Part shown: piece after piece, positions 1 through 45,904 of the stretch | How positions within the stretch are numbered: position 1 is the stretch's first letter | Layout of the letters: every line of letters starts with the position of its first letter | DNA from: an uncultured Caulobacterales bacterium | GTDB lineage: Bacteria > Pseudomonadota > Alphaproteobacteria > Caulobacterales > Maricaulaceae | Reading direction: 5' to 3' | NCBI GenBank assembly: GCA_964561235.1 | Contig: CAZLOV010000003.1 | Location: 1-45,904, forward strand | DNA: 45,904 nt | Notes under the pieces: generated by a model | The model's input: only the letters and a program-made list of their open reading frames with translations | What the model was told of the DNA's origin: nothing | The model's database searches: none | Position numbers and translations under genes: made by a program

Positions 1-2
1 TG

Positions 3-836
3 TCCAAGCCGGTCACCTGGTTCCCGCCGATGTGGGCGTTCGGCTGCGGCGTGGTTTCGTCCGGCGCGCTGGGGCTGAACACGCTCGGGCTTCTATTCGC
101 CGGCGTGCTTCTGGCGGGTCCCATGCTTTGCGCGGCCTCGCAGGCGGTCAGCGGCTGGTTCGACCGCCATGTCGACGCCATCAACGAGCCTGACCGGCCC
201 ATCCCTTCCGGGCGCATTCCCGGCCGCTGGGGACTTTGGCTGGCCATCGGCTGGTCGGCCGCAAGCCTGGTCCTCGCGGCTTTTCTCGGTCCCTGGGTTC
301 TTGTCGGCGCGGCGCTTGGCGTCGCGCTGTCCTGGGCCTACAGCGCCCCGCCCGTGCGGCTGAAGCGCAGCGGGATCTGGGGCCCGCTTTCGGTGGGCTT
401 CTCCTATGAGGGGCTCGCCTGGTTCACAGGCGCGGCCGTCATGGCGCAGGCGCTTCCAAGCGTCGAGGTCATCACGCTTGCAACGCTCTACAGCCTTGGC
501 GCCTACGGCATCATGGTGCTCAACGATTTCAAGGCGATCGAGGGCGACCGCCAAATGGGCGTGAACTCGCTGCCCGCCACGCTCGGGCCGGAGCGCGCAG
601 CCTGGATCGCCTGCGCGGTCATGGCGATCCCGCAGGCCGCCGTGATCGCGCTGCTGGCGAGCTGGGACCGGCCGATCCATGCCGGCCTGGTCGCTCTCTC
701 CCTACTGCTGCAGCTTGCATGCATGGCGCGCCTCATGCGCGATCCCAAAGCGCTGGCGCCCTGGTACAATGCGACCGGCGTCATGCTCTACGTGCTCGGC
801 ATGCTGGCCGCCGCCTTCGCGGTCTCAAGCCTGTGA
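3..836 (+). CDS. bchG: Bacteriochlorophyll synthase (UbiA-family prenyltransferase), 5' end outside window
   Basis: The frame is open from the window edge (SKPVTWFPPMWAFGCGVVSSG...). It has a UbiA-type motif context (HVDAINEPDRPIPSGRIP; VLNDFKAIEGDRQMGVNSLP) and is polytopic. It sits directly upstream of a pucC-like gene and bchP, as in photosynthesis gene clusters. Confidence 0.9.
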   Translation, partial: SKPVTWFPPMWAFGCGVVSSGALGLNTLGLLFAGVLLAGPMLCAASQAVSGWFDRHVDAINEPDRPIPSGRIPGRWGLWLAIGWSAASLVLAAFLGPWVLVGAALGVALSWAYSAPPVRLKRSGIWGPLSVGFSYEGLAWFTGAAVMAQALPSVEVITLATLYSLGAYGIMVLNDFKAIEGDRQMGVNSLPATLGPERAAWIACAVMAIPQAAVIALLASWDRPIHAGLVALSLLLQLACMARLMRDPKALAPWYNATGVMLYVLGMLAAAFAVSSL

Positions 837-2182
837 CGCGCGCGGGCGCGCCTCTGGCGGAAGCCGCCTCGATCGGCTGGATCGGGATCATCCGGCTCGG
901 GCTCGTACAGGCCTCGCTCGGCGGGATCGTTGCGCTGACGACCTCCACGCTCAACCGCGTCATGGTCGTCGAGCTGGCGCTGCCCGCCGTTCTTCCAGGC
1001 GCGCTCGTCGCGCTCCACTATGCGGTTCAGATCAGCCGTCCGCGCTGGGGCCATAGCTCGGATCAGGGCGGCGCGCGCACGCCCTGGATCATCGGCGGGA
1101 TGGCGGTTCTGGCCGCAGGCGGCGTGCTCGCCGCGCTGGCGACGGCATGGGCGGCGTCCGCGCCGGTCTTCGGCATGCTGCTTGCGGTCGTCGCATTCGT
1201 GCTGATCGGCGGCGGGGTCGGCGCAGCGGGGACATCGCTCCTTGCGCTCCTCGCCACCAGCGTCACGCCGGCCCAGCGCGGGCCGGCCGCCTCGATCACA
1301 TGGATCATGATGATCTTCGGTCTCGCCGTCACCGCCGGATCGGCCGGGGCGGTGCTGGATCCGTTCACCCTGACGCGCCTTGTCCTCGTAACGGCCGGGG
1401 TTTGCGCGATCGCGTTTTCGCTGAGCGTCGTCGCCGTCTGGGGCCTTGAGCGCCGCGGCCGCGCTGTCGCTTCGCCTGACGCGCAGCCCGCGGGCGAGGC
1501 CGGTTTCCGGACGGCGCTGAAGGAAATCTGGGCCGAGCCGAGGGCGCGGCGTTTCACCGTTTTCGTCTTCGTCTCCATGCTCGCCTACAGCGCGCAGGAT
1601 CTCATTCTGGAACCCTTCGGCGGGCTGGTTTTCGGTCTGACCCCGGGTCAGTCGACCCAGCTCGGCGGGCTGCAGCATGGCGGCGTGCTCATCGGCATGA
1701 TCGCCGTCGCCGTGCTCGCCAATCGCGTCGGCGGCGGCTTCGGCCGGCGCCAGACCTGGGTGATTGGCGGGTGTGCGGCGTCGAGCCTGGCGCTGGCGGG
1801 ACTTGCGGCTGCGAGCTTCGCAGGCCCGGGCTGGCCGCTGGCGCCGACGGTGTTTCTCCTGGGCGTCGCCAATGGCGGCTTCGCCGTCGCGGCCATCGGC
1901 GCGATGATGGGGCTCGCCGCGGCAGACGGACCAGGCCGCGAAGGCGTGCGCATCGGGCTCTGGGGCGCATCGCAAGCCATCGCTTTCGGACTGGGCGGAT
2001 TTCTTGGAGCCGCCGCGCTGGATGCGGCGCGCGCCGTCTTCGACAGCCCGCAACCGGCTTTCGCCATCGTCTTCACCGCAGAGGCGGTGCTGTTCCTGAT
2101 CGCCGCGCGGCTGGCGTTCCAGGTGGATGAGACCCAACCCGCGCGAGAGCGCGCGCCGCAGCTTGCAGGAGGCGCATCATGA
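833..2182 (+). CDS. PucC/LhaA-family (BCD) MFS protein of photosynthesis gene clusters
   Basis: The N-terminus (IIRLGLVQASLGGIVALTTSTLNRVMVVELALPA) is typical of LhaA/PucC proteins, and the protein has about 12 hydrophobic segments. The GTG at 833 overlaps the bchG stop (GTGA). The ATG at 719 offered by the ORF track lies inside bchG and is not used here. Confidence 0.8.
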   Translation: MTRAGAPLAEAASIGWIGIIRLGLVQASLGGIVALTTSTLNRVMVVELALPAVLPGALVALHYAVQISRPRWGHSSDQGGARTPWIIGGMAVLAAGGVLAALATAWAASAPVFGMLLAVVAFVLIGGGVGAAGTSLLALLATSVTPAQRGPAASITWIMMIFGLAVTAGSAGAVLDPFTLTRLVLVTAGVCAIAFSLSVVAVWGLERRGRAVASPDAQPAGEAGFRTALKEIWAEPRARRFTVFVFVSMLAYSAQDLILEPFGGLVFGLTPGQSTQLGGLQHGGVLIGMIAVAVLANRVGGGFGRRQTWVIGGCAASSLALAGLAAASFAGPGWPLAPTVFLLGVANGGFAVAAIGAMMGLAAADGPGREGVRIGLWGASQAIAFGLGGFLGAAALDAARAVFDSPQPAFAIVFTAEAVLFLIAARLAFQVDETQPARERAPQLAGGAS

Positions 2183-3375
2183 CGCAGAACACGCTCAGCT
2201 ACGACGCCGTCGTGGTCGGCGGCGGACCGGCCGGGGCGACCGCGGCCCGCGCGCTCGCCCAGGAAGGCGCATCCGTGCTGCTTATCGACAAGCCGGGCCG
2301 GATCAAGCCGTGCGGCGGCGCCGTGCCGCCCAAGCTGATCCGCGAGTTCGACATTCCCGACAGCCAGATTGTCGCGCGCACCCGCGGCGCCCGGATCATC
2401 GCGCCGTCTGGAACCGAGGTCGATATGCCGATCGGCGAGGGTTATGTCGGGATGGTCGACAGGGAGCATTTCGATGAGTTCCTGCGTCAGCGCGCCGCTC
2501 TCGCCGGCGTGGATCGCCGCGACGGGGCCTTTGAAAGCTTCGAGCGCGACCCGGACGGCCGCGCCGTCGTGATCTTCACCCCGGCCGGCTCGGATGACGG
2601 GGTGCGCGTGCGCGCGCGGGTCGTCATCGGTGCGGACGGCGCGCGCTCAAAGCTGGCCCAGCAGACCGTTCGCGGCGCCGACAAGGTCAAGAGCGTTTTC
2701 GCCTATCACGAGATCATCCGCGCGCCGCGCGCCGAAGACGGCGGTCGATACGACCCGGAACGCTGCGATGTGGTCTATGACGGGCGCATCTCTCCGGATT
2801 TCTACGGCTGGGTGTTTCCCCACGGCGATTGCGCCAGTGTCGGCACCGGCAGTCAGGTGAAGGGCTTTTCGCTTCGCGGCGCGGTGAAGTCGCTGCGCGA
2901 AAGCTCCGGTCTCGCCGGATGCGAGGTGATCCGCCGCGAGGGCGCGCCCTTGCCCTACAAGCCCGCGCCGCGCTGGGACAACGGCCGCGACGTGGTGCTC
3001 GCCGGCGATGCGGCCGGGGCGGTCGCGCCGTCCTCCGGCGAAGGCATCTTCTATGCGATGACCTCCGGCGAGATGGCCGCGCAAGGGGCGGCTGAATTCC
3101 TCAAGACCGGCGATGCGCGCGCGCTTTCCGCGGTGCGCAGGCGCTTCATGAAAGCCCACGGCAAGGTCTTCTGGATCCTCGGGATCATGCAGCACTTCTG
3201 GTACCGCAACGACAAGCGCCGTGAACGCTTCGTGAAGATCTGCGCGGATGAGGACGTCCAGCGCCTGACCTGGCAGGGCTATATGGAGAAGGAGCTGGTG
3301 CGGCGCGACCCGGGCGCGCACGCAAAGATCTTCTTCAAGGATCTCGCTCATCTGGTGGGCCTGTCGCCCCGGTGA
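2179..3375 (+). CDS. bchP: Geranylgeranyl-bacteriochlorophyll/geranylgeranyl diphosphate reductase
   Basis: FAD Rossmann motif YDAVVVGGGPAGATAA, then IKPCGGAVPP and FYGWVFPHGD, which are characteristic of BchP/ChlP. ATGA overlap with the upstream gene. Confidence 0.9.
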   Translation: MTQNTLSYDAVVVGGGPAGATAARALAQEGASVLLIDKPGRIKPCGGAVPPKLIREFDIPDSQIVARTRGARIIAPSGTEVDMPIGEGYVGMVDREHFDEFLRQRAALAGVDRRDGAFESFERDPDGRAVVIFTPAGSDDGVRVRARVVIGADGARSKLAQQTVRGADKVKSVFAYHEIIRAPRAEDGGRYDPERCDVVYDGRISPDFYGWVFPHGDCASVGTGSQVKGFSLRGAVKSLRESSGLAGCEVIRREGAPLPYKPAPRWDNGRDVVLAGDAAGAVAPSSGEGIFYAMTSGEMAAQGAAEFLKTGDARALSAVRRRFMKAHGKVFWILGIMQHFWYRNDKRRERFVKICADEDVQRLTWQGYMEKELVRRDPGAHAKIFFKDLAHLVGLSPR

Positions 3376-3653
3376 CCGCCCTGTTCGAAAGCGGCCGGAT
3401 CATTGATCTGATCCTTCTGGTCGTTCTTCTGGAAGCGGCGGCGCTGATGGCGTTCGCCCGCGTGCGCGGGCGCATGAGCCGGCTGGACGCTGCGGGCCTG
3501 CTTGCGCCGGGGGTCTGCCTGATGCTTGCGCTGCGCGCTGAAATGACCGGTGCGCCAAACGAAATGACGGCGGCCATGCTGGCCGCCGCCTTCGTCTTCC
3601 ACCTGTGGGATGTCGCGCGCCGGCGCAAGGCCCCGGCGCGCGAACCGAATTAG
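3372..3653 (+). CDS. Hypothetical small membrane protein (93 aa) translationally coupled to bchP
   Basis: The GTG start overlaps the bchP stop (GTGA at 3372-3375). It has 2-3 hydrophobic segments (IIDLILLVVLLEAAALMAF; LLAPGVCLMLAL; AAMLAAAFVFHLW) and a basic C-terminus. No family recognised. Confidence 0.45.
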   Translation: MTALFESGRIIDLILLVVLLEAAALMAFARVRGRMSRLDAAGLLAPGVCLMLALRAEMTGAPNEMTAAMLAAAFVFHLWDVARRRKAPAREPN

Positions 3654-3656
3654 CGA

Positions 3657-4319
3657 TTACTCGCCGGCGTTCTGCTCGCCGCCGTTTTCCGCCATGTAGG
3701 CGATCACGTTCGCCCGGTCCTGCGGATCCGGCAGCCCCGGGAACGCCATGTAGGTGCCCGGAATGTATTCCTGCGGGTTTTCGAGATATTCAAACATCAC
3801 CTGCTTGGTCCAGGTGATGCCGGAATTGGCGTTGGCGTCGGAATAGCGGAAGCCTTCCACGGTCCCGGCTTCACGGCCGAAAATGCCGTAAAGCGAAGGC
3901 CCGACCCGGTTCACGCCCTCTTCGAGCACGTGGCAGGAGCTGCAGCGCAGGAATACGCGCCGGCCCGCCGCGGCGTCGCCGGTCAGCGAGGCGAAGGTCA
4001 CGCCGCCTTCGGACGGCTGCTCTTCTTCGGCGGACGCCATCTCGGTCGCGTCCTCTATGGCGTCGCTGGCGGCAGCCTCGGCGTCTGCAGCGGTTTCCTC
4101 CGCAGCTTCCGCAGCATCCGCCATGGCCTCATTGGCGGCGGCGGCCGCCGTTTCGGTCGCCGCAGCAGCCTCGTTCGCCGCAGTGGAAGCGGCTTCCGTG
4201 GCCTGGGTCGCCGCAGACGACGACTGGTTCGAGTCCGACGAAGATTCGCCGCCGCCGCCGCAGGCGGCGAGCATCGCGGAAGCCGCGACCATTCCGAGCA
4301 ACGTGGATGTACGTTTCAC
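3657..4319 (-). CDS. Lipoprotein-anchored class I (c2/mitochondrial-type) cytochrome c with long Ala/Glu/Thr-rich tether
   Basis: GTG start at 4319, preceded by GGAGGAGA. Signal peptide plus lipobox (LLGMVAASAMLAAC), then an ~84-aa low-complexity acidic linker. The C-terminal domain carries the heme motif CSSCH, GPSLYGIFGR, YLENPQEYIPGTYMAFPG (axial Met) and ANVIAYM. The longer 318-aa ORF in the track is an unsupported N-terminal extension. Confidence 0.85.
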   Translation of the reverse strand: MKRTSTLLGMVAASAMLAACGGGGESSSDSNQSSSAATQATEAASTAANEAAAATETAAAAANEAMADAAEAAEETAADAEAAASDAIEDATEMASAEEEQPSEGGVTFASLTGDAAAGRRVFLRCSSCHVLEEGVNRVGPSLYGIFGREAGTVEGFRYSDANANSGITWTKQVMFEYLENPQEYIPGTYMAFPGLPDPQDRANVIAYMAENGGEQNAGE

Positions 4320-4417
4320 GCTGTCTCCTCCCTTCCGGTGTTTGACGTGCCAGATACTAGCGTCACTTCGCCACGAGGCCAGCCTTCGACAAAAAAATCC
4401 ATACCTTCCGTGCATGT

Positions 4418-5005
4418 TCAATGGCCGGCTGAGGCGTTCGCACCGGCTGCGCTGTTGTCGCGGGCGGCAAGGGCGAGAGCGATCTGGGCGAAACCGAAGA
4501 AGACGGCGTCCACTCCGAAGATGAGCCCGAGCGCCCAGAGCGCCGCACCTGGAAGCGCCAGCCATAACAGGACGCCGAGCAGGAACGAGATCGCCCCCGA
4601 GGCCAGCATCCACGGCCAGGCTTTCAGCGGGCGCGCCTGAAAAGCCGAAGCGACACGAAGCGCGCCGCCCGCCAGCAGATAGGCGATCAGAACAAATGTC
4701 AGCGTGATCACGCCCGCGCCGGGAAAGGCGATCAGGGTGACGCCGGCGACCACGGCGAGCAGGCCGAACAGCGCAGCGCCGAGAATGCGGCCGGTGCGGC
4801 GCATTTGAAAGGCGCGCACGATTTCGACCCCGCCCAGCGCCAGCAGCAGCGCTCCGACGGCGAAGCCGACGCCGAACGAGGCTGCGAGCGGATAGACCAG
4901 CGCCAGCGTGCCGATCACGATCGCGGCGACGCCGGTAAACCAGAGCATGCCGCGGTGCGGCGCGAATGCGCGTGCGGCGGCGTCCGGGTTTGCGGTTGCG
5001 AGCAT
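4418..5005 (-). CDS. HdeD/DUF308-like integral membrane protein
   Basis: ATG at 5005 preceded by GGAAGGAAA. About six Gly/Ala/Leu-rich TM segments with the repeated pattern typical of DUF308 (GVAAIVIGTLALVYP..., LLGVLLWLALPGAALWALGLIFGVDAVFFG). Confidence 0.65.
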   Translation of the reverse strand: MLATANPDAAARAFAPHRGMLWFTGVAAIVIGTLALVYPLAASFGVGFAVGALLLALGGVEIVRAFQMRRTGRILGAALFGLLAVVAGVTLIAFPGAGVITLTFVLIAYLLAGGALRVASAFQARPLKAWPWMLASGAISFLLGVLLWLALPGAALWALGLIFGVDAVFFGFAQIALALAARDNSAAGANASAGH

Positions 5006-5237
5006 GCAGTTTCCTTCCGGTTGCGTGCAGAGCGCTTGCGGGCGCGCTGCCCGATCAACGCGGTCCGGCCCGGCAGGTTCCTTCGATGCCCCAATGCGCG
5101 CGGACCGGCTCCATGCTTGCCCTGTGAGTAGGCTAGACATACAATTATCTTCAGACGAGAAAAATTCTCTGCAGCGCGGCTGACGGTTGCGTGCGGAGAC
5201 CGGACGGCAGGCGGCTGAACGGACACGAGGCGCCACT

Positions 5238-5612
5238 GTGACGCGAGCGTTTTGCCGGTTTGTCCCGGCCATGTTGACGGCGGTCGCGGCGGCGGCCTGC
5301 ACAAGCCCTGCGCCGCGTTCCGACGCGGGCGCGCCGCGCTCACCTTATGTCGTTTTGCTTTTTGACGAACCGACGGCGGCGCTTTCTGCGCCGGGTTGCG
5401 ACCCGCGCGGCGTCGAAAGCGTCGATGCGTTGAGCGCGTGCGTGCTCCTGGACGCCTTGGGCGCGGGCGCTGCGGAACGATCCCGCGACAGCTTCGAGGT
5501 GACGCGGGGCTTCTCGATCCTTTTGACCGACGCGGAAGCCGCTGCGCTGCGCGAGCACCCCTGGGTGCGCGACGTCTCTGCGGACGCGGTCGCCAGCCCC
5601 ACGCCCGAATAG
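5238..5612 (+). CDS. Small lipoprotein resembling a free-standing subtilisin propeptide / peptidase inhibitor I9 domain
   Basis: Candidate signal plus lipobox (FVPAMLTAVAAAAC). The body begins PYVVLLFDEP and ends GFSILLTDAEAAALREHPWVRDVSADAVA, the pattern of I9 pro-domains. It lies 21 nt upstream of the S8 protease. The start is uncertain (GTG 5238, ATG 5271 or ATG 5187). Confidence 0.5.
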   Translation: MTRAFCRFVPAMLTAVAAAACTSPAPRSDAGAPRSPYVVLLFDEPTAALSAPGCDPRGVESVDALSACVLLDALGAGAAERSRDSFEVTRGFSILLTDAEAAALREHPWVRDVSADAVASPTPE

Positions 5613-5633
5613 AACCCAGCCGCGAAGCGCCCG

Positions 5634-8600
5634 ATGAAAATGCTTGCCCGAACACTGCTTGCATCCGCCGCCGTCCTCCTGACGCACGCCGTTGCGAAGG
5701 CCGAAACTGCGCCGGCGCCGCCGCTTTCCGGTCCGGTCTCGCCCGCGACGGCGCAGCGCATAGCCGCTGGTGAGCGGGTGCCTGTAATCGTCTCGCTTGA
5801 TCTTGCAGGATATGGCGCGCCTGGCGCGCTGATGAGCGATTCCGAGCTGGCCCGACGGACGGCGGCTCTGTCGGAAACCCGCGATCGCGTCTTTGCGGAG
5901 GTGTTCGGGGAGACGTTCATCCGCGAGGCGGACGGCCCGTCCTTTGCTTTTGAACCGGTTGCGGAGCCGCCGCGCGTCTACCGGGAATTCAGCCTGTTTC
6001 CCGGCTTTGCGGTGGAGGCGGACGCGGAGTTGCTTTCGCGGTTGCGCGCCCATCCGCTGGTGACGTCGATCCACGAAGACGCCGTCGCCCGCCCGCTCAC
6101 GGATGCAACGCCCGGCATTATCGGCGCGGACGCCGTATGGGCGGCGGGCTTCGAAGGCGCAAACGGCTCGGTGGCCGTTCTCGACACGGGCGTCGAGCTG
6201 GAGCACAGCGCAACGGAAGACGCGATCATCGCAAGCGCCTGCTTCAACACCGACATCGCCGACCGTTCCTCGTCGCTGTGTCCCGGCGGCGTTGAGGAGG
6301 TCATCGACCTCACCGGCGGCTCCGCCGGCGACAGCTGCGTTGAAGATGATATTGATCCGGTCAACGGCGTGGACGGCTGCTACCACGGCACTCACGTCGC
6401 CTCCACGGCGGCGGGGCGGCCGGTGACGCTTCGCAGCGGGACCACCGTGCAGGGTGTGGCGCGCGGCGCCGACATCGTCGCGGTGAACGTTTTCAGCCGT
6501 TTCGTCGAGGCGGAATGCGACGAGGAAGACGAGCCCGGCCCGTGCGTTAGAAGCTATTCCTCCGACCAGCTCGCCGCGCTTGAATGGCTGTTCGCCAATC
6601 GCGAGGCGCTCAACCTGCGCGCGGTGAACATGAGCCTCGGCGGCGGCGAGTTCACGTCGCCGTGCTTGAGCAATCCCCTGCGCTCGATCGTTACGGCGTT
6701 GCGCGGGGCGGGCGTCGCCACCGTCATTTCCTCGGGCAATGACGGCTTCGCCAACGCCATCAGCGGTCCGGCCTGCATTCCCGAAGCCATTTCGGTCGGC
6801 GCCACGACGGATGCGGACGCGGTCGCAAGCTTCTCGAACTCATCGCCCGATCTCGACCTGCTCGCCCCCGGCGTGCGCGTGCTCGCGGCCTGGCAGACGG
6901 AAACGCCGCCTGCCGGCGAGAATTGCGTCATCAATAATGCCGAGCCCAGCGGGAACGGGGAGTGCAACTGGTTTGCGGAAAGCTCCGGCACCTCCATGGC
7001 TGCGCCGCATGTGGCCGGGGCCTTCGTCCTGCTGCGCCAGGCGTTTCCCTCCACCAGCGTGGACGACGTGCTGGAGGCGTTGAAATTCACCGGCCTGCAG
7101 GTGCTCGACGTCAACGGCATCACCCGCAGCCGCATCCGCGTTGACGCGGCGTTCGACCTGCTGAGCCGCGGGGGCGCGTTCGCCGGAGGCGTGGAACTCA
7201 CCCCGCTGGAGGCTTACCGCGTCTCCGGCGAGGCGGGCGTCCCCGGCAGCTTCGCGTCGAAAACCTACACTCTTCAGAATACGGGCTTCTCCACGCGAAC
7301 CGTGACGATCATCGAAGCTCCCGCGTGGGTCGCTCCCGAGCGGTCGAGCTTCAGCATCACGCCGATGAGCACGGCGTCCCTCGTCCTCGGCGTGAACATC
7401 GACTCGCTGCCGCAATCCGCAGCGGCGGGCGAGGTTGTGATCCAGATCGGAACCGAGACGATTTCCGTGCCCGTTTCAGTCCAGGTCTCGAGGACGTTCA
7501 GTTCGGCGGAGCTCGGCCCGTTTGAATGGACCGGCGACCGGCGATCGACCACCTCCAGCGTGTTCCGCATCGTCGGACTGGATTCTGGTCCGCCCGAAGC
7601 GATCGATATCGCCCTCGCCAACGCAATCGCCGGCGATTACAGCGGCAACTTTTCCGACTGTAGCCTCACGATCAGGCCGGAGCGGTTTTCCAATTCAGAG
7701 TTCGTCATCAATTCGAGCGATTTTGAAGATTGCGGCGATTTCAATCGAGCAGATGTCACCTTCCGCGTGACCGCGGCGCTTGCCGACATCCAGAACGGCC
7801 TGAACGCGCGACGCTTCGGGGTGAACAATTCCGGCGGATTGACGGATTTCGGTTTCGACCGCGACGCGACCGTGACGCCGTCGGCCGCCGTGACACGCGC
7901 CTCTGCAAGCGCTGGTCTCGCCACATCGCTGCAGCGTGCCGCCGACCCGGGCTTTACAGCGCCGGTGCGGAGCGTTGACGCGCCGGCCGGCGCCGCGCCG
8001 TTACAGGCCGGGACCGCGCAGGCTGAGTACGGACCGTTTGAGTGGACGGGCGACAGCCAGTCGTTCACCGGCAGCGTTTTCCGACTGACGGGCCTGATCA
8101 ACGCGGCGCCGTCGGGTGTCGAGATCGCCATCGATAATGCAACGGCGCCGGGCTATGCGGGCGCTTTTACGGATTGCGCGCTGACCATCCGTTCAGAGCG
8201 ATACAGGAATGGCGAGTTCGTGATCTTTCCGTCCGATCTCGCCGATTGCGGCCCCTTCATCCGCGGCGATCTTCGCTTCAGGGTGACGGCCGATGCGGGC
8301 GATATCGCCCTGCTTCCGCAAATGCGCCGCTTCGCGATTACCAAAGCGGGCGGGCTTACCGATTTTGGTTTCGATCTCTTCCCTGAGCCGGCATCGGCGC
8401 TCACGCCGATCGCAGGGACGGACGAAGGGTTTGTCGAGTTCGGACCGTTCGAATGGGCCGGAAGCCCCAATGCAGCGACCACAGCGATCTTCCGCCTCGT
8501 CGGCATCGATGCGACCCCGGTCTCCATCGACGTGGCGCTCGATTCCGCGCTCACTCCGGGATATCTCGGCGAATTCTCGGACTGCAGCCTGATCGTCACG

Positions 8601-9209
8601 CCGGCGCGGCATTCCGGGCGCGAGTATCTCATCTTCCCGGATGACCTCGGTGTTTGCGGAGATTTCGGCCGCGCGGACGTCCGCTTCCGCGTGCGGGCCA
8701 GAACAGCCGATGCGCCCGGCGGGCTGACCATGCGCCGTTTCGGCATCGGTTCAATCGGCGACATCACGAATCTGAGCTTCGATCATGACCCGTCGCCGAA
8801 CAGCCGCGTCATCGCCACCCCCGCCGGCGCGCCGCCCGGCACGGCTGCGGTGGAGTTCGGACCGTTTGAGTGGACGGGCGACCGCAACTCCGTGACCGTC
8901 CATGTCTTCCGCATCACGGGCCTGGAGAACGCGGGTCCGACGAGCGTGGAGATCGCTGTCGATGACGCCTTCAATCCGGCCTATGCCGGCGATTACTCCG
9001 ATTGTTCGCTGACGATCCGGCCGGAACGTTACGCCGCCGACGAGTTCGTGATTTTCCCGACCGATTTCGCAGACTGCGGCGACTTTGTTCGCGGCGATCT
9101 TCGGTTCCGCGTGCTTGTGGATGCGAACGACGCCGCCGACGGCCTTCGGATGCGGCGGCTGGCGGTGCTCCGCGCCGGAGGATTTACGGACTTCGGGTTC
9201 GATCAGTAG
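5634..9209 (+). CDS. Secreted S8 (subtilisin-family) serine protease with N-terminal I9-like propeptide, a beta-sandwich-like spacer and four C-terminal tandem repeat domains
   Basis: Signal peptide MKMLARTLLASAAVLLTHAVAKA. Propeptide-like FPGFAVEADAELLSRLRAHPLVTSIHEDAV. Catalytic Asp (VAVLDTGVE), His (CYHGTHVASTAAG), oxyanion Asn (NMSLGGG) and Ser (SGTSMAAPHVAG). Confidence 0.9.
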   Translation: MKMLARTLLASAAVLLTHAVAKAETAPAPPLSGPVSPATAQRIAAGERVPVIVSLDLAGYGAPGALMSDSELARRTAALSETRDRVFAEVFGETFIREADGPSFAFEPVAEPPRVYREFSLFPGFAVEADAELLSRLRAHPLVTSIHEDAVARPLTDATPGIIGADAVWAAGFEGANGSVAVLDTGVELEHSATEDAIIASACFNTDIADRSSSLCPGGVEEVIDLTGGSAGDSCVEDDIDPVNGVDGCYHGTHVASTAAGRPVTLRSGTTVQGVARGADIVAVNVFSRFVEAECDEEDEPGPCVRSYSSDQLAALEWLFANREALNLRAVNMSLGGGEFTSPCLSNPLRSIVTALRGAGVATVISSGNDGFANAISGPACIPEAISVGATTDADAVASFSNSSPDLDLLAPGVRVLAAWQTETPPAGENCVINNAEPSGNGECNWFAESSGTSMAAPHVAGAFVLLRQAFPSTSVDDVLEALKFTGLQVLDVNGITRSRIRVDAAFDLLSRGGAFAGGVELTPLEAYRVSGEAGVPGSFASKTYTLQNTGFSTRTVTIIEAPAWVAPERSSFSITPMSTASLVLGVNIDSLPQSAAAGEVVIQIGTETISVPVSVQVSRTFSSAELGPFEWTGDRRSTTSSVFRIVGLDSGPPEAIDIALANAIAGDYSGNFSDCSLTIRPERFSNSEFVINSSDFEDCGDFNRADVTFRVTAALADIQNGLNARRFGVNNSGGLTDFGFDRDATVTPSAAVTRASASAGLATSLQRAADPGFTAPVRSVDAPAGAAPLQAGTAQAEYGPFEWTGDSQSFTGSVFRLTGLINAAPSGVEIAIDNATAPGYAGAFTDCALTIRSERYRNGEFVIFPSDLADCGPFIRGDLRFRVTADAGDIALLPQMRRFAITKAGGLTDFGFDLFPEPASALTPIAGTDEGFVEFGPFEWAGSPNAATTAIFRLVGIDATPVSIDVALDSALTPGYLGEFSDCSLIVTPARHSGREYLIFPDDLGVCGDFGRADVRFRVRARTADAPGGLTMRRFGIGSIGDITNLSFDHDPSPNSRVIATPAGAPPGTAAVEFGPFEWTGDRNSVTVHVFRITGLENAGPTSVEIAVDDAFNPAYAGDYSDCSLTIRPERYAADEFVIFPTDFADCGDFVRGDLRFRVLVDANDAADGLRMRRLAVLRAGGFTDFGFDQ
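7509..9203 (+). repeat. Four tandem protein-level repeats (~117 aa each) inside the S8 protease
   Basis: Copies occupy 7509-7859, 8025-8375, 8436-8783 and 8853-9203. Shared blocks: E[LYF]GPFEW[TA]G; FR[IL].G; [FY][ST]DC[SA]L[TI][IV].[PS][EA]R; E[FY][VL]I[FN][PS].D...CG.F.R.D[VL].FRV; RR[FL]; GG.TDFGFD. Each copy has two conserved Cys about 27 residues apart. Confidence 0.85.
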
Positions 9210-9282
9210 GCGCAGCCGGGGTTGACACAGATCGTGTGGAGACGACCTCCGGGACAGGCAAAGCAGCCCGGAGCCGGCGCAC

Positions 9283-10158
9283 ATGACCTTCACGCTTCTG
9301 GATGGCGGAACGGGTCAGGAACTCATCCGCCGCGCGCAACGCACGCCCTCTCCGCTCTGGTCGGCGGACGTACTCGGAGAGCGGCCCGATCTGGTCGAGG
9401 CGGTCCATGCGGACTTTCTCGGCGCGGGCGCGGACGTTGTCACGCTCGCCTCCTACAGTGTCACGCCCGCCCGTCTGGCGCGCGCCGGGCGGGAGGCGGA
9501 ATTCGAGCCGCTCCAGGCCGCCGCGGTGACCGCCGCGGAAGCCGCTCGCAACCGTATCCGGCCTGAAGGACGCGTGGCGGGTTGCGTGCCGCCGCTGCCG
9601 GGCAGCTACCGTCCTGGCGAACGGCTCGCCAGGGCGCGCGCGGAAGCGGAATACGCCCGGATTGTCGAAGCCCAGTCCGGCGGCGCGGACCTTTATCTCT
9701 GCGAGACATTGGCGTCGGTCGCGGAAGTCCGGCTCGCCGTGCGGGCCGCCGCGCGCAGCGGGCGCGAGGTCTGGGCGGCGATGACGGTCGCCGAGGACGA
9801 CGGGACGAAGCTGCGCTCGGGAGAACCGCTGCGCGCAGGGGCCGACGCTGCGCTGGAGGAAGGCGCCGACGCCGTGCTGGTCAACTGCTCTCCGCCCGAA
9901 GCCGTGAGCGCAGCGATGGAGGTCCTGCGGCCGCGCACGCAGCGTTTTGGCGCTTATGCGAACGGCTTCGTCACCACCGCGCCCTATCAGGGCGAGGCGA
10001 CCGTGGATGCGCTTGAAGTCCGCCGGGATGTCGGGCCGCAGGCGTACGCCGCGTTTGCAGCGGACTGGCGCGACGCCGGGGCCTCGATCATCGGCGGATG
10101 TTGCGAGATCGGGCCGGCGCATCTTCGCGCGCTGGACGCGCTGCGGCGCGCGGCCTGA
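9283..10158 (+). CDS. Homocysteine S-methyltransferase family protein
   Basis: N-terminal LLDGGTGQEL, LVNCSPPE and C-terminal GGCCEIGPAHL (zinc-binding Cys motifs of the Pfam S-methyl_trans family). Confidence 0.8.
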   Translation: MTFTLLDGGTGQELIRRAQRTPSPLWSADVLGERPDLVEAVHADFLGAGADVVTLASYSVTPARLARAGREAEFEPLQAAAVTAAEAARNRIRPEGRVAGCVPPLPGSYRPGERLARARAEAEYARIVEAQSGGADLYLCETLASVAEVRLAVRAAARSGREVWAAMTVAEDDGTKLRSGEPLRAGADAALEEGADAVLVNCSPPEAVSAAMEVLRPRTQRFGAYANGFVTTAPYQGEATVDALEVRRDVGPQAYAAFAADWRDAGASIIGGCCEIGPAHLRALDALRRAA

Positions 10159-10214
10159 CGGGTTCGTGACGGCCCGCGGTGATCCGCTTGCGCCCGGGCG
10201 TCGTATTGACGCAC

Positions 10215-11336
10215 ATGATGCTTTCTCGTTTCCTCGCCGCCGGCCTGCTGGGCCTTGCTGCGGCCGCATGTTCTCGTGACGTCGACGCGGGCTCCGAAAG
10301 CCGCGGAGGCGGCGGCGCGCCCGAAGCCCCCGGCGTCATCGCGCATGAGATCGCGCTTGAGCGCGACGCCGACCGCATAGAAGCGGTCGGCACCGCGCGG
10401 GCCCGGCTGACCGCGGCGATTTTCGCGGAAGCCGCCGGCGAGGTGGAGCAGGTCAATTTCTCCGCCGGCGGCGAGGTGGAGGCGGGCGACGTTCTGTTGC
10501 AGCTGGAATCTGATGAAGAGCGCCTTGAGGTGCGCCTCGCGGAGGTCGCCGTGCGCGAAGCCGAGCAGCTGCTCGCGCGCTATCGCCGGATCGAGGACAC
10601 CGGCGCTGTCTCCGACAGCCAGATCGATGAAGCGCGCACCGCGCTGGATGCGGCGCGCATCCAGCTTGACCAGGCGCGTATCGCGCTTGAGCGGCGCACC
10701 GTGCGCGCGCCCTTCTCAGGCTATGTCGGGCTGACGGACATCGACGCAGGCGCGCGCATCACCCCGACGACGCAGATCACCCAGCTAGACGACCGTTCGG
10801 TTCTGTTTGTCGATTTCGACCCGCCCGAACAGGTTTTCGGCCGGCTGAACGTGGGCGACACCGTCGAGGCGCGGCCCTTCGCCGGTCCCGACCGCAGCTA
10901 TCCCGCGCGCGTGATCAATGTCGACAGCCGCATTGATCCGACGCGGCGGACCTTCACCGTGCGAGCGGAGCTGGACAACGCCGCCGACGTGCTGCGCCCC
11001 GGAATGAGCTTCCGCGTCAGCGTCAGCCTGCCCGGAGAGCCCTGGCCGGCGGTGCCGGAAGCGGCGATCAGCTGGGGCAGCGACGGCGCCTATGTCTGGA
11101 TCGTGCGCGACGGTGCGGCGCGCCAGGAACCGGTGACGCTGATCGCCCGCCGCGAGGGCCGCGTGCTCGTGCGCGGCGATTTCGGCGCCGGGGATCTTGT
11201 GATCGCCGAGGGCGTGCAGAAGGTGCGCGACGGCTCGCCTGTGCGCATTCTCGAAACGCGCAGCGCCGAGCCGCGCATGGAGGAGGGCGCTCCTGTCGGC
11301 TCCACAGCCGCCTCTGACAGCGCGTTCGGCGAATGA
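10215..11336 (+). CDS. RND efflux periplasmic adaptor (membrane fusion protein), lipoprotein
   Basis: Lipobox LLGLAAAAC. Barrel-sandwich/hairpin pattern (VEAGDVLLQLESDE..., coiled-coil ALDAARIQLDQARIALERRTVRAPFSGYVG). ATGA overlap with the pump gene. An alternative start is at 10179. Confidence 0.8.
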   Translation: MMLSRFLAAGLLGLAAAACSRDVDAGSESRGGGGAPEAPGVIAHEIALERDADRIEAVGTARARLTAAIFAEAAGEVEQVNFSAGGEVEAGDVLLQLESDEERLEVRLAEVAVREAEQLLARYRRIEDTGAVSDSQIDEARTALDAARIQLDQARIALERRTVRAPFSGYVGLTDIDAGARITPTTQITQLDDRSVLFVDFDPPEQVFGRLNVGDTVEARPFAGPDRSYPARVINVDSRIDPTRRTFTVRAELDNAADVLRPGMSFRVSVSLPGEPWPAVPEAAISWGSDGAYVWIVRDGAARQEPVTLIARREGRVLVRGDFGAGDLVIAEGVQKVRDGSPVRILETRSAEPRMEEGAPVGSTAASDSAFGE

Positions 11337-14300
11337 AGTCTCCCGTCTCCGATCTTCCCGCCATGGCGGTGAAGCGGCCGATCCTCGCGGTTGTGCTCAA
11401 CCTTCTGATCGTCATCGCCGGCCTCGCCGCCCTGCTCGGCGTGGAGGTCCGCGAGCTGCCCGACGTCGACCGTCCGATCGTCACGATCCGCGCAACCCTG
11501 CCCGGGGCCGCGCCGGAAACCATGGACGCGGAAGTCACAAGCGTGCTCGAAGGCGCGGCGGCGCGCGTGTCCGGCGTCCGCGAGATCCGCTCCTCATCCG
11601 AGGAAAACAGCGCGCGAATCCGGGTCGAGTTCAATCCGGGGGTCAATCTCGACACGGCGGCTTCCGACGTGCGCGAGGCCGTCAGCCAGGTCCAGAGGCA
11701 GCTTCCCGACCGCGTCGAGCAGGTCAACGTCGTCAAGGCGGACGATGACGCCGAAAGCGTGGTCAGCCTTGCCGTGCTGAGCGACGTCTATGACGAGCAG
11801 AGCCTGACGCGGCTGATCGAAAACGACATCGTGCCCGAGCTGACCGCCATCGAGGGGGTTGCAACGGTCGATCTCTTCGGGACGCGCGAGCGGCAATTGC
11901 GCGTGGTCATCGATCCGCTCCGCCTGTCACGCTTCGGACTGACCATCGGCGACGTCGCCAATGCGCTCGAACAGGCGCCCTTCGACGTGCCGGTCGGCAG
12001 CTTCCGGTCGGAAGACCAGCAGCTCATCGTGCGCGCCGAGGCCACGGCCGCAACGCCCGAACGCGTCAAGGACGTGATCATCAGCGGCCAGACCCGCGTC
12101 GGCGACGTTGCGGAAGCCTATTTCGCCCCCGCCGACGCCTCGAGCTTCACCCGGCTGGACGGACGCGACATCGTCGGCATCGGCGTGATCCGGCAGGCGC
12201 GTTCGAACACCATCAACATCTCCGACGCCGTCCAGGCGCGCGTCGCTGCGCTCAACGAACGGTTCGACGATCTGGAGATCGTCGTCACCTCAGACGACGC
12301 CGAGTTCATCCGCCAGTCGGTGCGGGAGGTCCTGACAAGCCTCGCCTTCACCATCCTGATCGTGGTCGCCGCCATCTGGCTTTTCCTTGGAAAATTCCGC
12401 GCGACCCTGATCCCGTCGGCCGCCATACCGGCTGCGCTCGTCGGCGCGGTCGCCGGGATCTGGCTGCTCGGCTTCTCGGTCAACCTGCTCACCCTCCTTG
12501 CGCTGGTCCTGGCGACCGGCCTGATCGTGGACGACGCCATCGTCGTGCTGGAGAACATCCACCGCCTTCAGGCCAAGGGCGTCGGGCGCCGGGCCGCCGC
12601 CGTGATCGGATCGCGCCAGGTCTTCTTCGCCGTGGTGGCGACGACGGCCGTTCTCGTCTCCGTCTTCGTGCCGATCTCGTTTCTGCCGTCGACCGCAGGG
12701 CGGCTGTTCCGCGAGTTCGGTTTCGTGCTCGCGCTTGCCGTGGTGATTTCCTCTTTCGTGGCGCTCACCGTCGTGCCGGCCTTCGCGGCGCGGCTGGATC
12801 TCACCACCGGGGACCATAAGCGCGGACCGCTGCGGCGCGTGGGCGGCGCGCTCTCGGCGGCCTACGCGCGCACGATCCGGCTGGCGCTGGACCGCGCCTG
12901 GATCACCTTCGGGCTCTGCGTCGCGGGGGCGCTGGGCGCAGTCTTCGCGGCCATGGCGCTGGAGCGCGAACTCGTACCTGAAGAGGACCGCGGCGTCGTC
13001 TATGTCTGGGCGGGCGGTCCCGACGGGGTGGGTCTCGACTACATGGAGCGCCAGGCCGACGCCATCGAGGATGTGCTGCAACCCTATCTGGACAGCGGCG
13101 AGATCGATTCCCTGTTCACCGTGGTGGGCCGATGGGATCCCAATCGCGTCTTCATCACCGCCCCGCTCGCGCCCTGGGACGAGCGCGAACGCTCCCAGCA
13201 GGAGATCGTCAACGCCCTGCGCGGGCCGCTATCGGAAATCCCGGGCGCGCGCGTCAGCGCGTTTGGGCGCGGCAGCCTCGACATTGGCGGCGGCGGCGGC
13301 GGCCGCAGCGGCATCGAAGTGGCGCTCACCGGCGGTGACTATGGGGAGATCTACGAGGCCGCGCGGGCGCTCTCGGAATGCCTCGATGCGCAATCGCAGA
13401 TTCTTGAGAACCCGGAGATCAGCTACCAGCCCACCCAGCCTCAGCTTTCCGTGCGCATCGACCGCCGGCGCGCGGCCGATCTCGGCGTGCCGCTCTCGGA
13501 ACTGGCCGTGACGCTGCGCGCCATGGTCGACGGCGAGAATCTTGTTGATCTCAATGTCGACGATCAGGCGATCCCGATCATTCTGGAAAGCGCCACCGGG
13601 GCGATCAGCGATCCCTCGGATCTGCGCAATCTTTACGTGCGCGCAAATTCCGGCGAGCTGATCCCGCTGCTGGCGATCACCGAGATCGTGGAAGAGGGCG
13701 TCGCCGCCGAGCTTGACCGCACCGAGCAACGCCGCGCCATCGAACTGGAAGCCGACATCGTGGGCGGCGCGACGATCGCGGAAGCCGTCGAGGAGATGCG
13801 CCGGCTCGGCGAGGAGACGCTTCCAGGCGACATCGACATGCTGTTCGAGGGCGAGGCCGAGACGCTCAACGAGGCGACCCGCGAACTGGCGCTGACCTAC
13901 GCGTTCGCGCTGGTGATCGTCTTCCTCGTGCTTGCCGCGCAATTTGAAAGCCTGACGAGCCCGATCGTGGTGATGGTCACGGTGCCGTTCGCGCTGGCCG
14001 CAGCGATCTACTCGCTCTTTTTCACCGGCGTTTCACTCAACATCTTCTCCCAGATCGGGCTTGTGATGCTCATCGGCTTGATGGCGAAGAACGGCATTCT
14101 AGTCGTCGAATTCGCCGATCAGCTCCGGGCGGAAGGCAAGTCGGTGCGCGAGGCGATCGAGGAGGCGGCCAATATCCGTCTGCGGCCGATCGCAATGACC
14201 GTGCTCTCCACCGTGCTTGGCGCGCTGCCGCTCATCCTGTCCGCGGGCGCCGGCGCGGAAGCGCGCGCCGCGATCGGTTGGACCATTTTCGGCGGGCTTG

Positions 14301-14455
14301 GGCTCGCCGCCGCCTTCACGCTCTTCCTCACCCCGGTCGTCTATCTCGGACTGGCGCGTTTCGGCACGCCGCGCTCGGCCGCCGAGCGCCGCCTCGCCAG
14401 CGAACTCGAAGCCGCGGAGAAGGCGGGTCAGACCGACCCGGGTCCGGCGGAATGA
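11333..14455 (+). CDS. RND efflux pump, AcrB/AcrD/AcrF-type inner-membrane permease
   Basis: 1040 aa. N-terminus KRPILAVVLNLLIVIAGLAALLG with the first periplasmic loop. Conserved TM4-region motif LALVLATGLIVDDAIVVLENI and TM10-region GLMAKNGILVVEFA. Confidence 0.9.
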   Translation: MKSPVSDLPAMAVKRPILAVVLNLLIVIAGLAALLGVEVRELPDVDRPIVTIRATLPGAAPETMDAEVTSVLEGAAARVSGVREIRSSSEENSARIRVEFNPGVNLDTAASDVREAVSQVQRQLPDRVEQVNVVKADDDAESVVSLAVLSDVYDEQSLTRLIENDIVPELTAIEGVATVDLFGTRERQLRVVIDPLRLSRFGLTIGDVANALEQAPFDVPVGSFRSEDQQLIVRAEATAATPERVKDVIISGQTRVGDVAEAYFAPADASSFTRLDGRDIVGIGVIRQARSNTINISDAVQARVAALNERFDDLEIVVTSDDAEFIRQSVREVLTSLAFTILIVVAAIWLFLGKFRATLIPSAAIPAALVGAVAGIWLLGFSVNLLTLLALVLATGLIVDDAIVVLENIHRLQAKGVGRRAAAVIGSRQVFFAVVATTAVLVSVFVPISFLPSTAGRLFREFGFVLALAVVISSFVALTVVPAFAARLDLTTGDHKRGPLRRVGGALSAAYARTIRLALDRAWITFGLCVAGALGAVFAAMALERELVPEEDRGVVYVWAGGPDGVGLDYMERQADAIEDVLQPYLDSGEIDSLFTVVGRWDPNRVFITAPLAPWDERERSQQEIVNALRGPLSEIPGARVSAFGRGSLDIGGGGGGRSGIEVALTGGDYGEIYEAARALSECLDAQSQILENPEISYQPTQPQLSVRIDRRRAADLGVPLSELAVTLRAMVDGENLVDLNVDDQAIPIILESATGAISDPSDLRNLYVRANSGELIPLLAITEIVEEGVAAELDRTEQRRAIELEADIVGGATIAEAVEEMRRLGEETLPGDIDMLFEGEAETLNEATRELALTYAFALVIVFLVLAAQFESLTSPIVVMVTVPFALAAAIYSLFFTGVSLNIFSQIGLVMLIGLMAKNGILVVEFADQLRAEGKSVREAIEEAANIRLRPIAMTVLSTVLGALPLILSAGAGAEARAAIGWTIFGGLGLAAAFTLFLTPVVYLGLARFGTPRSAAERRLASELEAAEKAGQTDPGPAE

Positions 14456-15819
14456 CCGGACGCGTGATCGCGTGTCTCGCCGCGGGCCTTCTGAGCGCGT
14501 GCGCGGCCGGTCCGGATTACGCCGCGCCGGACCTTCCGGTGCCGGACCAGTACGCCGGCGCGCCGGATGCGAACGCCCGCGCCGCTGATGCGCCGCGTTG
14601 GTGGACGGGCTTTGACGATCCCGTGCTCACCTCGCTGGTTGAGACGGCGCTGTCGGACAATCTCTCAATCGCGCAGGCCGCCGAAAGGCTTGCTGCGGCT
14701 GAAGCGCTTGCGGGCGCGGCGCGTTCGGATTTCTTCCCGACGCTCGACGGCGAGGCGTCCTATACGCTGCGCTCAACGGGAGCGGATGACGCCGCCGCCG
14801 GCCTGTCGGCTGCGCAGGTCATCGATGTGAACGGCCGGCTGCGCCGCGCGTCGGAACAGGCGCGCGCGCAGGCGCTTGCCGCGCAGTACAATGTTGCGGA
14901 CGTGCGCCGGCTGACCGCTGCTGCGGTCGCGTCGCTTTATGTGGAGCTGCGCCGGACGCGCGCGCGCCTTGCGCTTCTGGACGCCTCGCTGGAATTGCAG
15001 CAACGCACGCTCGACATCGTGGAGAGCCGCGCCGAAGCCGGGCTGTCCGCCGATCTCGACGTGCGCCGCGCTGCGGCGGATCTCGCGCGCACGCGTGCCT
15101 CGCGCGGCAATCTCGCCCTTCAGCGCGCCAGCGCGCTCAATGGTCTGGCCGTTCTGCTCGGCCGCACGCCGGGCGGCTCGCTTGAAGCCTTCGGTCTTCA
15201 GCTTGAGGCGGAAGGCGACGCGCAAGCCGCCCTCGGCCTGAGCTATGACGAGCCGATGGCGTCGGGCGCGCCCGCCGACTTGCTCCGCAACCGGCCGGAC
15301 CTGCGCGCGGCGGAGGCCGGGCTTGTCGCGGCGACAGCCGAGATCGGGGTTCAGGCCGCCGACCTCTATCCCGGCCTGCGCCTTCCCGGTTCGGTCTCTT
15401 TTGACCTGACGGACGGCGCCGGCGACGACGTCGCCGCCGCACTCGCCGCGTTCGTGGACGTGCCGATCTTCGATCTAGGGCGCCGCCGCGCGGAGGTGAC
15501 CGCCGCGGAAGCGCGCGCGCGCGAAGCCGCCTTGTTCTACGAGCAGGCGCTTCTGGACGCCCTGCGCGAGGTGGAGACCGGGTTCGTCGCTATCCGCAGC
15601 GTGCGCGAAACGCTTGCGGATCTGGATGTGGCCGTCGTTGAGAGCGAGCAGGCTTTCGACCAGCTGAATGCGCTTTATCGCGAGGGGCTGGCCAGCTTCA
15701 TCGACGTGCTCGACGCCCAGCGGACGCTGATCGACAGCCGCGAGGCGTTTGTCGACAGCGAGGCGGATCTCGCCGCCGCCGTCATCGACCTGCAGCTCGC
15801 CCTCGCCGCGCCCGCCTGA
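14452..15819 (+). CDS. Efflux outer-membrane factor lipoprotein (NodT family)
   Basis: ATG at 14452 overlaps the pump stop (ATGA). Lipobox LLSACAAGPDY. Motifs WW.GF.DP.L..L, typical of NodT/OprM-type OMFs, and two TolC-like repeats. The upstream 58 codons in the ORF track lie inside the pump gene. Confidence 0.85.
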   Translation: MTGRVIACLAAGLLSACAAGPDYAAPDLPVPDQYAGAPDANARAADAPRWWTGFDDPVLTSLVETALSDNLSIAQAAERLAAAEALAGAARSDFFPTLDGEASYTLRSTGADDAAAGLSAAQVIDVNGRLRRASEQARAQALAAQYNVADVRRLTAAAVASLYVELRRTRARLALLDASLELQQRTLDIVESRAEAGLSADLDVRRAAADLARTRASRGNLALQRASALNGLAVLLGRTPGGSLEAFGLQLEAEGDAQAALGLSYDEPMASGAPADLLRNRPDLRAAEAGLVAATAEIGVQAADLYPGLRLPGSVSFDLTDGAGDDVAAALAAFVDVPIFDLGRRRAEVTAAEARAREAALFYEQALLDALREVETGFVAIRSVRETLADLDVAVVESEQAFDQLNALYREGLASFIDVLDAQRTLIDSREAFVDSEADLAAAVIDLQLALAAPA

Positions 15820-15892
15820 AGCGCAGGCGGCGGGATTGACGGCGCCGCGCATGCATGGAGCCATGCCTCCATCTTTCGCGGGTCCAAAAACG

Positions 15893-17122
15893 ATGACCGC
15901 ATCCGGCATTGACAAAGACATTGAGGCGGCCGTTTCGCGCAACGCCTGGTATCGCGATGCGCGCTCGGCGCAGGGGCGGTTTTCGCGCATTCTCTGTCTG
16001 TCGGATTTCGAGCGCGCCGCGAAGGCGCGCCTGCCCCGCCCGGTCTGGGGATATGTGTCGGGAGCGGCTGCGGATAACCGGTCCTGCCAGGCCAATCTTG
16101 ATGCGTTCGCCGGCTATGCGTTCAAGCCGCGGGTGCTGCGCGACGTCTCCCGCCGATCGATGGCCGCGGCCGTGTTCGGCCAACCCTACGCGCTGCCGGT
16201 CGGCGCGGCCCCCATGGGCCTTGCCGCGCTCGCCGCTTTCGACGGGGACCGCGTGGTCGCCGCCGCCGCGCGCGAGGCGGGCGCCGCCGCCGTCCTCAGC
16301 GGCTCGTCGCTGACGCGGCTCGAGGCGGTTGCGGCGGTCAATCCGGATCTGTGGTTTCAAGCGTACGTCCCTGGCGACTTCGACCGCATCCGCGCCTTGC
16401 TGGACCGGGTGGCGGCCGCGGGCGTGAAGACCCTTGTGGTGACCGTCGACATGCCGGTTTCGGGCAATCGCGAAAATCTCGTACGCGCGGGGTTTTCCGC
16501 GCCGCTTCGCCCCAGCCTCAGGCTCGCGTTCGACGGACTGGTCAAGCCGCGCTGGCTAATCGGCGTGTTCGCCCGGACGCTTGCAAAGCGCGGGATGCCG
16601 CATTTCGAGAACTCCTTCGCCGAACGCGGCGCGCCGATCATTTCGCGGCATGTCCAGCGGGACTTCTCGAGCCGGGGCAATCTGGGCTGGACCCATTTCG
16701 AGGCGATCCGCCGTCTCTGGACGGGACGTCTGGTGATCAAGGGCGTGCTGGCCGGAGAGGACGCCGCGCGCGCCGTCGAGGCGGGAGCGGATGGCGTCAT
16801 CGTCTCCAACCATGGCGGGCGCCAGCTCGACGGCGCCGTTTCGCCGCTTGAGGCGCTTCCCGAAATCATCGCCGCAGCGCCGGGCGTTCCGGTCATGATG
16901 GACGGCGGGATCAGGCGCGGCGGCGACGTCATCAAGGCGCTGTGTCTTGGCGCAGCCTATGTCTTCGTGGGCCGTCCGCTCCTCTACGCCGCCGCCGCCG
17001 CCGGGCGCGAAGGCGTGCGGCATGCGTTTTCGCTGCTCGGACAGGAGATCGACCGCGACCTTGCGCTCCTGGGGGTCACCAGCCTTGACGAGCTTGGTCC
17101 GCACCTGCTGGTCCGGCGCTGA
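15893..17122 (+). CDS. FMN-dependent alpha-hydroxy-acid dehydrogenase/oxidase (L-lactate dehydrogenase / glycolate oxidase family)
   Basis: Motifs LSDFERAAKARLPRPVWGYVSGAA, VTVDMPVSGNRE, IVSNHGGRQLDG, GGIRRGGDVIKALCLGA. The start is uncertain (ATG 15893, 15860 or 15851). Confidence 0.85.
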   Translation: MTASGIDKDIEAAVSRNAWYRDARSAQGRFSRILCLSDFERAAKARLPRPVWGYVSGAAADNRSCQANLDAFAGYAFKPRVLRDVSRRSMAAAVFGQPYALPVGAAPMGLAALAAFDGDRVVAAAAREAGAAAVLSGSSLTRLEAVAAVNPDLWFQAYVPGDFDRIRALLDRVAAAGVKTLVVTVDMPVSGNRENLVRAGFSAPLRPSLRLAFDGLVKPRWLIGVFARTLAKRGMPHFENSFAERGAPIISRHVQRDFSSRGNLGWTHFEAIRRLWTGRLVIKGVLAGEDAARAVEAGADGVIVSNHGGRQLDGAVSPLEALPEIIAAAPGVPVMMDGGIRRGGDVIKALCLGAAYVFVGRPLLYAAAAAGREGVRHAFSLLGQEIDRDLALLGVTSLDELGPHLLVRR

Positions 17123-17131
17123 GGCGCGCCG

Positions 17132-18043
17132 TCATTTATTCTCCGGACGGACAAATGGCGGGGTAACCGCGATGATCCAGAGCTTCCGGAGTTTCGCCCA
17201 CCAGGCCAGCCCGTAGAGGAGCGGCGCCCGCCGCCGGCCGAATCTCGTCAGCGGGTGGGCATATCCGGCAAGGGGAGGCGGTCCGGCATGTCGCCACAGC
17301 TTCTTCAGGCCTGAAAGGGCGCCGGCGCCCCCCGCGGCGGCGTTCGGGATGAAGATGCCGGGATGTTCCGCCTTGAGCTGCTTCGCCCCTGCGGTGACCC
17401 GGGCTTCCTTGCGCATCAGCGCGCCGAACCCGCGCGGCGGGTGAATGACATAAGCGTCGGGCCGGAACCGCATGACGGCGCCGGCTTGTTCCGCGCGGCG
17501 TGCGAACTCCAGGTCGCCGCCCGACAACAACCCTCCGTCAAAGCGGCCGGCGCGTTCAAACAGCGCGCGCGTCACGGCGAGACAGGCGGTGAAGCCGTAA
17601 CGCTGCTGCTTGAAGGCCGCCGCGGAATTGAACTCGGTCAGACAGCTGTACATCTCCCCGAGCGTCCGGCAGGCCTCCGGTTCGATCCGGACGTCCGCAG
17701 CGACATAGTCCGCTGATGAGAGCGCATCCGCCATTGCGCCGAAAAATCCGTCGCCGAACCGGCAGTCGGCGTCGACGAAAACCAGAATGTCGCCGTGCGT
17801 CTCGGCGGCTCCGAGGTTTCGTGCAGCGTATGAACCGCTCTGGGGTTGCTGGATGATCTCGCGCACGCACCCGCCATGTTGCGCCACGACGGAGGAAACG
17901 CCGGCGTGGCCTCCGTCATTCACGACGACGGCGTCCAGCGCGATCTCCGCCGGCCAGGCGGTTGCGAGACTGTCGAGCGTGTCCGCCAGCCCGTCCGGAT
18001 CGTCGCCGCAGGGAATGATGAGGGTCCAAGAGCGCATCGGCAC
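17132..18043 (-). CDS. Family 2 glycosyltransferase
   Basis: LIIPCGDDPDGLADTLDSL, VVVNDGG, YAARNLGAAETHGDILVFVDADCRF (DxD). Convergent with the dehydrogenase gene, with 9 nt between the stops. Confidence 0.8.
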   Translation of the reverse strand: MPMRSWTLIIPCGDDPDGLADTLDSLATAWPAEIALDAVVVNDGGHAGVSSVVAQHGGCVREIIQQPQSGSYAARNLGAAETHGDILVFVDADCRFGDGFFGAMADALSSADYVAADVRIEPEACRTLGEMYSCLTEFNSAAAFKQQRYGFTACLAVTRALFERAGRFDGGLLSGGDLEFARRAEQAGAVMRFRPDAYVIHPPRGFGALMRKEARVTAGAKQLKAEHPGIFIPNAAAGGAGALSGLKKLWRHAGPPPLAGYAHPLTRFGRRRAPLLYGLAWWAKLRKLWIIAVTPPFVRPENK

Positions 18044-18134
18044 CCGATCTGTCGATCACTCTTCATAACCTAATGCCGGAGTCAGCGGCGCCCCTGCGGA
18101 CGGATCGTGTTGACGCTGCGCCGGTGCGCCCGTC

Positions 18135-19679
18135 CTAGTCCGCTTTCCTCAGCAGGGCTCCAGACCGGCGCATCATCGTTCCAGCCATGGACCAGGCGAT
18201 CTGCTCCAGCCCGTCCGGCTTGCCCGCAGCGCGCCAGGCGGCGAGCACGGCCAGCAGGTAGGCGCACAGGGCGGCTCCGCCCAGAACGCCTATGTAAACA
18301 AGGCTGCCGAGCGCGGTGCCGTCCCAGCTCAACAGTGCGCCAAGAGACATCAGAACCGTCAGCATCGCCGCAGCGCCGATGGCGGGACGCGAGAGCGCGC
18401 CCAGCTGCCGGACATACTCCACGCCTGTCAGGCGCTTTGCGACGATGATCGTCACGGGCCAAAGCAGCACGGCGACCACCAGGCGCGCTGCGACGGCCCC
18501 GATCATGCCGAAGCTGGCGAAGCCGATCACAAGCGCCGGGATGAAAAGGGCGAACTCCACCGCACCCATGGCGGCGGCGTAGTGGGTGCGGTGAAGGGCG
18601 ACGCACGCCGACATCACGACATGCTTCTGCACCGCGATGAGAACCGGCAGGGTCAACAGGCTGACCCAGAGACCGGCTTGTTCCCAGCCCGGCCCCAGAA
18701 GGAGATAGGTCGCCGGTTCTGCAAGTATGGAGAACGACAGCACGATCGGCGCGGTCACCAGCGTGATCGCGGTGATCGCCTTGATGTAAGCGCCGCTGAG
18801 CCTCTGCTTGGCGTCGCTGAGCGTGAAGGCGGCTGCGAACGGCCGCAGAACGGGTTGGGCAACGATCGTGAAGGGCAGGTGCGCCAACGTCGAGGCGATG
18901 AAGTAAGCGCCCAGCTCCGCTTCCGTGATCCGGCCGCCGAGATAGAGCTTGTCGAATTGCCACAGAAGGGCGGAGAAGACGAGATTGACCGTCAACCAGC
19001 CCGCGAACTCGAAGAAGAAGCGCCATTCCTTCATTCGCAGACGAGGGGCATAGGGCGCCCAGATAAATGACATCGCTCCGCCTGCAATCGGCGCGACGAC
19101 CGCCCCCAGGGCGATCGCCCAATAGCTGCCGGTGCTCCAAGCCAGCGTCAGCGACACGATGAAGGCGGCCAGCTTGCTCGACACCTCGATGAAGAGCTCC
19201 GGCCGGGCGTCGAGGCGCCGGCTGTAGAGGACCATGCGCGGGCTTCGCACCGAACGCGCCAGGGGTGCGATGGCGAGCACCAGGACGAGCGGCGCCAGAC
19301 GCGGGTCGTCATAAATCGCCGCCGCCGGAAAGGCGGCTGCGGCGAGGAGGATCGCGGTGAGCAGGCCGCGGCCCAGGCTCAGCGTGAAGGCGGTGTCGAT
19401 CATCCGGCGCTGCAGCGGGCGCGCGCGCAGCAACGCCGCATAGAACGGAACCTCGAAAACCGTTTCGAGGATTTGCATCATCACGACCGCGATCGCGACC
19501 AGGCCGAAATCTTCCGGTGTCAGGAGCCGCGCGAGAAGCGTGATCGAGACAAGGTCGATGATCCGTGCGGCGAAGCGCGCGGCGATGAAACCGCCGCTTG
19601 CGGCCGTGGTGCGTTTTGCGATGGCTTGACGCCGCGACATGAGGGGCTGCTGGCTCCGTTCGGAGTAGGACGAGGGCAC
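18135..19679 (-). CDS. wzx: Polysaccharide/oligosaccharide flippase (MOP superfamily, Wzx-like)
   Basis: 514 aa with about 12-14 TM segments. The N-terminal pattern AARFAARIIDLVSITLLARLLTPEDFGLVAIAVVMM is typical of polysaccharide biosynthesis (PF01943/PF13440-type) proteins. An alternative ATG start is at 19640. Confidence 0.75.
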   Translation of the reverse strand: MPSSYSERSQQPLMSRRQAIAKRTTAASGGFIAARFAARIIDLVSITLLARLLTPEDFGLVAIAVVMMQILETVFEVPFYAALLRARPLQRRMIDTAFTLSLGRGLLTAILLAAAAFPAAAIYDDPRLAPLVLVLAIAPLARSVRSPRMVLYSRRLDARPELFIEVSSKLAAFIVSLTLAWSTGSYWAIALGAVVAPIAGGAMSFIWAPYAPRLRMKEWRFFFEFAGWLTVNLVFSALLWQFDKLYLGGRITEAELGAYFIASTLAHLPFTIVAQPVLRPFAAAFTLSDAKQRLSGAYIKAITAITLVTAPIVLSFSILAEPATYLLLGPGWEQAGLWVSLLTLPVLIAVQKHVVMSACVALHRTHYAAAMGAVEFALFIPALVIGFASFGMIGAVAARLVVAVLLWPVTIIVAKRLTGVEYVRQLGALSRPAIGAAAMLTVLMSLGALLSWDGTALGSLVYIGVLGGAALCAYLLAVLAAWRAAGKPDGLEQIAWSMAGTMMRRSGALLRKAD

Positions 19680-19917
19680 GGGTCTCGCGCGGCGGCGCCG
19701 GCCGGATGCCCGGAGAGAGACGTCCCGGATTCATTCAAAATCGGCGCCGCGCGGCGTCATCAGAGTGTTGCGGCTCGTGGTTTAGCTTCCTTTTCAGGCG
19801 GCTCGTCCAGCAATGAAAGCAGAATACCGATTTTGACCCTGAAGCCATGTGAATTGGTGCGTTCATTGCTTACATCGAAGGTAACGCCAGAGGGCGTCAG
19901 GATGCAGGACTTGTGCG
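19680..19917. promoter_or_regulatory. Divergent intergenic region between wzx (-) and the PRT-HAD gene (+), presumed promoters
   Basis: A 238-nt non-coding spacer between divergently oriented genes, visibly less GC-rich than its surroundings. No consensus promoter elements could be assigned. Confidence 0.35.
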
Positions 19918-20892
19918 ATGATCTACAAATCGTACGCGGACATGGCCGTCTCGATCCGCAACGGTCGCGGCCGATTGCCCGCGAAGATAGATCTTGTCGT
20001 CGGCGTTCCGCGCAGCGGGATGGCGCCGGCGACGTTTCTCTCAGTGCTGCTGAACGCGCCGCTCGCGGATGTGGACGGCTTCATCAACGACCGGCTCCTC
20101 GAGGCGGGATCGACGAAGGTCCGGCCGGACTTCGAAGCCGCGCTTTCGGCGGATCGCTGCGTTCTCGTCATTGACGATTGCGTCGGCGCGGGCGCGTCCA
20201 TCCGCGAAATCCGGCGGCGCATCGAGGCGTCAGGCAAGCCCGGCCGCATCGTCTATTGCGCCGTCTACGCCATGACCGATCCCCATCCGGACGTGGATAT
20301 TGTGCTCGACATGGTCCCGCACCGTCCGCTGTTTGAATGGAACTTCATGCACAGCACGCTGTTGGCGAACGCGTGCTGCGATATTGATGGGGTTTTGTGC
20401 CCGAACGTGCCGCCTGCGGTTCAGCAGCAGGAAGCGCTCTATGCGGAGTATCTGAGAGAGACCCCGCCGCTATTGACCCCCAGCCGCAAGGTGGGCGTGC
20501 TGATTACGGGCCGCCGGGAAGCCTATCGCAGCGTGACCGAAGACTGGACGCGCCGTAACCGGGTCTCGTACGACGAACTCGTCATGGTGGGCGACGCAAG
20601 CGAAAGCCACGGCGAGGCGAAAGCCAGATACTACGCGCAGTCGCCGCACAGCCTTTTCATTGAGAGCGAGTATGTGCAGGCCACCGCCATTGCAGACATG
20701 TCGGGAAAGCCTGTGATCTGCATTGAAACAAATGAACTTCTGATCAAGGGGTCTTTCAGCCGTTCGGCCCGTGATCTCGTGAGTTCATCTGCAATCTCCC
20801 GCTGGAAGCTTTGGCTGCGCCAGCTTCTCGGCAATGAAGCCTATCACATGGCGAAACGCCTGGCTGGACGCCGACCCTCGCGCACATCCTGA
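19918..20892 (+). CDS. Two-domain protein: type I phosphoribosyltransferase-like N-domain fused to HAD-superfamily phosphatase-like C-domain
   Basis: N-domain: VVGVPRSGMAPATF and the PRPP-loop-like CVLVIDDCVGAGASIREI. C-domain: HAD motif I CCDIDGVLC (DxDGV), motif II-like VLITGRRE, motif IV-like LVMVGDASES. Confidence 0.7.
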   Translation: MIYKSYADMAVSIRNGRGRLPAKIDLVVGVPRSGMAPATFLSVLLNAPLADVDGFINDRLLEAGSTKVRPDFEAALSADRCVLVIDDCVGAGASIREIRRRIEASGKPGRIVYCAVYAMTDPHPDVDIVLDMVPHRPLFEWNFMHSTLLANACCDIDGVLCPNVPPAVQQQEALYAEYLRETPPLLTPSRKVGVLITGRREAYRSVTEDWTRRNRVSYDELVMVGDASESHGEAKARYYAQSPHSLFIESEYVQATAIADMSGKPVICIETNELLIKGSFSRSARDLVSSSAISRWKLWLRQLLGNEAYHMAKRLAGRRPSRTS

Positions 20893-21200
20893 TCAAGACC
20901 GCTAAGGCGCCGGATGCTCCACGTTGGAGGGCGCTGATGTCCGCAGAGCGAGGGCGAGGCGTTTGAGCGGGCGTCGCGATCCACGCGCCCGGCTGAGCAG
21001 CCGGCTCGAAAGCGCTTTGGCGGGTGACGGTCGCGTTGCGTATTGCACGCGCAGCCGCCGGTCCGGAATCCTTTTCATCCGTCCTGCGCTCTGAGTCCGC
21101 GATGCTGATTCGCACTTCAGGTCCATCTCCTGCTGGCATGTCGGTTGCAGTCCGCCTACAAGGATGACGCCATAATTAAAGTGGGTTTTGGGGGGACTTC

Positions 21201-22160
21201 GTGAACGACGAGCATGCAACAAACGGGGTCGGGCCACGCGTGACGCTGGCGATGCCGGTCTATAACGGCGAGCGCTATATCCGCGAGGCGATCGACTCGC
21301 TCCTCGGTCAGACTTTTCCCGATTTTGAACTGGTCATTACAGACAACGCCTCTGAAGACGCCACGCGCGACATCTGTGAGGCTTATGCAGCGTCGGATTC
21401 GCGCGTTCGTTATGTGCGCAATCCGGAGAATCTTGGCGCGGCGAAAAACTATAATCGCGGCTACGAACTGTCGCGCGGCGAATATCTCAAATGGTGCGCG
21501 CACGACGATATTGTCAGCGAAAATTACGTTGAAGCCTGCGTGGAGGCGCTTGACTCGGTTCCGACGGCCTCTGTCGCGTTCGGCCAGACAATAACGATCG
21601 ACGACGACGGAGAGATCATCCCGGAGGATCGACACGACTGGGTTGATGCTGTCGAGTTGCTTGATCCGGTTCCGCGCAATCGATTTCTGAAATCACTCCG
21701 GACGATGGGCACTTGCTTTCCCATCTTCGGATTGTTCCGCAAGTCGATGCTCGACAAAACAAGCCTTCATCGGCCGTTTTACGGTTCCGACCGGACATTG
21801 CTGTCCGAGACCGCCTTGCTGGGCGAATGGCTTCGTGTCGAGCAGGCGGTCTTCTACAATCGCGATCACCGCAAGCGGTCGATGCGCATCGTCGATCCGG
21901 CCGTGCGCGCCGCATGGCAGAACGGTCAAGCCAGCCGCCTCGCCACCGCCTCGCGCATCTCGCTCGCCATGCACCTCTGGGAGATCGCCGGGCGCCATCC
22001 CGATCTGAGCCCCGTCGGCCGGACGAGAATGGCGGCGCTCTCGCATATTGTTGAGCCGGGGAATCTCAGACGATACGCGCCGGAAGTGGTTCGTCTCGTG
22101 GCTCCGGGGATCATGGACCTGATCAAGGGTCGCAGAGCTTCCGCCAATCAGGACCAGTAG
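21201..22160 (+). CDS. Family 2 glycosyltransferase
   Basis: VTLAMPVYNGERYIREAIDSLLGQTFPDFELVITDNASEDAT, NPENLGAAKNYN, YLKWCAHDD (DxD-type). GTG start preceded by GGGGGGA. Confidence 0.8.
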   Translation: MNDEHATNGVGPRVTLAMPVYNGERYIREAIDSLLGQTFPDFELVITDNASEDATRDICEAYAASDSRVRYVRNPENLGAAKNYNRGYELSRGEYLKWCAHDDIVSENYVEACVEALDSVPTASVAFGQTITIDDDGEIIPEDRHDWVDAVELLDPVPRNRFLKSLRTMGTCFPIFGLFRKSMLDKTSLHRPFYGSDRTLLSETALLGEWLRVEQAVFYNRDHRKRSMRIVDPAVRAAWQNGQASRLATASRISLAMHLWEIAGRHPDLSPVGRTRMAALSHIVEPGNLRRYAPEVVRLVAPGIMDLIKGRRASANQDQ

Positions 22161-22162
22161 CC

Positions 22163-22939
22163 ATGAAAGTCGGTATTCTAGCTGGCGGATTGGGCTCGCG
22201 CCTCGCCGAGGAGACCGGCCTGCGGCCCAAGCCCATGGTCGAGATCGGCGGCATGCCGATCCTCTGGCACATCATGCAGATCTATTCCGCTCAGGGTTTC
22301 AACGAGTTCTGCATCGCGCTCGGCTACAAGGGCGAGTACGTCAAGAGCTGGTTCAAGGACTACATGACCGGCGCGGGATCGCTCTCGATCGACACGCGCT
22401 CCGGCGAGGTCGTCGCGCATCGCGACTGCCACATTCCCGACTGGCGCGTGGATCTGGTCGAGACGGGCGCGTCGACCCTGACCGGCGGGCGCATCAAGCG
22501 CCTGCAGCACTGGCTCGGCGAGGGGACCTGCATGGTGACCTGGGGCGACGGCGTCGCCGACATCGACCTGAAGGCGCTGCTCGATTTCCACCGCTCGCAC
22601 GGCAAGCTCTGCACGCTGACGGCGGTGCGGCCGCCCGCACGCTACGGCCATCTCGACATCCAGGGCGCCCAGATCACCAGCTTCACCGAGAAGCCCCAGA
22701 TCGGGGAGGGCTGGATCAACGGCGCGTTCTTCGTGCTGGAGCCGGGCGTGTTCGACTATATCGACGGCGACGACGTAATGTTCGAACACGCGCCGCTCTC
22801 CCGCCTCGCCGCCGACGGCCAGCTGATGGCCTACAAGCATGAAAGCTTCTGGCAGTGCATGGACACCATGCGCGAGAAGCAGATCCTCAACGATCTCTGG
22901 GCCGGCGGCGCCGCGCCCTGGAAACTCTGGAGCGAATAA
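22163..22939 (+). CDS. rfbF: Glucose-1-phosphate cytidylyltransferase
   Basis: MKVGILAGGLGSRLAEETGLRPKPMVEIGGMPILWHIMQIYSAQGFNEFCIALGYKGEYVK, near-canonical for RfbF. C-terminal FWQCMDTMREK. Confidence 0.9.
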   Translation: MKVGILAGGLGSRLAEETGLRPKPMVEIGGMPILWHIMQIYSAQGFNEFCIALGYKGEYVKSWFKDYMTGAGSLSIDTRSGEVVAHRDCHIPDWRVDLVETGASTLTGGRIKRLQHWLGEGTCMVTWGDGVADIDLKALLDFHRSHGKLCTLTAVRPPARYGHLDIQGAQITSFTEKPQIGEGWINGAFFVLEPGVFDYIDGDDVMFEHAPLSRLAADGQLMAYKHESFWQCMDTMREKQILNDLWAGGAAPWKLWSE

Positions 22940-22942
22940 GCC

Positions 22943-23992
22943 GTGAACGTCCTCCTCACCGGTCATCTGGGTTACATCGGCACCGTGCTGACGCCGCTCC
23001 TTCTTGAGGGCGGACACGACGTGTCGGGACTGGACAGCGATCTCTTCGCCGCCTGCACCTTCGAAGGCGAAATCGTCGACATACCTTGCGTCGGCGGCGA
23101 CGTCCGGCGCTTCACCGCCAACGCGGAAGCGGCCGTGGAGACGCTGTCGCGGTTCGACGCGGTGATCCACCTCGCCGGCCTGTCGAACGATCCGCTTGGC
23201 GACTACCGTCCGGAACTCACCCGCGAGATCAACGCGACGGCTTCGATCCGACTGGCCGAACTGGCCAAGCGCGCGGGCGTCTCGCGCTTCCTGTTTGCGT
23301 CGAGCTGTTCGAATTACGGCGCATCGGGCGACGATTTCATCGATGAAGGCGGCGTGTTCAATCCGGTCACGCCCTACGGCGTTTCCAAGGTCGAGGTGGA
23401 GCAGGCGGTCTCCGCGCTGGCCGATGAGCGTTTCAGCCCGCCCTTCCTGCGCGCCTCGACCGCCTATGGTCTCAGCCCGCGGCTTCGTTTCGACCTGGTG
23501 GTCAACAATCTCACCGCCTGGGCCTTCACGACCGGCGAGGTGCATCTAAAGAGCGACGGCAGCCCCTGGCGTCCGATCGTGCATGTGCGCGACATCGCGC
23601 ACGCCTACCGCGTGATCCTCGAAGCCGATCGCGCCGACGTGCACGCGCAGGCGTTCAATATCGGCCAGACGAGCGAGAACTATCAGATCCGCGAAATCGC
23701 CGAGATCGTGCGCGACGTCGTGCCGGGCGCGCGTCTTGGTTTCGCCAGCGACGCAGGGCCCGATGCTCGCAATTACCGGGTCGATTGCAATCATATCGCC
23801 CGGCGCCTGCGCGGCTGGAAGCCGCAATGGACCTGCCGCCGCGGCGTCGAGGAGCTCTACGACGCCTATGTCCGCACCGGCGTCACGCTCGACGAGTTCG
23901 AAGGCGAGCGCTACCGCCGCATCTCGCACGTGAAGAAGCTGATCGCCACGGGCGCGCTCTCGCCCGATCTGCAGCGTCTGGAGACCGTGTGA
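22943..23992 (+). CDS. NAD-dependent epimerase/dehydratase (extended SDR)
   Basis: Rossmann motif VLLTGHLGYIGTVL and catalytic YGVSK. It does not show the motif pattern I associate with RfbG-type CDP-glucose 4,6-dehydratases, so the exact activity is unassigned. Confidence 0.75.
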   Translation: MNVLLTGHLGYIGTVLTPLLLEGGHDVSGLDSDLFAACTFEGEIVDIPCVGGDVRRFTANAEAAVETLSRFDAVIHLAGLSNDPLGDYRPELTREINATASIRLAELAKRAGVSRFLFASSCSNYGASGDDFIDEGGVFNPVTPYGVSKVEVEQAVSALADERFSPPFLRASTAYGLSPRLRFDLVVNNLTAWAFTTGEVHLKSDGSPWRPIVHVRDIAHAYRVILEADRADVHAQAFNIGQTSENYQIREIAEIVRDVVPGARLGFASDAGPDARNYRVDCNHIARRLRGWKPQWTCRRGVEELYDAYVRTGVTLDEFEGERYRRISHVKKLIATGALSPDLQRLETV

Positions 23993-23996
23993 GGCC

Positions 23997-25247
23997 ATGA
24001 CCGGACCTGTCCAATCCACCTCGCGCACCGAGACCGCCTGCCGCTCCTGCGGGTCGGCGTCGCTCTCGCCGGTGCTCGACCTGGGCCGCACGCCGCTCGC
24101 CGACCGGCTGATCGATCCCGCGCGCGCAGGCGAACCGGAGCCGGTGTTTCCGCTGAAGGTCGTCTTCTGCGAGGACTGCACCCTCGTGCAGATCACTGAA
24201 ACGGTGGCGCCGGAAATCCTCTTTGCGGACGCGTATCCGTATTATTCGAGCTTCTCGCCCGCCTTGCTGGCGCATTCGCGCGCCAACGCGCTCGACCGCC
24301 TGGCCGAACGCCGGCTCGGACCGGACAGCCTGGTCGTCGAGCTGGCGAGCAATGACGGCTATCTGCTCAAGAACTACGTCGAGGCCGGCGTGCCCGTGCT
24401 TGGAATCGATCCCGCCGAAGGGCCTGTGAAGGCCGCGCGCGAGGCCGGGGTGCGCACGGAGCTCGCCTTCTTCACCCGCAGCCTCGCCGAGCGCCTCGCC
24501 GCCGAAGGGGTCCGCGCCGACATCGTCCACGCCAACAACGTGCTGGCTCACGTGGCCGACACGAACGGCTTCGTCGCCGGGATCGCCGCGCTCCTGAAGG
24601 ACGACGGCGTGGCGGTGATCGAGGCGCCTTATCTCAAGCCTCTGATCGATCACGTTGAATTCGACACGATCTATCATGAGCACCTGTGCTATTTCTCGGT
24701 CACCGCGCTGGATGCGCTGTTCCGCCGGCACGGTCTTCATCTCAACCGCATCGAGCATCTCGCCATCCATGGCGGGTCGCTGCGCCTGTTCGTGGAGACG
24801 CGCGAAGACAAGCAATCCAGCGTGCTGGATCAGCTCGCGCTCGAGACGGCCGAGGGTCTCGATCGTCTGGCGTATTTCCTCGATTTCTCCGACCGCGTCG
24901 CTGCGCTGCGCGACCGGCTGACCTCGGAGCTTGCCCGTCTGAAGGGCGAAGGCGCCCGGATCGCCGCCTACGGCGCGGCGGCGAAGGGTGCGACCATGCT
25001 GAATTTCTGCGGCGTCGGCGCCGATGCGCTGGACTTCGTGGTCGACCGCAACGTGCACAAGCAGGGCAAGCTGATGCCCGGCGCCCGGCTTCCGGTGCTT
25101 CCGCCCGAGGCCTTGCTGGAGCGCCGGCCGGATTACACGCTCGTGCTCGCCTGGAATTTCGCAGACGAAATCCTGGAGCAGCAGGCGGCCTACCGCGAGG
25201 CGGGCGGCCGCTTCATCATTCCCGTTCCCGAATTTCACATCGTCTGA
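23997..25247 (+). CDS. SAM-dependent NDP-hexose C-methyltransferase-like protein (TylCIII architecture)
   Basis: N-terminal Cys4 ribbon (CRSCGS ... CEDCTLVQ), then ADAYPYYSSFSP, SAM motif VVELASNDGYLL, and a C-terminal C-methyltransferase-type domain (IAAYGAAAKGATMLNFCG ... FVVDRNVHKQGKLMPG). Confidence 0.8.
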   Translation: MTGPVQSTSRTETACRSCGSASLSPVLDLGRTPLADRLIDPARAGEPEPVFPLKVVFCEDCTLVQITETVAPEILFADAYPYYSSFSPALLAHSRANALDRLAERRLGPDSLVVELASNDGYLLKNYVEAGVPVLGIDPAEGPVKAAREAGVRTELAFFTRSLAERLAAEGVRADIVHANNVLAHVADTNGFVAGIAALLKDDGVAVIEAPYLKPLIDHVEFDTIYHEHLCYFSVTALDALFRRHGLHLNRIEHLAIHGGSLRLFVETREDKQSSVLDQLALETAEGLDRLAYFLDFSDRVAALRDRLTSELARLKGEGARIAAYGAAAKGATMLNFCGVGADALDFVVDRNVHKQGKLMPGARLPVLPPEALLERRPDYTLVLAWNFADEILEQQAAYREAGGRFIIPVPEFHIV

Positions 25248-25261
25248 TCCGGAGAGACGCC

Positions 25262-26485
25262 ATGACCGCTGATGTGCTCGCGTCCGGCGCGCTGGAGGGT
25301 GCGGCCGGGCAGGACGCCTGTCCCGCCTGCGGCGGCGATCGGGTGCGCATTTTCTACGAGGTGCGCGAGGTTCCCACCAATTCGTGCCTCCTGTTCGACA
25401 CGCGCGAAGCGGCGGCGGCGTGTCCGACCGGCGATGTCCGCCTGGGGGCGTGTGCGTCGTGCGGCTTCATCTACAACACCGCGTTCGATCTCTCGAAAAC
25501 CGAATACTCCGGCCGCTACGAGGAGACCCAGGGCTTTTCGCCCACATTCTCCCGGTTTCACCGCGAACTCGCCGCGCGCCTGATCGAGCGTCACGACCTG
25601 GCGGGCAAGCGCGTGCTGGAGATCGGCTGCGGCAAGGGCGAGTTCCTGCTTCTGCTTTCCCAGATGGCCGGAGTGACGGGGCTCGGCGTTGATCCGAGCG
25701 CGCGTCAGGACCGCATCGAGGGCGTGGAGGGGGCCGCGCGCGTCACGCTTGTGCCGGAATACTACACCGAGGCCCATGGCGCGGCGGACGCCGACATGGT
25801 CGTCTGCAAGATGACGCTGGAGCATGTTCCGGCCGTGGAGGCCTTCCTGCGCGTGATCCGGCGCAGCCTCGAAGGCCGCGAGGATACGCGGGTCTTCTTC
25901 CAGATACCCGAGGCGCTGCGCATCCTTCGCACGTGCGCCTTCGAGGACATCTACTACGAACACTGCTCGTATTTCACGCCGGGATCGCTCGCGCGCGCTT
26001 TCCGCCGCGCAGGGTTCGACGTGACCGATCTCGCCACCGAATACGATGAACAGTATCTGACCATCGAGGCGGTTCCGGCCGCAGACGCATCGCTCCTGCC
26101 GCTTCCCGCCGAGGATGACCAGGCGGAGATCGCCAATCTCGTCGAGAGCTTTCCCGACCGCGTCGCAGCCGCGCACGCGCGCTGGCGCGGCAGCGTGAAC
26201 GAAGCCGCCGCGCAGGGCCGGACGGTGGTCCTCTGGGGTTCGGGCTCCAAGGCGGTGTCGTTCCTGACGACCTTGAACGTCGGCGAGCGCGTGCGCGCCG
26301 CCGTCGACATCAACCCGCACCGGCAAGGCAGCTTCATGCCCGTCACCGGCCATGAAATCGTGTCGCCGGAAGCGCTCGTCGATCTCCGGCCGGATCTCGT
26401 CATCGTCATGAACCCGATTTACGTGCCGGAGATCAAAGCCGATCTCGACAAGCTCGGCCTGTCGCCGGAGGTGTTGAGCCTGTGA
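25262..26485 (+). CDS. Second SAM-dependent methyltransferase with the same Zn-ribbon / Rossmann / C-terminal-domain architecture (divergent paralogue)
   Basis: CPACGG ... CASCGF ribbon, SAM motif VLEIGCGKGEFL, C-terminal VVLWGSGSKAVSFLTTL ... AVDINPHRQGSFMPVTG. The ATG at 25262 is used; the 192 upstream codons in the ORF track overlap the previous gene out of frame. Confidence 0.7.
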   Translation: MTADVLASGALEGAAGQDACPACGGDRVRIFYEVREVPTNSCLLFDTREAAAACPTGDVRLGACASCGFIYNTAFDLSKTEYSGRYEETQGFSPTFSRFHRELAARLIERHDLAGKRVLEIGCGKGEFLLLLSQMAGVTGLGVDPSARQDRIEGVEGAARVTLVPEYYTEAHGAADADMVVCKMTLEHVPAVEAFLRVIRRSLEGREDTRVFFQIPEALRILRTCAFEDIYYEHCSYFTPGSLARAFRRAGFDVTDLATEYDEQYLTIEAVPAADASLLPLPAEDDQAEIANLVESFPDRVAAAHARWRGSVNEAAAQGRTVVLWGSGSKAVSFLTTLNVGERVRAAVDINPHRQGSFMPVTGHEIVSPEALVDLRPDLVIVMNPIYVPEIKADLDKLGLSPEVLSL

Positions 26486-26648
26486 TCGGGACGCGGCCGC
26501 ACCTGGCCCCGAAGGCCTTCGCCGGCCTGACGGCGGCCGCGGCCGCATTAACCCTGTTTTCCGGCTTCAGGCCCGCCGCGCTGAAATCGCGTCGCCTCGA
26601 GGACAGTGACCGGCGGAGACGGCCCGCAACGATGCGGGAGTCCGCGGT

Positions 26649-27863
26649 GTGAGCCGGCGCGTCGTCATCATCAATGACGAGGCTGTCGCCAAGGGCGGCG
26701 CGACGGGTCTCGCCGTCAAGGCCGCGATCGGGCTTTCGCGACGGGGCCGCGACGTCAGCTTCATCGCCCGCAAGCCGCAGTCGGAGCCGCGGGATCTCCA
26801 GGACGCGGGCGTGACGCTTGACTTGATTGAGGGCGTGCGGGTCGGGACCGGCGGGGCGGGAGGCCTTGTTTCAGGCCTGTGGAACGCCGAGGCGGCGCGC
26901 CGCGTCGCGGAAACCGTCGCGCAGGAGCCGTCCGACACCGTGTTTCACGTCCACAACTGGACGCACTTTCTTTCGCCCGCGATCCTCGCCGCCCTGAAGC
27001 CCGTCTGGCCGCGCACGGTCCTTCACGCGCATGACATGTTCCTGTTCTGCCCGAACGGGGCGTACTTCAACTACAGAACCGATCGCGACTGCACGCTCAC
27101 CGGCGGCGGCGCAGCCTGCGCGGCGGTCAATTGCGACAAGCGCAACCGCGCCCACAAGCTCTGGCGCGTGGCCCGGCACTGGACCAGACAGGCGGCGCTC
27201 GACCTTGCCCGTTTTGGCGGGCGCATCGCGCTCATCCACCCGGGCCAGCGGCCGTATTTCGAGGCGCACGGCGTTCCGGGCGAGGTGCTCGTCGATCTGC
27301 GCAATCCCGTGGCGGCCTGCGAAGCGCCGCGCGTGGAAGCCGAGCGCAACGCCATGGTGCTGTTCCTCGGGCGCATGACCAGCGCGAAGGGCCCCGACCG
27401 GCTGCTCGAGGCGGCGCGGCGCGCGGGCGCGCCCGCCGAACTCGCCGGCGACGGCGAACTCAGAACGGCGCTTGAGGCCGCCTATCCCGAGGCGGCCTTC
27501 CATGGGCACGTGTCCGCCGAGGCCGTGCAGGCGCTGCTTCGCCGCGCGCGTGTCGTGGCGATGCCGAGCCGCGCGCCCGAGCCTTTCGGGCTCGTCGCGT
27601 GTGAAGCGCTCGCCGCGGGCGTGCCGGTGATCGCCAGCAGCAATGCGCTCGTTGCGGGGGAGATCGAAGCGGGCGGCGCCGGACTTGCGCTCGACATGGA
27701 CGACATCGACGGTTTCGCCGCTGAACTCCGTGCGCTGACCGGCGACGACCAGCGCGTCAGGGCGATGAGCGAGGCGGCTCGCGCGACCGCGTTTTCGATC
27801 GCCTCTCGTGAAGAGGCCTGGCTCGACGGACTGGAGGCGCTCTACGCGGAGCGGCTCCGTTAA
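26649..27863 (+). CDS. Family 4 (GT-B) glycosyltransferase
   Basis: N-terminal VVIINDEAVAKGGATG and C-terminal EPFGLVACEALAAGVPVIAS (EX7E region). Confidence 0.8.
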   Translation: MSRRVVIINDEAVAKGGATGLAVKAAIGLSRRGRDVSFIARKPQSEPRDLQDAGVTLDLIEGVRVGTGGAGGLVSGLWNAEAARRVAETVAQEPSDTVFHVHNWTHFLSPAILAALKPVWPRTVLHAHDMFLFCPNGAYFNYRTDRDCTLTGGGAACAAVNCDKRNRAHKLWRVARHWTRQAALDLARFGGRIALIHPGQRPYFEAHGVPGEVLVDLRNPVAACEAPRVEAERNAMVLFLGRMTSAKGPDRLLEAARRAGAPAELAGDGELRTALEAAYPEAAFHGHVSAEAVQALLRRARVVAMPSRAPEPFGLVACEALAAGVPVIASSNALVAGEIEAGGAGLALDMDDIDGFAAELRALTGDDQRVRAMSEAARATAFSIASREEAWLDGLEALYAERLR

Positions 27864-27877
27864 GGGGGAAGACGACG

Positions 27878-29047
27878 GTGCGCGTGCGCCTGCTCAACGT
27901 CGCCTACAGCGCCAATCTCGGGGACGGCCTCCTGGCTGAATGCCTCTCCGCACGCCTGCGCGCCGCGCGGCCGGAGCTTGAGATCGAATGGGTCGACCTG
28001 AGCGGCCGCACGCGGTTCGGCACGGTCGGCGGCGGCGGACGCGGCCTGCTCCTGAAGATGCTCACGGCGTCCCCCGGGCCGGTCCGGCGCGCGGGCGTCC
28101 TGATGGCGCACGCCTATCTCCGCCGGAAGACGCTTGCGCCCCATTTCGGGACAGCGCTGGCCGGCGCGGAAGCCCTGATCATCGGGCCGGGCGCCCTGAT
28201 CGCGGATCAGGATCTCAACTTCCCCGTCAAAATCGCCGCCGCCCTGGCCTCGCCCGCGGCGGCGGACGCGCCGGTGCACGTCTATGGCGTCGGCGTCGGC
28301 GGCGCCTTTTCGCCGCGCGGCGAGGCCCTGTTCCGCCATGCCTTCTCCGCCCGCCGCGTGGCGAGCGTGGCGGTGCGCGACAGCGTCTCCGCCGAACGCT
28401 GGAACAAGGGCCTTGGTGGGGCCGCCGGATGCCCGGCGCAGGTCGTTTTCGATCCCGGCGTTCTGACGAGCCGGGTCTGGCCGGAGCCTGAAGCCGGGCG
28501 CGGACCGCTGCGCATCGGCGTGATGAGCCCGTCGGAGATCGCCTATCACGCCGGGGGCAGCGCGACTGCGCCCGGAGCCGCGCTGGAATGGTACGGCGTC
28601 CTTGTCGAAAGACTGCGTGCGGCCGGGTGCGAAGTCGAACTGTTCAATAACGGAGGACCGCCCGATCGGGCCTTCATGAGGCGGCTGTCGGATTTCATCG
28701 CCGATCGGGGCGCTGAGCGTCCCGCATGCATACAGCCGGAGACCCCGGAAGACCTGGCCCGCGTCGTGGCGGGCTCGCGCGGCGTGATCGCACACCGCCT
28801 GCACGCGGTGGTCCCCGCCTTCTCCTACGGCGTTCCGGCCGTCTCGCTGGGCTGGGACGGCAAGGTGGCCGCCTTCGCCGAAGCGGTGGGACGCAGCCGG
28901 TGGCATGCCGCCGGATTCTCAGCGCCGCCGGAGAACATGGCGCGACTCCTGCTGGAGGCCGTGGAGGCCAAGGCCTGCGGAGATGATCGGAGTGGAGTGC
29001 TGGACGCCGCGGACGCGCAGATCGCTGCGCTCGCGGCGCGGCTCTGA
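27878..29047 (+). CDS. Polysaccharide pyruvyl transferase family protein
   Basis: N-terminal NLGDGLLAECL and C-terminal GVIAHRLHAVVPAFSYGVPAVSLGWDGKV, the pattern of the PS_pyruv_trans family. GTG start after GGGGGAAGA. Confidence 0.7.
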   Translation: MRVRLLNVAYSANLGDGLLAECLSARLRAARPELEIEWVDLSGRTRFGTVGGGGRGLLLKMLTASPGPVRRAGVLMAHAYLRRKTLAPHFGTALAGAEALIIGPGALIADQDLNFPVKIAAALASPAAADAPVHVYGVGVGGAFSPRGEALFRHAFSARRVASVAVRDSVSAERWNKGLGGAAGCPAQVVFDPGVLTSRVWPEPEAGRGPLRIGVMSPSEIAYHAGGSATAPGAALEWYGVLVERLRAAGCEVELFNNGGPPDRAFMRRLSDFIADRGAERPACIQPETPEDLARVVAGSRGVIAHRLHAVVPAFSYGVPAVSLGWDGKVAAFAEAVGRSRWHAAGFSAPPENMARLLLEAVEAKACGDDRSGVLDAADAQIAALAARL

Positions 29048-29077
29048 TCCCGCAGTTTCAGGGAGGAGCCGCACATC

Positions 29078-30067
29078 ATGAAAGTCCTCGTCGTCGGTGG
29101 AGCCGGCTATATCGGCGCTCATGTCTGCAAGGCCCTCGCGGCGCGCGGCGATGAGCCGATCGTTTTTGACAGCCTCGTCTCGGGACATCGCCACGCCGTG
29201 CGCTGGGGGCCGCTGTTCAAGGGCGACATCCGCGACAGCGCAGCCCTGGACGCCTGTTTCGACGCGCACAAGCCGGACGCCGTCATGCATTTCGCCGCCT
29301 GCATCGAGGTGGCCGAGGGGCAACGCGAGCCCTTGCGCTTCTGGGAGAACAATGTCGGCGGGGTCGTCACGCTGCTCAAGTCGATGGCGCGCGCGGGCGT
29401 CAAGCCGCTTGTTTTCTCCTCGACCTGTGCGACCTACGGCGAGCCGGAGAGCCTTCCGATCACCGAGGCGGAGCCGCAAACGCCGGTCAACGTCTATGGC
29501 CGGACCAAGCTCGCCGTCGAACGTCTGCTGGCCGACGTGGCCTCAGTGGACGGGGTCCGGTTCGCCGCGCTGCGATACTTCAATGCGGCCGGCGCGAGCC
29601 CGGATGGCGAGATCGGGGAGGAGCACGACCCGGAAACGCACCTGATCCCGAACGCGCTGAAGGCGGCCGCCGGCATCGGCCCGGCGATGAAGCTCTTCGG
29701 CGACGATTATGACACGCCCGACGGCACATGCGTGCGCGACTACATCCATGTGATGGACCTCGCCGACGCCCATCTCGCGGCGCTCGACCGGTTGGCGGGC
29801 GGAGCGGCCTCCTTCGCCTGCAATCTCGGCACGGGAGACGGCTTTTCGGTGCGCCAGATTCTTGACGCCGTCCACGCCGTCACCGGCCGCCCCGTGCCGC
29901 ACGACATCGCTCCGCGCCGGCCGGGCGATGCGGCCCGCCTCGTCGCGGATATACGCCGCGCGCGAGAATTGCTGGACTTCCAGCCCCGCTTGTCCGATCC
30001 CGAAACAATTATTCGGCATGCGTGGGCGTTTCATGCCTCGAAATGGAACATCGCAGCCTGCGGCTGA
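29078..30067 (+). CDS. galE: UDP-glucose 4-epimerase
   Basis: MKVLVVGGAGYIGAHV, FSSTCATYGEP, YGRTKLAVE, LRYFNAAGA, VRDYIHVMDLADAH. RBS GGGAGGAG. Confidence 0.9.
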   Translation: MKVLVVGGAGYIGAHVCKALAARGDEPIVFDSLVSGHRHAVRWGPLFKGDIRDSAALDACFDAHKPDAVMHFAACIEVAEGQREPLRFWENNVGGVVTLLKSMARAGVKPLVFSSTCATYGEPESLPITEAEPQTPVNVYGRTKLAVERLLADVASVDGVRFAALRYFNAAGASPDGEIGEEHDPETHLIPNALKAAAGIGPAMKLFGDDYDTPDGTCVRDYIHVMDLADAHLAALDRLAGGAASFACNLGTGDGFSVRQILDAVHAVTGRPVPHDIAPRRPGDAARLVADIRRARELLDFQPRLSDPETIIRHAWAFHASKWNIAACG

Positions 30068-30197
30068 GACTGACGGAGCCGCTGAGCCCGTTGCCGGCGG
30101 ACGGCTGACCGCGGCCGGCTTGGCAGGCGGCGTGCAAGACCGCGAGGTGCGTCCGTTTCCGGGGCGCGCGGAAGCGCCGAAGGCGCGCGGGCACGCC

Positions 30198-31367
30198 GTG
30201 AAAGTCGCGATCATTCATTACTGGCTTGTGGGCATGCGCGGGGGCGAGAAGGTTCTCGAGGCGCTCTGCCGCATGTTCCCGGATGCGGACATCTACACCC
30301 ATGTCCATGACCCCGCCGCCACCAGCGACGCGATCCGCGCCCACAGGATCCGCGAAACCGGCATAGGCCGGCTGCCCTTCGCGCGCCGTCTTTACCAGTC
30401 CTACCTGCCGTTGATGCCCGCTGCGCTCGAGGCGCTGGACCTGTCGGGCTATGATCTCGTGATCTCCAGCGAGGCCGGACCGGCCAAGGGCGTCATCCCG
30501 CCGCCGGATGCGCCGCATGTGTGCTACTGCCACTCGCCGATGCGCTATCTCTGGGACCAGTACCATGTGTACCGGCGGGGCGCCGGCCTGGCGGCGCGCA
30601 CGGCCATGCCGATCTTCGCGCCCGGCCTTCGGCGCTGGGACGTGACCAGCGCGGCGCGGGTGGACGCTTTCGCCGCCAATTCGAGCCATGTCGCCGCGCG
30701 CATCCGCAAATACTGGCGGCGCGAGGCTGAAATCGTCCATCCGCCGGTGGAGGTGGACGCCTTCACGCCGGCGCCGGCGGATGAGCTGGGTGATTTCTAT
30801 CTCTGGCTCGGCGAGCTGGCGCCCTACAAGCGCCCCGATCTCGCCGTCGACGCATTCACCCGGATGAAAAAGCCCCTCGTCGTCATTGGCGGGCCTGACA
30901 AGGCTGTGCGGGCGCTCCAGCGCCGGGCGGGCGAAACCGTCCGCTTTCTCGGCAAGACGGATTTCGAAACGCTCCGGAATCACCTCGCACGCTGCAAGGC
31001 GCTGATCTTTCCGGGCGAGGAGGATTTCGGGATCGTGCCGGTGGAGGCCGCCGCATCCGGCCGGCCCGTGATCGCCTACGGCCGCGGAGGCGCGCTCGAG
31101 ACCGTAATCGACGGACACACCGGCCTGCATTTCCAGGATCAGTCGGTCGAGGGCCTGATCGCAGCGGTGGAGCGTTTCGAGGCGGAAAAGCTCGACCGGC
31201 TGGATCCGTCCAGCCTGCTCGCCCATGCGCGCCGCTTCGACGAGACGCATTTCCGCGCAGGCATGGCGCGCGTACTCGCCAGTCAGGGAATAGGCGTGGA
31301 GCTGCCGGAAGAGCATCGCGGTCCTCACGGACTGGAGCGCCGGAGCCTTTCAGGAGCGGTGTTCTGA
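30198..31367 (+). CDS. Family 4 (GT-B) glycosyltransferase
   Basis: GTG start giving VKVAIIHYWLVGMRGGEKVLEAL, and C-terminal GEEDFGIVPVEAAASGRPVIAYGRGGALETV. The upstream 112 codons in the ORF track overlap galE. Confidence 0.8.
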   Translation: MKVAIIHYWLVGMRGGEKVLEALCRMFPDADIYTHVHDPAATSDAIRAHRIRETGIGRLPFARRLYQSYLPLMPAALEALDLSGYDLVISSEAGPAKGVIPPPDAPHVCYCHSPMRYLWDQYHVYRRGAGLAARTAMPIFAPGLRRWDVTSAARVDAFAANSSHVAARIRKYWRREAEIVHPPVEVDAFTPAPADELGDFYLWLGELAPYKRPDLAVDAFTRMKKPLVVIGGPDKAVRALQRRAGETVRFLGKTDFETLRNHLARCKALIFPGEEDFGIVPVEAAASGRPVIAYGRGGALETVIDGHTGLHFQDQSVEGLIAAVERFEAEKLDRLDPSSLLAHARRFDETHFRAGMARVLASQGIGVELPEEHRGPHGLERRSLSGAVF

Positions 31368-32470
31368 TGTCGCGGCATATCTATCTGAACGGAAAGTTCG
31401 CCGGCCGGAACCTGACAGCCGTCGACCTCGTCGCATCGGAATACTTCAAGGCCTTCCGTCGACTGATCGCTGATCCTGCTTCGTCCTGGAGCCTTGATGA
31501 TTTCACCGTCCTGCTGCGGAGCCGGGAGGCCGCCTCCGATCCGTGCGTGCAGGGCTTCAACCTCCAGATCATTCCGTCTCGGAACGGGCTGCTGTGGGAG
31601 CACATCCTGGCTCCGCGCGCGGCGCAAGACGGCATCCTTCTCAATCTGTGCAATCTCGGTCCGGTTCTGCACTCCAACGCCGTCACGCTCATTCACGACG
31701 CTCAGGTCTTCGATACGCCCGCAAGCGCCAGCGCGGCGTTCAACGCCTATTACAGGTCCGTCTATCTCGGCATCGGCCGACGCCATCTCCGCATCGCCAC
31801 GGTCTCGGAGTATTCGAAGGGCCGCCTGATCGCCAACGGCGTCGCACCGGCCGAGCGCATCGTCGTCATCCCCAACGGCGTCGATCACGCCCTTGAAACC
31901 CCGCGCGACGACCGCGTCCTTGGCAAGTTCGGCCTTGAAGCGCAGCGATATGTCGTCGCGCTCGCAAACCCGAAGCATCACAAGAACACGCAAGTGCTCA
32001 TCCGCGCTTTCGGCGGCTGGCCGGACCCGGGCGTGCGGCTCGTGCTCTTCGGCAACGGCTCGCCTGAGGCGTTCGGGGTCGAGCCGGGCGAGCCGGTGGT
32101 GTTTACGGGCCGGATTTCCGATGGCGAACGGCGAAGCCTTTATGAGAATGCGCTGTGTCTGGCTGCGCCGGCGCGCCATGAAGGCTTCGGTTTGACGCCC
32201 GGCGAAGCCATGGCCCTTGGCTGTCCCGTCGTGTTGGCTCGCGAGGGCGCTCTGCCGGAGGTGGGCGCGGAGGCGGCCATCTACGCGCCGGCGGACGATC
32301 CTGCCGCCTGGCGAGATGCGTTCCAGCGGCTGCGTGATCAGCCGGAGGAACGATTGCGCCGTTCGCGCGCCAGCCTGGAGCGCGCCCGCGATCTCAGTTG
32401 GGACAGCGCAGCGCGGCGCATGCTTGAAACGCTCGAGGACGTGTCCCGGGATCAGGCCGATGCTGCGTGA
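31367..32470 (+). CDS. Family 4/1 (GT-B) glycosyltransferase
   Basis: HEGFGLTPGEAMALGCPVVLAREGALPEV. The start overlaps the previous stop (TGATG). Confidence 0.8.
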   Translation: MSRHIYLNGKFAGRNLTAVDLVASEYFKAFRRLIADPASSWSLDDFTVLLRSREAASDPCVQGFNLQIIPSRNGLLWEHILAPRAAQDGILLNLCNLGPVLHSNAVTLIHDAQVFDTPASASAAFNAYYRSVYLGIGRRHLRIATVSEYSKGRLIANGVAPAERIVVIPNGVDHALETPRDDRVLGKFGLEAQRYVVALANPKHHKNTQVLIRAFGGWPDPGVRLVLFGNGSPEAFGVEPGEPVVFTGRISDGERRSLYENALCLAAPARHEGFGLTPGEAMALGCPVVLAREGALPEVGAEAAIYAPADDPAAWRDAFQRLRDQPEERLRRSRASLERARDLSWDSAARRMLETLEDVSRDQADAA

Positions 32471-32659
32471 GCCTGGAGGAAGCGCGTCTCTGTCCGCCCG
32501 CCGCGCCGGGCCGGCGCTCGTCGGCCGGCTGGATCGTTTCGGTACAAAGCATCGCGGTCAGGCGGCCCGAGGCTTGCGCTGGACGGGCCAGCGCACAGAA
32601 TGCCGCCGACGGGCGGCGCTGTCGGGTTTCAGGCTGTGCGTAACAGGTCGGGAAAAGAC

Positions 32660-33559
32660 ATGACCAACGCTAATGCTCTTCTCAAGGTCACCGTGGGCAT
32701 CGCCAGCAAGGGGCGGCCGGAAGACCTCGCCGTGATGGCGCGCCGGCTCGCCGGGCAGAGCGTGGCGCCCCACCGGGTGATCTACTCGGTCACGGGTGAA
32801 GAGGACCTGCCGCCGCGCGAGACCCTGCCGGAATGGATCGAGATCCTCGTCGGTTCTCCCGGGCTGTGCGCGCAGCGCAACCGTATTCTCGACGCAGCGC
32901 TGGAAGACAGCGACGTCATCGCTTTTTTCGACGACGACTACATTCCCGAGCGCGAAGCGGTCCGCATGATTGCTGAAGCCTTCGCCGCGCATGAGGACGT
33001 CGCCGGGTTCTGCGGCGCGCTGCTTGCCGACGGCATCCTTGGACCGGGGCTCGATCTTGAAGAGGCCGAAGCGCTGGTCGACGCGCATGACGCCGGCGCT
33101 GTGACCGTCGAGCGCCGTCTTGTCCGCGACAGCGAGGGGCTTTACGGCTGCAACATGGCCTATCGCGCCAGCGCGGTCGGCGAGACGCGGTTCGACGAGA
33201 CGCTGCCGGCCTACGCCTGGCAGGAGGACACCGATTTCGCCGGCCAGATCGCGCGGTTCGGCCGCACCTGCGCAAGCACCTATTTCTACGGCGTGCACCG
33301 CGGCGTGAAACGCGCCCGCGCGCCCGGCGTGAAGCTCGGCTACGCGCAGATCGCCAATCCGGTGTATCTCATGCGCAAGGGCACCATGTCCGGCCGGTTC
33401 GCGCGCAGGCTGATGGTTCGCAACGTGATCGCCAACCACGTGAAGGTGTTGCGTCCCGAGCCCTGGGTGGATCGCGCCGGCCGGGTGAAAGGCAACTGGA
33501 TCGCATTTCGTCACTGGATGACGGGAAAGCTTCATCCGGCCCGCTTCAATCAGCTCTGA
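32660..33559 (+). CDS. GT-A (family 2-like) glycosyltransferase
   Basis: KVTVGIASKGRPEDL and IAFFDDDYIPE (DxD). The start is uncertain (32660 or 32600). Confidence 0.6.
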   Translation: MTNANALLKVTVGIASKGRPEDLAVMARRLAGQSVAPHRVIYSVTGEEDLPPRETLPEWIEILVGSPGLCAQRNRILDAALEDSDVIAFFDDDYIPEREAVRMIAEAFAAHEDVAGFCGALLADGILGPGLDLEEAEALVDAHDAGAVTVERRLVRDSEGLYGCNMAYRASAVGETRFDETLPAYAWQEDTDFAGQIARFGRTCASTYFYGVHRGVKRARAPGVKLGYAQIANPVYLMRKGTMSGRFARRLMVRNVIANHVKVLRPEPWVDRAGRVKGNWIAFRHWMTGKLHPARFNQL

Positions 33560-33587
33560 CCCTGTCGGATCAGGAGCGCTCCGGCGA

Positions 33588-35000
33588 ATGATCTACTATC
33601 CGATTTTCCTTGCGCCCGTGCTTCTTGCGCTGCTCGTCGCGCTGAGAAAGCCCGAATGGGGGTTCATGGCCGCCTGCGCGCTGTTGCCCTTCGGCGCCGG
33701 CGCCGTCTTCATCCTGAGCGCGCTTGGCAACATGACGGTGCTCGCGAGCGCGGTGGCGTTCGGGTTGCTTGCGCCGATCGTTCTCCTGCAACCGGCGCTT
33801 GAGCGGCGCGCCCTTGTCCTTCCGAAGCCGGAATGGCCAGTCGCGATCATGCTGCTGATCGCCGGCTGGAGCGTGTTCAGCGCGTTCGTCATGCCGCGCC
33901 TTTTCGAGGGCGACGTTCAGGTGATCAGTTACAACCGGGTGCTGTTCGTGGAGGGCGTGCGCGTCAGCGACCGGTTCATCACCTCGCTGTCGCCGCTGTC
34001 GCCGCAGACCAGCAATCTCTCCCAACCCGCCTACATGCTGCTTTCAACGGTCGTGTTCTTCGGCGCCGTCGCGCTCGGCCGCCGCAGCGGCGCCAGCGTG
34101 CTGGAGCGCGGACTCATTGTGACAGCCGGTGTGAACATGCTGCTCGGAGCCGCAGACGTGTTCGGGCTGGATCCGTTCCTGTCCCAGTTTCGCACCGCCA
34201 GCTACGCGATCCTCGACAACCAGACGGTGCTCGGCGTTACGCGCGTCATCGGCGGCTATCCTGAAGCTTCCGCGTTCTCGAGTTTCACAGCCGTCTGCTT
34301 TGCGTACTTCATGTCGCGGTTCATCGACGAGGGCCGTCTGTCCCACGGCGTTCTCGCCGCCGGAAACGGCGCGCTCGCGGTCGCCTCGCTCGCCTCGACC
34401 GGCCTTCTCGCGATGGCTGTCGCCTGCGGCGTGCTGGGCGTGCGCTGGCTGAGGGACTTTTTCGGGCAGGGATCCCCCGGACGCGGCGCGGCCATTGCGA
34501 TCCTCGGCGGGCTTGTCTTGTCCGCCATGTTCTTCTTCACGCCATGGGCGCAGGTTCTCATCGACATCGTCGACAGGCTGATCCTGTCCAAGCCGGACAG
34601 CGTGTCGGGGCTCGAGAGATCCTTCTGGGCGCAACGGGGCTTCGAGATCGGGCTTGAAACCTTCGGGCTCGGCGCCGGGCTTGGTTCGACGCGCTCGAAC
34701 GGCTGGATTTCCGTGTGGATGGGCAATCTCGGGGTGGTCGGGCTTGCGTTGTTCGCAACGTGGTTCGTCTCCCTTTTGCGCGCGCGCCCCGGTTCCCTTC
34801 CCGCGGGCGTCGCCCGGTACCGGTTCCGCGCGGCCTTCGCCGCCATCGCGACGGCCACGGCGGCGGGTTTCGCGAGCAGCACGACGGCGGATCCGAGCCC
34901 GTTTTTCATGATCGTCGCTGCGATCGCCGTCACCAGCCGCCCGCCGCTCGGCCGGAGCATCAAGGCGCCGGCGCAAGCCGTTCCGGCGCCGGCGGCTTGA
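33588..35000 (+). CDS. Polytopic membrane protein, putative Wzy-type polysaccharide polymerase / O-antigen-ligase-like
   Basis: 470 aa with at least 10 hydrophobic segments and a larger loop. The C-terminal GLETFGLGAGLGSTRSNGW resembles the end of Wzy_C-type proteins. RBS AGGAG. The assignment rests on topology and context only. Confidence 0.55.
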   Translation: MIYYPIFLAPVLLALLVALRKPEWGFMAACALLPFGAGAVFILSALGNMTVLASAVAFGLLAPIVLLQPALERRALVLPKPEWPVAIMLLIAGWSVFSAFVMPRLFEGDVQVISYNRVLFVEGVRVSDRFITSLSPLSPQTSNLSQPAYMLLSTVVFFGAVALGRRSGASVLERGLIVTAGVNMLLGAADVFGLDPFLSQFRTASYAILDNQTVLGVTRVIGGYPEASAFSSFTAVCFAYFMSRFIDEGRLSHGVLAAGNGALAVASLASTGLLAMAVACGVLGVRWLRDFFGQGSPGRGAAIAILGGLVLSAMFFFTPWAQVLIDIVDRLILSKPDSVSGLERSFWAQRGFEIGLETFGLGAGLGSTRSNGWISVWMGNLGVVGLALFATWFVSLLRARPGSLPAGVARYRFRAAFAAIATATAAGFASSTTADPSPFFMIVAAIAVTSRPPLGRSIKAPAQAVPAPAA

Positions 35001-35082
35001 TAAACGATGAACAAACGGTTGATGTTAACTTTAAATACATGCAAAACTTCGTAAATCGAGTTCTCGGGGTGAAACGGCGCTC

Positions 35083-35655
35083 ATGAAATTTCTAGTGTTC
35101 CTCTTGAGCATGATCGTGCTCGCCGGCTGTGCTTCCGGACCCGGAAGCCCTGCGGGTCCTGCATCCGGCGCGCCGACGACCGAGGAAATCCTCGCAACCG
35201 AATACACGCTCGGCGCCGGCGATAACGTGCGCATCATCGTGTTCGGCGAGGAAAACCTCTCAGGCGAGTTTCTGGTCGACGGGTCAGGGGCGGTGTCGCT
35301 GCCGCTGGTCGGCGAGGTGGCCGCACAAGGCCGTACGCTGGACGAATTCCGCGCGGCCGTGCAGGCGCGTCTGGCGGACGGGTATCTCAATGATCCGCGC
35401 GTCAGCGCCGAGGTGATCACCTTCCGGCCGTTCTACATTCTCGGCGAGGTGCAGGATGCGGGCGAGTATCCCTACACAGACGGCCTCACCGTGATCAACG
35501 CGGTCGCGCGCGCCGGCGGCTTCACCTACCGGGCGCGCCGCCAGACGGTGTTCATTCAGCGGGCGGGGGAGAGCGAGGAACGCGAGGTGCCGCTCACGCC
35601 AGCCACCCGCGTGTTTCCCGGCGACACGATCCGCATCGCAGAACGCTTCTTCTAG
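35083..35655 (+). CDS. wza: Short polysaccharide export (OPX/Wza-family) lipoprotein
   Basis: Lipobox VLAGC. Poly_export motif YTLGAGDNVRIIVFGEENLSGEFLVDGSGAVSLPLVGEV.AQGRTLDEF and one SLBB-like segment (FYILGEVQDAGEYPY). Only 190 aa, with no C-terminal membrane-spanning helix region. Confidence 0.8.
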   Translation: MKFLVFLLSMIVLAGCASGPGSPAGPASGAPTTEEILATEYTLGAGDNVRIIVFGEENLSGEFLVDGSGAVSLPLVGEVAAQGRTLDEFRAAVQARLADGYLNDPRVSAEVITFRPFYILGEVQDAGEYPYTDGLTVINAVARAGGFTYRARRQTVFIQRAGESEEREVPLTPATRVFPGDTIRIAERFF

Positions 35656-35677
35656 GACCCAGACATAGGGCGGCGCC

Positions 35678-37492
35678 ATGGGGGGGCGTTCAATCCTGAG
35701 ATTCTGGCCGGGCGTCATCGCGCTGGCGGTGATCGGCGTTGCGGCCATGTTGCTGGGCGCGGATTCGCCTGCAGCCTCGCTGACCCTGTCCGCCAGTCTA
35801 CTCGCACTCGCCGCCTTACGCGCGCTTCAGGTCCGGCTTTGCCTTGGCGGATTTGCGATCGTCGCAGGCCAGCAATACCTCTTGTTTCTGGGGATCGCCG
35901 TCGGCTCCGGCTTTCTGGCCGTGGGCGCGCCGGAATACGCCAGCCTGGCCGCGTGCGGAGCGGTTTTCCTGATCGCGCGCGAGCAGGGGCGCAATCCCGA
36001 CGACGCCGGCGTGTACTGGCTCCTCACATCGGCGCTCTTCGGCGGCATCGCCGCCTACGCCTTCGCAGACCACGTGCTTGCCCCGGGGCGGCTCTGGCTT
36101 GCCGAGGCGCCCTACAACCCCGAGCGGCTCAGCGCGCCCTTTCTCTCGGCGAACACGGCCGGCACGTTCTACGGCCTGGGAGCGATCGTCGCGCTGGGCG
36201 CGCTCTTCCGGGCGATGCGGCTGGCCGACCGGGCGACCGGCACAGGCCGGATCGAGGGGATCGCCCGAAACGCCGCCGGGCCCGCCATGATCCTTTTGGT
36301 GACGGGCTTTGTGATGTTCCTGACGGGCTCGCGCGCCGCCATCAGCCTGGCGGCGGCCGGACTGATCGCGCTGACGATCTGGGAATACCATCCCCAGCTG
36401 GTCAAACGAGGGCCGGCGGTCTACGGACTCGCGGCCGGGCTGACGGCGGTCCTGCTGGTGATGCAGTTTGTCGCCGTCGGCGATCTCTACGCCGCCCGGC
36501 TTGAGTCCGCAGGGGCCGATGCGGCCTCGCGTCTGAAGCAATACGCGGCTTACGCCGAGGCGCTCGGCCGGGCGGGCGCGTTCGGATACGGGCTCGGCGG
36601 CTTCGATTTCTTCAACGACCGCGTCATCACGCAGGATAATGCGTTGGTGCTGATCTATCAGCACGCCGCCCACAATATCGCCCTGCAATGGATCATCCAG
36701 GCCGGATTTCTCGGCGCAGCGGTCATGGCCGGCGTCATGGGCGCGATCCTGTGGCGATTGTTCACGGCGGCGCGCCGCCGCCGGAGGAGGGCCTCCGGCC
36801 TGCTGCGGACGAGCAGCGTCGCTGCCGTTTTCGTCCTTGCCCACGGCATGGTGGATTTCGGCCTCGAAATCCCGGCGATGGCCTGGGTTTTTGCATGGCT
36901 GCTGGGACTCGGCGCCGGCGCGGCGTCGTCGAAGGGGTCGATCGCGGACCCGGGTCTCGACCGCGCTTTGCATTATGTCGCGGCGGCGACGTTCGCCGCC
37001 TGCGCGATCGGGTTCAGCGCCATCGCCGCCGACCGGATGCGCGCTGCAGACGTCGCCGCAATGGGCGATCCCGGTTTCCGTCTCGCCGCCGAGGCCGGGC
37101 GGCTTGAGGGCGGCTCGTTCCTCGTGCGCGAAGCCGTCGGCGACCGTGCGCTGAGACTGTCTCCTCCTGAGCCCGGCATGGCCGCGTCCGCGTTTGAAGA
37201 GGCTGTGGAGCGCGAGCCGAGGGACGGGGAGACATGGGCCAAGCTCGCCTACGCCCGGTATCTTGAGGACGGGGCGCTTGCGCCGGACGCGCTGTTTGCG
37301 CTGCAGCGCTCCTATGAGCTGACCCCGTTTGCAGATTATGCGTTCGGGCGATGGCGCGTGGCCTTTGCCGCCCGCGTCTGGCCGCAGCTGCCGGCCCCTT
37401 TGCAGGCGCGCGCGGATGCTGAAGCCCGGCTCATGCGGCAGCCCGAATACGAAGCCTGGCGGCGAGATACGCTTCGCGCGTCAAGCCGTTGA
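35678..37492 (+). CDS. O-antigen ligase/Wzy_C-family membrane protein with a C-terminal soluble helical (TPR-like) extension
   Basis: Polytopic N-terminal ~430 aa containing FLTGSRAAISLAAAGLIAL and HAAHNIALQWIIQAGFLGA (Wzy_C-like). The C-terminal ~150 aa is helical and repeat-like (FEEAVEREPRDGETWAKLAYARYLEDG...). Confidence 0.7.
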   Translation: MGGRSILRFWPGVIALAVIGVAAMLLGADSPAASLTLSASLLALAALRALQVRLCLGGFAIVAGQQYLLFLGIAVGSGFLAVGAPEYASLAACGAVFLIAREQGRNPDDAGVYWLLTSALFGGIAAYAFADHVLAPGRLWLAEAPYNPERLSAPFLSANTAGTFYGLGAIVALGALFRAMRLADRATGTGRIEGIARNAAGPAMILLVTGFVMFLTGSRAAISLAAAGLIALTIWEYHPQLVKRGPAVYGLAAGLTAVLLVMQFVAVGDLYAARLESAGADAASRLKQYAAYAEALGRAGAFGYGLGGFDFFNDRVITQDNALVLIYQHAAHNIALQWIIQAGFLGAAVMAGVMGAILWRLFTAARRRRRRASGLLRTSSVAAVFVLAHGMVDFGLEIPAMAWVFAWLLGLGAGAASSKGSIADPGLDRALHYVAAATFAACAIGFSAIAADRMRAADVAAMGDPGFRLAAEAGRLEGGSFLVREAVGDRALRLSPPEPGMAASAFEEAVEREPRDGETWAKLAYARYLEDGALAPDALFALQRSYELTPFADYAFGRWRVAFAARVWPQLPAPLQARADAEARLMRQPEYEAWRRDTLRASSR

Positions 37493-37590
37493 CGCCAAAT
37501 GCTTTTGCGGATTCCCCGGAATTGCGGAATTTGTCCGTTGGTTAATGGAATGATAATAGGTATTTTAGTTGCGATAGAGGGGAGACTGCT

Positions 37591-38025
37591 ATGAGCATCC
37601 AAATCATCAGCGCCTTGGCGGGCCTCGCCAGCCTGTCCGGTCAGCCGCAGGCTGAAGCGCTTGAAACCTGCGACCCGTTCATGACCCCGCCGCCGGCGGC
37701 TGAGCGCGTCGTTCCGGTGTCCGAACTCGTCGACGACCTTCGCGAAGCGATGCGGACGGCCCAGCCCGGCGACTCGGCCGGACTGACCTGCGCTATTATT
37801 GGCGTAATTCATGCATCAGGGGCTGACGACGCCACCGCGGAAGCGGCGCTCGCCGTCCTTGCAGCGGAGAACGCCCGCAACTCCACGGTCTTGGCTGCAC
37901 TGCAAGCAGCGGCGTCTCAGCGTGGCGGCGGGTTCGTCCGCCGGGCTGATCTGGAGCGTCAACAGACCCGCTCGGGTGAGCTTCCGCCTGCGGCCCGTCC
38001 GGCCGGAAGCCAGTCGGACTACTGA
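37591..38025 (+). CDS. Hypothetical 144-aa protein, possible signal peptide
   Basis: Strong RBS (GAGGGGAGA) after an AT-rich spacer, and GC-rich third codon positions. The N-terminus MSIQIISALAGLASLSGQPQAEA is signal-like. No family recognised. Confidence 0.45.
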   Translation: MSIQIISALAGLASLSGQPQAEALETCDPFMTPPPAAERVVPVSELVDDLREAMRTAQPGDSAGLTCAIIGVIHASGADDATAEAALAVLAAENARNSTVLAALQAAASQRGGGFVRRADLERQQTRSGELPPAARPAGSQSDY

Positions 38026-38074
38026 TCTCCGGCGGGATCGAGGGGCGGCCCCCGCGCCGCAGGAGATTGAGACG

Positions 38075-39346
38075 ATGTTCAGTTCGAAGGCCCGGCTCGG
38101 GCTGACCGCCGCAACCGCGTTGACGGCGTTCACCTCCGCCGTTTACGCGCAGCCTGCGCCGGAAAGCCAGTTTGCACGCGACCGCAATGTCAGCGTCCTT
38201 GAACGGCCGCGCCCGGAATTCGTGGTGCCGCCTTTGCGCGCGGGCGCGTTCATCGTGAACGCCGATCTCCTGCTCGGCGTGGAGTACGACAGCAACGTCT
38301 TCGCCCGCGACACCGACGAGGAAGGCGACGCCATCGCGATCATCGCGCCGCGGATCATTGCGCGTTCGGACTGGAGCCGGCATGCGCTCGACGGCGAGGT
38401 GCGCGCCGCTCGCCGCGAATACGCGGAAAACAGCGACGAGAGCTTCTGGACGACCTTCGTACGTGCGGACGGCCGCGCCGACGTCAGCCGGTCGATCAAC
38501 CTGACCGCCGGGCTGTCTCACCTTGAAGATTCTGAAAGCCGGGCCGCCGCCGGCGTCTCCGCCGTTTCGGAAACGCCGATCGACTTCAGCCAGACCGGGT
38601 TTTCCGCCGGCGTCGAAAGGACGCGCGGGCGCATCAGCCTCGAAGCCGGCTTCGATCTGGATGTTTTCGACTATGACGACGCACGCCTGCCGGGCGGAAC
38701 GCTCGCGGACCAGGACTTCCGCGACCGTGACAACTTCGCCTACACCGTGCGCGGCGACTTCGCGCTCAGCCCGGACACCGCCGCCTTCGCCCGCGTGCGG
38801 CTGGCCGACAGCGAACACGATCAGGCCGACGCGTCCGGACGCGATTCAAACACCGTCACGATCGATGCGGGCGCTGATTTCGACCTCAGCAATCTCGCCC
38901 GCGGCGAGGTGGCGTTCGGCTTCACTTCGCGTGATTTCGATGGGGACACCTTCCAGGACACGGAAACCGCAAGCGTTGACGCGCGTGTGGAGTGGTTCCC
39001 GTCAGGCCTGACTACCGTCACGCTTAACGCCACGCGCGCCATCGACGACGCCGGCCTGGAGTTTTCCGGCGGTTTCGTGGTGACCGGGCTCGGCGCTGAA
39101 GTCGATCACGAGCTCCTGCGCAACCTGATCGTTTCCGGACAGGTTTCATGGCGCTCCGAGGATTATCTCGACATCGACCGGACCGACGACCGCACCAGCC
39201 TGGGCGTTTCGGCGACCTGGCTCGCCAATCCCCGCATCGGGGTGCGCGGCTCGCTGGATTACGTCACCCAGGATTCTTCGGGTGCTGCAGGCCTTCGCGA
39301 CTTTTCCCGGAGCGTACTGGGCGTCAGCCTCGTTTTGCGCCCGTGA
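38075..39346 (+). CDS. Outer-membrane beta-barrel protein associated with polysaccharide export loci
   Basis: Signal peptide MFSSKARLGLTAATALTAFTSAVYAQ. Alternating amphipathic beta-strand pattern rich in D/S/R/G turns throughout (e.g. LLLGVEYDSNVF, ISLEAGFDLDVFDYD, GVRGSLDYVTQD). It resembles the putative beta-barrel porin-2 type proteins of alphaproteobacterial EPS clusters. The upstream 88 codons in the ORF track are discarded. Confidence 0.65.
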   Translation: MFSSKARLGLTAATALTAFTSAVYAQPAPESQFARDRNVSVLERPRPEFVVPPLRAGAFIVNADLLLGVEYDSNVFARDTDEEGDAIAIIAPRIIARSDWSRHALDGEVRAARREYAENSDESFWTTFVRADGRADVSRSINLTAGLSHLEDSESRAAAGVSAVSETPIDFSQTGFSAGVERTRGRISLEAGFDLDVFDYDDARLPGGTLADQDFRDRDNFAYTVRGDFALSPDTAAFARVRLADSEHDQADASGRDSNTVTIDAGADFDLSNLARGEVAFGFTSRDFDGDTFQDTETASVDARVEWFPSGLTTVTLNATRAIDDAGLEFSGGFVVTGLGAEVDHELLRNLIVSGQVSWRSEDYLDIDRTDDRTSLGVSATWLANPRIGVRGSLDYVTQDSSGAAGLRDFSRSVLGVSLVLRP

Positions 39347-39438
39347 TTTGCATTACTTGATAAAAGAAGGAAACCAAAGTCAGCGCCGCCCCAGAACGGG
39401 ACGGCGCGTCGACCTTAGCGAGGGTCCGGGACACCGCC

Positions 39439-41640
39439 ATGGCCATTGAGTCTGAAGCCGCACGCAAGAACGACGACCTGATCGATCTGCGTGACGTTAT
39501 CGGGGTGTTCCGCCGCCGGACCTGGTCCTTCCTGACGACCGTCGCGCTGATTTTCGTGGCGGTGGTGCTCTACACCTCGCAAGCGACGCCGATCTATTCA
39601 GCGACCGCGAGCGTCGTGCTCGACGTCAGCGAGAACAACGTCCTCGATCTTGAGGCGGTGGTTTCCGGCCTGCCGCCGGACAGCGCCATGGTCGACACCC
39701 AGGTCGAGGTTCTGCGCAGCCGCTCGCTCGCAGGCGAAGTCGTCGACACGCTGGGGCTCACCGCCCTGCCGGAGTTCAATCCGTCCTTGCGGGAACCAGG
39801 CATGCTGACGCGTCTGCGCCGCAGCTTCCTGGGCGGCTCCAGCAGTGGCGACGGCGCCAACGACACCGCGCGCGACACCGCCATCGACATTCTGCTGAAC
39901 AGCGTCCGCGTGAGCCGCTCCGGGGTGACCTATGTCATCGCGATCACCGCGCGATCGGCCAACGCTGCGCGCGCGCAGGCGATCGCAAACACCTACGCCG
40001 AAGAATATCTTGAGCGGCAGGTGACGGAAAAATTCGATGAAACCGACCGGGTGAACGCCTGGCTGAACGATCGCGTCGCCTCTCTGCGTGAAGACGTGGA
40101 GGCGAAGGAACAGGCCGTCGCTGAATACCGCGACGAAGCCGGCCTGCTCGACGCTGAAGGCGCAACGCTCGTCGAACAGCAGATCACCGACGTCAACGCC
40201 CAGCTCGCCGCCGAACGCGCCGCGCTCGCCGATGCGCGCGCGCGCCTCTCGAATGTCCGGAGCCGGCTCGAGGCGGGCGTCAGCGCAGAGGCGATCGCGG
40301 AGGTTCTGAACTCCGCCGTCATCCGCGAGCTGCGGGCGCAGCAGGCCGCCATCGCGCGGCGCGAAGCCGAACTCGACAGCCGGTATGGCCCGCGACACCC
40401 GGAAATCCTGACGGTTCAGCGCGAACGCGAAGATCTTGACCGGCAGATCGAGCGCGAAATCGACCGGATTGTCGTGAGCCTCGAGAATGAAGTGAACGTC
40501 GCCTCCCAGCGCGTCGGTTCGCTGGAGAATTCGCTCGAGTCGTTGCGCCAGGACCTCGGCGCGAGCAATAGCGCCCTTGTGCGGCTGCGCGCGTTGGAGC
40601 GCGAGGCCGAGGCCAGCCGGGCGCTCCTTGAGTCCTTCCTCCAGCGCTTCCGTCAGACCGACGAGGCCGAAGGCATCACCTCTCCCGACGCGCGCATCGT
40701 GACGACTGCGCCTCTGCCGCTTCAGCCAAGCGAGCCCAACGTTCGCCAGAACCTCGTTCTGGGCGCCCTTGTCGGCCTGATCGGCGGCATGATGGTGATG
40801 TTCGCGCTTGAGACCTTCGACAATGGTCTGCACTCCGGCGAGGAGGTGGAGTCGCGCGTCGGCGTGCCGCACATCGCGTCCGTGCCAATCCTCAGGCCAG
40901 GCATGTTGCGACGTGTATCGAATTCGGACCGAACACCACCACAATTCCTGCTCGACCATCCGTTTTCGACCTTTTCAGAGACGTTCCGGACGATCCGCTC
41001 AGCGCTCAGGCTCGCGGCGATCGGCCGAGAGTCCACGGTGGTCGCGTCCACCTCGGCCATTCCCGGCGAAGGCAAGACGACGCTGACGACCTGCCTCGGG
41101 CGCGTCAGCGCGATGGCCGGGTCCAAGACCATCGTCGTCGACTGCGACCTGCGCCGCAGCATGCTCTCCAAGGGCGTCGCCAAGGAGAGCGGGGTCGGCC
41201 TCATCGAGGTGGTCAGCGGGGAGTGCGCCCTTGAAGACGCAATCCAGCGCGACGGCCAGACCGATCTCGACATCCTTCCGCTCGCCTCGGCGACGTTCAC
41301 GCCGAAAGACCTGTTTGGCACCAAGGCGTTCGCTGAACTGCTTGAAGAGCTCCGCGGACGCTATGACCTTGTGATCCTCGACACGGCGCCGGCGCTTGGA
41401 ATCGCCGACACCCGCGAGGTCGCCCGTCAGGCCGACGCCGTCATCGTCAGCGCGGTCTGGCGCAAGAGCGCCGTGGGCGCACTCGTCCGGGTGGTCGAGC
41501 TTCTGCGCGGCGCGGGGGCCAATGTCACCGGCGTCGTCCTGAACCAGGTGGATTTCAAGGCGCAGGGACGTCACGGCTACGACGCCGGCTACGCCTATTT
41601 CGATCCGTACACCGGATATTCCGACGAAGCCCGGCGATAG
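39439..41640 (+). CDS. wzc: Polysaccharide co-polymerase / BY-tyrosine kinase (Wzc/GumC-type exopolysaccharide transport protein)
   Basis: N-terminal Wzz-type TM plus SATASVVLD, a long coiled-coil periplasmic region and a second TM (LVLGALVGLIGGMMVMFAL). Walker A SAIPGEGKTTLT, A' IVVDCDLRR, Walker B DLVILDTAP. Tyr-rich tail GYDAGYAYFDPYTGY. Confidence 0.85.
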   Translation: MAIESEAARKNDDLIDLRDVIGVFRRRTWSFLTTVALIFVAVVLYTSQATPIYSATASVVLDVSENNVLDLEAVVSGLPPDSAMVDTQVEVLRSRSLAGEVVDTLGLTALPEFNPSLREPGMLTRLRRSFLGGSSSGDGANDTARDTAIDILLNSVRVSRSGVTYVIAITARSANAARAQAIANTYAEEYLERQVTEKFDETDRVNAWLNDRVASLREDVEAKEQAVAEYRDEAGLLDAEGATLVEQQITDVNAQLAAERAALADARARLSNVRSRLEAGVSAEAIAEVLNSAVIRELRAQQAAIARREAELDSRYGPRHPEILTVQREREDLDRQIEREIDRIVVSLENEVNVASQRVGSLENSLESLRQDLGASNSALVRLRALEREAEASRALLESFLQRFRQTDEAEGITSPDARIVTTAPLPLQPSEPNVRQNLVLGALVGLIGGMMVMFALETFDNGLHSGEEVESRVGVPHIASVPILRPGMLRRVSNSDRTPPQFLLDHPFSTFSETFRTIRSALRLAAIGRESTVVASTSAIPGEGKTTLTTCLGRVSAMAGSKTIVVDCDLRRSMLSKGVAKESGVGLIEVVSGECALEDAIQRDGQTDLDILPLASATFTPKDLFGTKAFAELLEELRGRYDLVILDTAPALGIADTREVARQADAVIVSAVWRKSAVGALVRVVELLRGAGANVTGVVLNQVDFKAQGRHGYDAGYAYFDPYTGYSDEARR

Positions 41641-41663
41641 CGGTGCTTCGGCGCCACACCTAA

Positions 41664-41685
41664 TAAAATCCTAAAATCGGATTTT
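41664..41685. promoter_or_regulatory. AT-rich inverted repeat AAAATCC-N7-GGATTTT with an embedded direct repeat TAAAATC x2
   Basis: Read directly from the sequence. Stem arms are 41665-41671 and 41679-41685. TAAAATC occurs at 41664-41670 and 41672-41678. The element lies between wzc and the initiating sugar transferase. It could be a weak terminator or an operator; function unknown. Confidence 0.3.
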
Positions 41686-41773
41686 GCTAAGCAGCATTAA
41701 GTTGGAATAAATAATGAATGTCGGAACGCGTGAGGGGCGTTTCGGCTCCCGACAGACGCACGGGGGGTGCGCG

Positions 41774-42460
41774 ATGAATCAACAGTTCAAACCGGAGTTC
41801 GCCGACGCGGACGCCGCCCTCGCTCGCAGCCGCGGGTCGCGCGGACGCGCCCGCGAGGCGACCAAGCGCGTGCTCGATCTCGTGATCTCCGCAACCGCCC
41901 TTGTTTTCCTCGCGCCGCTGATGATCGCCGTCGCGCTGGTTATCAAGCTGGGCGACCGCGGTCCGGCCATTTTCGCCCACACCCGCATCGGCCGCGGCGG
42001 AGAAGCGTTTAAGTGCTACAAGTTCCGCAGCATGGTCACGGACGCGGAGGCGCGTCTGAAAAAGCTGCTCGCGGAAGACCCGGAGGCGGCGGCCGAATGG
42101 GCGCGTGACCAGAAGCTGCGCTGCGATCCGCGCATCACGCCGGTCGGGGCGTTTCTGCGCAAGACCAGCCTTGATGAATTGCCGCAGCTTTTCAATGTGT
42201 TGAAGGGCGAAATGTCCATCGTCGGCCCGCGCCCCATCGTGCTCGGCGAAGTCGCCCGCTATGGCGAGTTCTTCGAGGATTACGCCCGGGTGAATCCGGG
42301 GATCACCGGTCTGTGGCAGGTCAGCGGCCGCAGCGACACGACCTATGCCGAGCGCGTGGCGCTGGACAGGCGCTATGCCCAGACGTGGACTGTGCTCGGC
42401 GACGTCATGATCATTCTCAAGACCATTCCGGCGGTGCTTCTCAAAAAGGGCGCCTGCTGA
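41774..42460 (+). CDS. Initiating polyprenyl-phosphate sugar-phosphate transferase (bacterial sugar transferase, ExoY/WbaP C-terminal type)
   Basis: KRVLDLVISATALVFLAPLMIAVALVIKL, GRGGEAFKCYKFRSM, DELPQLFNVLKGEMSIVGPRP, GITGLWQVSGRS. ATG 41774 is preceded by a GGGGGG run. An alternative start is at 41714. Confidence 0.85.
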   Translation: MNQQFKPEFADADAALARSRGSRGRAREATKRVLDLVISATALVFLAPLMIAVALVIKLGDRGPAIFAHTRIGRGGEAFKCYKFRSMVTDAEARLKKLLAEDPEAAAEWARDQKLRCDPRITPVGAFLRKTSLDELPQLFNVLKGEMSIVGPRPIVLGEVARYGEFFEDYARVNPGITGLWQVSGRSDTTYAERVALDRRYAQTWTVLGDVMIILKTIPAVLLKKGAC

Positions 42461-42540
42461 GCCGGCAGCGGCGCCGGCCGCTTGATCGGCGGCCGCATTG
42501 CTTCTGAGATGCCGCCTTTCCCCGGTGAAGGGCGCTGTTC

Positions 42541-43263
42541 ATGACCGAAAACGCACCACTCTACGCCGTCGGCGACATTCATGGCCGTCTCGACTGCCTT
42601 GAGCGCCTGCTTTCGCTGATCGCCGAGGATCTGCGCGACGGGCCGGGCGAGGTGGTTTTCCTTGGCGATTATATCGATCGCGGCCCGGACAGCCGGCAGG
42701 TGATCGCGCGGCTGCTCGACATCGAGACCGGCGCGCGCCGCGAGCCGCTCAACGACCGGGTTTCGGCGCGCTTCCTGAAGGGCAATCACGAGGCGGCGCT
42801 GCTTACCTTCCTGGAACGGCCGGAAACCGGTCCGGACTGGATGCGCTGGGGCGGGGCGGAAACGCTTGTCTCCTACGGCGTCGCGCCGCCGCGCAAGCAG
42901 ACGGACGCTGCGGCATGGGCTGAGGCCTCCGAAGCGCTGAGGGAGGCCGTGCCGGCGGCGCATCTCGATTTCCTGAACGCGCTGGAGCTTTGTCTCGACC
43001 GCAACCCCTATCTGCTGGTGCACGCCGGGGTGGATCCGGCCGCGCCGCTCTTCGAACAGTCCGAAAGCACGCTTCTGACCATCCGGGACCGGTTCCTGTC
43101 CGCCAGCGATCCGCTCGATCGGGTCATCGTGCACGGGCACACCCCGGAACTCGAACCCTTTCAGGACCATAGGCGCATCGGCGTCGATACAGGCGCGTAT
43201 CATACGGGCCGGCTGACGGCCGCGCGCCTTGACGGCGGCCCCGTGCGCTTCATTTCGACGTGA
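42541..43263 (+). CDS. PPP-family metallophosphoesterase (PrpA/ApaH/lambda-phosphatase-like Ser/Thr(/Tyr) protein phosphatase)
   Basis: Motifs VGDIHGR, GDYIDRGPDS, GNHE, LLVHAG and VHGHTP. Confidence 0.85.
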   Translation: MTENAPLYAVGDIHGRLDCLERLLSLIAEDLRDGPGEVVFLGDYIDRGPDSRQVIARLLDIETGARREPLNDRVSARFLKGNHEAALLTFLERPETGPDWMRWGGAETLVSYGVAPPRKQTDAAAWAEASEALREAVPAAHLDFLNALELCLDRNPYLLVHAGVDPAAPLFEQSESTLLTIRDRFLSASDPLDRVIVHGHTPELEPFQDHRRIGVDTGAYHTGRLTAARLDGGPVRFIST

Positions 43264-43339
43264 CATCGCCTTCGAATCGCCGCGGCTAAGCATTTCGTTA
43301 AGCGCCATCGAGCAATCTCGCCTCAGAGGAAGCCTTCGT

Positions 43340-43621
43340 GTGACGCTGATGATCCCCCAGCCGCAAGCCGATCTCCGATTTGAATCCGCCGAGGCCGCCG
43401 CACCGGCCGCGCGCACCGCGCCCAAACCGGCCGACGCGCACGCCGTCTCCGTGCGCTCGCCTGCGCGCGACATGATCGAGGCGCTTGAAGGCGGCCTGTC
43501 CGAACCGGCTCCGCTGCCCTGTGAAGCGCGCTGGAGCCCGCGGCTGGTGACGCTGTCCGTACTGGTTTTCTGCGGCGGCTTCTGGATCGGCGCCGGCGTT
43601 CTTTTGAGCCGCCTGTTCTAG
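43340..43621 (+). CDS. Hypothetical small protein with a single C-terminal TM segment
   Basis: GTG 9 nt after AGAGGA, with GC-rich third positions. C-terminal LVTLSVLVFCGGFWIGAGVLLSRLF. No family recognised. The longer 43229 start would overlap the phosphatase gene. Confidence 0.35.
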   Translation: MTLMIPQPQADLRFESAEAAAPAARTAPKPADAHAVSVRSPARDMIEALEGGLSEPAPLPCEARWSPRLVTLSVLVFCGGFWIGAGVLLSRLF

Positions 43622-43627
43622 GCAGGC

Positions 43628-45280
43628 TCAGGCGTCCGGCAGACAGACCTCGACCCGGAACACGGCGCCTTCGCCTTCCCGGCTTCTCAGCGAAATGTCG
43701 CCGTCCATCAGCCGCGCCAGCGCGCGCGCGATCGCGAGCCCCAGTCCGGAGCCGCCATGACGGCGGGAGGGCTGGCTGTCCGCCTGCATGAACCGTTCGA
43801 AGATCACAGGCTGAAGCGCTTCCGGAACGCCCGGTCCGGTGTCGGTCACCTCGAAGGCGTATCGCCCGGCGCCGAGCGCCTCGGCGTGAAGGCTGATCGC
43901 GCCTTCTTCGGTGAACTTCGCCGCGTTGCCGAGCAGGTTGATCAGCACCTGGCGCAGACGGCGCGCGTCTCCGCGCACGCGCGGCGCGCCGGCGCGTTCG
44001 ATATCGACGGCGAAGGCGAGGCCCTTCGCCTCGGCGACCCCGCGCACGGCGTCGGCGGCCTGCAGGAGCGCGGCGCGCAGGTCGAACGCCGCGCATTCAA
44101 GCTCCAGGCGGTCGGCCTCGATCTTGGAATAGTCGAGCACGTCTTCGATCTGTTCGAGCAGCGCGTCTCCGGAACTCATCAGCGTGTTCAGATAACGCTG
44201 CTGGCGGGCATCCAGCGGGGTCCGCCCGAGAAGCTGCGCCATGCCGAGCACGCCGTTGAGCGGCGTGCGGATCTCATGGCTCATGTTCGCGAGGAAACGC
44301 GACTTCGCCTCGCTCGCCTGTTCGGCCCGGTCGCGGCTCTCTCGCAAGGCGGCCTCAAGCGCCTTCTCGTCGGAGATGTCCTGGATCGTTCCGCAGAGAA
44401 GCCGCGGGCGGCCTTCGGCGTCCAGCTCGGCGACGCGGCCGAAGACCCGCACCCATTTGTATTCCTTCTTTCCGGTGAGGACCCGTCCGTCGAGCTGATA
44501 GCGCATGGAGGGATCGGCCATGTGCCGGCGCGTCGTCTCCAGCACGTGTTCGGCGTCGTCCGGGTGCAGTCCGCGCTCGAACGCCTCCCAGCTGAGGGCC
44601 AGTTCGGGCGCGTCCACGTCGAGGATCGCGCCCGCCCGGTGATCCCAGACGCTCCGGCCGGTTGCAACCTCGCATTGCCAGATGCCCAGCTGCGCGGCGT
44701 CCGCGGCCGCTTTCTGCAGCAGCTCGGCGCGCTCCATGCGCGCGCGCACGCCGGCGCGCTCGGTTTCGAGCGCGCGCGCATGCACCAGATTGCCCGCCGT
44801 CACCAGCAGAGGCTCGAGAAAATCGACGATCGCCTGATCGTACCCGCCGGGGCGGTTGGCGATGCCGGCCATCCCGATCATCCGCCCGCCGAAGAGGATG
44901 GGCAGCCCGAGAAAGCTGTGAAGGGGCGGATGACCGGGCGGCAGGCCGCCGGAGGCCGCGTGCGAGGCCGCCGCGTTGGCGATCAGCACTTCGCCGGTCC
45001 GGATGACCCGGCCGAACAACGTGTCCAGATTGTCGAACACCATGCCCGTTTCGACATGGTCGCCGTAGTGTTTGCGCGTCTCGGCGTTCCAGGCGATGTC
45101 GGTGATCGCGAAGGTGACGAGATGACGCCGGCCGGCCTCGTCCTCGCGGATCTCGCCGATGAACCCGAATTCGCTGCCGGTGGTCTGCAGCAGCCCGTCC
45201 AGCAGCTGATCGAAGGCCTCGCGATTGGTGCTGAGCGGGTCGAGAAACCCCTTCTGCACGCGCGTCAACACGTCGAGCAT
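43628..45280 (-). CDS. Cytoplasmic sensor histidine kinase, GAF-PAS-HisKA-HATPase_c
   Basis: No TM segment. GAF-like N-domain (FGFIGEI...LGLPILFGGRMIGMAGIANRP), PAS (LGIWQCEV...WVRVFGRV...GTIQDISDEK), H-box FLANMSHEIRTPLNGV, N-box LINLLGNAAKFT, G-boxes DTGPGV and GGSGLGLAIA. ATG at 45280. Confidence 0.85.
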   Translation of the reverse strand: MLDVLTRVQKGFLDPLSTNREAFDQLLDGLLQTTGSEFGFIGEIREDEAGRRHLVTFAITDIAWNAETRKHYGDHVETGMVFDNLDTLFGRVIRTGEVLIANAAASHAASGGLPPGHPPLHSFLGLPILFGGRMIGMAGIANRPGGYDQAIVDFLEPLLVTAGNLVHARALETERAGVRARMERAELLQKAAADAAQLGIWQCEVATGRSVWDHRAGAILDVDAPELALSWEAFERGLHPDDAEHVLETTRRHMADPSMRYQLDGRVLTGKKEYKWVRVFGRVAELDAEGRPRLLCGTIQDISDEKALEAALRESRDRAEQASEAKSRFLANMSHEIRTPLNGVLGMAQLLGRTPLDARQQRYLNTLMSSGDALLEQIEDVLDYSKIEADRLELECAAFDLRAALLQAADAVRGVAEAKGLAFAVDIERAGAPRVRGDARRLRQVLINLLGNAAKFTEEGAISLHAEALGAGRYAFEVTDTGPGVPEALQPVIFERFMQADSQPSRRHGGSGLGLAIARALARLMDGDISLRSREGEGAVFRVEVCLPDA

Positions 45281-45361
45281 CAAGGTGACGGACGCCGGAT
45301 CGGTCGCATGACGCACGCCGCAACTCCTTTCCACCAGGCGCGGCGGCGCGAGTCGCTGCGC

Positions 45362-45394
45362 ATGAACTTGTATGGAGCATAATGAACAGCATAA
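45362..45394. promoter_or_regulatory. AT-rich patch with short direct repeats in the kinase / cyclase divergent intergenic region
   Basis: ATGAAC occurs at 45362-45367 and 45382-45387. AGCATAA occurs at 45376-45382 and 45388-45394. This is the only AT-rich patch in a 215-nt GC-rich spacer. A candidate operator or promoter element; function not established. Confidence 0.25.
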
Positions 45395-45495
45395 GGGTTC
45401 AAAGGGTGTTGACGCGCTGCGCCGCATCGCATCGCCGCCCTGGCCCGGTATTCCTTGATCATGCGGCGTGTCCGCGCCGTCCGTGGGAGCAGCCC

Positions 45496-45904
45496 ATGAT
45501 CGCGCCCGACGTCGATCTCGCCATTCTGGGAGGCGGCCTCGCCGGTCTCTCGCTTGCCGAGCAGTTGTCCGCCCCGGACGCGCCGGCGCTGTCGGTCGCA
45601 GTGATTGAGCCGCGCACGGGCCCCTTGCCCGCGCGGACCTGGTGTTTCTGGCGGCCCAGGCGGTGGGATCTGGACACTCTGGTCAGCGCGCGTTGGGCGC
45701 GATGGCGGATCGAGGGTCCGGCGGGCGCGGTCGAACAGGACGGCGTCCGGTACGCCTACCAGGCTGTGCCCAGCGCGCTGTTCGAGGCGCGACTTCTCAT
45801 CGAGCCGAGCGCTATCCGGTACTTCGGGGAGCGCATCACCGACGCGCACCTTTCGAAACTCCGGAGGATCAATCAAAGGATTGCGGATCTTGCGGTCGGG
45901 AACC
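45496..45904 (+). CDS. Lycopene cyclase family protein (CrtY-like), 3' end outside window
   Basis: This ORF is not in the supplied track because it runs off the window. My translation from ATG 45496: MIAPDVDLAILGGGLAGLSLAEQL...IEPRTGPLPARTWCFW... The FAD/NAD Rossmann motif plus the TWCFW block is what I associate with the lycopene cyclase family (PF05834). Confidence 0.55.
   Translation, partial: MIAPDVDLAILGGGLAGLSLAEQLSAPDAPALSVAVIEPRTGPLPARTWCFWRPRRWDLDTLVSARWARWRIEGPAGAVEQDGVRYAYQAVPSALFEARLLIEPSAIRYFGERITDAHLSKLRRINQRIADLAVGN

Follow-up and report, generated by a model that had tools for sequence, protein, structure and literature searches.

The window, the whole 45,904-nt stretch of DNA that was analysed, carries on its plus strand a gene for an exported S8 serine protease and, just upstream, a small gene for a propeptide-like protein. 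The features of the two genes are as follows.

5187..5612, + strand: 141-aa stand-alone propeptide-like (I9-like) protein with a lipobox-like AAAAC (hhalign and Pfam)
5634..9209, + strand: whole gene for the 1191-aa exported S8 serine protease precursor with a four-copy C-terminal cassette (ORF list)
5634..5702, + strand: Sec-type signal peptide MKMLARTLLASAAVLLTHAVAKA, with an AxA motif preceding E24 (direct sequence reading)
5766..6104, + strand: N-terminal I9-like propeptide (Pfam Inhibitor_I9 and hhalign)
6162..7082, + strand: peptidase S8 catalytic domain (Pfam PF00082, E 3.8e-34, aa 177-483)
7176..7502, + strand: beta-rich region of ~110 aa leading from the catalytic domain to the repeats (aligns with P0003)
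7503..7880, + strand: module copy 1, aa 624-749, Cys 676 and 700
7881..8018, + strand: linker 1, 46 aa, Ala/Pro/Thr/Ser-rich
8019..8390, + strand: module copy 2, aa 796-919, Cys 848 and 872
8391..8429, + strand: linker 2, 13 aa
8430..8798, + strand: module copy 3, aa 933-1055, Cys 984 and 1008; the most divergent copy, ending in GDITNLSFD
8799..8846, + strand: linker 3, 16 aa
8847..9206, + strand: module copy 4, aa 1072-1191, Cys 1124 and 1148

Over its full length the protease is 51% identical to P0003, with which it shares an identical architecture. Its PF00082 match and Asp/His/Ser triad place it among the S8 peptidases (subtilases), with D184, H251, N369 and S454 in canonical DTG, HGTH, GND and GTSM motifs; following established knowledge of subtilisins, we take the first His of HGTH (H251) to be the catalytic one. 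The beta-rich region that follows the catalytic domain is conserved among S8 orthologues and found no match in a Pfam search. Ten of the 18 cysteines lie in the catalytic part, outside the modules.

The 141-aa ORF ends 21 nt upstream of the protease gene, and small homologous genes lie 13 nt upstream of S8 orthologues at two other loci (L020 and L021). All three small proteins have a weak Pfam Inhibitor_I9 match, as does the protease itself (aa 115-151, E 0.0041, under the curated cut-off). Profile comparison by hhalign aligned the family of the small ORF with the protease's own propeptide (aa ~45-157) at a probability of 96% (E 1.5e-9). The upstream protein probably assists or inhibits the protease in the periplasm, as a chaperone partner or as an inhibitor.

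The four module copies

A MAFFT alignment of the four copies contains 38 invariant columns, with the other copies 48-55% identical to copy 1 and pairwise protein identities of 0.44-0.63. This alignment, together with HMM matches, bears out the proposal of an earlier, sequence-only reading that one ORF holds four homologous copies. The homology is far beyond chance, because an HMM of the four copies recovers related proteins with E-values as low as 3e-184. The copy starts given in that reading (7509, 8025, 8436 and 8853) agree with our module bounds within 6 nt, its manual estimate of 65 identical residues between copies 1 and 4 was reproduced exactly, and the linkers that it described as Ala/Pro/Thr-rich and of unequal length are indeed Ala/Pro/Thr/Gly-rich segments of 46, 13 and 16 aa. 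Other details needed revision. The motifs that it quoted are all present, but copy 3 has GDITNLSFD in place of GG.TDFGFD; each copy does have two conserved cysteines, but their spacing is 24 residues rather than ~27 (module positions C53 and C77); the repeat region (aa 624-1191) makes up 48% of the protein, not its C-terminal third; and the unit is ~120 rather than ~117 aa long. All four modules are acidic (pI 4.2-4.6), and copy 4 reaches to the very C-terminus of the protein, where …GGFTDFGFDQ is followed by the stop codon.

At the DNA level the copies are 54-68% identical, and Tandem Repeats Finder, run on positions 7000-9400, reported no long-period array, only short low-complexity repeats, so that the modules are detectable as repeats at the protein level only. 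A recent duplication and an assembly artefact are both ruled out by this, as had been argued from the DNA divergence. Positional orthology of the four copies between proteins with under 50% identity likewise supports an array that is not recent.

A new domain family and its distribution

None of the usual appendages of subtilases had been recognized in the repeat, and our searches agree. At E <= 1, Pfam-A offered no family for three of the four copies and for copy 2 only Gins51_C, at chance level (E 0.047); NCBIfam matched none of the copies, and in a Pfam scan of 100 family domains at the same threshold every weak match was confined to a single member. HMMs for PPC (PF04151), P_proprotein (PF01483), fn3, PKD, CARDB, Big_x, Cadherin-like and CBM families did not match the module, leaving PPC and P-domain assignments without HMM support, and a sequence-profile search of the PDB returned no matches. 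The architecture does resemble that of subtilases with C-terminal accessories (PPC, P-domain, FN3, PKD, CARDB, Big), in that beta-sandwich modules follow the S8 domain of an exported protease. The differences are that no HMM of these accessories matches the copies at E <= 1, that the copy number is fixed at four and that the cassette occurs on non-protease proteins as well.

For structural comparison, we regarded a Foldseek E-value <= 0.001 or a TM-score >= 0.5 for a confident model as a fold match. A first AlphaFold model, from the four window copies alone, reached a pLDDT of 77.7 and gave Foldseek matches that were noise; it was replaced by a model of copy 4 from a 100-sequence alignment, a beta-sandwich with pLDDT 95.6 and pTM 0.88. 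With this model, Foldseek found nothing significant in the PDB (best E 0.032 at TMq 0.39; highest TMq 0.43 among the top 50 matches) or in BFVD (best E 0.066). The best of these non-significant neighbours were Ig-like domains of adhesins and pilins and CBM-like sandwiches (ClfA, BcpA, AgI/II, CBM). The HMM, PDB-profile and Foldseek checks suggested by the sequence-only reading thus turned up no significant described family and, by comparison with Pfam, NCBIfam, the PDB and BFVD, the module represents a new domain family. The fold search covered the PDB and BFVD, and beyond these there could be a structural relative whose function is known and different.

A word-indexed homologue search with the four-copy profile yielded two gene-call fragments and nothing else, so a filter-free search of representatives was needed; a second word-indexed search, with the one-copy family described below, returned metagenomic proteins only. 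Filter-free profile searching of 1.84 billion cluster representatives found the module in only 59 proteins. Three candidates were discarded: P0022 as a chimeric or fragmentary call, and both the SEA-domain mucin P0060 and the nSTAND-like protein P0046, which is rich in repeats, as low-complexity artefacts. Each full-length strong match has exactly four copies, in conserved order at the extreme C-terminus, and all five complete four-copy genes at related loci (L006-L010) likewise have four C-terminal copies. The heads that precede the cassette are mutually unrelated: an S8 protease, Ig-like repeats (Big_13/DUF4625-like) or FG-GAP, so that the cassette is also found on proteins without any protease domain. 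The four-copy proteins belong to Oceanicaulis, a genus that they share with one-copy relatives; WP_022701937.1 of Oceanicaulis alexandrii is an example of the S8 protein. We found no description of the protease or the module in the literature on Oceanicaulis subtilisin or the Maricaulis surface layer.

Same-position copies from different proteins have mean identities of 0.37, 0.33, 0.48 and 0.54 (copies 1-4), and nearly all cross-position identities (0.28-0.47) are at or below these values. The same-position value of copy 1 ties with the copy 1-copy 4 pairing, and copy 2 is the weakest. Because its copies are positionally orthologous, the array is old and has been kept as a unit of four. The cysteines follow an all-or-none pattern: both are present in 62 of 62 multi-copy domains, whereas both are missing in all 34 single-copy domains. 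This pattern supports the earlier suggestion of one disulfide per module and, combined with the signal peptide, the prediction that the module is a disulfide-bonded extracellular domain.

One-copy relatives beside T2SS operons

About 35 weaker matches are proteins of ~460-530 aa with a Sec signal and one C-terminal copy without the Cys pair, which is their most conserved region. They are acidic (pI ~4), with Ala, Thr and Gly making up about 36% of residues and Lys less than 1%. In six contexts (L011, L013, L015, L016/L017, L018 and L019, of which L018 is Oceanicaulis sp. LC35 and L019 is Maricaulis maris) the one-copy gene directly adjoins a T2SS operon, immediately beside gspE. These operons include gspE, gspF, gspG and pseudopilin genes, with the secretin in five loci, and GspE of L015 shares 87% identity with its counterpart in Oceanicaulis sp. 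LC35. Rhamnose-synthesis genes also adjoin the one-copy gene in five of the six T2SS contexts: dTDP-rhamnose genes precede it at L013, L015, L016/L017 and L018, sulfotransferase genes occur at L015 and L018 as well, and epimerase/RmlD-type and sulfotransferase genes lie in the vicinity at L019. No T2SS genes were found within the window itself.

A comparable arrangement is known from Aeromonas salmonicida, whose O-antigen cluster, rmlB included, houses both the surface-layer gene vapA and the sps T2SS dedicated to it (PMC4483657). As with VapA/AhsA and the Sps T2SS, the gene for a ~50-kDa surface-protein candidate adjoins T2SS genes and mostly also rml genes, and the one-copy proteins share the VapA-type combination of adjacent T2SS and O-antigen sugar genes, a mass of ~50 kDa, acidity and low Lys and Cys content. 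The comparison covers the one-copy relatives, not the window protease, and the likeness is one of gene arrangement and composition, the lattice being putative. From composition, size and gene context, we infer that the one-copy proteins are putative surface-layer proteins. We know of no module that VapA shares with proteases.

Proposed surface retention and its alternatives

Our preferred, still tentative reading is that the repeat is an undescribed module, restricted to Maricaulaceae and related marine Caulobacterales, which would serve in the generic C-terminal targeting or retention of T2SS-exported proteins at the cell surface. We favour a generic role at the cell's own envelope because the same module occurs behind three unrelated heads and in a surface-layer-like one-copy relative encoded beside T2SS and sugar genes.

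The protease precursor would cross the inner membrane via Sec, its signal peptide being seen in the sequence, and would fold in the periplasm with one C53-C77 disulfide per module, a bond predicted because the cysteines covary in an all-or-none manner. There, its own I9-like propeptide and the co-transcribed propeptide-like lipoprotein may restrain the protease. The folded protein would then exit through the T2SS, a route suggested by the gene linkage of its one-copy relatives to that system, and the four flexibly linked modules would hold the enzyme on the cell's own surface. Both the Cys pattern and the many cysteines of the catalytic part agree with a protein that folds in the periplasm before the T2SS exports it, and the conserved lipoprotein upstream fits a periplasmic intermediate. 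The target of multivalent binding could be a repetitive envelope component, either an O-antigen or capsule that contains rhamnose or the lattice of the putative surface layer, the same module being present at the end of its putative subunit. In this way the protease head would act as an enzyme displayed at the surface, with the Ig-like and FG-GAP heads displayed likewise. As a counterpoint to retention, linkage to T2SS genes fits a role in secretion recognition equally well.

Such a role, in which the module would be a structural determinant recognized by the T2SS of the lineage with no function after export, is in our view unlikely. It would account for the position of one-copy genes immediately beside gspE in six contexts, for the module being the best conserved part of their products and for its constant C-terminal location independent of the head. 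However, a single copy suffices in the T2SS-linked proteins, and a strict set of four positionally orthologous, flexibly linked copies, typical of multivalent binding, is hard to explain as a tag. We know of no conserved tag domain among T2SS substrates.

We give a similarly low probability to external binding, an idea that the sequence-only reading raised for polysaccharide and for prey or host surfaces. In this view the modules would act as CBMs or adhesins do, with algal or particle polysaccharide or a protein matrix as the ligand, and would carry whichever head they follow, be it protease, Ig-like or FG-GAP, to food particles or places of attachment. The beta-sandwich fold with its weak adhesin-, pilin- and CBM-like neighbours, the avidity that tandem copies provide and the life of the hosts as marine, surface-attaching stalked bacteria are all consistent with it, but the module has no detectable aromatic platform or known CBM signature. 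Moreover, one cassette serves three functionally unrelated heads, and the gene for a surface-layer-like protein that ends in a homologous copy is linked to envelope glycan genes; a ligand that is common to all and belongs to the cell itself is thus more plausible than a protease substrate. These findings on sequence and context speak against prey or host surfaces as the target and against a substrate-binding role specific to the protease.

A passive role as stalk, spacer or ligand-free oligomerization or stabilizing domain is improbable: compact, linker-joined sandwiches with predicted disulfides would suit it, and Ig-like spacer arrays occur in many bacterial exoproteins, but such arrays are usually variable in copy number and homogenized, whereas here the number is fixed at four, the sequences are position-specific, nothing lies beyond the extreme C-terminus for a spacer to hold, and many near-invariant surface-type residues (W9 in 94, R22 in 94, R82 in 92, R104 in 100 and D84 in 85 of 100 domains) suggest a conserved interaction site.

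Known export and anchoring routes were also considered. Pfam and NCBIfam detected no sorting-signal family in the protease. T1SS/RTX substrates have GGxGxD nonapeptide repeats, an uncleaved C-terminal signal, few cysteines and usually no N-terminal signal peptide; the protease has a Sec signal, 18 cysteines and no HemolysinCabind match. An autotransporter (T5SS) was rejected, as there is no Autotransporter Pfam match and the C-terminus consists of ~120-aa sandwiches; the NCBIfam EprS match covers the S8 core only, at 17 bits against a cut-off of 1700. The T9SS CTD of Bacteroidota, which couples export to surface attachment, is likewise a C-terminal beta-sandwich on unrelated secreted proteins, but neither the full protein nor the copies match Por_Secre_tail or TIGR04183 in Pfam or NCBIfam, the phylum and secretion system differ, the module is in tandem rather than single, and it shows no indication of cleavage or A-LPS attachment.

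The closest analogy to the proposed surface retention lies with SLH (PF00395) and the CWB2 modules of Clostridioides, where, too, one module family occurs in a surface-layer subunit (here putative) and, within one organism, in tandem at the end of exoenzymes and adhesin-like proteins, as the conserved part of otherwise variable surface proteins. Unlike them, our module lacks a sequence match to SLH, CWB2 or related surface-layer anchoring HMMs, belongs to Gram-negative alphaproteobacteria, is acidic and predicted to be disulfide-bonded, and comes in four copies rather than three, and its anchoring role is a proposed one. Typical polymer-binding anchors (SLH, CWB2) are basic, and the acidity of the modules counts against surface anchoring: an SLH-like basic anchor on anionic polymers was rejected for this reason, and binding to an anionic glycan would need bridging cations.

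A recent survey found no RsaA-type surface-layer genes, the Caulobacter type, in Maricaulaceae and their marine relatives (PMC12700997). It is possible, if rather doubtful as a whole, that an unrecognized surface-display system replaces the RsaA-type layer there, in which a T2SS-exported surface-layer protein and large S8, Ig-repeat and FG-GAP exoproteins share a disulfide-optional beta-sandwich module that docks its carriers onto one envelope glycan or lattice, a T2SS-coupled counterpart of SLH/CWB2 for Gram-negative cells, with a new fold. Were the module a passive beta-sandwich only, it would be a routine new domain of unknown function; if our reading is right, it defines a domain family that Pfam, NCBIfam and the PDB do not contain, and it could serve as a surface-display tag should it prove to be an anchor. 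Because the module is small, confidently predicted and present in cultured strains with complete genomes, the hypothesis is directly testable. If true, it would provide a candidate surface layer with a dedicated T2SS in a group without RsaA-type genes, and a first handle on how marine stalked alphaproteobacteria such as Oceanicaulis, Maricaulis and their phototrophic relatives retain enzymes and adhesin-like proteins at their surface.

The protease gene and its repeats

The sequence-only reading had described four tandem copies of an unrecognised domain in an S8 (subtilase) protease of the window. The gene, its parts and its upstream neighbour are listed here.

Features of the protease locus (coordinates in the window; aa numbering of the protease)
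5187..5612, + strand: 141-aa ORF resembling the propeptide/inhibitor family I9, 21 nt upstream of the protease gene
5634..9209, + strand: S8 protease ORF, 1191 aa (ORF list)
N-terminus of the protease, + strand: Sec-type signal peptide MKMLARTLLASAAVLLTHAVAKA|E, read directly from the sequence
After the signal peptide: I9-like propeptide (weak Pfam match to Inhibitor_I9, E 0.004)
aa 177-483: Peptidase_S8 catalytic domain (Pfam, E 3.8e-34)
aa ~515-623 (7176..7502), + strand: beta-rich region of ~110 aa between the S8 domain and the first module
aa 624-749, 796-919, 933-1055 and 1072-1191 (within 7503..9206), + strand: module copies 1, 2, 3 and 4

The protease looks active, as D184, H251, N369 and S454 occupy canonical S8 motifs upon inspection of the sequence. 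The beta-rich region, for which a Pfam search gave no match, is conserved among S8 orthologues (alignment with P0003, a protein from the family search described below) and is possibly another undescribed Ig-like domain.

The four homologous tandem segments are real: their alignment contains 38 invariant columns, with pairwise identities of 44-63%, and the earlier count of 65 identities between copies 1 and 4 holds. The conserved motifs were likewise correctly read, except that copy 3 departs from the terminal one, and each copy does have two cysteines, spaced by 24 rather than ~27 residues. The repeats are not the C-terminal third of the protein, as had been stated, since the repeat region makes up 48% of it. 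Copies are joined by Ala/Pro/Thr/Gly-rich linkers of 46, 13 and 16 aa, and copy 4 terminates at the final residue of the protease. Nucleotide identity among the copies is only 54-68%, and no DNA-level tandem array was detected over the repeat region. Thus this is an old protein-level repeat and, as the sequence-only reading had held, neither an assembly artefact nor a recent duplication. Identities among the window's copies (0.44-0.63) exceed the family average (0.30-0.46), with copies 2 and 4 reaching 68% at the nucleotide level, which hints at partial gene conversion or some concerted evolution in this lineage.

A four-copy cassette on different heads

Pfam-A and NCBIfam yielded no meaningful match to any of the window's four copies. 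A comparison of 100 family domains with profiles at E <= 1 gave scattered matches, each confined to one member, and profile searches across all PDB sequences gave none. Copy 4 was modelled with AlphaFold2 from a 100-sequence alignment; the model is confident (pLDDT 95.6, pTM 0.88) and shows about nine strands arranged in a sandwich, plus two short helices. Foldseek matched this model to nothing in the PDB at E <= 0.001 (the top match was ClfA, E 0.03, TMq 0.39; the highest TMq among the best 50 matches was 0.43) and to nothing significant in BFVD. With no match to a described family by any of these routes, the domain is still unrecognised, and as judged against Pfam-A, NCBIfam, PDB and BFVD it is undescribed. 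In public databases, orthologues are annotated merely as 'S8 family peptidase' or 'hypothetical protein'.

An HMM search without filters, run over 1.84 billion cluster representatives (E <= 0.001), recovered only 59 proteins, indicating that the family is rare and restricted to a single lineage; its named members and loci are Oceanicaulis spp., the others being Pseudomonadota MAGs. Nineteen matches were strong (E below 1e-30), and every full-length one carries exactly four copies at its extreme C-terminus, as do the five complete four-copy genes of related loci (L006-L010). The part preceding this cassette, here called the head, varies.

Heads found with the four-copy cassette
S8 protease: P0003, P0009, P0014, P0016-P0018
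Ig-like array (Big_13/DUF4625-like): P0005, P0007, P0008, P0010, P0012, P0013, P0015 and the L001 ORF
FG-GAP: P0006

Both the S8-head and the Ig-head versions occur in Oceanicaulis; the S8 protein of Oceanicaulis alexandrii is WP_022701937.1. Mean identities between same-position copies of different proteins were 0.37, 0.33, 0.48 and 0.54 for copies 1-4, and same-position copies were generally closer than different-position ones, clearly for copies 3 and 4 and marginally for 1 and 2. This similarity indicates that the four-domain cassette is ancestral and has recombined as a unit with different heads. The cysteine pair is complete in all 62 domains of the four-copy group.

On contig L001, the source gene caller annotated only the last 165 aa (P0001) of a 1044-aa Ig-head/four-module ORF (3383..6517), and on the MAG contig L002 (74..1006) an N run within the repeats interrupts the same gene. 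Such missed or broken calls leave the family under-represented and fragmented in protein databases. In addition, the distant protein P0023 (944 aa, from an NCBI/ENA metagenome) differs in its N-terminal region and carries a related module in four degenerate copies (per-copy E 2e-6 to 5e-3), with a cysteine pattern of its own; given this protein, the four-copy design may extend past the core family.

One-copy relatives beside type II secretion genes

Some 35 weaker matches (E 1e-10 to 1e-4) are all homologous to one another; these proteins have ~460-530 aa, a Sec signal peptide, a pI of ~4, ~36% Ala+Thr+Gly and <1% Lys, and no Pfam domain was found in them. Each has a single C-terminal module, its best-conserved part, from which both cysteines are absent (34 of 34). 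In all informative contexts (L011, covering the T2SS side only, L013, L015, L016/L017, L018 and L019) the gene directly adjoins a type II secretion system (T2SS) operon comprising gspE, gspF, gspG, minor pseudopilins and the secretin, to which some loci add two methyltransferases, a prepilin peptidase or a GspK-like gene. The L015 GspE shares 87% identity with its counterpart in Oceanicaulis sp. LC35. In most loci the one-copy gene lies downstream of dTDP-rhamnose genes, sometimes with a sulfotransferase too; rmlABCD or sulfotransferase genes are the usual sugar neighbours, and at L019 epimerase/RmlD-type and sulfotransferase genes stand in for the dTDP-rhamnose set.

One-copy genes in two named relatives
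L018, Oceanicaulis sp. LC35 complete genome, 8431..9837: 468-aa protein with a C-terminal match to the module (E 5.7e-37)
L019, Maricaulis maris, 7377..8840: 487-aa equivalent inside the T2SS cluster (E 4e-11)

These two loci indicate that the four-copy lineage also owns a T2SS-linked, surface-layer-like protein with the same module. The arrangement of one-copy gene, T2SS and rhamnose genes mirrors that of Aeromonas salmonicida, in which the surface-layer gene vapA and its dedicated T2SS (sps) form an insertion in the O-antigen cluster, where rmlB is also found (PMC4483657). RsaA-type surface-layer genes were absent outside Caulobacteraceae in a recent survey (PMC12700997). The one-copy proteins are candidates for a surface layer in this group, which is reported to have no RsaA.

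Proposed export and surface retention, and the rest of the window

The small gene upstream of the S8 gene is kept in three lineages (141-162 aa, 13-21 nt gap), with homologues 13 nt upstream of S8 orthologues at L020 7500..7988 and L021 7547..7987, from an Oceanicaulis genome and a marine contig. It carries a lipobox-like signal and shares homology with the propeptide of the protease itself (hhalign probability 96%, E 1.5e-9); its Pfam I9 matches are weak. From these sequence features, its product probably acts in the periplasm as a stand-alone lipoprotein, either inhibitor or chaperone, which fits export via a folded periplasmic intermediate.

We tentatively favour, at somewhat less than even odds, a model in which the T2SS-exported protease is held on the cell by its four modules. 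The precursor would fold and form disulfides in the periplasm, guarded by its own propeptide and the co-transcribed propeptide-like lipoprotein, and would exit via a T2SS; the modules would then hold it on the surface through multivalent binding to a repetitive envelope component, either O-antigen or capsule, or a surface-layer lattice. The protein is exported, with its protease intact; its modules are old, position-specific and head-independent; their cysteine pair is conserved all-or-none; and they are homologous to the C-terminal domain of the T2SS-linked surface-protein candidate of the same lineage. Counting against surface retention, the window's modules are acidic (pI 4.2-4.6), and we found no T2SS genes in the window. 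That the module is instead a T2SS recognition tag seems unlikely, a reading weakened by the fixed four-copy design. Binding to an external substrate or particles is similarly doubtful, given the cassette's head-independence and the module's homology to the surface-layer-like protein. A passive spacer is very improbable in view of the invariant polar residues and the terminal position of the modules.

A large surface polysaccharide cluster occupies ~17100..45400 of the window, and the envelope glycan proposed as ligand of the modules could be its product. The cluster encodes a Wzx-like flippase, several GT2/GT4 enzymes, NDP-sugar enzymes, a C-methyltransferase, a Wzy_C ligase or polymerase, a BBP2_2 porin, a Wzz/tyrosine-kinase and an initiating sugar transferase; five of its long ORFs (25235-26548, 27860-28906, 30009-31328, 33588-35000 and 43757-45382) had no Pfam match. 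At the other end of the window, 30..3375 holds the terminal part of a photosynthesis gene cluster, with a bchG-like UbiA-family gene, pucC (PucC/LhaA) and bchP (a geranylgeranyl-reductase-like FAD protein). These genes make an aerobic anoxygenic phototroph the probable source, in agreement with the phototrophy genes reported in Maricaulaceae, including Oceanicaulis/Alkalicaulis, by the same survey (PMC12700997).

The module is thus a new domain family of narrow distribution, whose function we infer. Its general kind, a C-terminal beta-sandwich appendage on exoproteins, is already familiar; it is set apart from ordinary appendages by the lack of a structural match despite a confident model, by its fixed four-copy cassette on unrelated heads, and by its link to a T2SS-associated surface-layer-like protein.

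Follow-up and report, generated by a model that had tools for sequence, protein, structure and literature searches.

Ribofuranose (Ribf) in bacterial glycans has recently been explained by PRP–gPRT enzymes and by three-component systems. The former are represented here by the Klebsiella pneumoniae O-antigen prototypes, the Thermobacillus composti structure 7shg and Salmonella STM0726, and the gPRT of 7shg is said to be strongly divergent from known phosphoribosyltransferases (PRTases). The prototype enzyme has an N-terminal phosphatase (PRP) and a C-terminal transferase (gPRT) (PMC11294581). The transferase CriT (Bcs3) comprises about 440 residues with three helical bundles and has a previously undescribed glycosyltransferase (GT) fold that merely resembles PRTases; its core shows a PRTase-like α/β arrangement, in which PRPP was docked by homology to HGPRT, APRT, OPRT and UPRT. 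The three-component pentofuranose systems, which include the mycobacterial DPPR synthase Rv3806c, consist of a UbiA-type polyprenyl-phosphoribose synthase, a HAD phosphatase and a periplasmic GT-C. A comparable pair of steps is carried out by BtrL/BtrP (NeoL/NeoP) in butirosin/neomycin synthesis: PRPP-dependent O-phosphoribosylation of a sugar hydroxyl of neamine, followed by a dedicated phosphatase. Here, we report a PRTase–HAD fusion protein (PRT-HAD) encoded in a stretch of 45,904 nucleotides from an uncultured Caulobacterales bacterium (contig CAZLOV010000003.1), which we refer to as the window. This protein is probably an independently assembled, cytoplasmic, PRPP-dependent ribofuranosyl-adding enzyme.

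The start methionine of PRT-HAD is shared by the full-length members in an alignment of 54 homologues, and the whole-protein AlphaFold2 (AF2) model reached a pLDDT of 92.3 and a pTM of 0.82. A scan for TM-like segments found none in the protein, and a promoter/terminator consensus scan of positions 19500–21400 returned no sites. The five peptides quoted in the initial annotation are all present, namely VGVPRSGMAPATF (residues 28–40), VLVIDDCVGAGASIREI (82–98), CCDIDGVLC (153–161), VLITGR (194–199) and VMVGDASES (222–230). The features of the protein and its locus are collected in Table 1.

Table 1. Features of PRT-HAD and the surrounding polysaccharide locus (window coordinates).
Feature	Position	Strand	Basis or remark
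GT2 glycosyltransferase, left edge of locus	17132..18043	-	Pfam
Wzx-type flippase	18135..19679	-	Pfam Polysacc_synt_3, 7.5e-50; 12 TM-like segments
PRTase–HAD fusion ORF	19918..20892	+	324 aa, ATG to stop; ORF list and translation
N-terminal type I PRTase domain, aa 1 to about 134	19918..20319	+	Pfam, Foldseek, profile matches
PPi-binding loop G29-V-P31-R32-S33-G34	20002..20019	+	Conservation, 54 homologues
PRPP (ribose 5-phosphate) binding loop, aa 81–94, CVLVIDDCVGAGAS	20158..20199	+	Conservation and alignment
Domain junction, aa 133–145, VPHRPLFEWNFMH	20314..20352	+	Conservation and HMM alignment to 4z1o, 7kl6
C-terminal HAD-type phosphatase domain, aa about 146–275	20353..20742	+	Profile match, motifs, fold matches
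HAD motif I, C153-C-D155-I-D157-G-V159	20374..20394	+	D155 is the predicted nucleophile
HAD motif II, L195-I-T197-G-R199	20500..20514	+	T197 and R199 invariant (54 homologues); aligns with LLSGR of Pnkp1
HAD motif III lysine, K235	20620..20622	+	Invariant (54 homologues)
HAD motif IV position, F247-I-E249-S250-E251	20656..20670	+	Aligns with YFVE of Pnkp1
C-terminal cationic helical tail, aa 282–324	20761..20889	+	Two helices, lower pLDDT in AF2 model
GT2 glycosyltransferase, downstream of PRT-HAD	21201..22160	+	Pfam Glycos_transf_2, 1e-32; GC 0.596
NDP-hexose pathway	22163..25247	+	Nucleotidyltransferase, 4,6-dehydratase-like enzyme, sugar C-methyltransferase
Wzx/Wzy locus remainder	26649..42460	+	GT4, pyruvyltransferase, epimerase, GT4, GT2-like, 470-aa 8-TM protein
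Wzx/Wzy locus remainder, continued	26649..42460	+	Wza, Wzy_C protein, BBP2 porin, Wzz/GNVR-kinase, Bac_transf priming transferase

In its N-terminal half the protein has a canonical type I phosphoribosyltransferase domain, in agreement with the initial annotation. Pfam PF00156 matches residues 7–107 with 29.7 bits (gathering cut-off 26.3), and a Foldseek search of the whole model against the PDB matched HGXPRT, XGPRT and purine PRTases with a probability of 1.0; the TM-score, normalised to the target, was up to 0.66 for XGPRT/HGXPRT at 15–23% identity. The five-stranded parallel-sheet core of the PRTase fold is present in the AF2 model and in the Foldseek comparison. Among PDB chain sequences the family profile matches 4z1o, 7kl6 and 1vdm, and the best sequence and fold relatives of the domain are XGPRT/HGXPRT-type purine PRTases (4z1o/5bqp, 7kl6, 1vdm and 1nul). 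Across the 54 homologues G29, P31, R32 and G34 of the PPi loop are invariant and S33 is kept in at least 90%; in the alignment, its counterpart in purine PRTases is the 'ARGG'-type loop. The PRPP loop (VLVID86D87...G92), with D86, D87 and G92 invariant, aligns with VVDDVxDTG of the same enzymes. At the domain junction W141 is invariant and N142 and H145 are nearly so. When aligned by HMM with 4z1o and 7kl6, the window protein has R136 and P137 where S. solfataricus HGXPRT has the Trp-Ile of its 'KWI' segment; we take this Trp to be the purine-stacking residue in the C-terminal hood, equivalent to W134 of E. coli XGPRT. By this sequence alignment, its position is Pro or Arg, hence non-aromatic, across the PRT-HAD family. 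An N-nucleophile may nevertheless serve as the acceptor, since the closest sequence and fold relatives of the domain are nucleobase PRTases.

The C-terminal half is a divergent HAD phosphatase, nearest to the PNKP and AphA types. Its membership of the HAD superfamily follows from the motifs, from the match of the family profile to the Pnkp1 phosphatase domain (E = 3.2e-5) and from weak fold matches that point to the Rossmannoid HAD fold: the domain modelled alone (pLDDT 87.9) matched Pnkp1 (1.1e-3), T4 PNK (1.3e-2), AphA (3.7e-2) and plant VSP (9.5e-2) best, all weakly. Pnkp1, T4 PNK and AphA act on phosphate monoesters of ribose or deoxyribose. Neither Pfam nor NCBIfam offered a model for this half, and HAD Pfam matches among family members are scattered and weak. 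In motif I, which aligns with CDLDGTL of Pnkp1, residues C153, D155, D157, G158 and V159 are invariant among the 54 homologues; at the motif IV position F247, E249 and S250 are invariant and E251 is kept in at least 90%, with E-S-E in place of the usual D-D. Motifs I and II stand as first proposed, but VMVGDASES, which had been offered as a third HAD motif, lies in a variable, indel-prone segment, and the conserved elements are K235 and FIESE. The unusual E-S-E motif, together with C-domain fold matches at E values of 1e-3 or worse, weighs against a ribofuranosyl function. Beyond the HAD domain, the last 50 residues have a median net charge of +9 (range +5 to +13; 54 homologues), with G305 invariant and R301, Y309 and K313 each kept in at least 90%. 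The hydrophobic moment of this tail (0.5) is not above that of the rest of the protein, and its strong positive charge alone stands out; the tail may mediate association with the membrane or with an acidic polymer.

The two halves together contain the same domain classes as the known ribofuranosyltransferases, a PRPP-dependent transferase and a HAD phosphatase, and the catalytic core of CriT resembles PRTases, so that PRT-HAD could be conceived as a rearranged orthologue of the PRP–gPRT or CrpP–CriT family. However, its domain order is reversed, and when a profile of 54 family members was run over the full set of PDB chain sequences with a limit of E ≤ 10, neither 7shg nor Bcs3 was among the 49 matches. 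Every one of the best 50 Foldseek matches of the whole model in the PDB is a classical type I PRTase, 7shg being absent, and the best 50 fold matches of the C-domain do not include the PRP domain of 7shg either. Taken separately, the N-domain goes to purine PRTases and the C-domain, weakly, to HAD phosphatases. The PRTase domain spans about 135 residues, compared with about 440 residues and three helical bundles in CriT. Orthology is thus a very faint prospect, and we rejected direct membership of the known Ribf-GT family on the grounds of domain order, profile matches and nearest folds. The equivalence with the characterised dual-domain enzyme that the initial annotation had entertained falls on the same results.

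PRT-HAD belongs to a complete Wzx/Wzy polysaccharide locus. Pfam confirms its position between an upstream flippase, which is divergently transcribed and lies 238 bp from the PRT-HAD start, and a downstream GT2, and these two genes, PRT-HAD and the downstream GT2, have the lowest GC content in the locus. The NDP-hexose block that follows is defined by the Pfam families NTP_transferase, Epimerase/GDP_Man_Dehyd and Methyltransf_14 with Methyltransf_13, whereas the genes at 26649..42460 were called from Pfam scans and a scan for TM-like segments. Two multi-TM proteins are encoded in the window, at 33588–35000 and 35678–37492. No homologue of the GMC oxidoreductase found beside some relatives, of its small Tat partner or of UDP-glucose dehydrogenase was detected in the window at E < 1e-8 and at least 50% coverage; as a GMC oxidase homologue is lacking there, plain Ribf rather than riburonic acid is predicted for the polymer of this locus. 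Elsewhere in the window, the genes bchG/pucC/bchP lie at 30–3375 and bear out the earlier label of a phototroph, and an Rfam scan of 3300–5700 gave no match. The organism comes from a microbial mat, and its sequence occurs solely in metagenome assemblies, from such mats and other sources.

A connection to glycan chemistry is provided by Mll5269 of Mesorhizobium japonicum MAFF303099, a PRT-HAD family member with 43% identity to the window protein (E = 2e-83). The gene sits between exoT and a GT4/GMC/UGDH block within the published exo cluster mlr5249–mlr5276, which also encodes a Tat-exported GMC oxidoreductase, presumably mlr5266. The EPS structure was determined in strain R7A, which carries the same exo cluster as MAFF303099; it is an octasaccharide of five Glc, one Gal, one GlcA and a terminal β-D-riburonic acid (RibfA), an oxidised ribofuranose. 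If the succinoglycan pathway is taken as a guide, ExoY, A, L, M, O and U would supply Gal and the five Glc, and the GT4 would supply GlcA; with these assignments, no conventional GT would be left for RibfA. In PRTase chemistry, a single inverting transfer from α-PRPP gives the β anomer. The β configuration of the M. loti residue fits the product of one such inversion. The α-linked riburonic acid reported for S. meliloti IFO13336 counts against the proposal, since it is not the product of a single inversion. Furthermore, the Mesorhizobium proteins linked to this chemistry belong to the other major clade of the family, which at 43% identity weakens the transfer of function to the window protein. 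A literature search on mll5269 and its accessions found nothing, and some recent EPS papers mention neither ribose nor PRPP.

The anomeric configuration also bears on whether PRT-HAD might instead make a lipid donor, by transferring ribose 5-phosphate to undecaprenyl phosphate and removing the 5-phosphate with its HAD domain, after which Und-P-Ribf would be flipped and used by a periplasmic GT-C. Three-component systems likewise use PRPP and a HAD phosphatase fused to the synthase; just one of the two multi-TM proteins in the window is needed as Wzy, and a local GT-C may therefore exist; and the cationic tail could draw PRT-HAD to the membrane. Nevertheless, a route with two inversions would give α-Ribf, yet the M. 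loti residue is β, and neither the M. japonicum cluster nor a compact Rhodobacter module contains a GT-C candidate. The known polyprenyl-phosphoribose synthases are integral-membrane enzymes of the UbiA family, whereas PRT-HAD is not a UbiA protein by Pfam, has no TM segment and adopts a soluble type I PRTase fold. We consider the synthesis of a lipid donor to be distinctly improbable.

The PRT-HAD family, mostly alphaproteobacterial, comprises more than 2,000 protein clusters, across which the fusion is conserved, and is represented in at least 539 species genomes. The members that we examined are labelled 'phosphoribosyltransferase family protein' or similar in the databases, and no biochemical or genetic test of any member was found in the literature searched. 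The nearest relatives of the window protein (P0002, 52% identity; P0003, 47%; P0011, 45%) are all encoded in polysaccharide loci, and its best genome match, at 52% identity, is a MAG. Of 59 Mesorhizobium loci, 56 have a Wzx gene directly upstream of PRT-HAD; among 29 loci of other genera, the two genes are adjacent in about 19, and in Sphingomonas and Paracoccus a GT2 gene follows. In several families PRT-HAD occurs together with a GMC oxidoreductase and the small twin-arginine partner of the latter, and relatives with the Tat-exported enzyme are found in Mesorhizobium, Sphingomonas, Hyphomonas, Rhodobacter and others. The module of Rhodobacter sp. CZR27 contains two PRT-HAD paralogues and one conventional GT only; in PRT2 of this strain, Gly replaces the otherwise invariant Arg of the PPi loop. 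A 322-residue subclade from marine Rhodobacterales lies outside polysaccharide loci, and the homologue of R. etli CIAT 652 is located near ribose transport and rpiB genes, not in an EPS cluster. Homologues are also present on S. fredii and Rhizobium replicons, although the characterised EPSs of these bacteria are not known to contain ribose, which counts against the proposal. None was found on the megaplasmids of S. meliloti, whose pSymB encodes the synthesis of succinoglycan, a ribose-free polymer, and this absence speaks for the proposal.

The members outside polysaccharide loci would suit a small-molecule enzyme that joins PRPP to an N- or O-nucleophile such as a nucleobase and then frees the riboside with its HAD domain, to give a metabolite, signal or salvage product unrelated to glycans. 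This would also agree with the purine PRTases being the nearest sequence and fold relatives of the N-domain, and with the resemblance of the HAD domain to the nucleotidase AphA. It is unlikely, however, given that PRT-HAD adjoins Wzx and GT genes in many genera, that one member is embedded in the exo cluster of M. japonicum, the EPS of which needs an otherwise unexplained ribose-derived residue, that the position aligned to the purine PRTase Trp is non-aromatic, and that the cationic C-terminal tail is conserved. The Gly of PRT2 raises a further alternative, in which the two domains do not act sequentially on ribose: the PRTase-like part would be a PRPP or nucleotide sensor of the PurR or PyrR kind, or a precursor modifier, and the HAD domain would take phosphate from a lipid intermediate or a different sugar phosphate of the pathway. 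Some type I PRTase folds are non-catalytic, the family profile weakly matches the Pur operon repressor, and polysaccharide loci often encode HAD phosphatases that act on sugar phosphates. Yet the PPi-loop Arg, the acidic pair and the phosphate loop are all invariant among the 54 homologues, the fusion is conserved across the whole family, and the M. loti cluster has no other candidate enzyme for the ribose-derived residue of its EPS; such a division of labour is improbable.

The prediction of a PRPP-dependent ribofuranosyl-adding enzyme, which the initial annotation had made, therefore remains the best-supported reading on account of the Wzx/Wzy loci in many genera and of Mll5269 in a RibfA-producing cluster, and the suggested equivalence with the dual-domain enzyme did not survive as homology. 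In the pathway that we infer, from the donor and acceptor to the order of the steps, the later oxidation and the contact with the membrane, PRT-HAD would be a soluble or peripheral cytoplasmic protein that adds ribofuranose to the repeat unit of the polysaccharide by a two-step reaction. In the first step, the N-terminal domain would bind PRPP and, in an inverting reaction, attach ribose 5-phosphate to a hydroxyl group on the oligosaccharide carried by undecaprenyl diphosphate, to give β-linked Ribf-5-P. In the second step, the HAD domain, with D155 as the putative nucleophile, would strip off the 5-phosphate, and the finished unit would then be flipped by Wzx. In the relatives that carry a GMC oxidoreductase, the free 5-OH is probably oxidised to riburonic acid in the periplasm.

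There is about an even chance that PRPP-dependent glycan ribofuranosylation has evolved at least twice, with PRT-HAD as the second class, serving Wzx/Wzy pathways and, together with the Tat-exported GMC oxidoreductase, being the source of the terminal riburonic acid of M. loti. If so, an ordinary nucleotide-type PRTase would have given rise to a third solution for ribofuranose, which would suggest that this chemistry is easy to reinvent. In genomes of rhizobia, sphingomonads, Paracoccus, Hyphomonas and phototrophs, the family would become a simple marker of EPSs with ribose or riburonic acid, mll5269 would acquire a function and the neighbouring GMC oxidoreductase a suggested role. The product of the mll5269 cluster controls the infection of Lotus by Mesorhizobium, and the proposal would account for the riburonic acid at the end of the M. 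loti EPS, which the Lotus EPR3 receptor recognises as its ligand. A compact 324-residue enzyme that runs on cheap PRPP might also be of use in glycoengineering.

PRT-HAD shares features with several known systems, and there are distinguishable differences from each of them. BtrL and BtrP are separate proteins that act on a small-molecule aminoglycoside, unlike the fusion described here. XGPRT/HGXPRT enzymes share the PPi loop, the PRPP loop and a C-terminal F-x-W-D/N motif with PRT-HAD; the differences are the identity of only 15–23%, the Pro/Arg at the 'KWI' Trp position, and the fused phosphatase, the cationic tail and the polysaccharide-locus setting of the PRT-HAD gene. The three-component systems also take their ribose from PRPP and remove the 5-phosphate before use, but they employ an integral-membrane UbiA synthase and periplasmic transfer and make α-linkages, whereas PRT-HAD is soluble and has no TM segment. 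CriT/CrpP (H. influenzae type b Bcs3 and the C. jejuni Cj1432 domains) likewise pair a PRPP-dependent ribofuranosyltransferase with a subsequent HAD-like phosphatase; in Bcs3 and Cj1432, however, the phosphatase precedes the transferase within multi-enzyme capsule polymerases, and CrpP keeps the first Asp of motif I alone, while D155 and D157 are both invariant in PRT-HAD. The closest likeness in proposed chemistry is to PRP–gPRT: PRPP serves as donor, β-Ribf-5-P is attached to a glycan, a HAD phosphatase that is part of the same polypeptide then cleaves off the 5-phosphate, and the enzyme acts in the cytoplasm, as we propose for PRT-HAD. The catalytic Asp of the phosphatase module (D155, invariant) is common to all HAD phosphatases and does not discriminate. 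The differences lie in the order of the domains, with the PRTase preceding the HAD phosphatase in PRT-HAD, in the lack of sequence similarity detectable by the PRT-HAD family profile, and in the domains themselves, since the transferase is a compact, canonical type I PRTase known to PF00156 and the phosphatase is PNKP/AphA-like. In addition, the characterised PRP–gPRT examples considered here belong to ABC-transporter-dependent pathways (PMC11294581, PMC11231755), whereas the PRT-HAD family is found in Wzx/Wzy loci. On the best reading of this comparison, PRT-HAD would carry out the chemistry of PRP–gPRT and CrpP–CriT with a protein that is built from different domains in the reverse order.

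The initial annotation had placed the fused gene, PRT-HAD, correctly: the ORF list and translation confirmed its coordinates and strand as an ATG-to-stop frame of 324 residues containing all of the quoted peptides, and the neighbours named, a flippase and a GT2, are correct by Pfam. The start codon is backed by full-length homologues sharing the same first Met, with AGGA ~10 nt 5' of it; a scan for sigma-70 and terminator consensus sequences (19500-21400) gave no sites. PRT-HAD (0.616) and the downstream GT2 gene (0.596) have the lowest G+C of the polysaccharide locus (neighbours 0.65-0.72), with a dip to 0.59-0.63 across both genes within 19500-22500, which suggests a cassette that was gained laterally or that varies with serotype.

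Coordinates of the features discussed, in the window unless a locus is named
Feature	Position	Strand	Remark
bchG-like UbiA prenyltransferase, PucC/LhaA-family protein, geranylgeranyl-reductase-like FAD protein (bchP)	30-3375		in a row
Stretch of ~2.2 kb	3376-5633		overlapping ORFs only, both strands
Subtilase-family S8 peptidase, 1,191 aa	5634-9209		between photosynthesis genes and efflux operon
AcrAB-OEP efflux operon	10179-15819		
Polysaccharide locus	~17.1-42.5 kb		
Wzx flippase	18135-19679	-	divergent, 238 bp from PRT-HAD
PRT-HAD	19918-20892	+	324 aa
GT2	21201-22160		PRT-HAD ends 308 bp upstream
Nucleotidyltransferase, 4,6-dehydratase-like, sugar C-methyltransferase (Methyltransf_13/14)	22163-25247		Pfam
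437-aa ORF	25235-26548	-	GC3 0.69 (low)
Multi-TM 470-aa protein	33588-35000		8 TM-like segments; no Pfam match
Multi-TM 604-aa Wzy_C protein	35678-37492		
GMC oxidoreductase and ~149-aa Tat protein	L095 (M. japonicum) 12193-14227		also in L003 and L094
Compact module, Rhodobacter sp. CZR27 plasmid	L094 10774-19316		two PRT-HAD paralogues, one GT4, Wzx, acyltransferase, GMC pair

The call of a type I phosphoribosyltransferase (PRTase) for the N-terminal half is upheld. Pfam PF00156 matches residues 7-107 (29.7 bits, cut-off 26.3), and an AlphaFold2 model that used 54 homologues as input (pLDDT 92.3, pTM 0.82) found, as its best PDB matches in Foldseek, classical type I PRTases throughout (probability 1.0, identity 15-23%), the best folds being S. 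solfataricus HGXPRT, P. horikoshii purine PRT, H. pylori XGHPRT and E. coli XGPRT. NCBIfam gave sub-threshold matches only (orotate, xanthine, hypoxanthine and adenine PRTases). In the alignment of the 54 homologues, P31, R32 and G34 of the PPi loop and D86, D87 and G92 of the PRPP loop are invariant. The family profile aligns to XGPRT-type enzymes through a common C-terminal F-x-W-D/N motif (W141 in the window protein) and has Pro/Arg in place of the Trp of their 'KWI' segment, the residue that stacks on the purine (W134 in E. coli XGPRT). Since the loops are invariant and this Trp is replaced, the PRPP catalytic machinery is, as judged from the alignment, intact, and conservation of the purine pocket is not evident.

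No curated model (Pfam, NCBIfam) covers the C-terminal half, and family members gave weak, scattered HAD matches (Acid_phosphat_B, HAD_PNKP, HAD_SAK_2, LNS2). The HAD signature is nevertheless clear in the aligned sequences: motif I (D155-x-D157-G-V), motif II (T197) and motif III (K235) are invariant across the family, as is the non-canonical E249-S250-E251 at the motif IV position. Motifs I and II as first annotated thus stood, but the third, VMVGDASES, is ruled out as a HAD motif, the segment being unconserved and indel-prone in the family alignment. The family profile matched the phosphatase domain of Pnkp1 (4xrp; E 3.2e-5), and a separate model of residues 136-324 (pLDDT 87.9) gave as best folds, all weakly (E 1e-3 to 1e-1), Pnkp1, T4 polynucleotide kinase-phosphatase, the class B acid phosphatase/nucleotidase AphA and plant VSP. 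The final ~40 residues form two helices of lower model confidence, the last 50 residues carry a median charge of +9 across the family, and a scan of PRT-HAD for TM segments found none; the cationic tail, we infer, may anchor the protein to the membrane or to an acidic polymer. It is quite unlikely that PRT-HAD is a PRPP-sensing or otherwise uncoupled domain pair. We consider it probable that both domains serve glycan assembly: the N-domain would move Rib-5-P from PRPP to a lipid-linked repeat unit in the cytoplasm, the HAD domain would take off the 5-phosphate, and Wzx would flip the finished unit.

The window protein as query retrieved 1,855 protein clusters at E<=1e-3, and a Mesorhizobium member 2,113 at E<=1e-60. 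Relatives are encoded by at least 539 species-representative genomes; they occur in nearly all Mesorhizobium species and in Paracoccus, Hyphomonas, Sphingomonas, Sphingobium and Caulobacter, as well as in Microvirga, Salinarimonas, Sinorhizobium kostiense and Ensifer, with homologues on plasmids or chromids of Rhizobium, S. fredii, Paracoccus and Rhodobacter. Their annotations read 'phosphoribosyltransferase family protein' or 'uncharacterized HAD superfamily protein/PRTase'. Neighbourhoods were counted at 88 loci (59 from Mesorhizobium, 29 from other genera). In 56 of the 59, a Wzx gene read in the same direction immediately precedes PRT-HAD; in ~19 of the 29, one adjoins it. The surroundings hold GT2, GT4, Wzz/GNVR co-polymerases, Bac_transf priming enzymes, GH16 glycanases and Wzy. 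On plasmid pC of R. etli CIAT 652 the homologue, labelled a 432-aa hypothetical protein, adjoins a peptidase and is two genes away from a 758-aa glycosyltransferase; ribose ABC transporter genes, rpiB and a RuBisCO-like protein lie ~12 kb or less from it.

A neighbour-joining tree divides the family into two clades. The nearest relatives of the window protein, P0002 (52%), P0003 and P0011, all come from polysaccharide loci; their clade also includes a subclade of 322-aa marine Rhodobacterales proteins, isolated and in variable settings (PBP1C/alpha-2-macroglobulin with psd/pssA; AsmA; an NRPS-like gene). Since none of its three loci (L005, L090, L092) is a polysaccharide locus, its substrate may differ. 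The existence of this subclade, together with the kinship to nucleobase PRTases, favours a small-molecule riboside synthase, which we regard as unlikely for PRT-HAD.

The proposed glycan ribosylation by PRT-HAD can be set against a known polymer in Mesorhizobium. The octasaccharide unit of the R7A EPS contains five Glc, one Gal, one GlcA and, at its end, a beta-D-riburonic acid (RibfA). In strains R7A and MAFF303099 the exo genes are reported to run from mlr5249 to mlr5276, and mutation of mlr5265 or mlr5266, neither of which has been given a gene name, to impair symbiosis. Cluster look-up identified Mll5269 of M. japonicum MAFF303099 (BAB51748.1, Q98C73) as a family member; it and the window protein are 43% identical across 279 residues (E 2e-83). 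Its locus runs exoP-N-O-M-A-L, exoT, Mll5269, followed on the opposite strand by a GT4, a 149-aa protein, a GMC oxidoreductase, UDP-glucose dehydrogenase (UGDH), exoK, a 133-aa protein and exoU; from gene order and numbering, we infer that mlr5265 is the UGDH, mlr5266 the GMC oxidoreductase, mlr5267 the small protein and mlr5268 the GT4. In succinoglycan, Gal comes from the priming enzyme ExoY and glucoses from ExoA, L, M, O and U. By analogy, these enzymes would supply six of the eight sugars of the M. loti EPS unit, the GT4 would be the natural candidate for alpha-GlcA addition, and no conventional transferase would be left for the terminal RibfA. Transfer from alpha-PRPP by a PRTase proceeds with inversion and yields a beta-riboside, in agreement with this anomer. 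The beta configuration speaks against a soluble Und-P-ribose synthase supplying a periplasmic GT-C, as do the lack of TM segments in PRT-HAD and of any GT-C in the Mesorhizobium or Rhodobacter modules, and we hold that reading to be very unlikely. S. meliloti succinoglycan is without ribose, and a search of the S. meliloti megaplasmids found no PRT-HAD homologue. The searchable literature neither mentions mll5269 nor ties the family to ribose.

The 149-aa M. japonicum protein begins with a twin-arginine signal, MIEVTRRSALAILAGG..., and its Rhodobacter counterpart carries another, MRLNRRRALQLAGA.... A twin-arginine small subunit typically carries periplasmic GMC-type dehydrogenases through Tat, which suggests that Ribf would be oxidised to RibfA after flipping, with the GMC pair as the candidate periplasmic oxidase. 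This pair accompanies PRT-HAD in 52 of the 59 Mesorhizobium loci and also in Sphingomonas, Hyphomonas, S. kostiense, Ensifer and the Rhodobacter sp. CZR27 plasmid, where LPGGG replaces the invariant VPRSG PPi loop in the second PRT-HAD paralogue. In the window, no homologue of the GMC oxidoreductase, its Tat partner or UGDH was found at E<1e-8 with coverage of 50% or more, so a plain ribofuranose residue is predicted there, not riburonic acid.

The window's locus runs GT2, Wzx, PRT-HAD, GT2, the nucleotidyltransferase/dehydratase/methyltransferase trio, the 437-aa ORF, GT4, pyruvyltransferase, epimerase, GT4, GT2-like, the 8-TM protein, Wza, the Wzy_C protein, BBP2 porin, Wzz/GNVR kinase and Bac_transf priming enzyme. 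Its polymer, to judge by the trio, probably also contains a C-methyl-branched deoxyhexose. The 437-aa ORF, with no Pfam match and no TM-like segment, may not be a real gene. Of the two multi-TM proteins, one would suffice as polymerase, and the other could be a ligase-like enzyme or GT-C. The first genes of the window resemble part of a photosynthesis gene cluster; by its bchG, pucC/lhaA and bchP genes, the organism is a phototroph, as the initial annotation had it, either purple or aerobic anoxygenic. Microbial mats and other metagenomes are the only assemblies in which the sequence was found. In the ~2.2 kb beyond these genes, no ORF passed the GC3 filter and Rfam gave no match.

The proposed role of PRT-HAD, if true, would account for a residue of an EPS that matters in symbiosis; the idea is specific, could be tested cheaply, and adds to a problem solved only recently instead of raising a new one. 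PRT-HAD would work like PRP-gPRT (7shg from T. composti, STM0726; PMC11294581) and like CrpP-CriT, the phosphatase and ribofuranosyltransferase of the capsule polymerase Bcs3 (H. influenzae b) and of Cj1432 (C. jejuni). The function first proposed is retained as far as indirect evidence reaches, but equivalence to the characterised dual-domain enzyme is not: the PRP-gPRT domain order is reversed in PRT-HAD, and the family profile, run against all PDB sequences at E<=10, retrieved neither 7shg nor Bcs3. Nor is 7shg among the best 50 folds of the whole or the C-domain model, and CriT comprises ~440 residues with three helical bundles, whereas the PRTase domain of PRT-HAD is compact (~135 residues). 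Reversed order, missing profile match and different nearest folds make plain membership of the PRP-gPRT/CrpP-CriT family of ribofuranosyltransferases scarcely credible. The transferase domains share at most an ancient PRTase core; since order, profile, nearest folds and size all differ, we class PRT-HAD as a variant put together independently for the two steps that those enzymes carry out.
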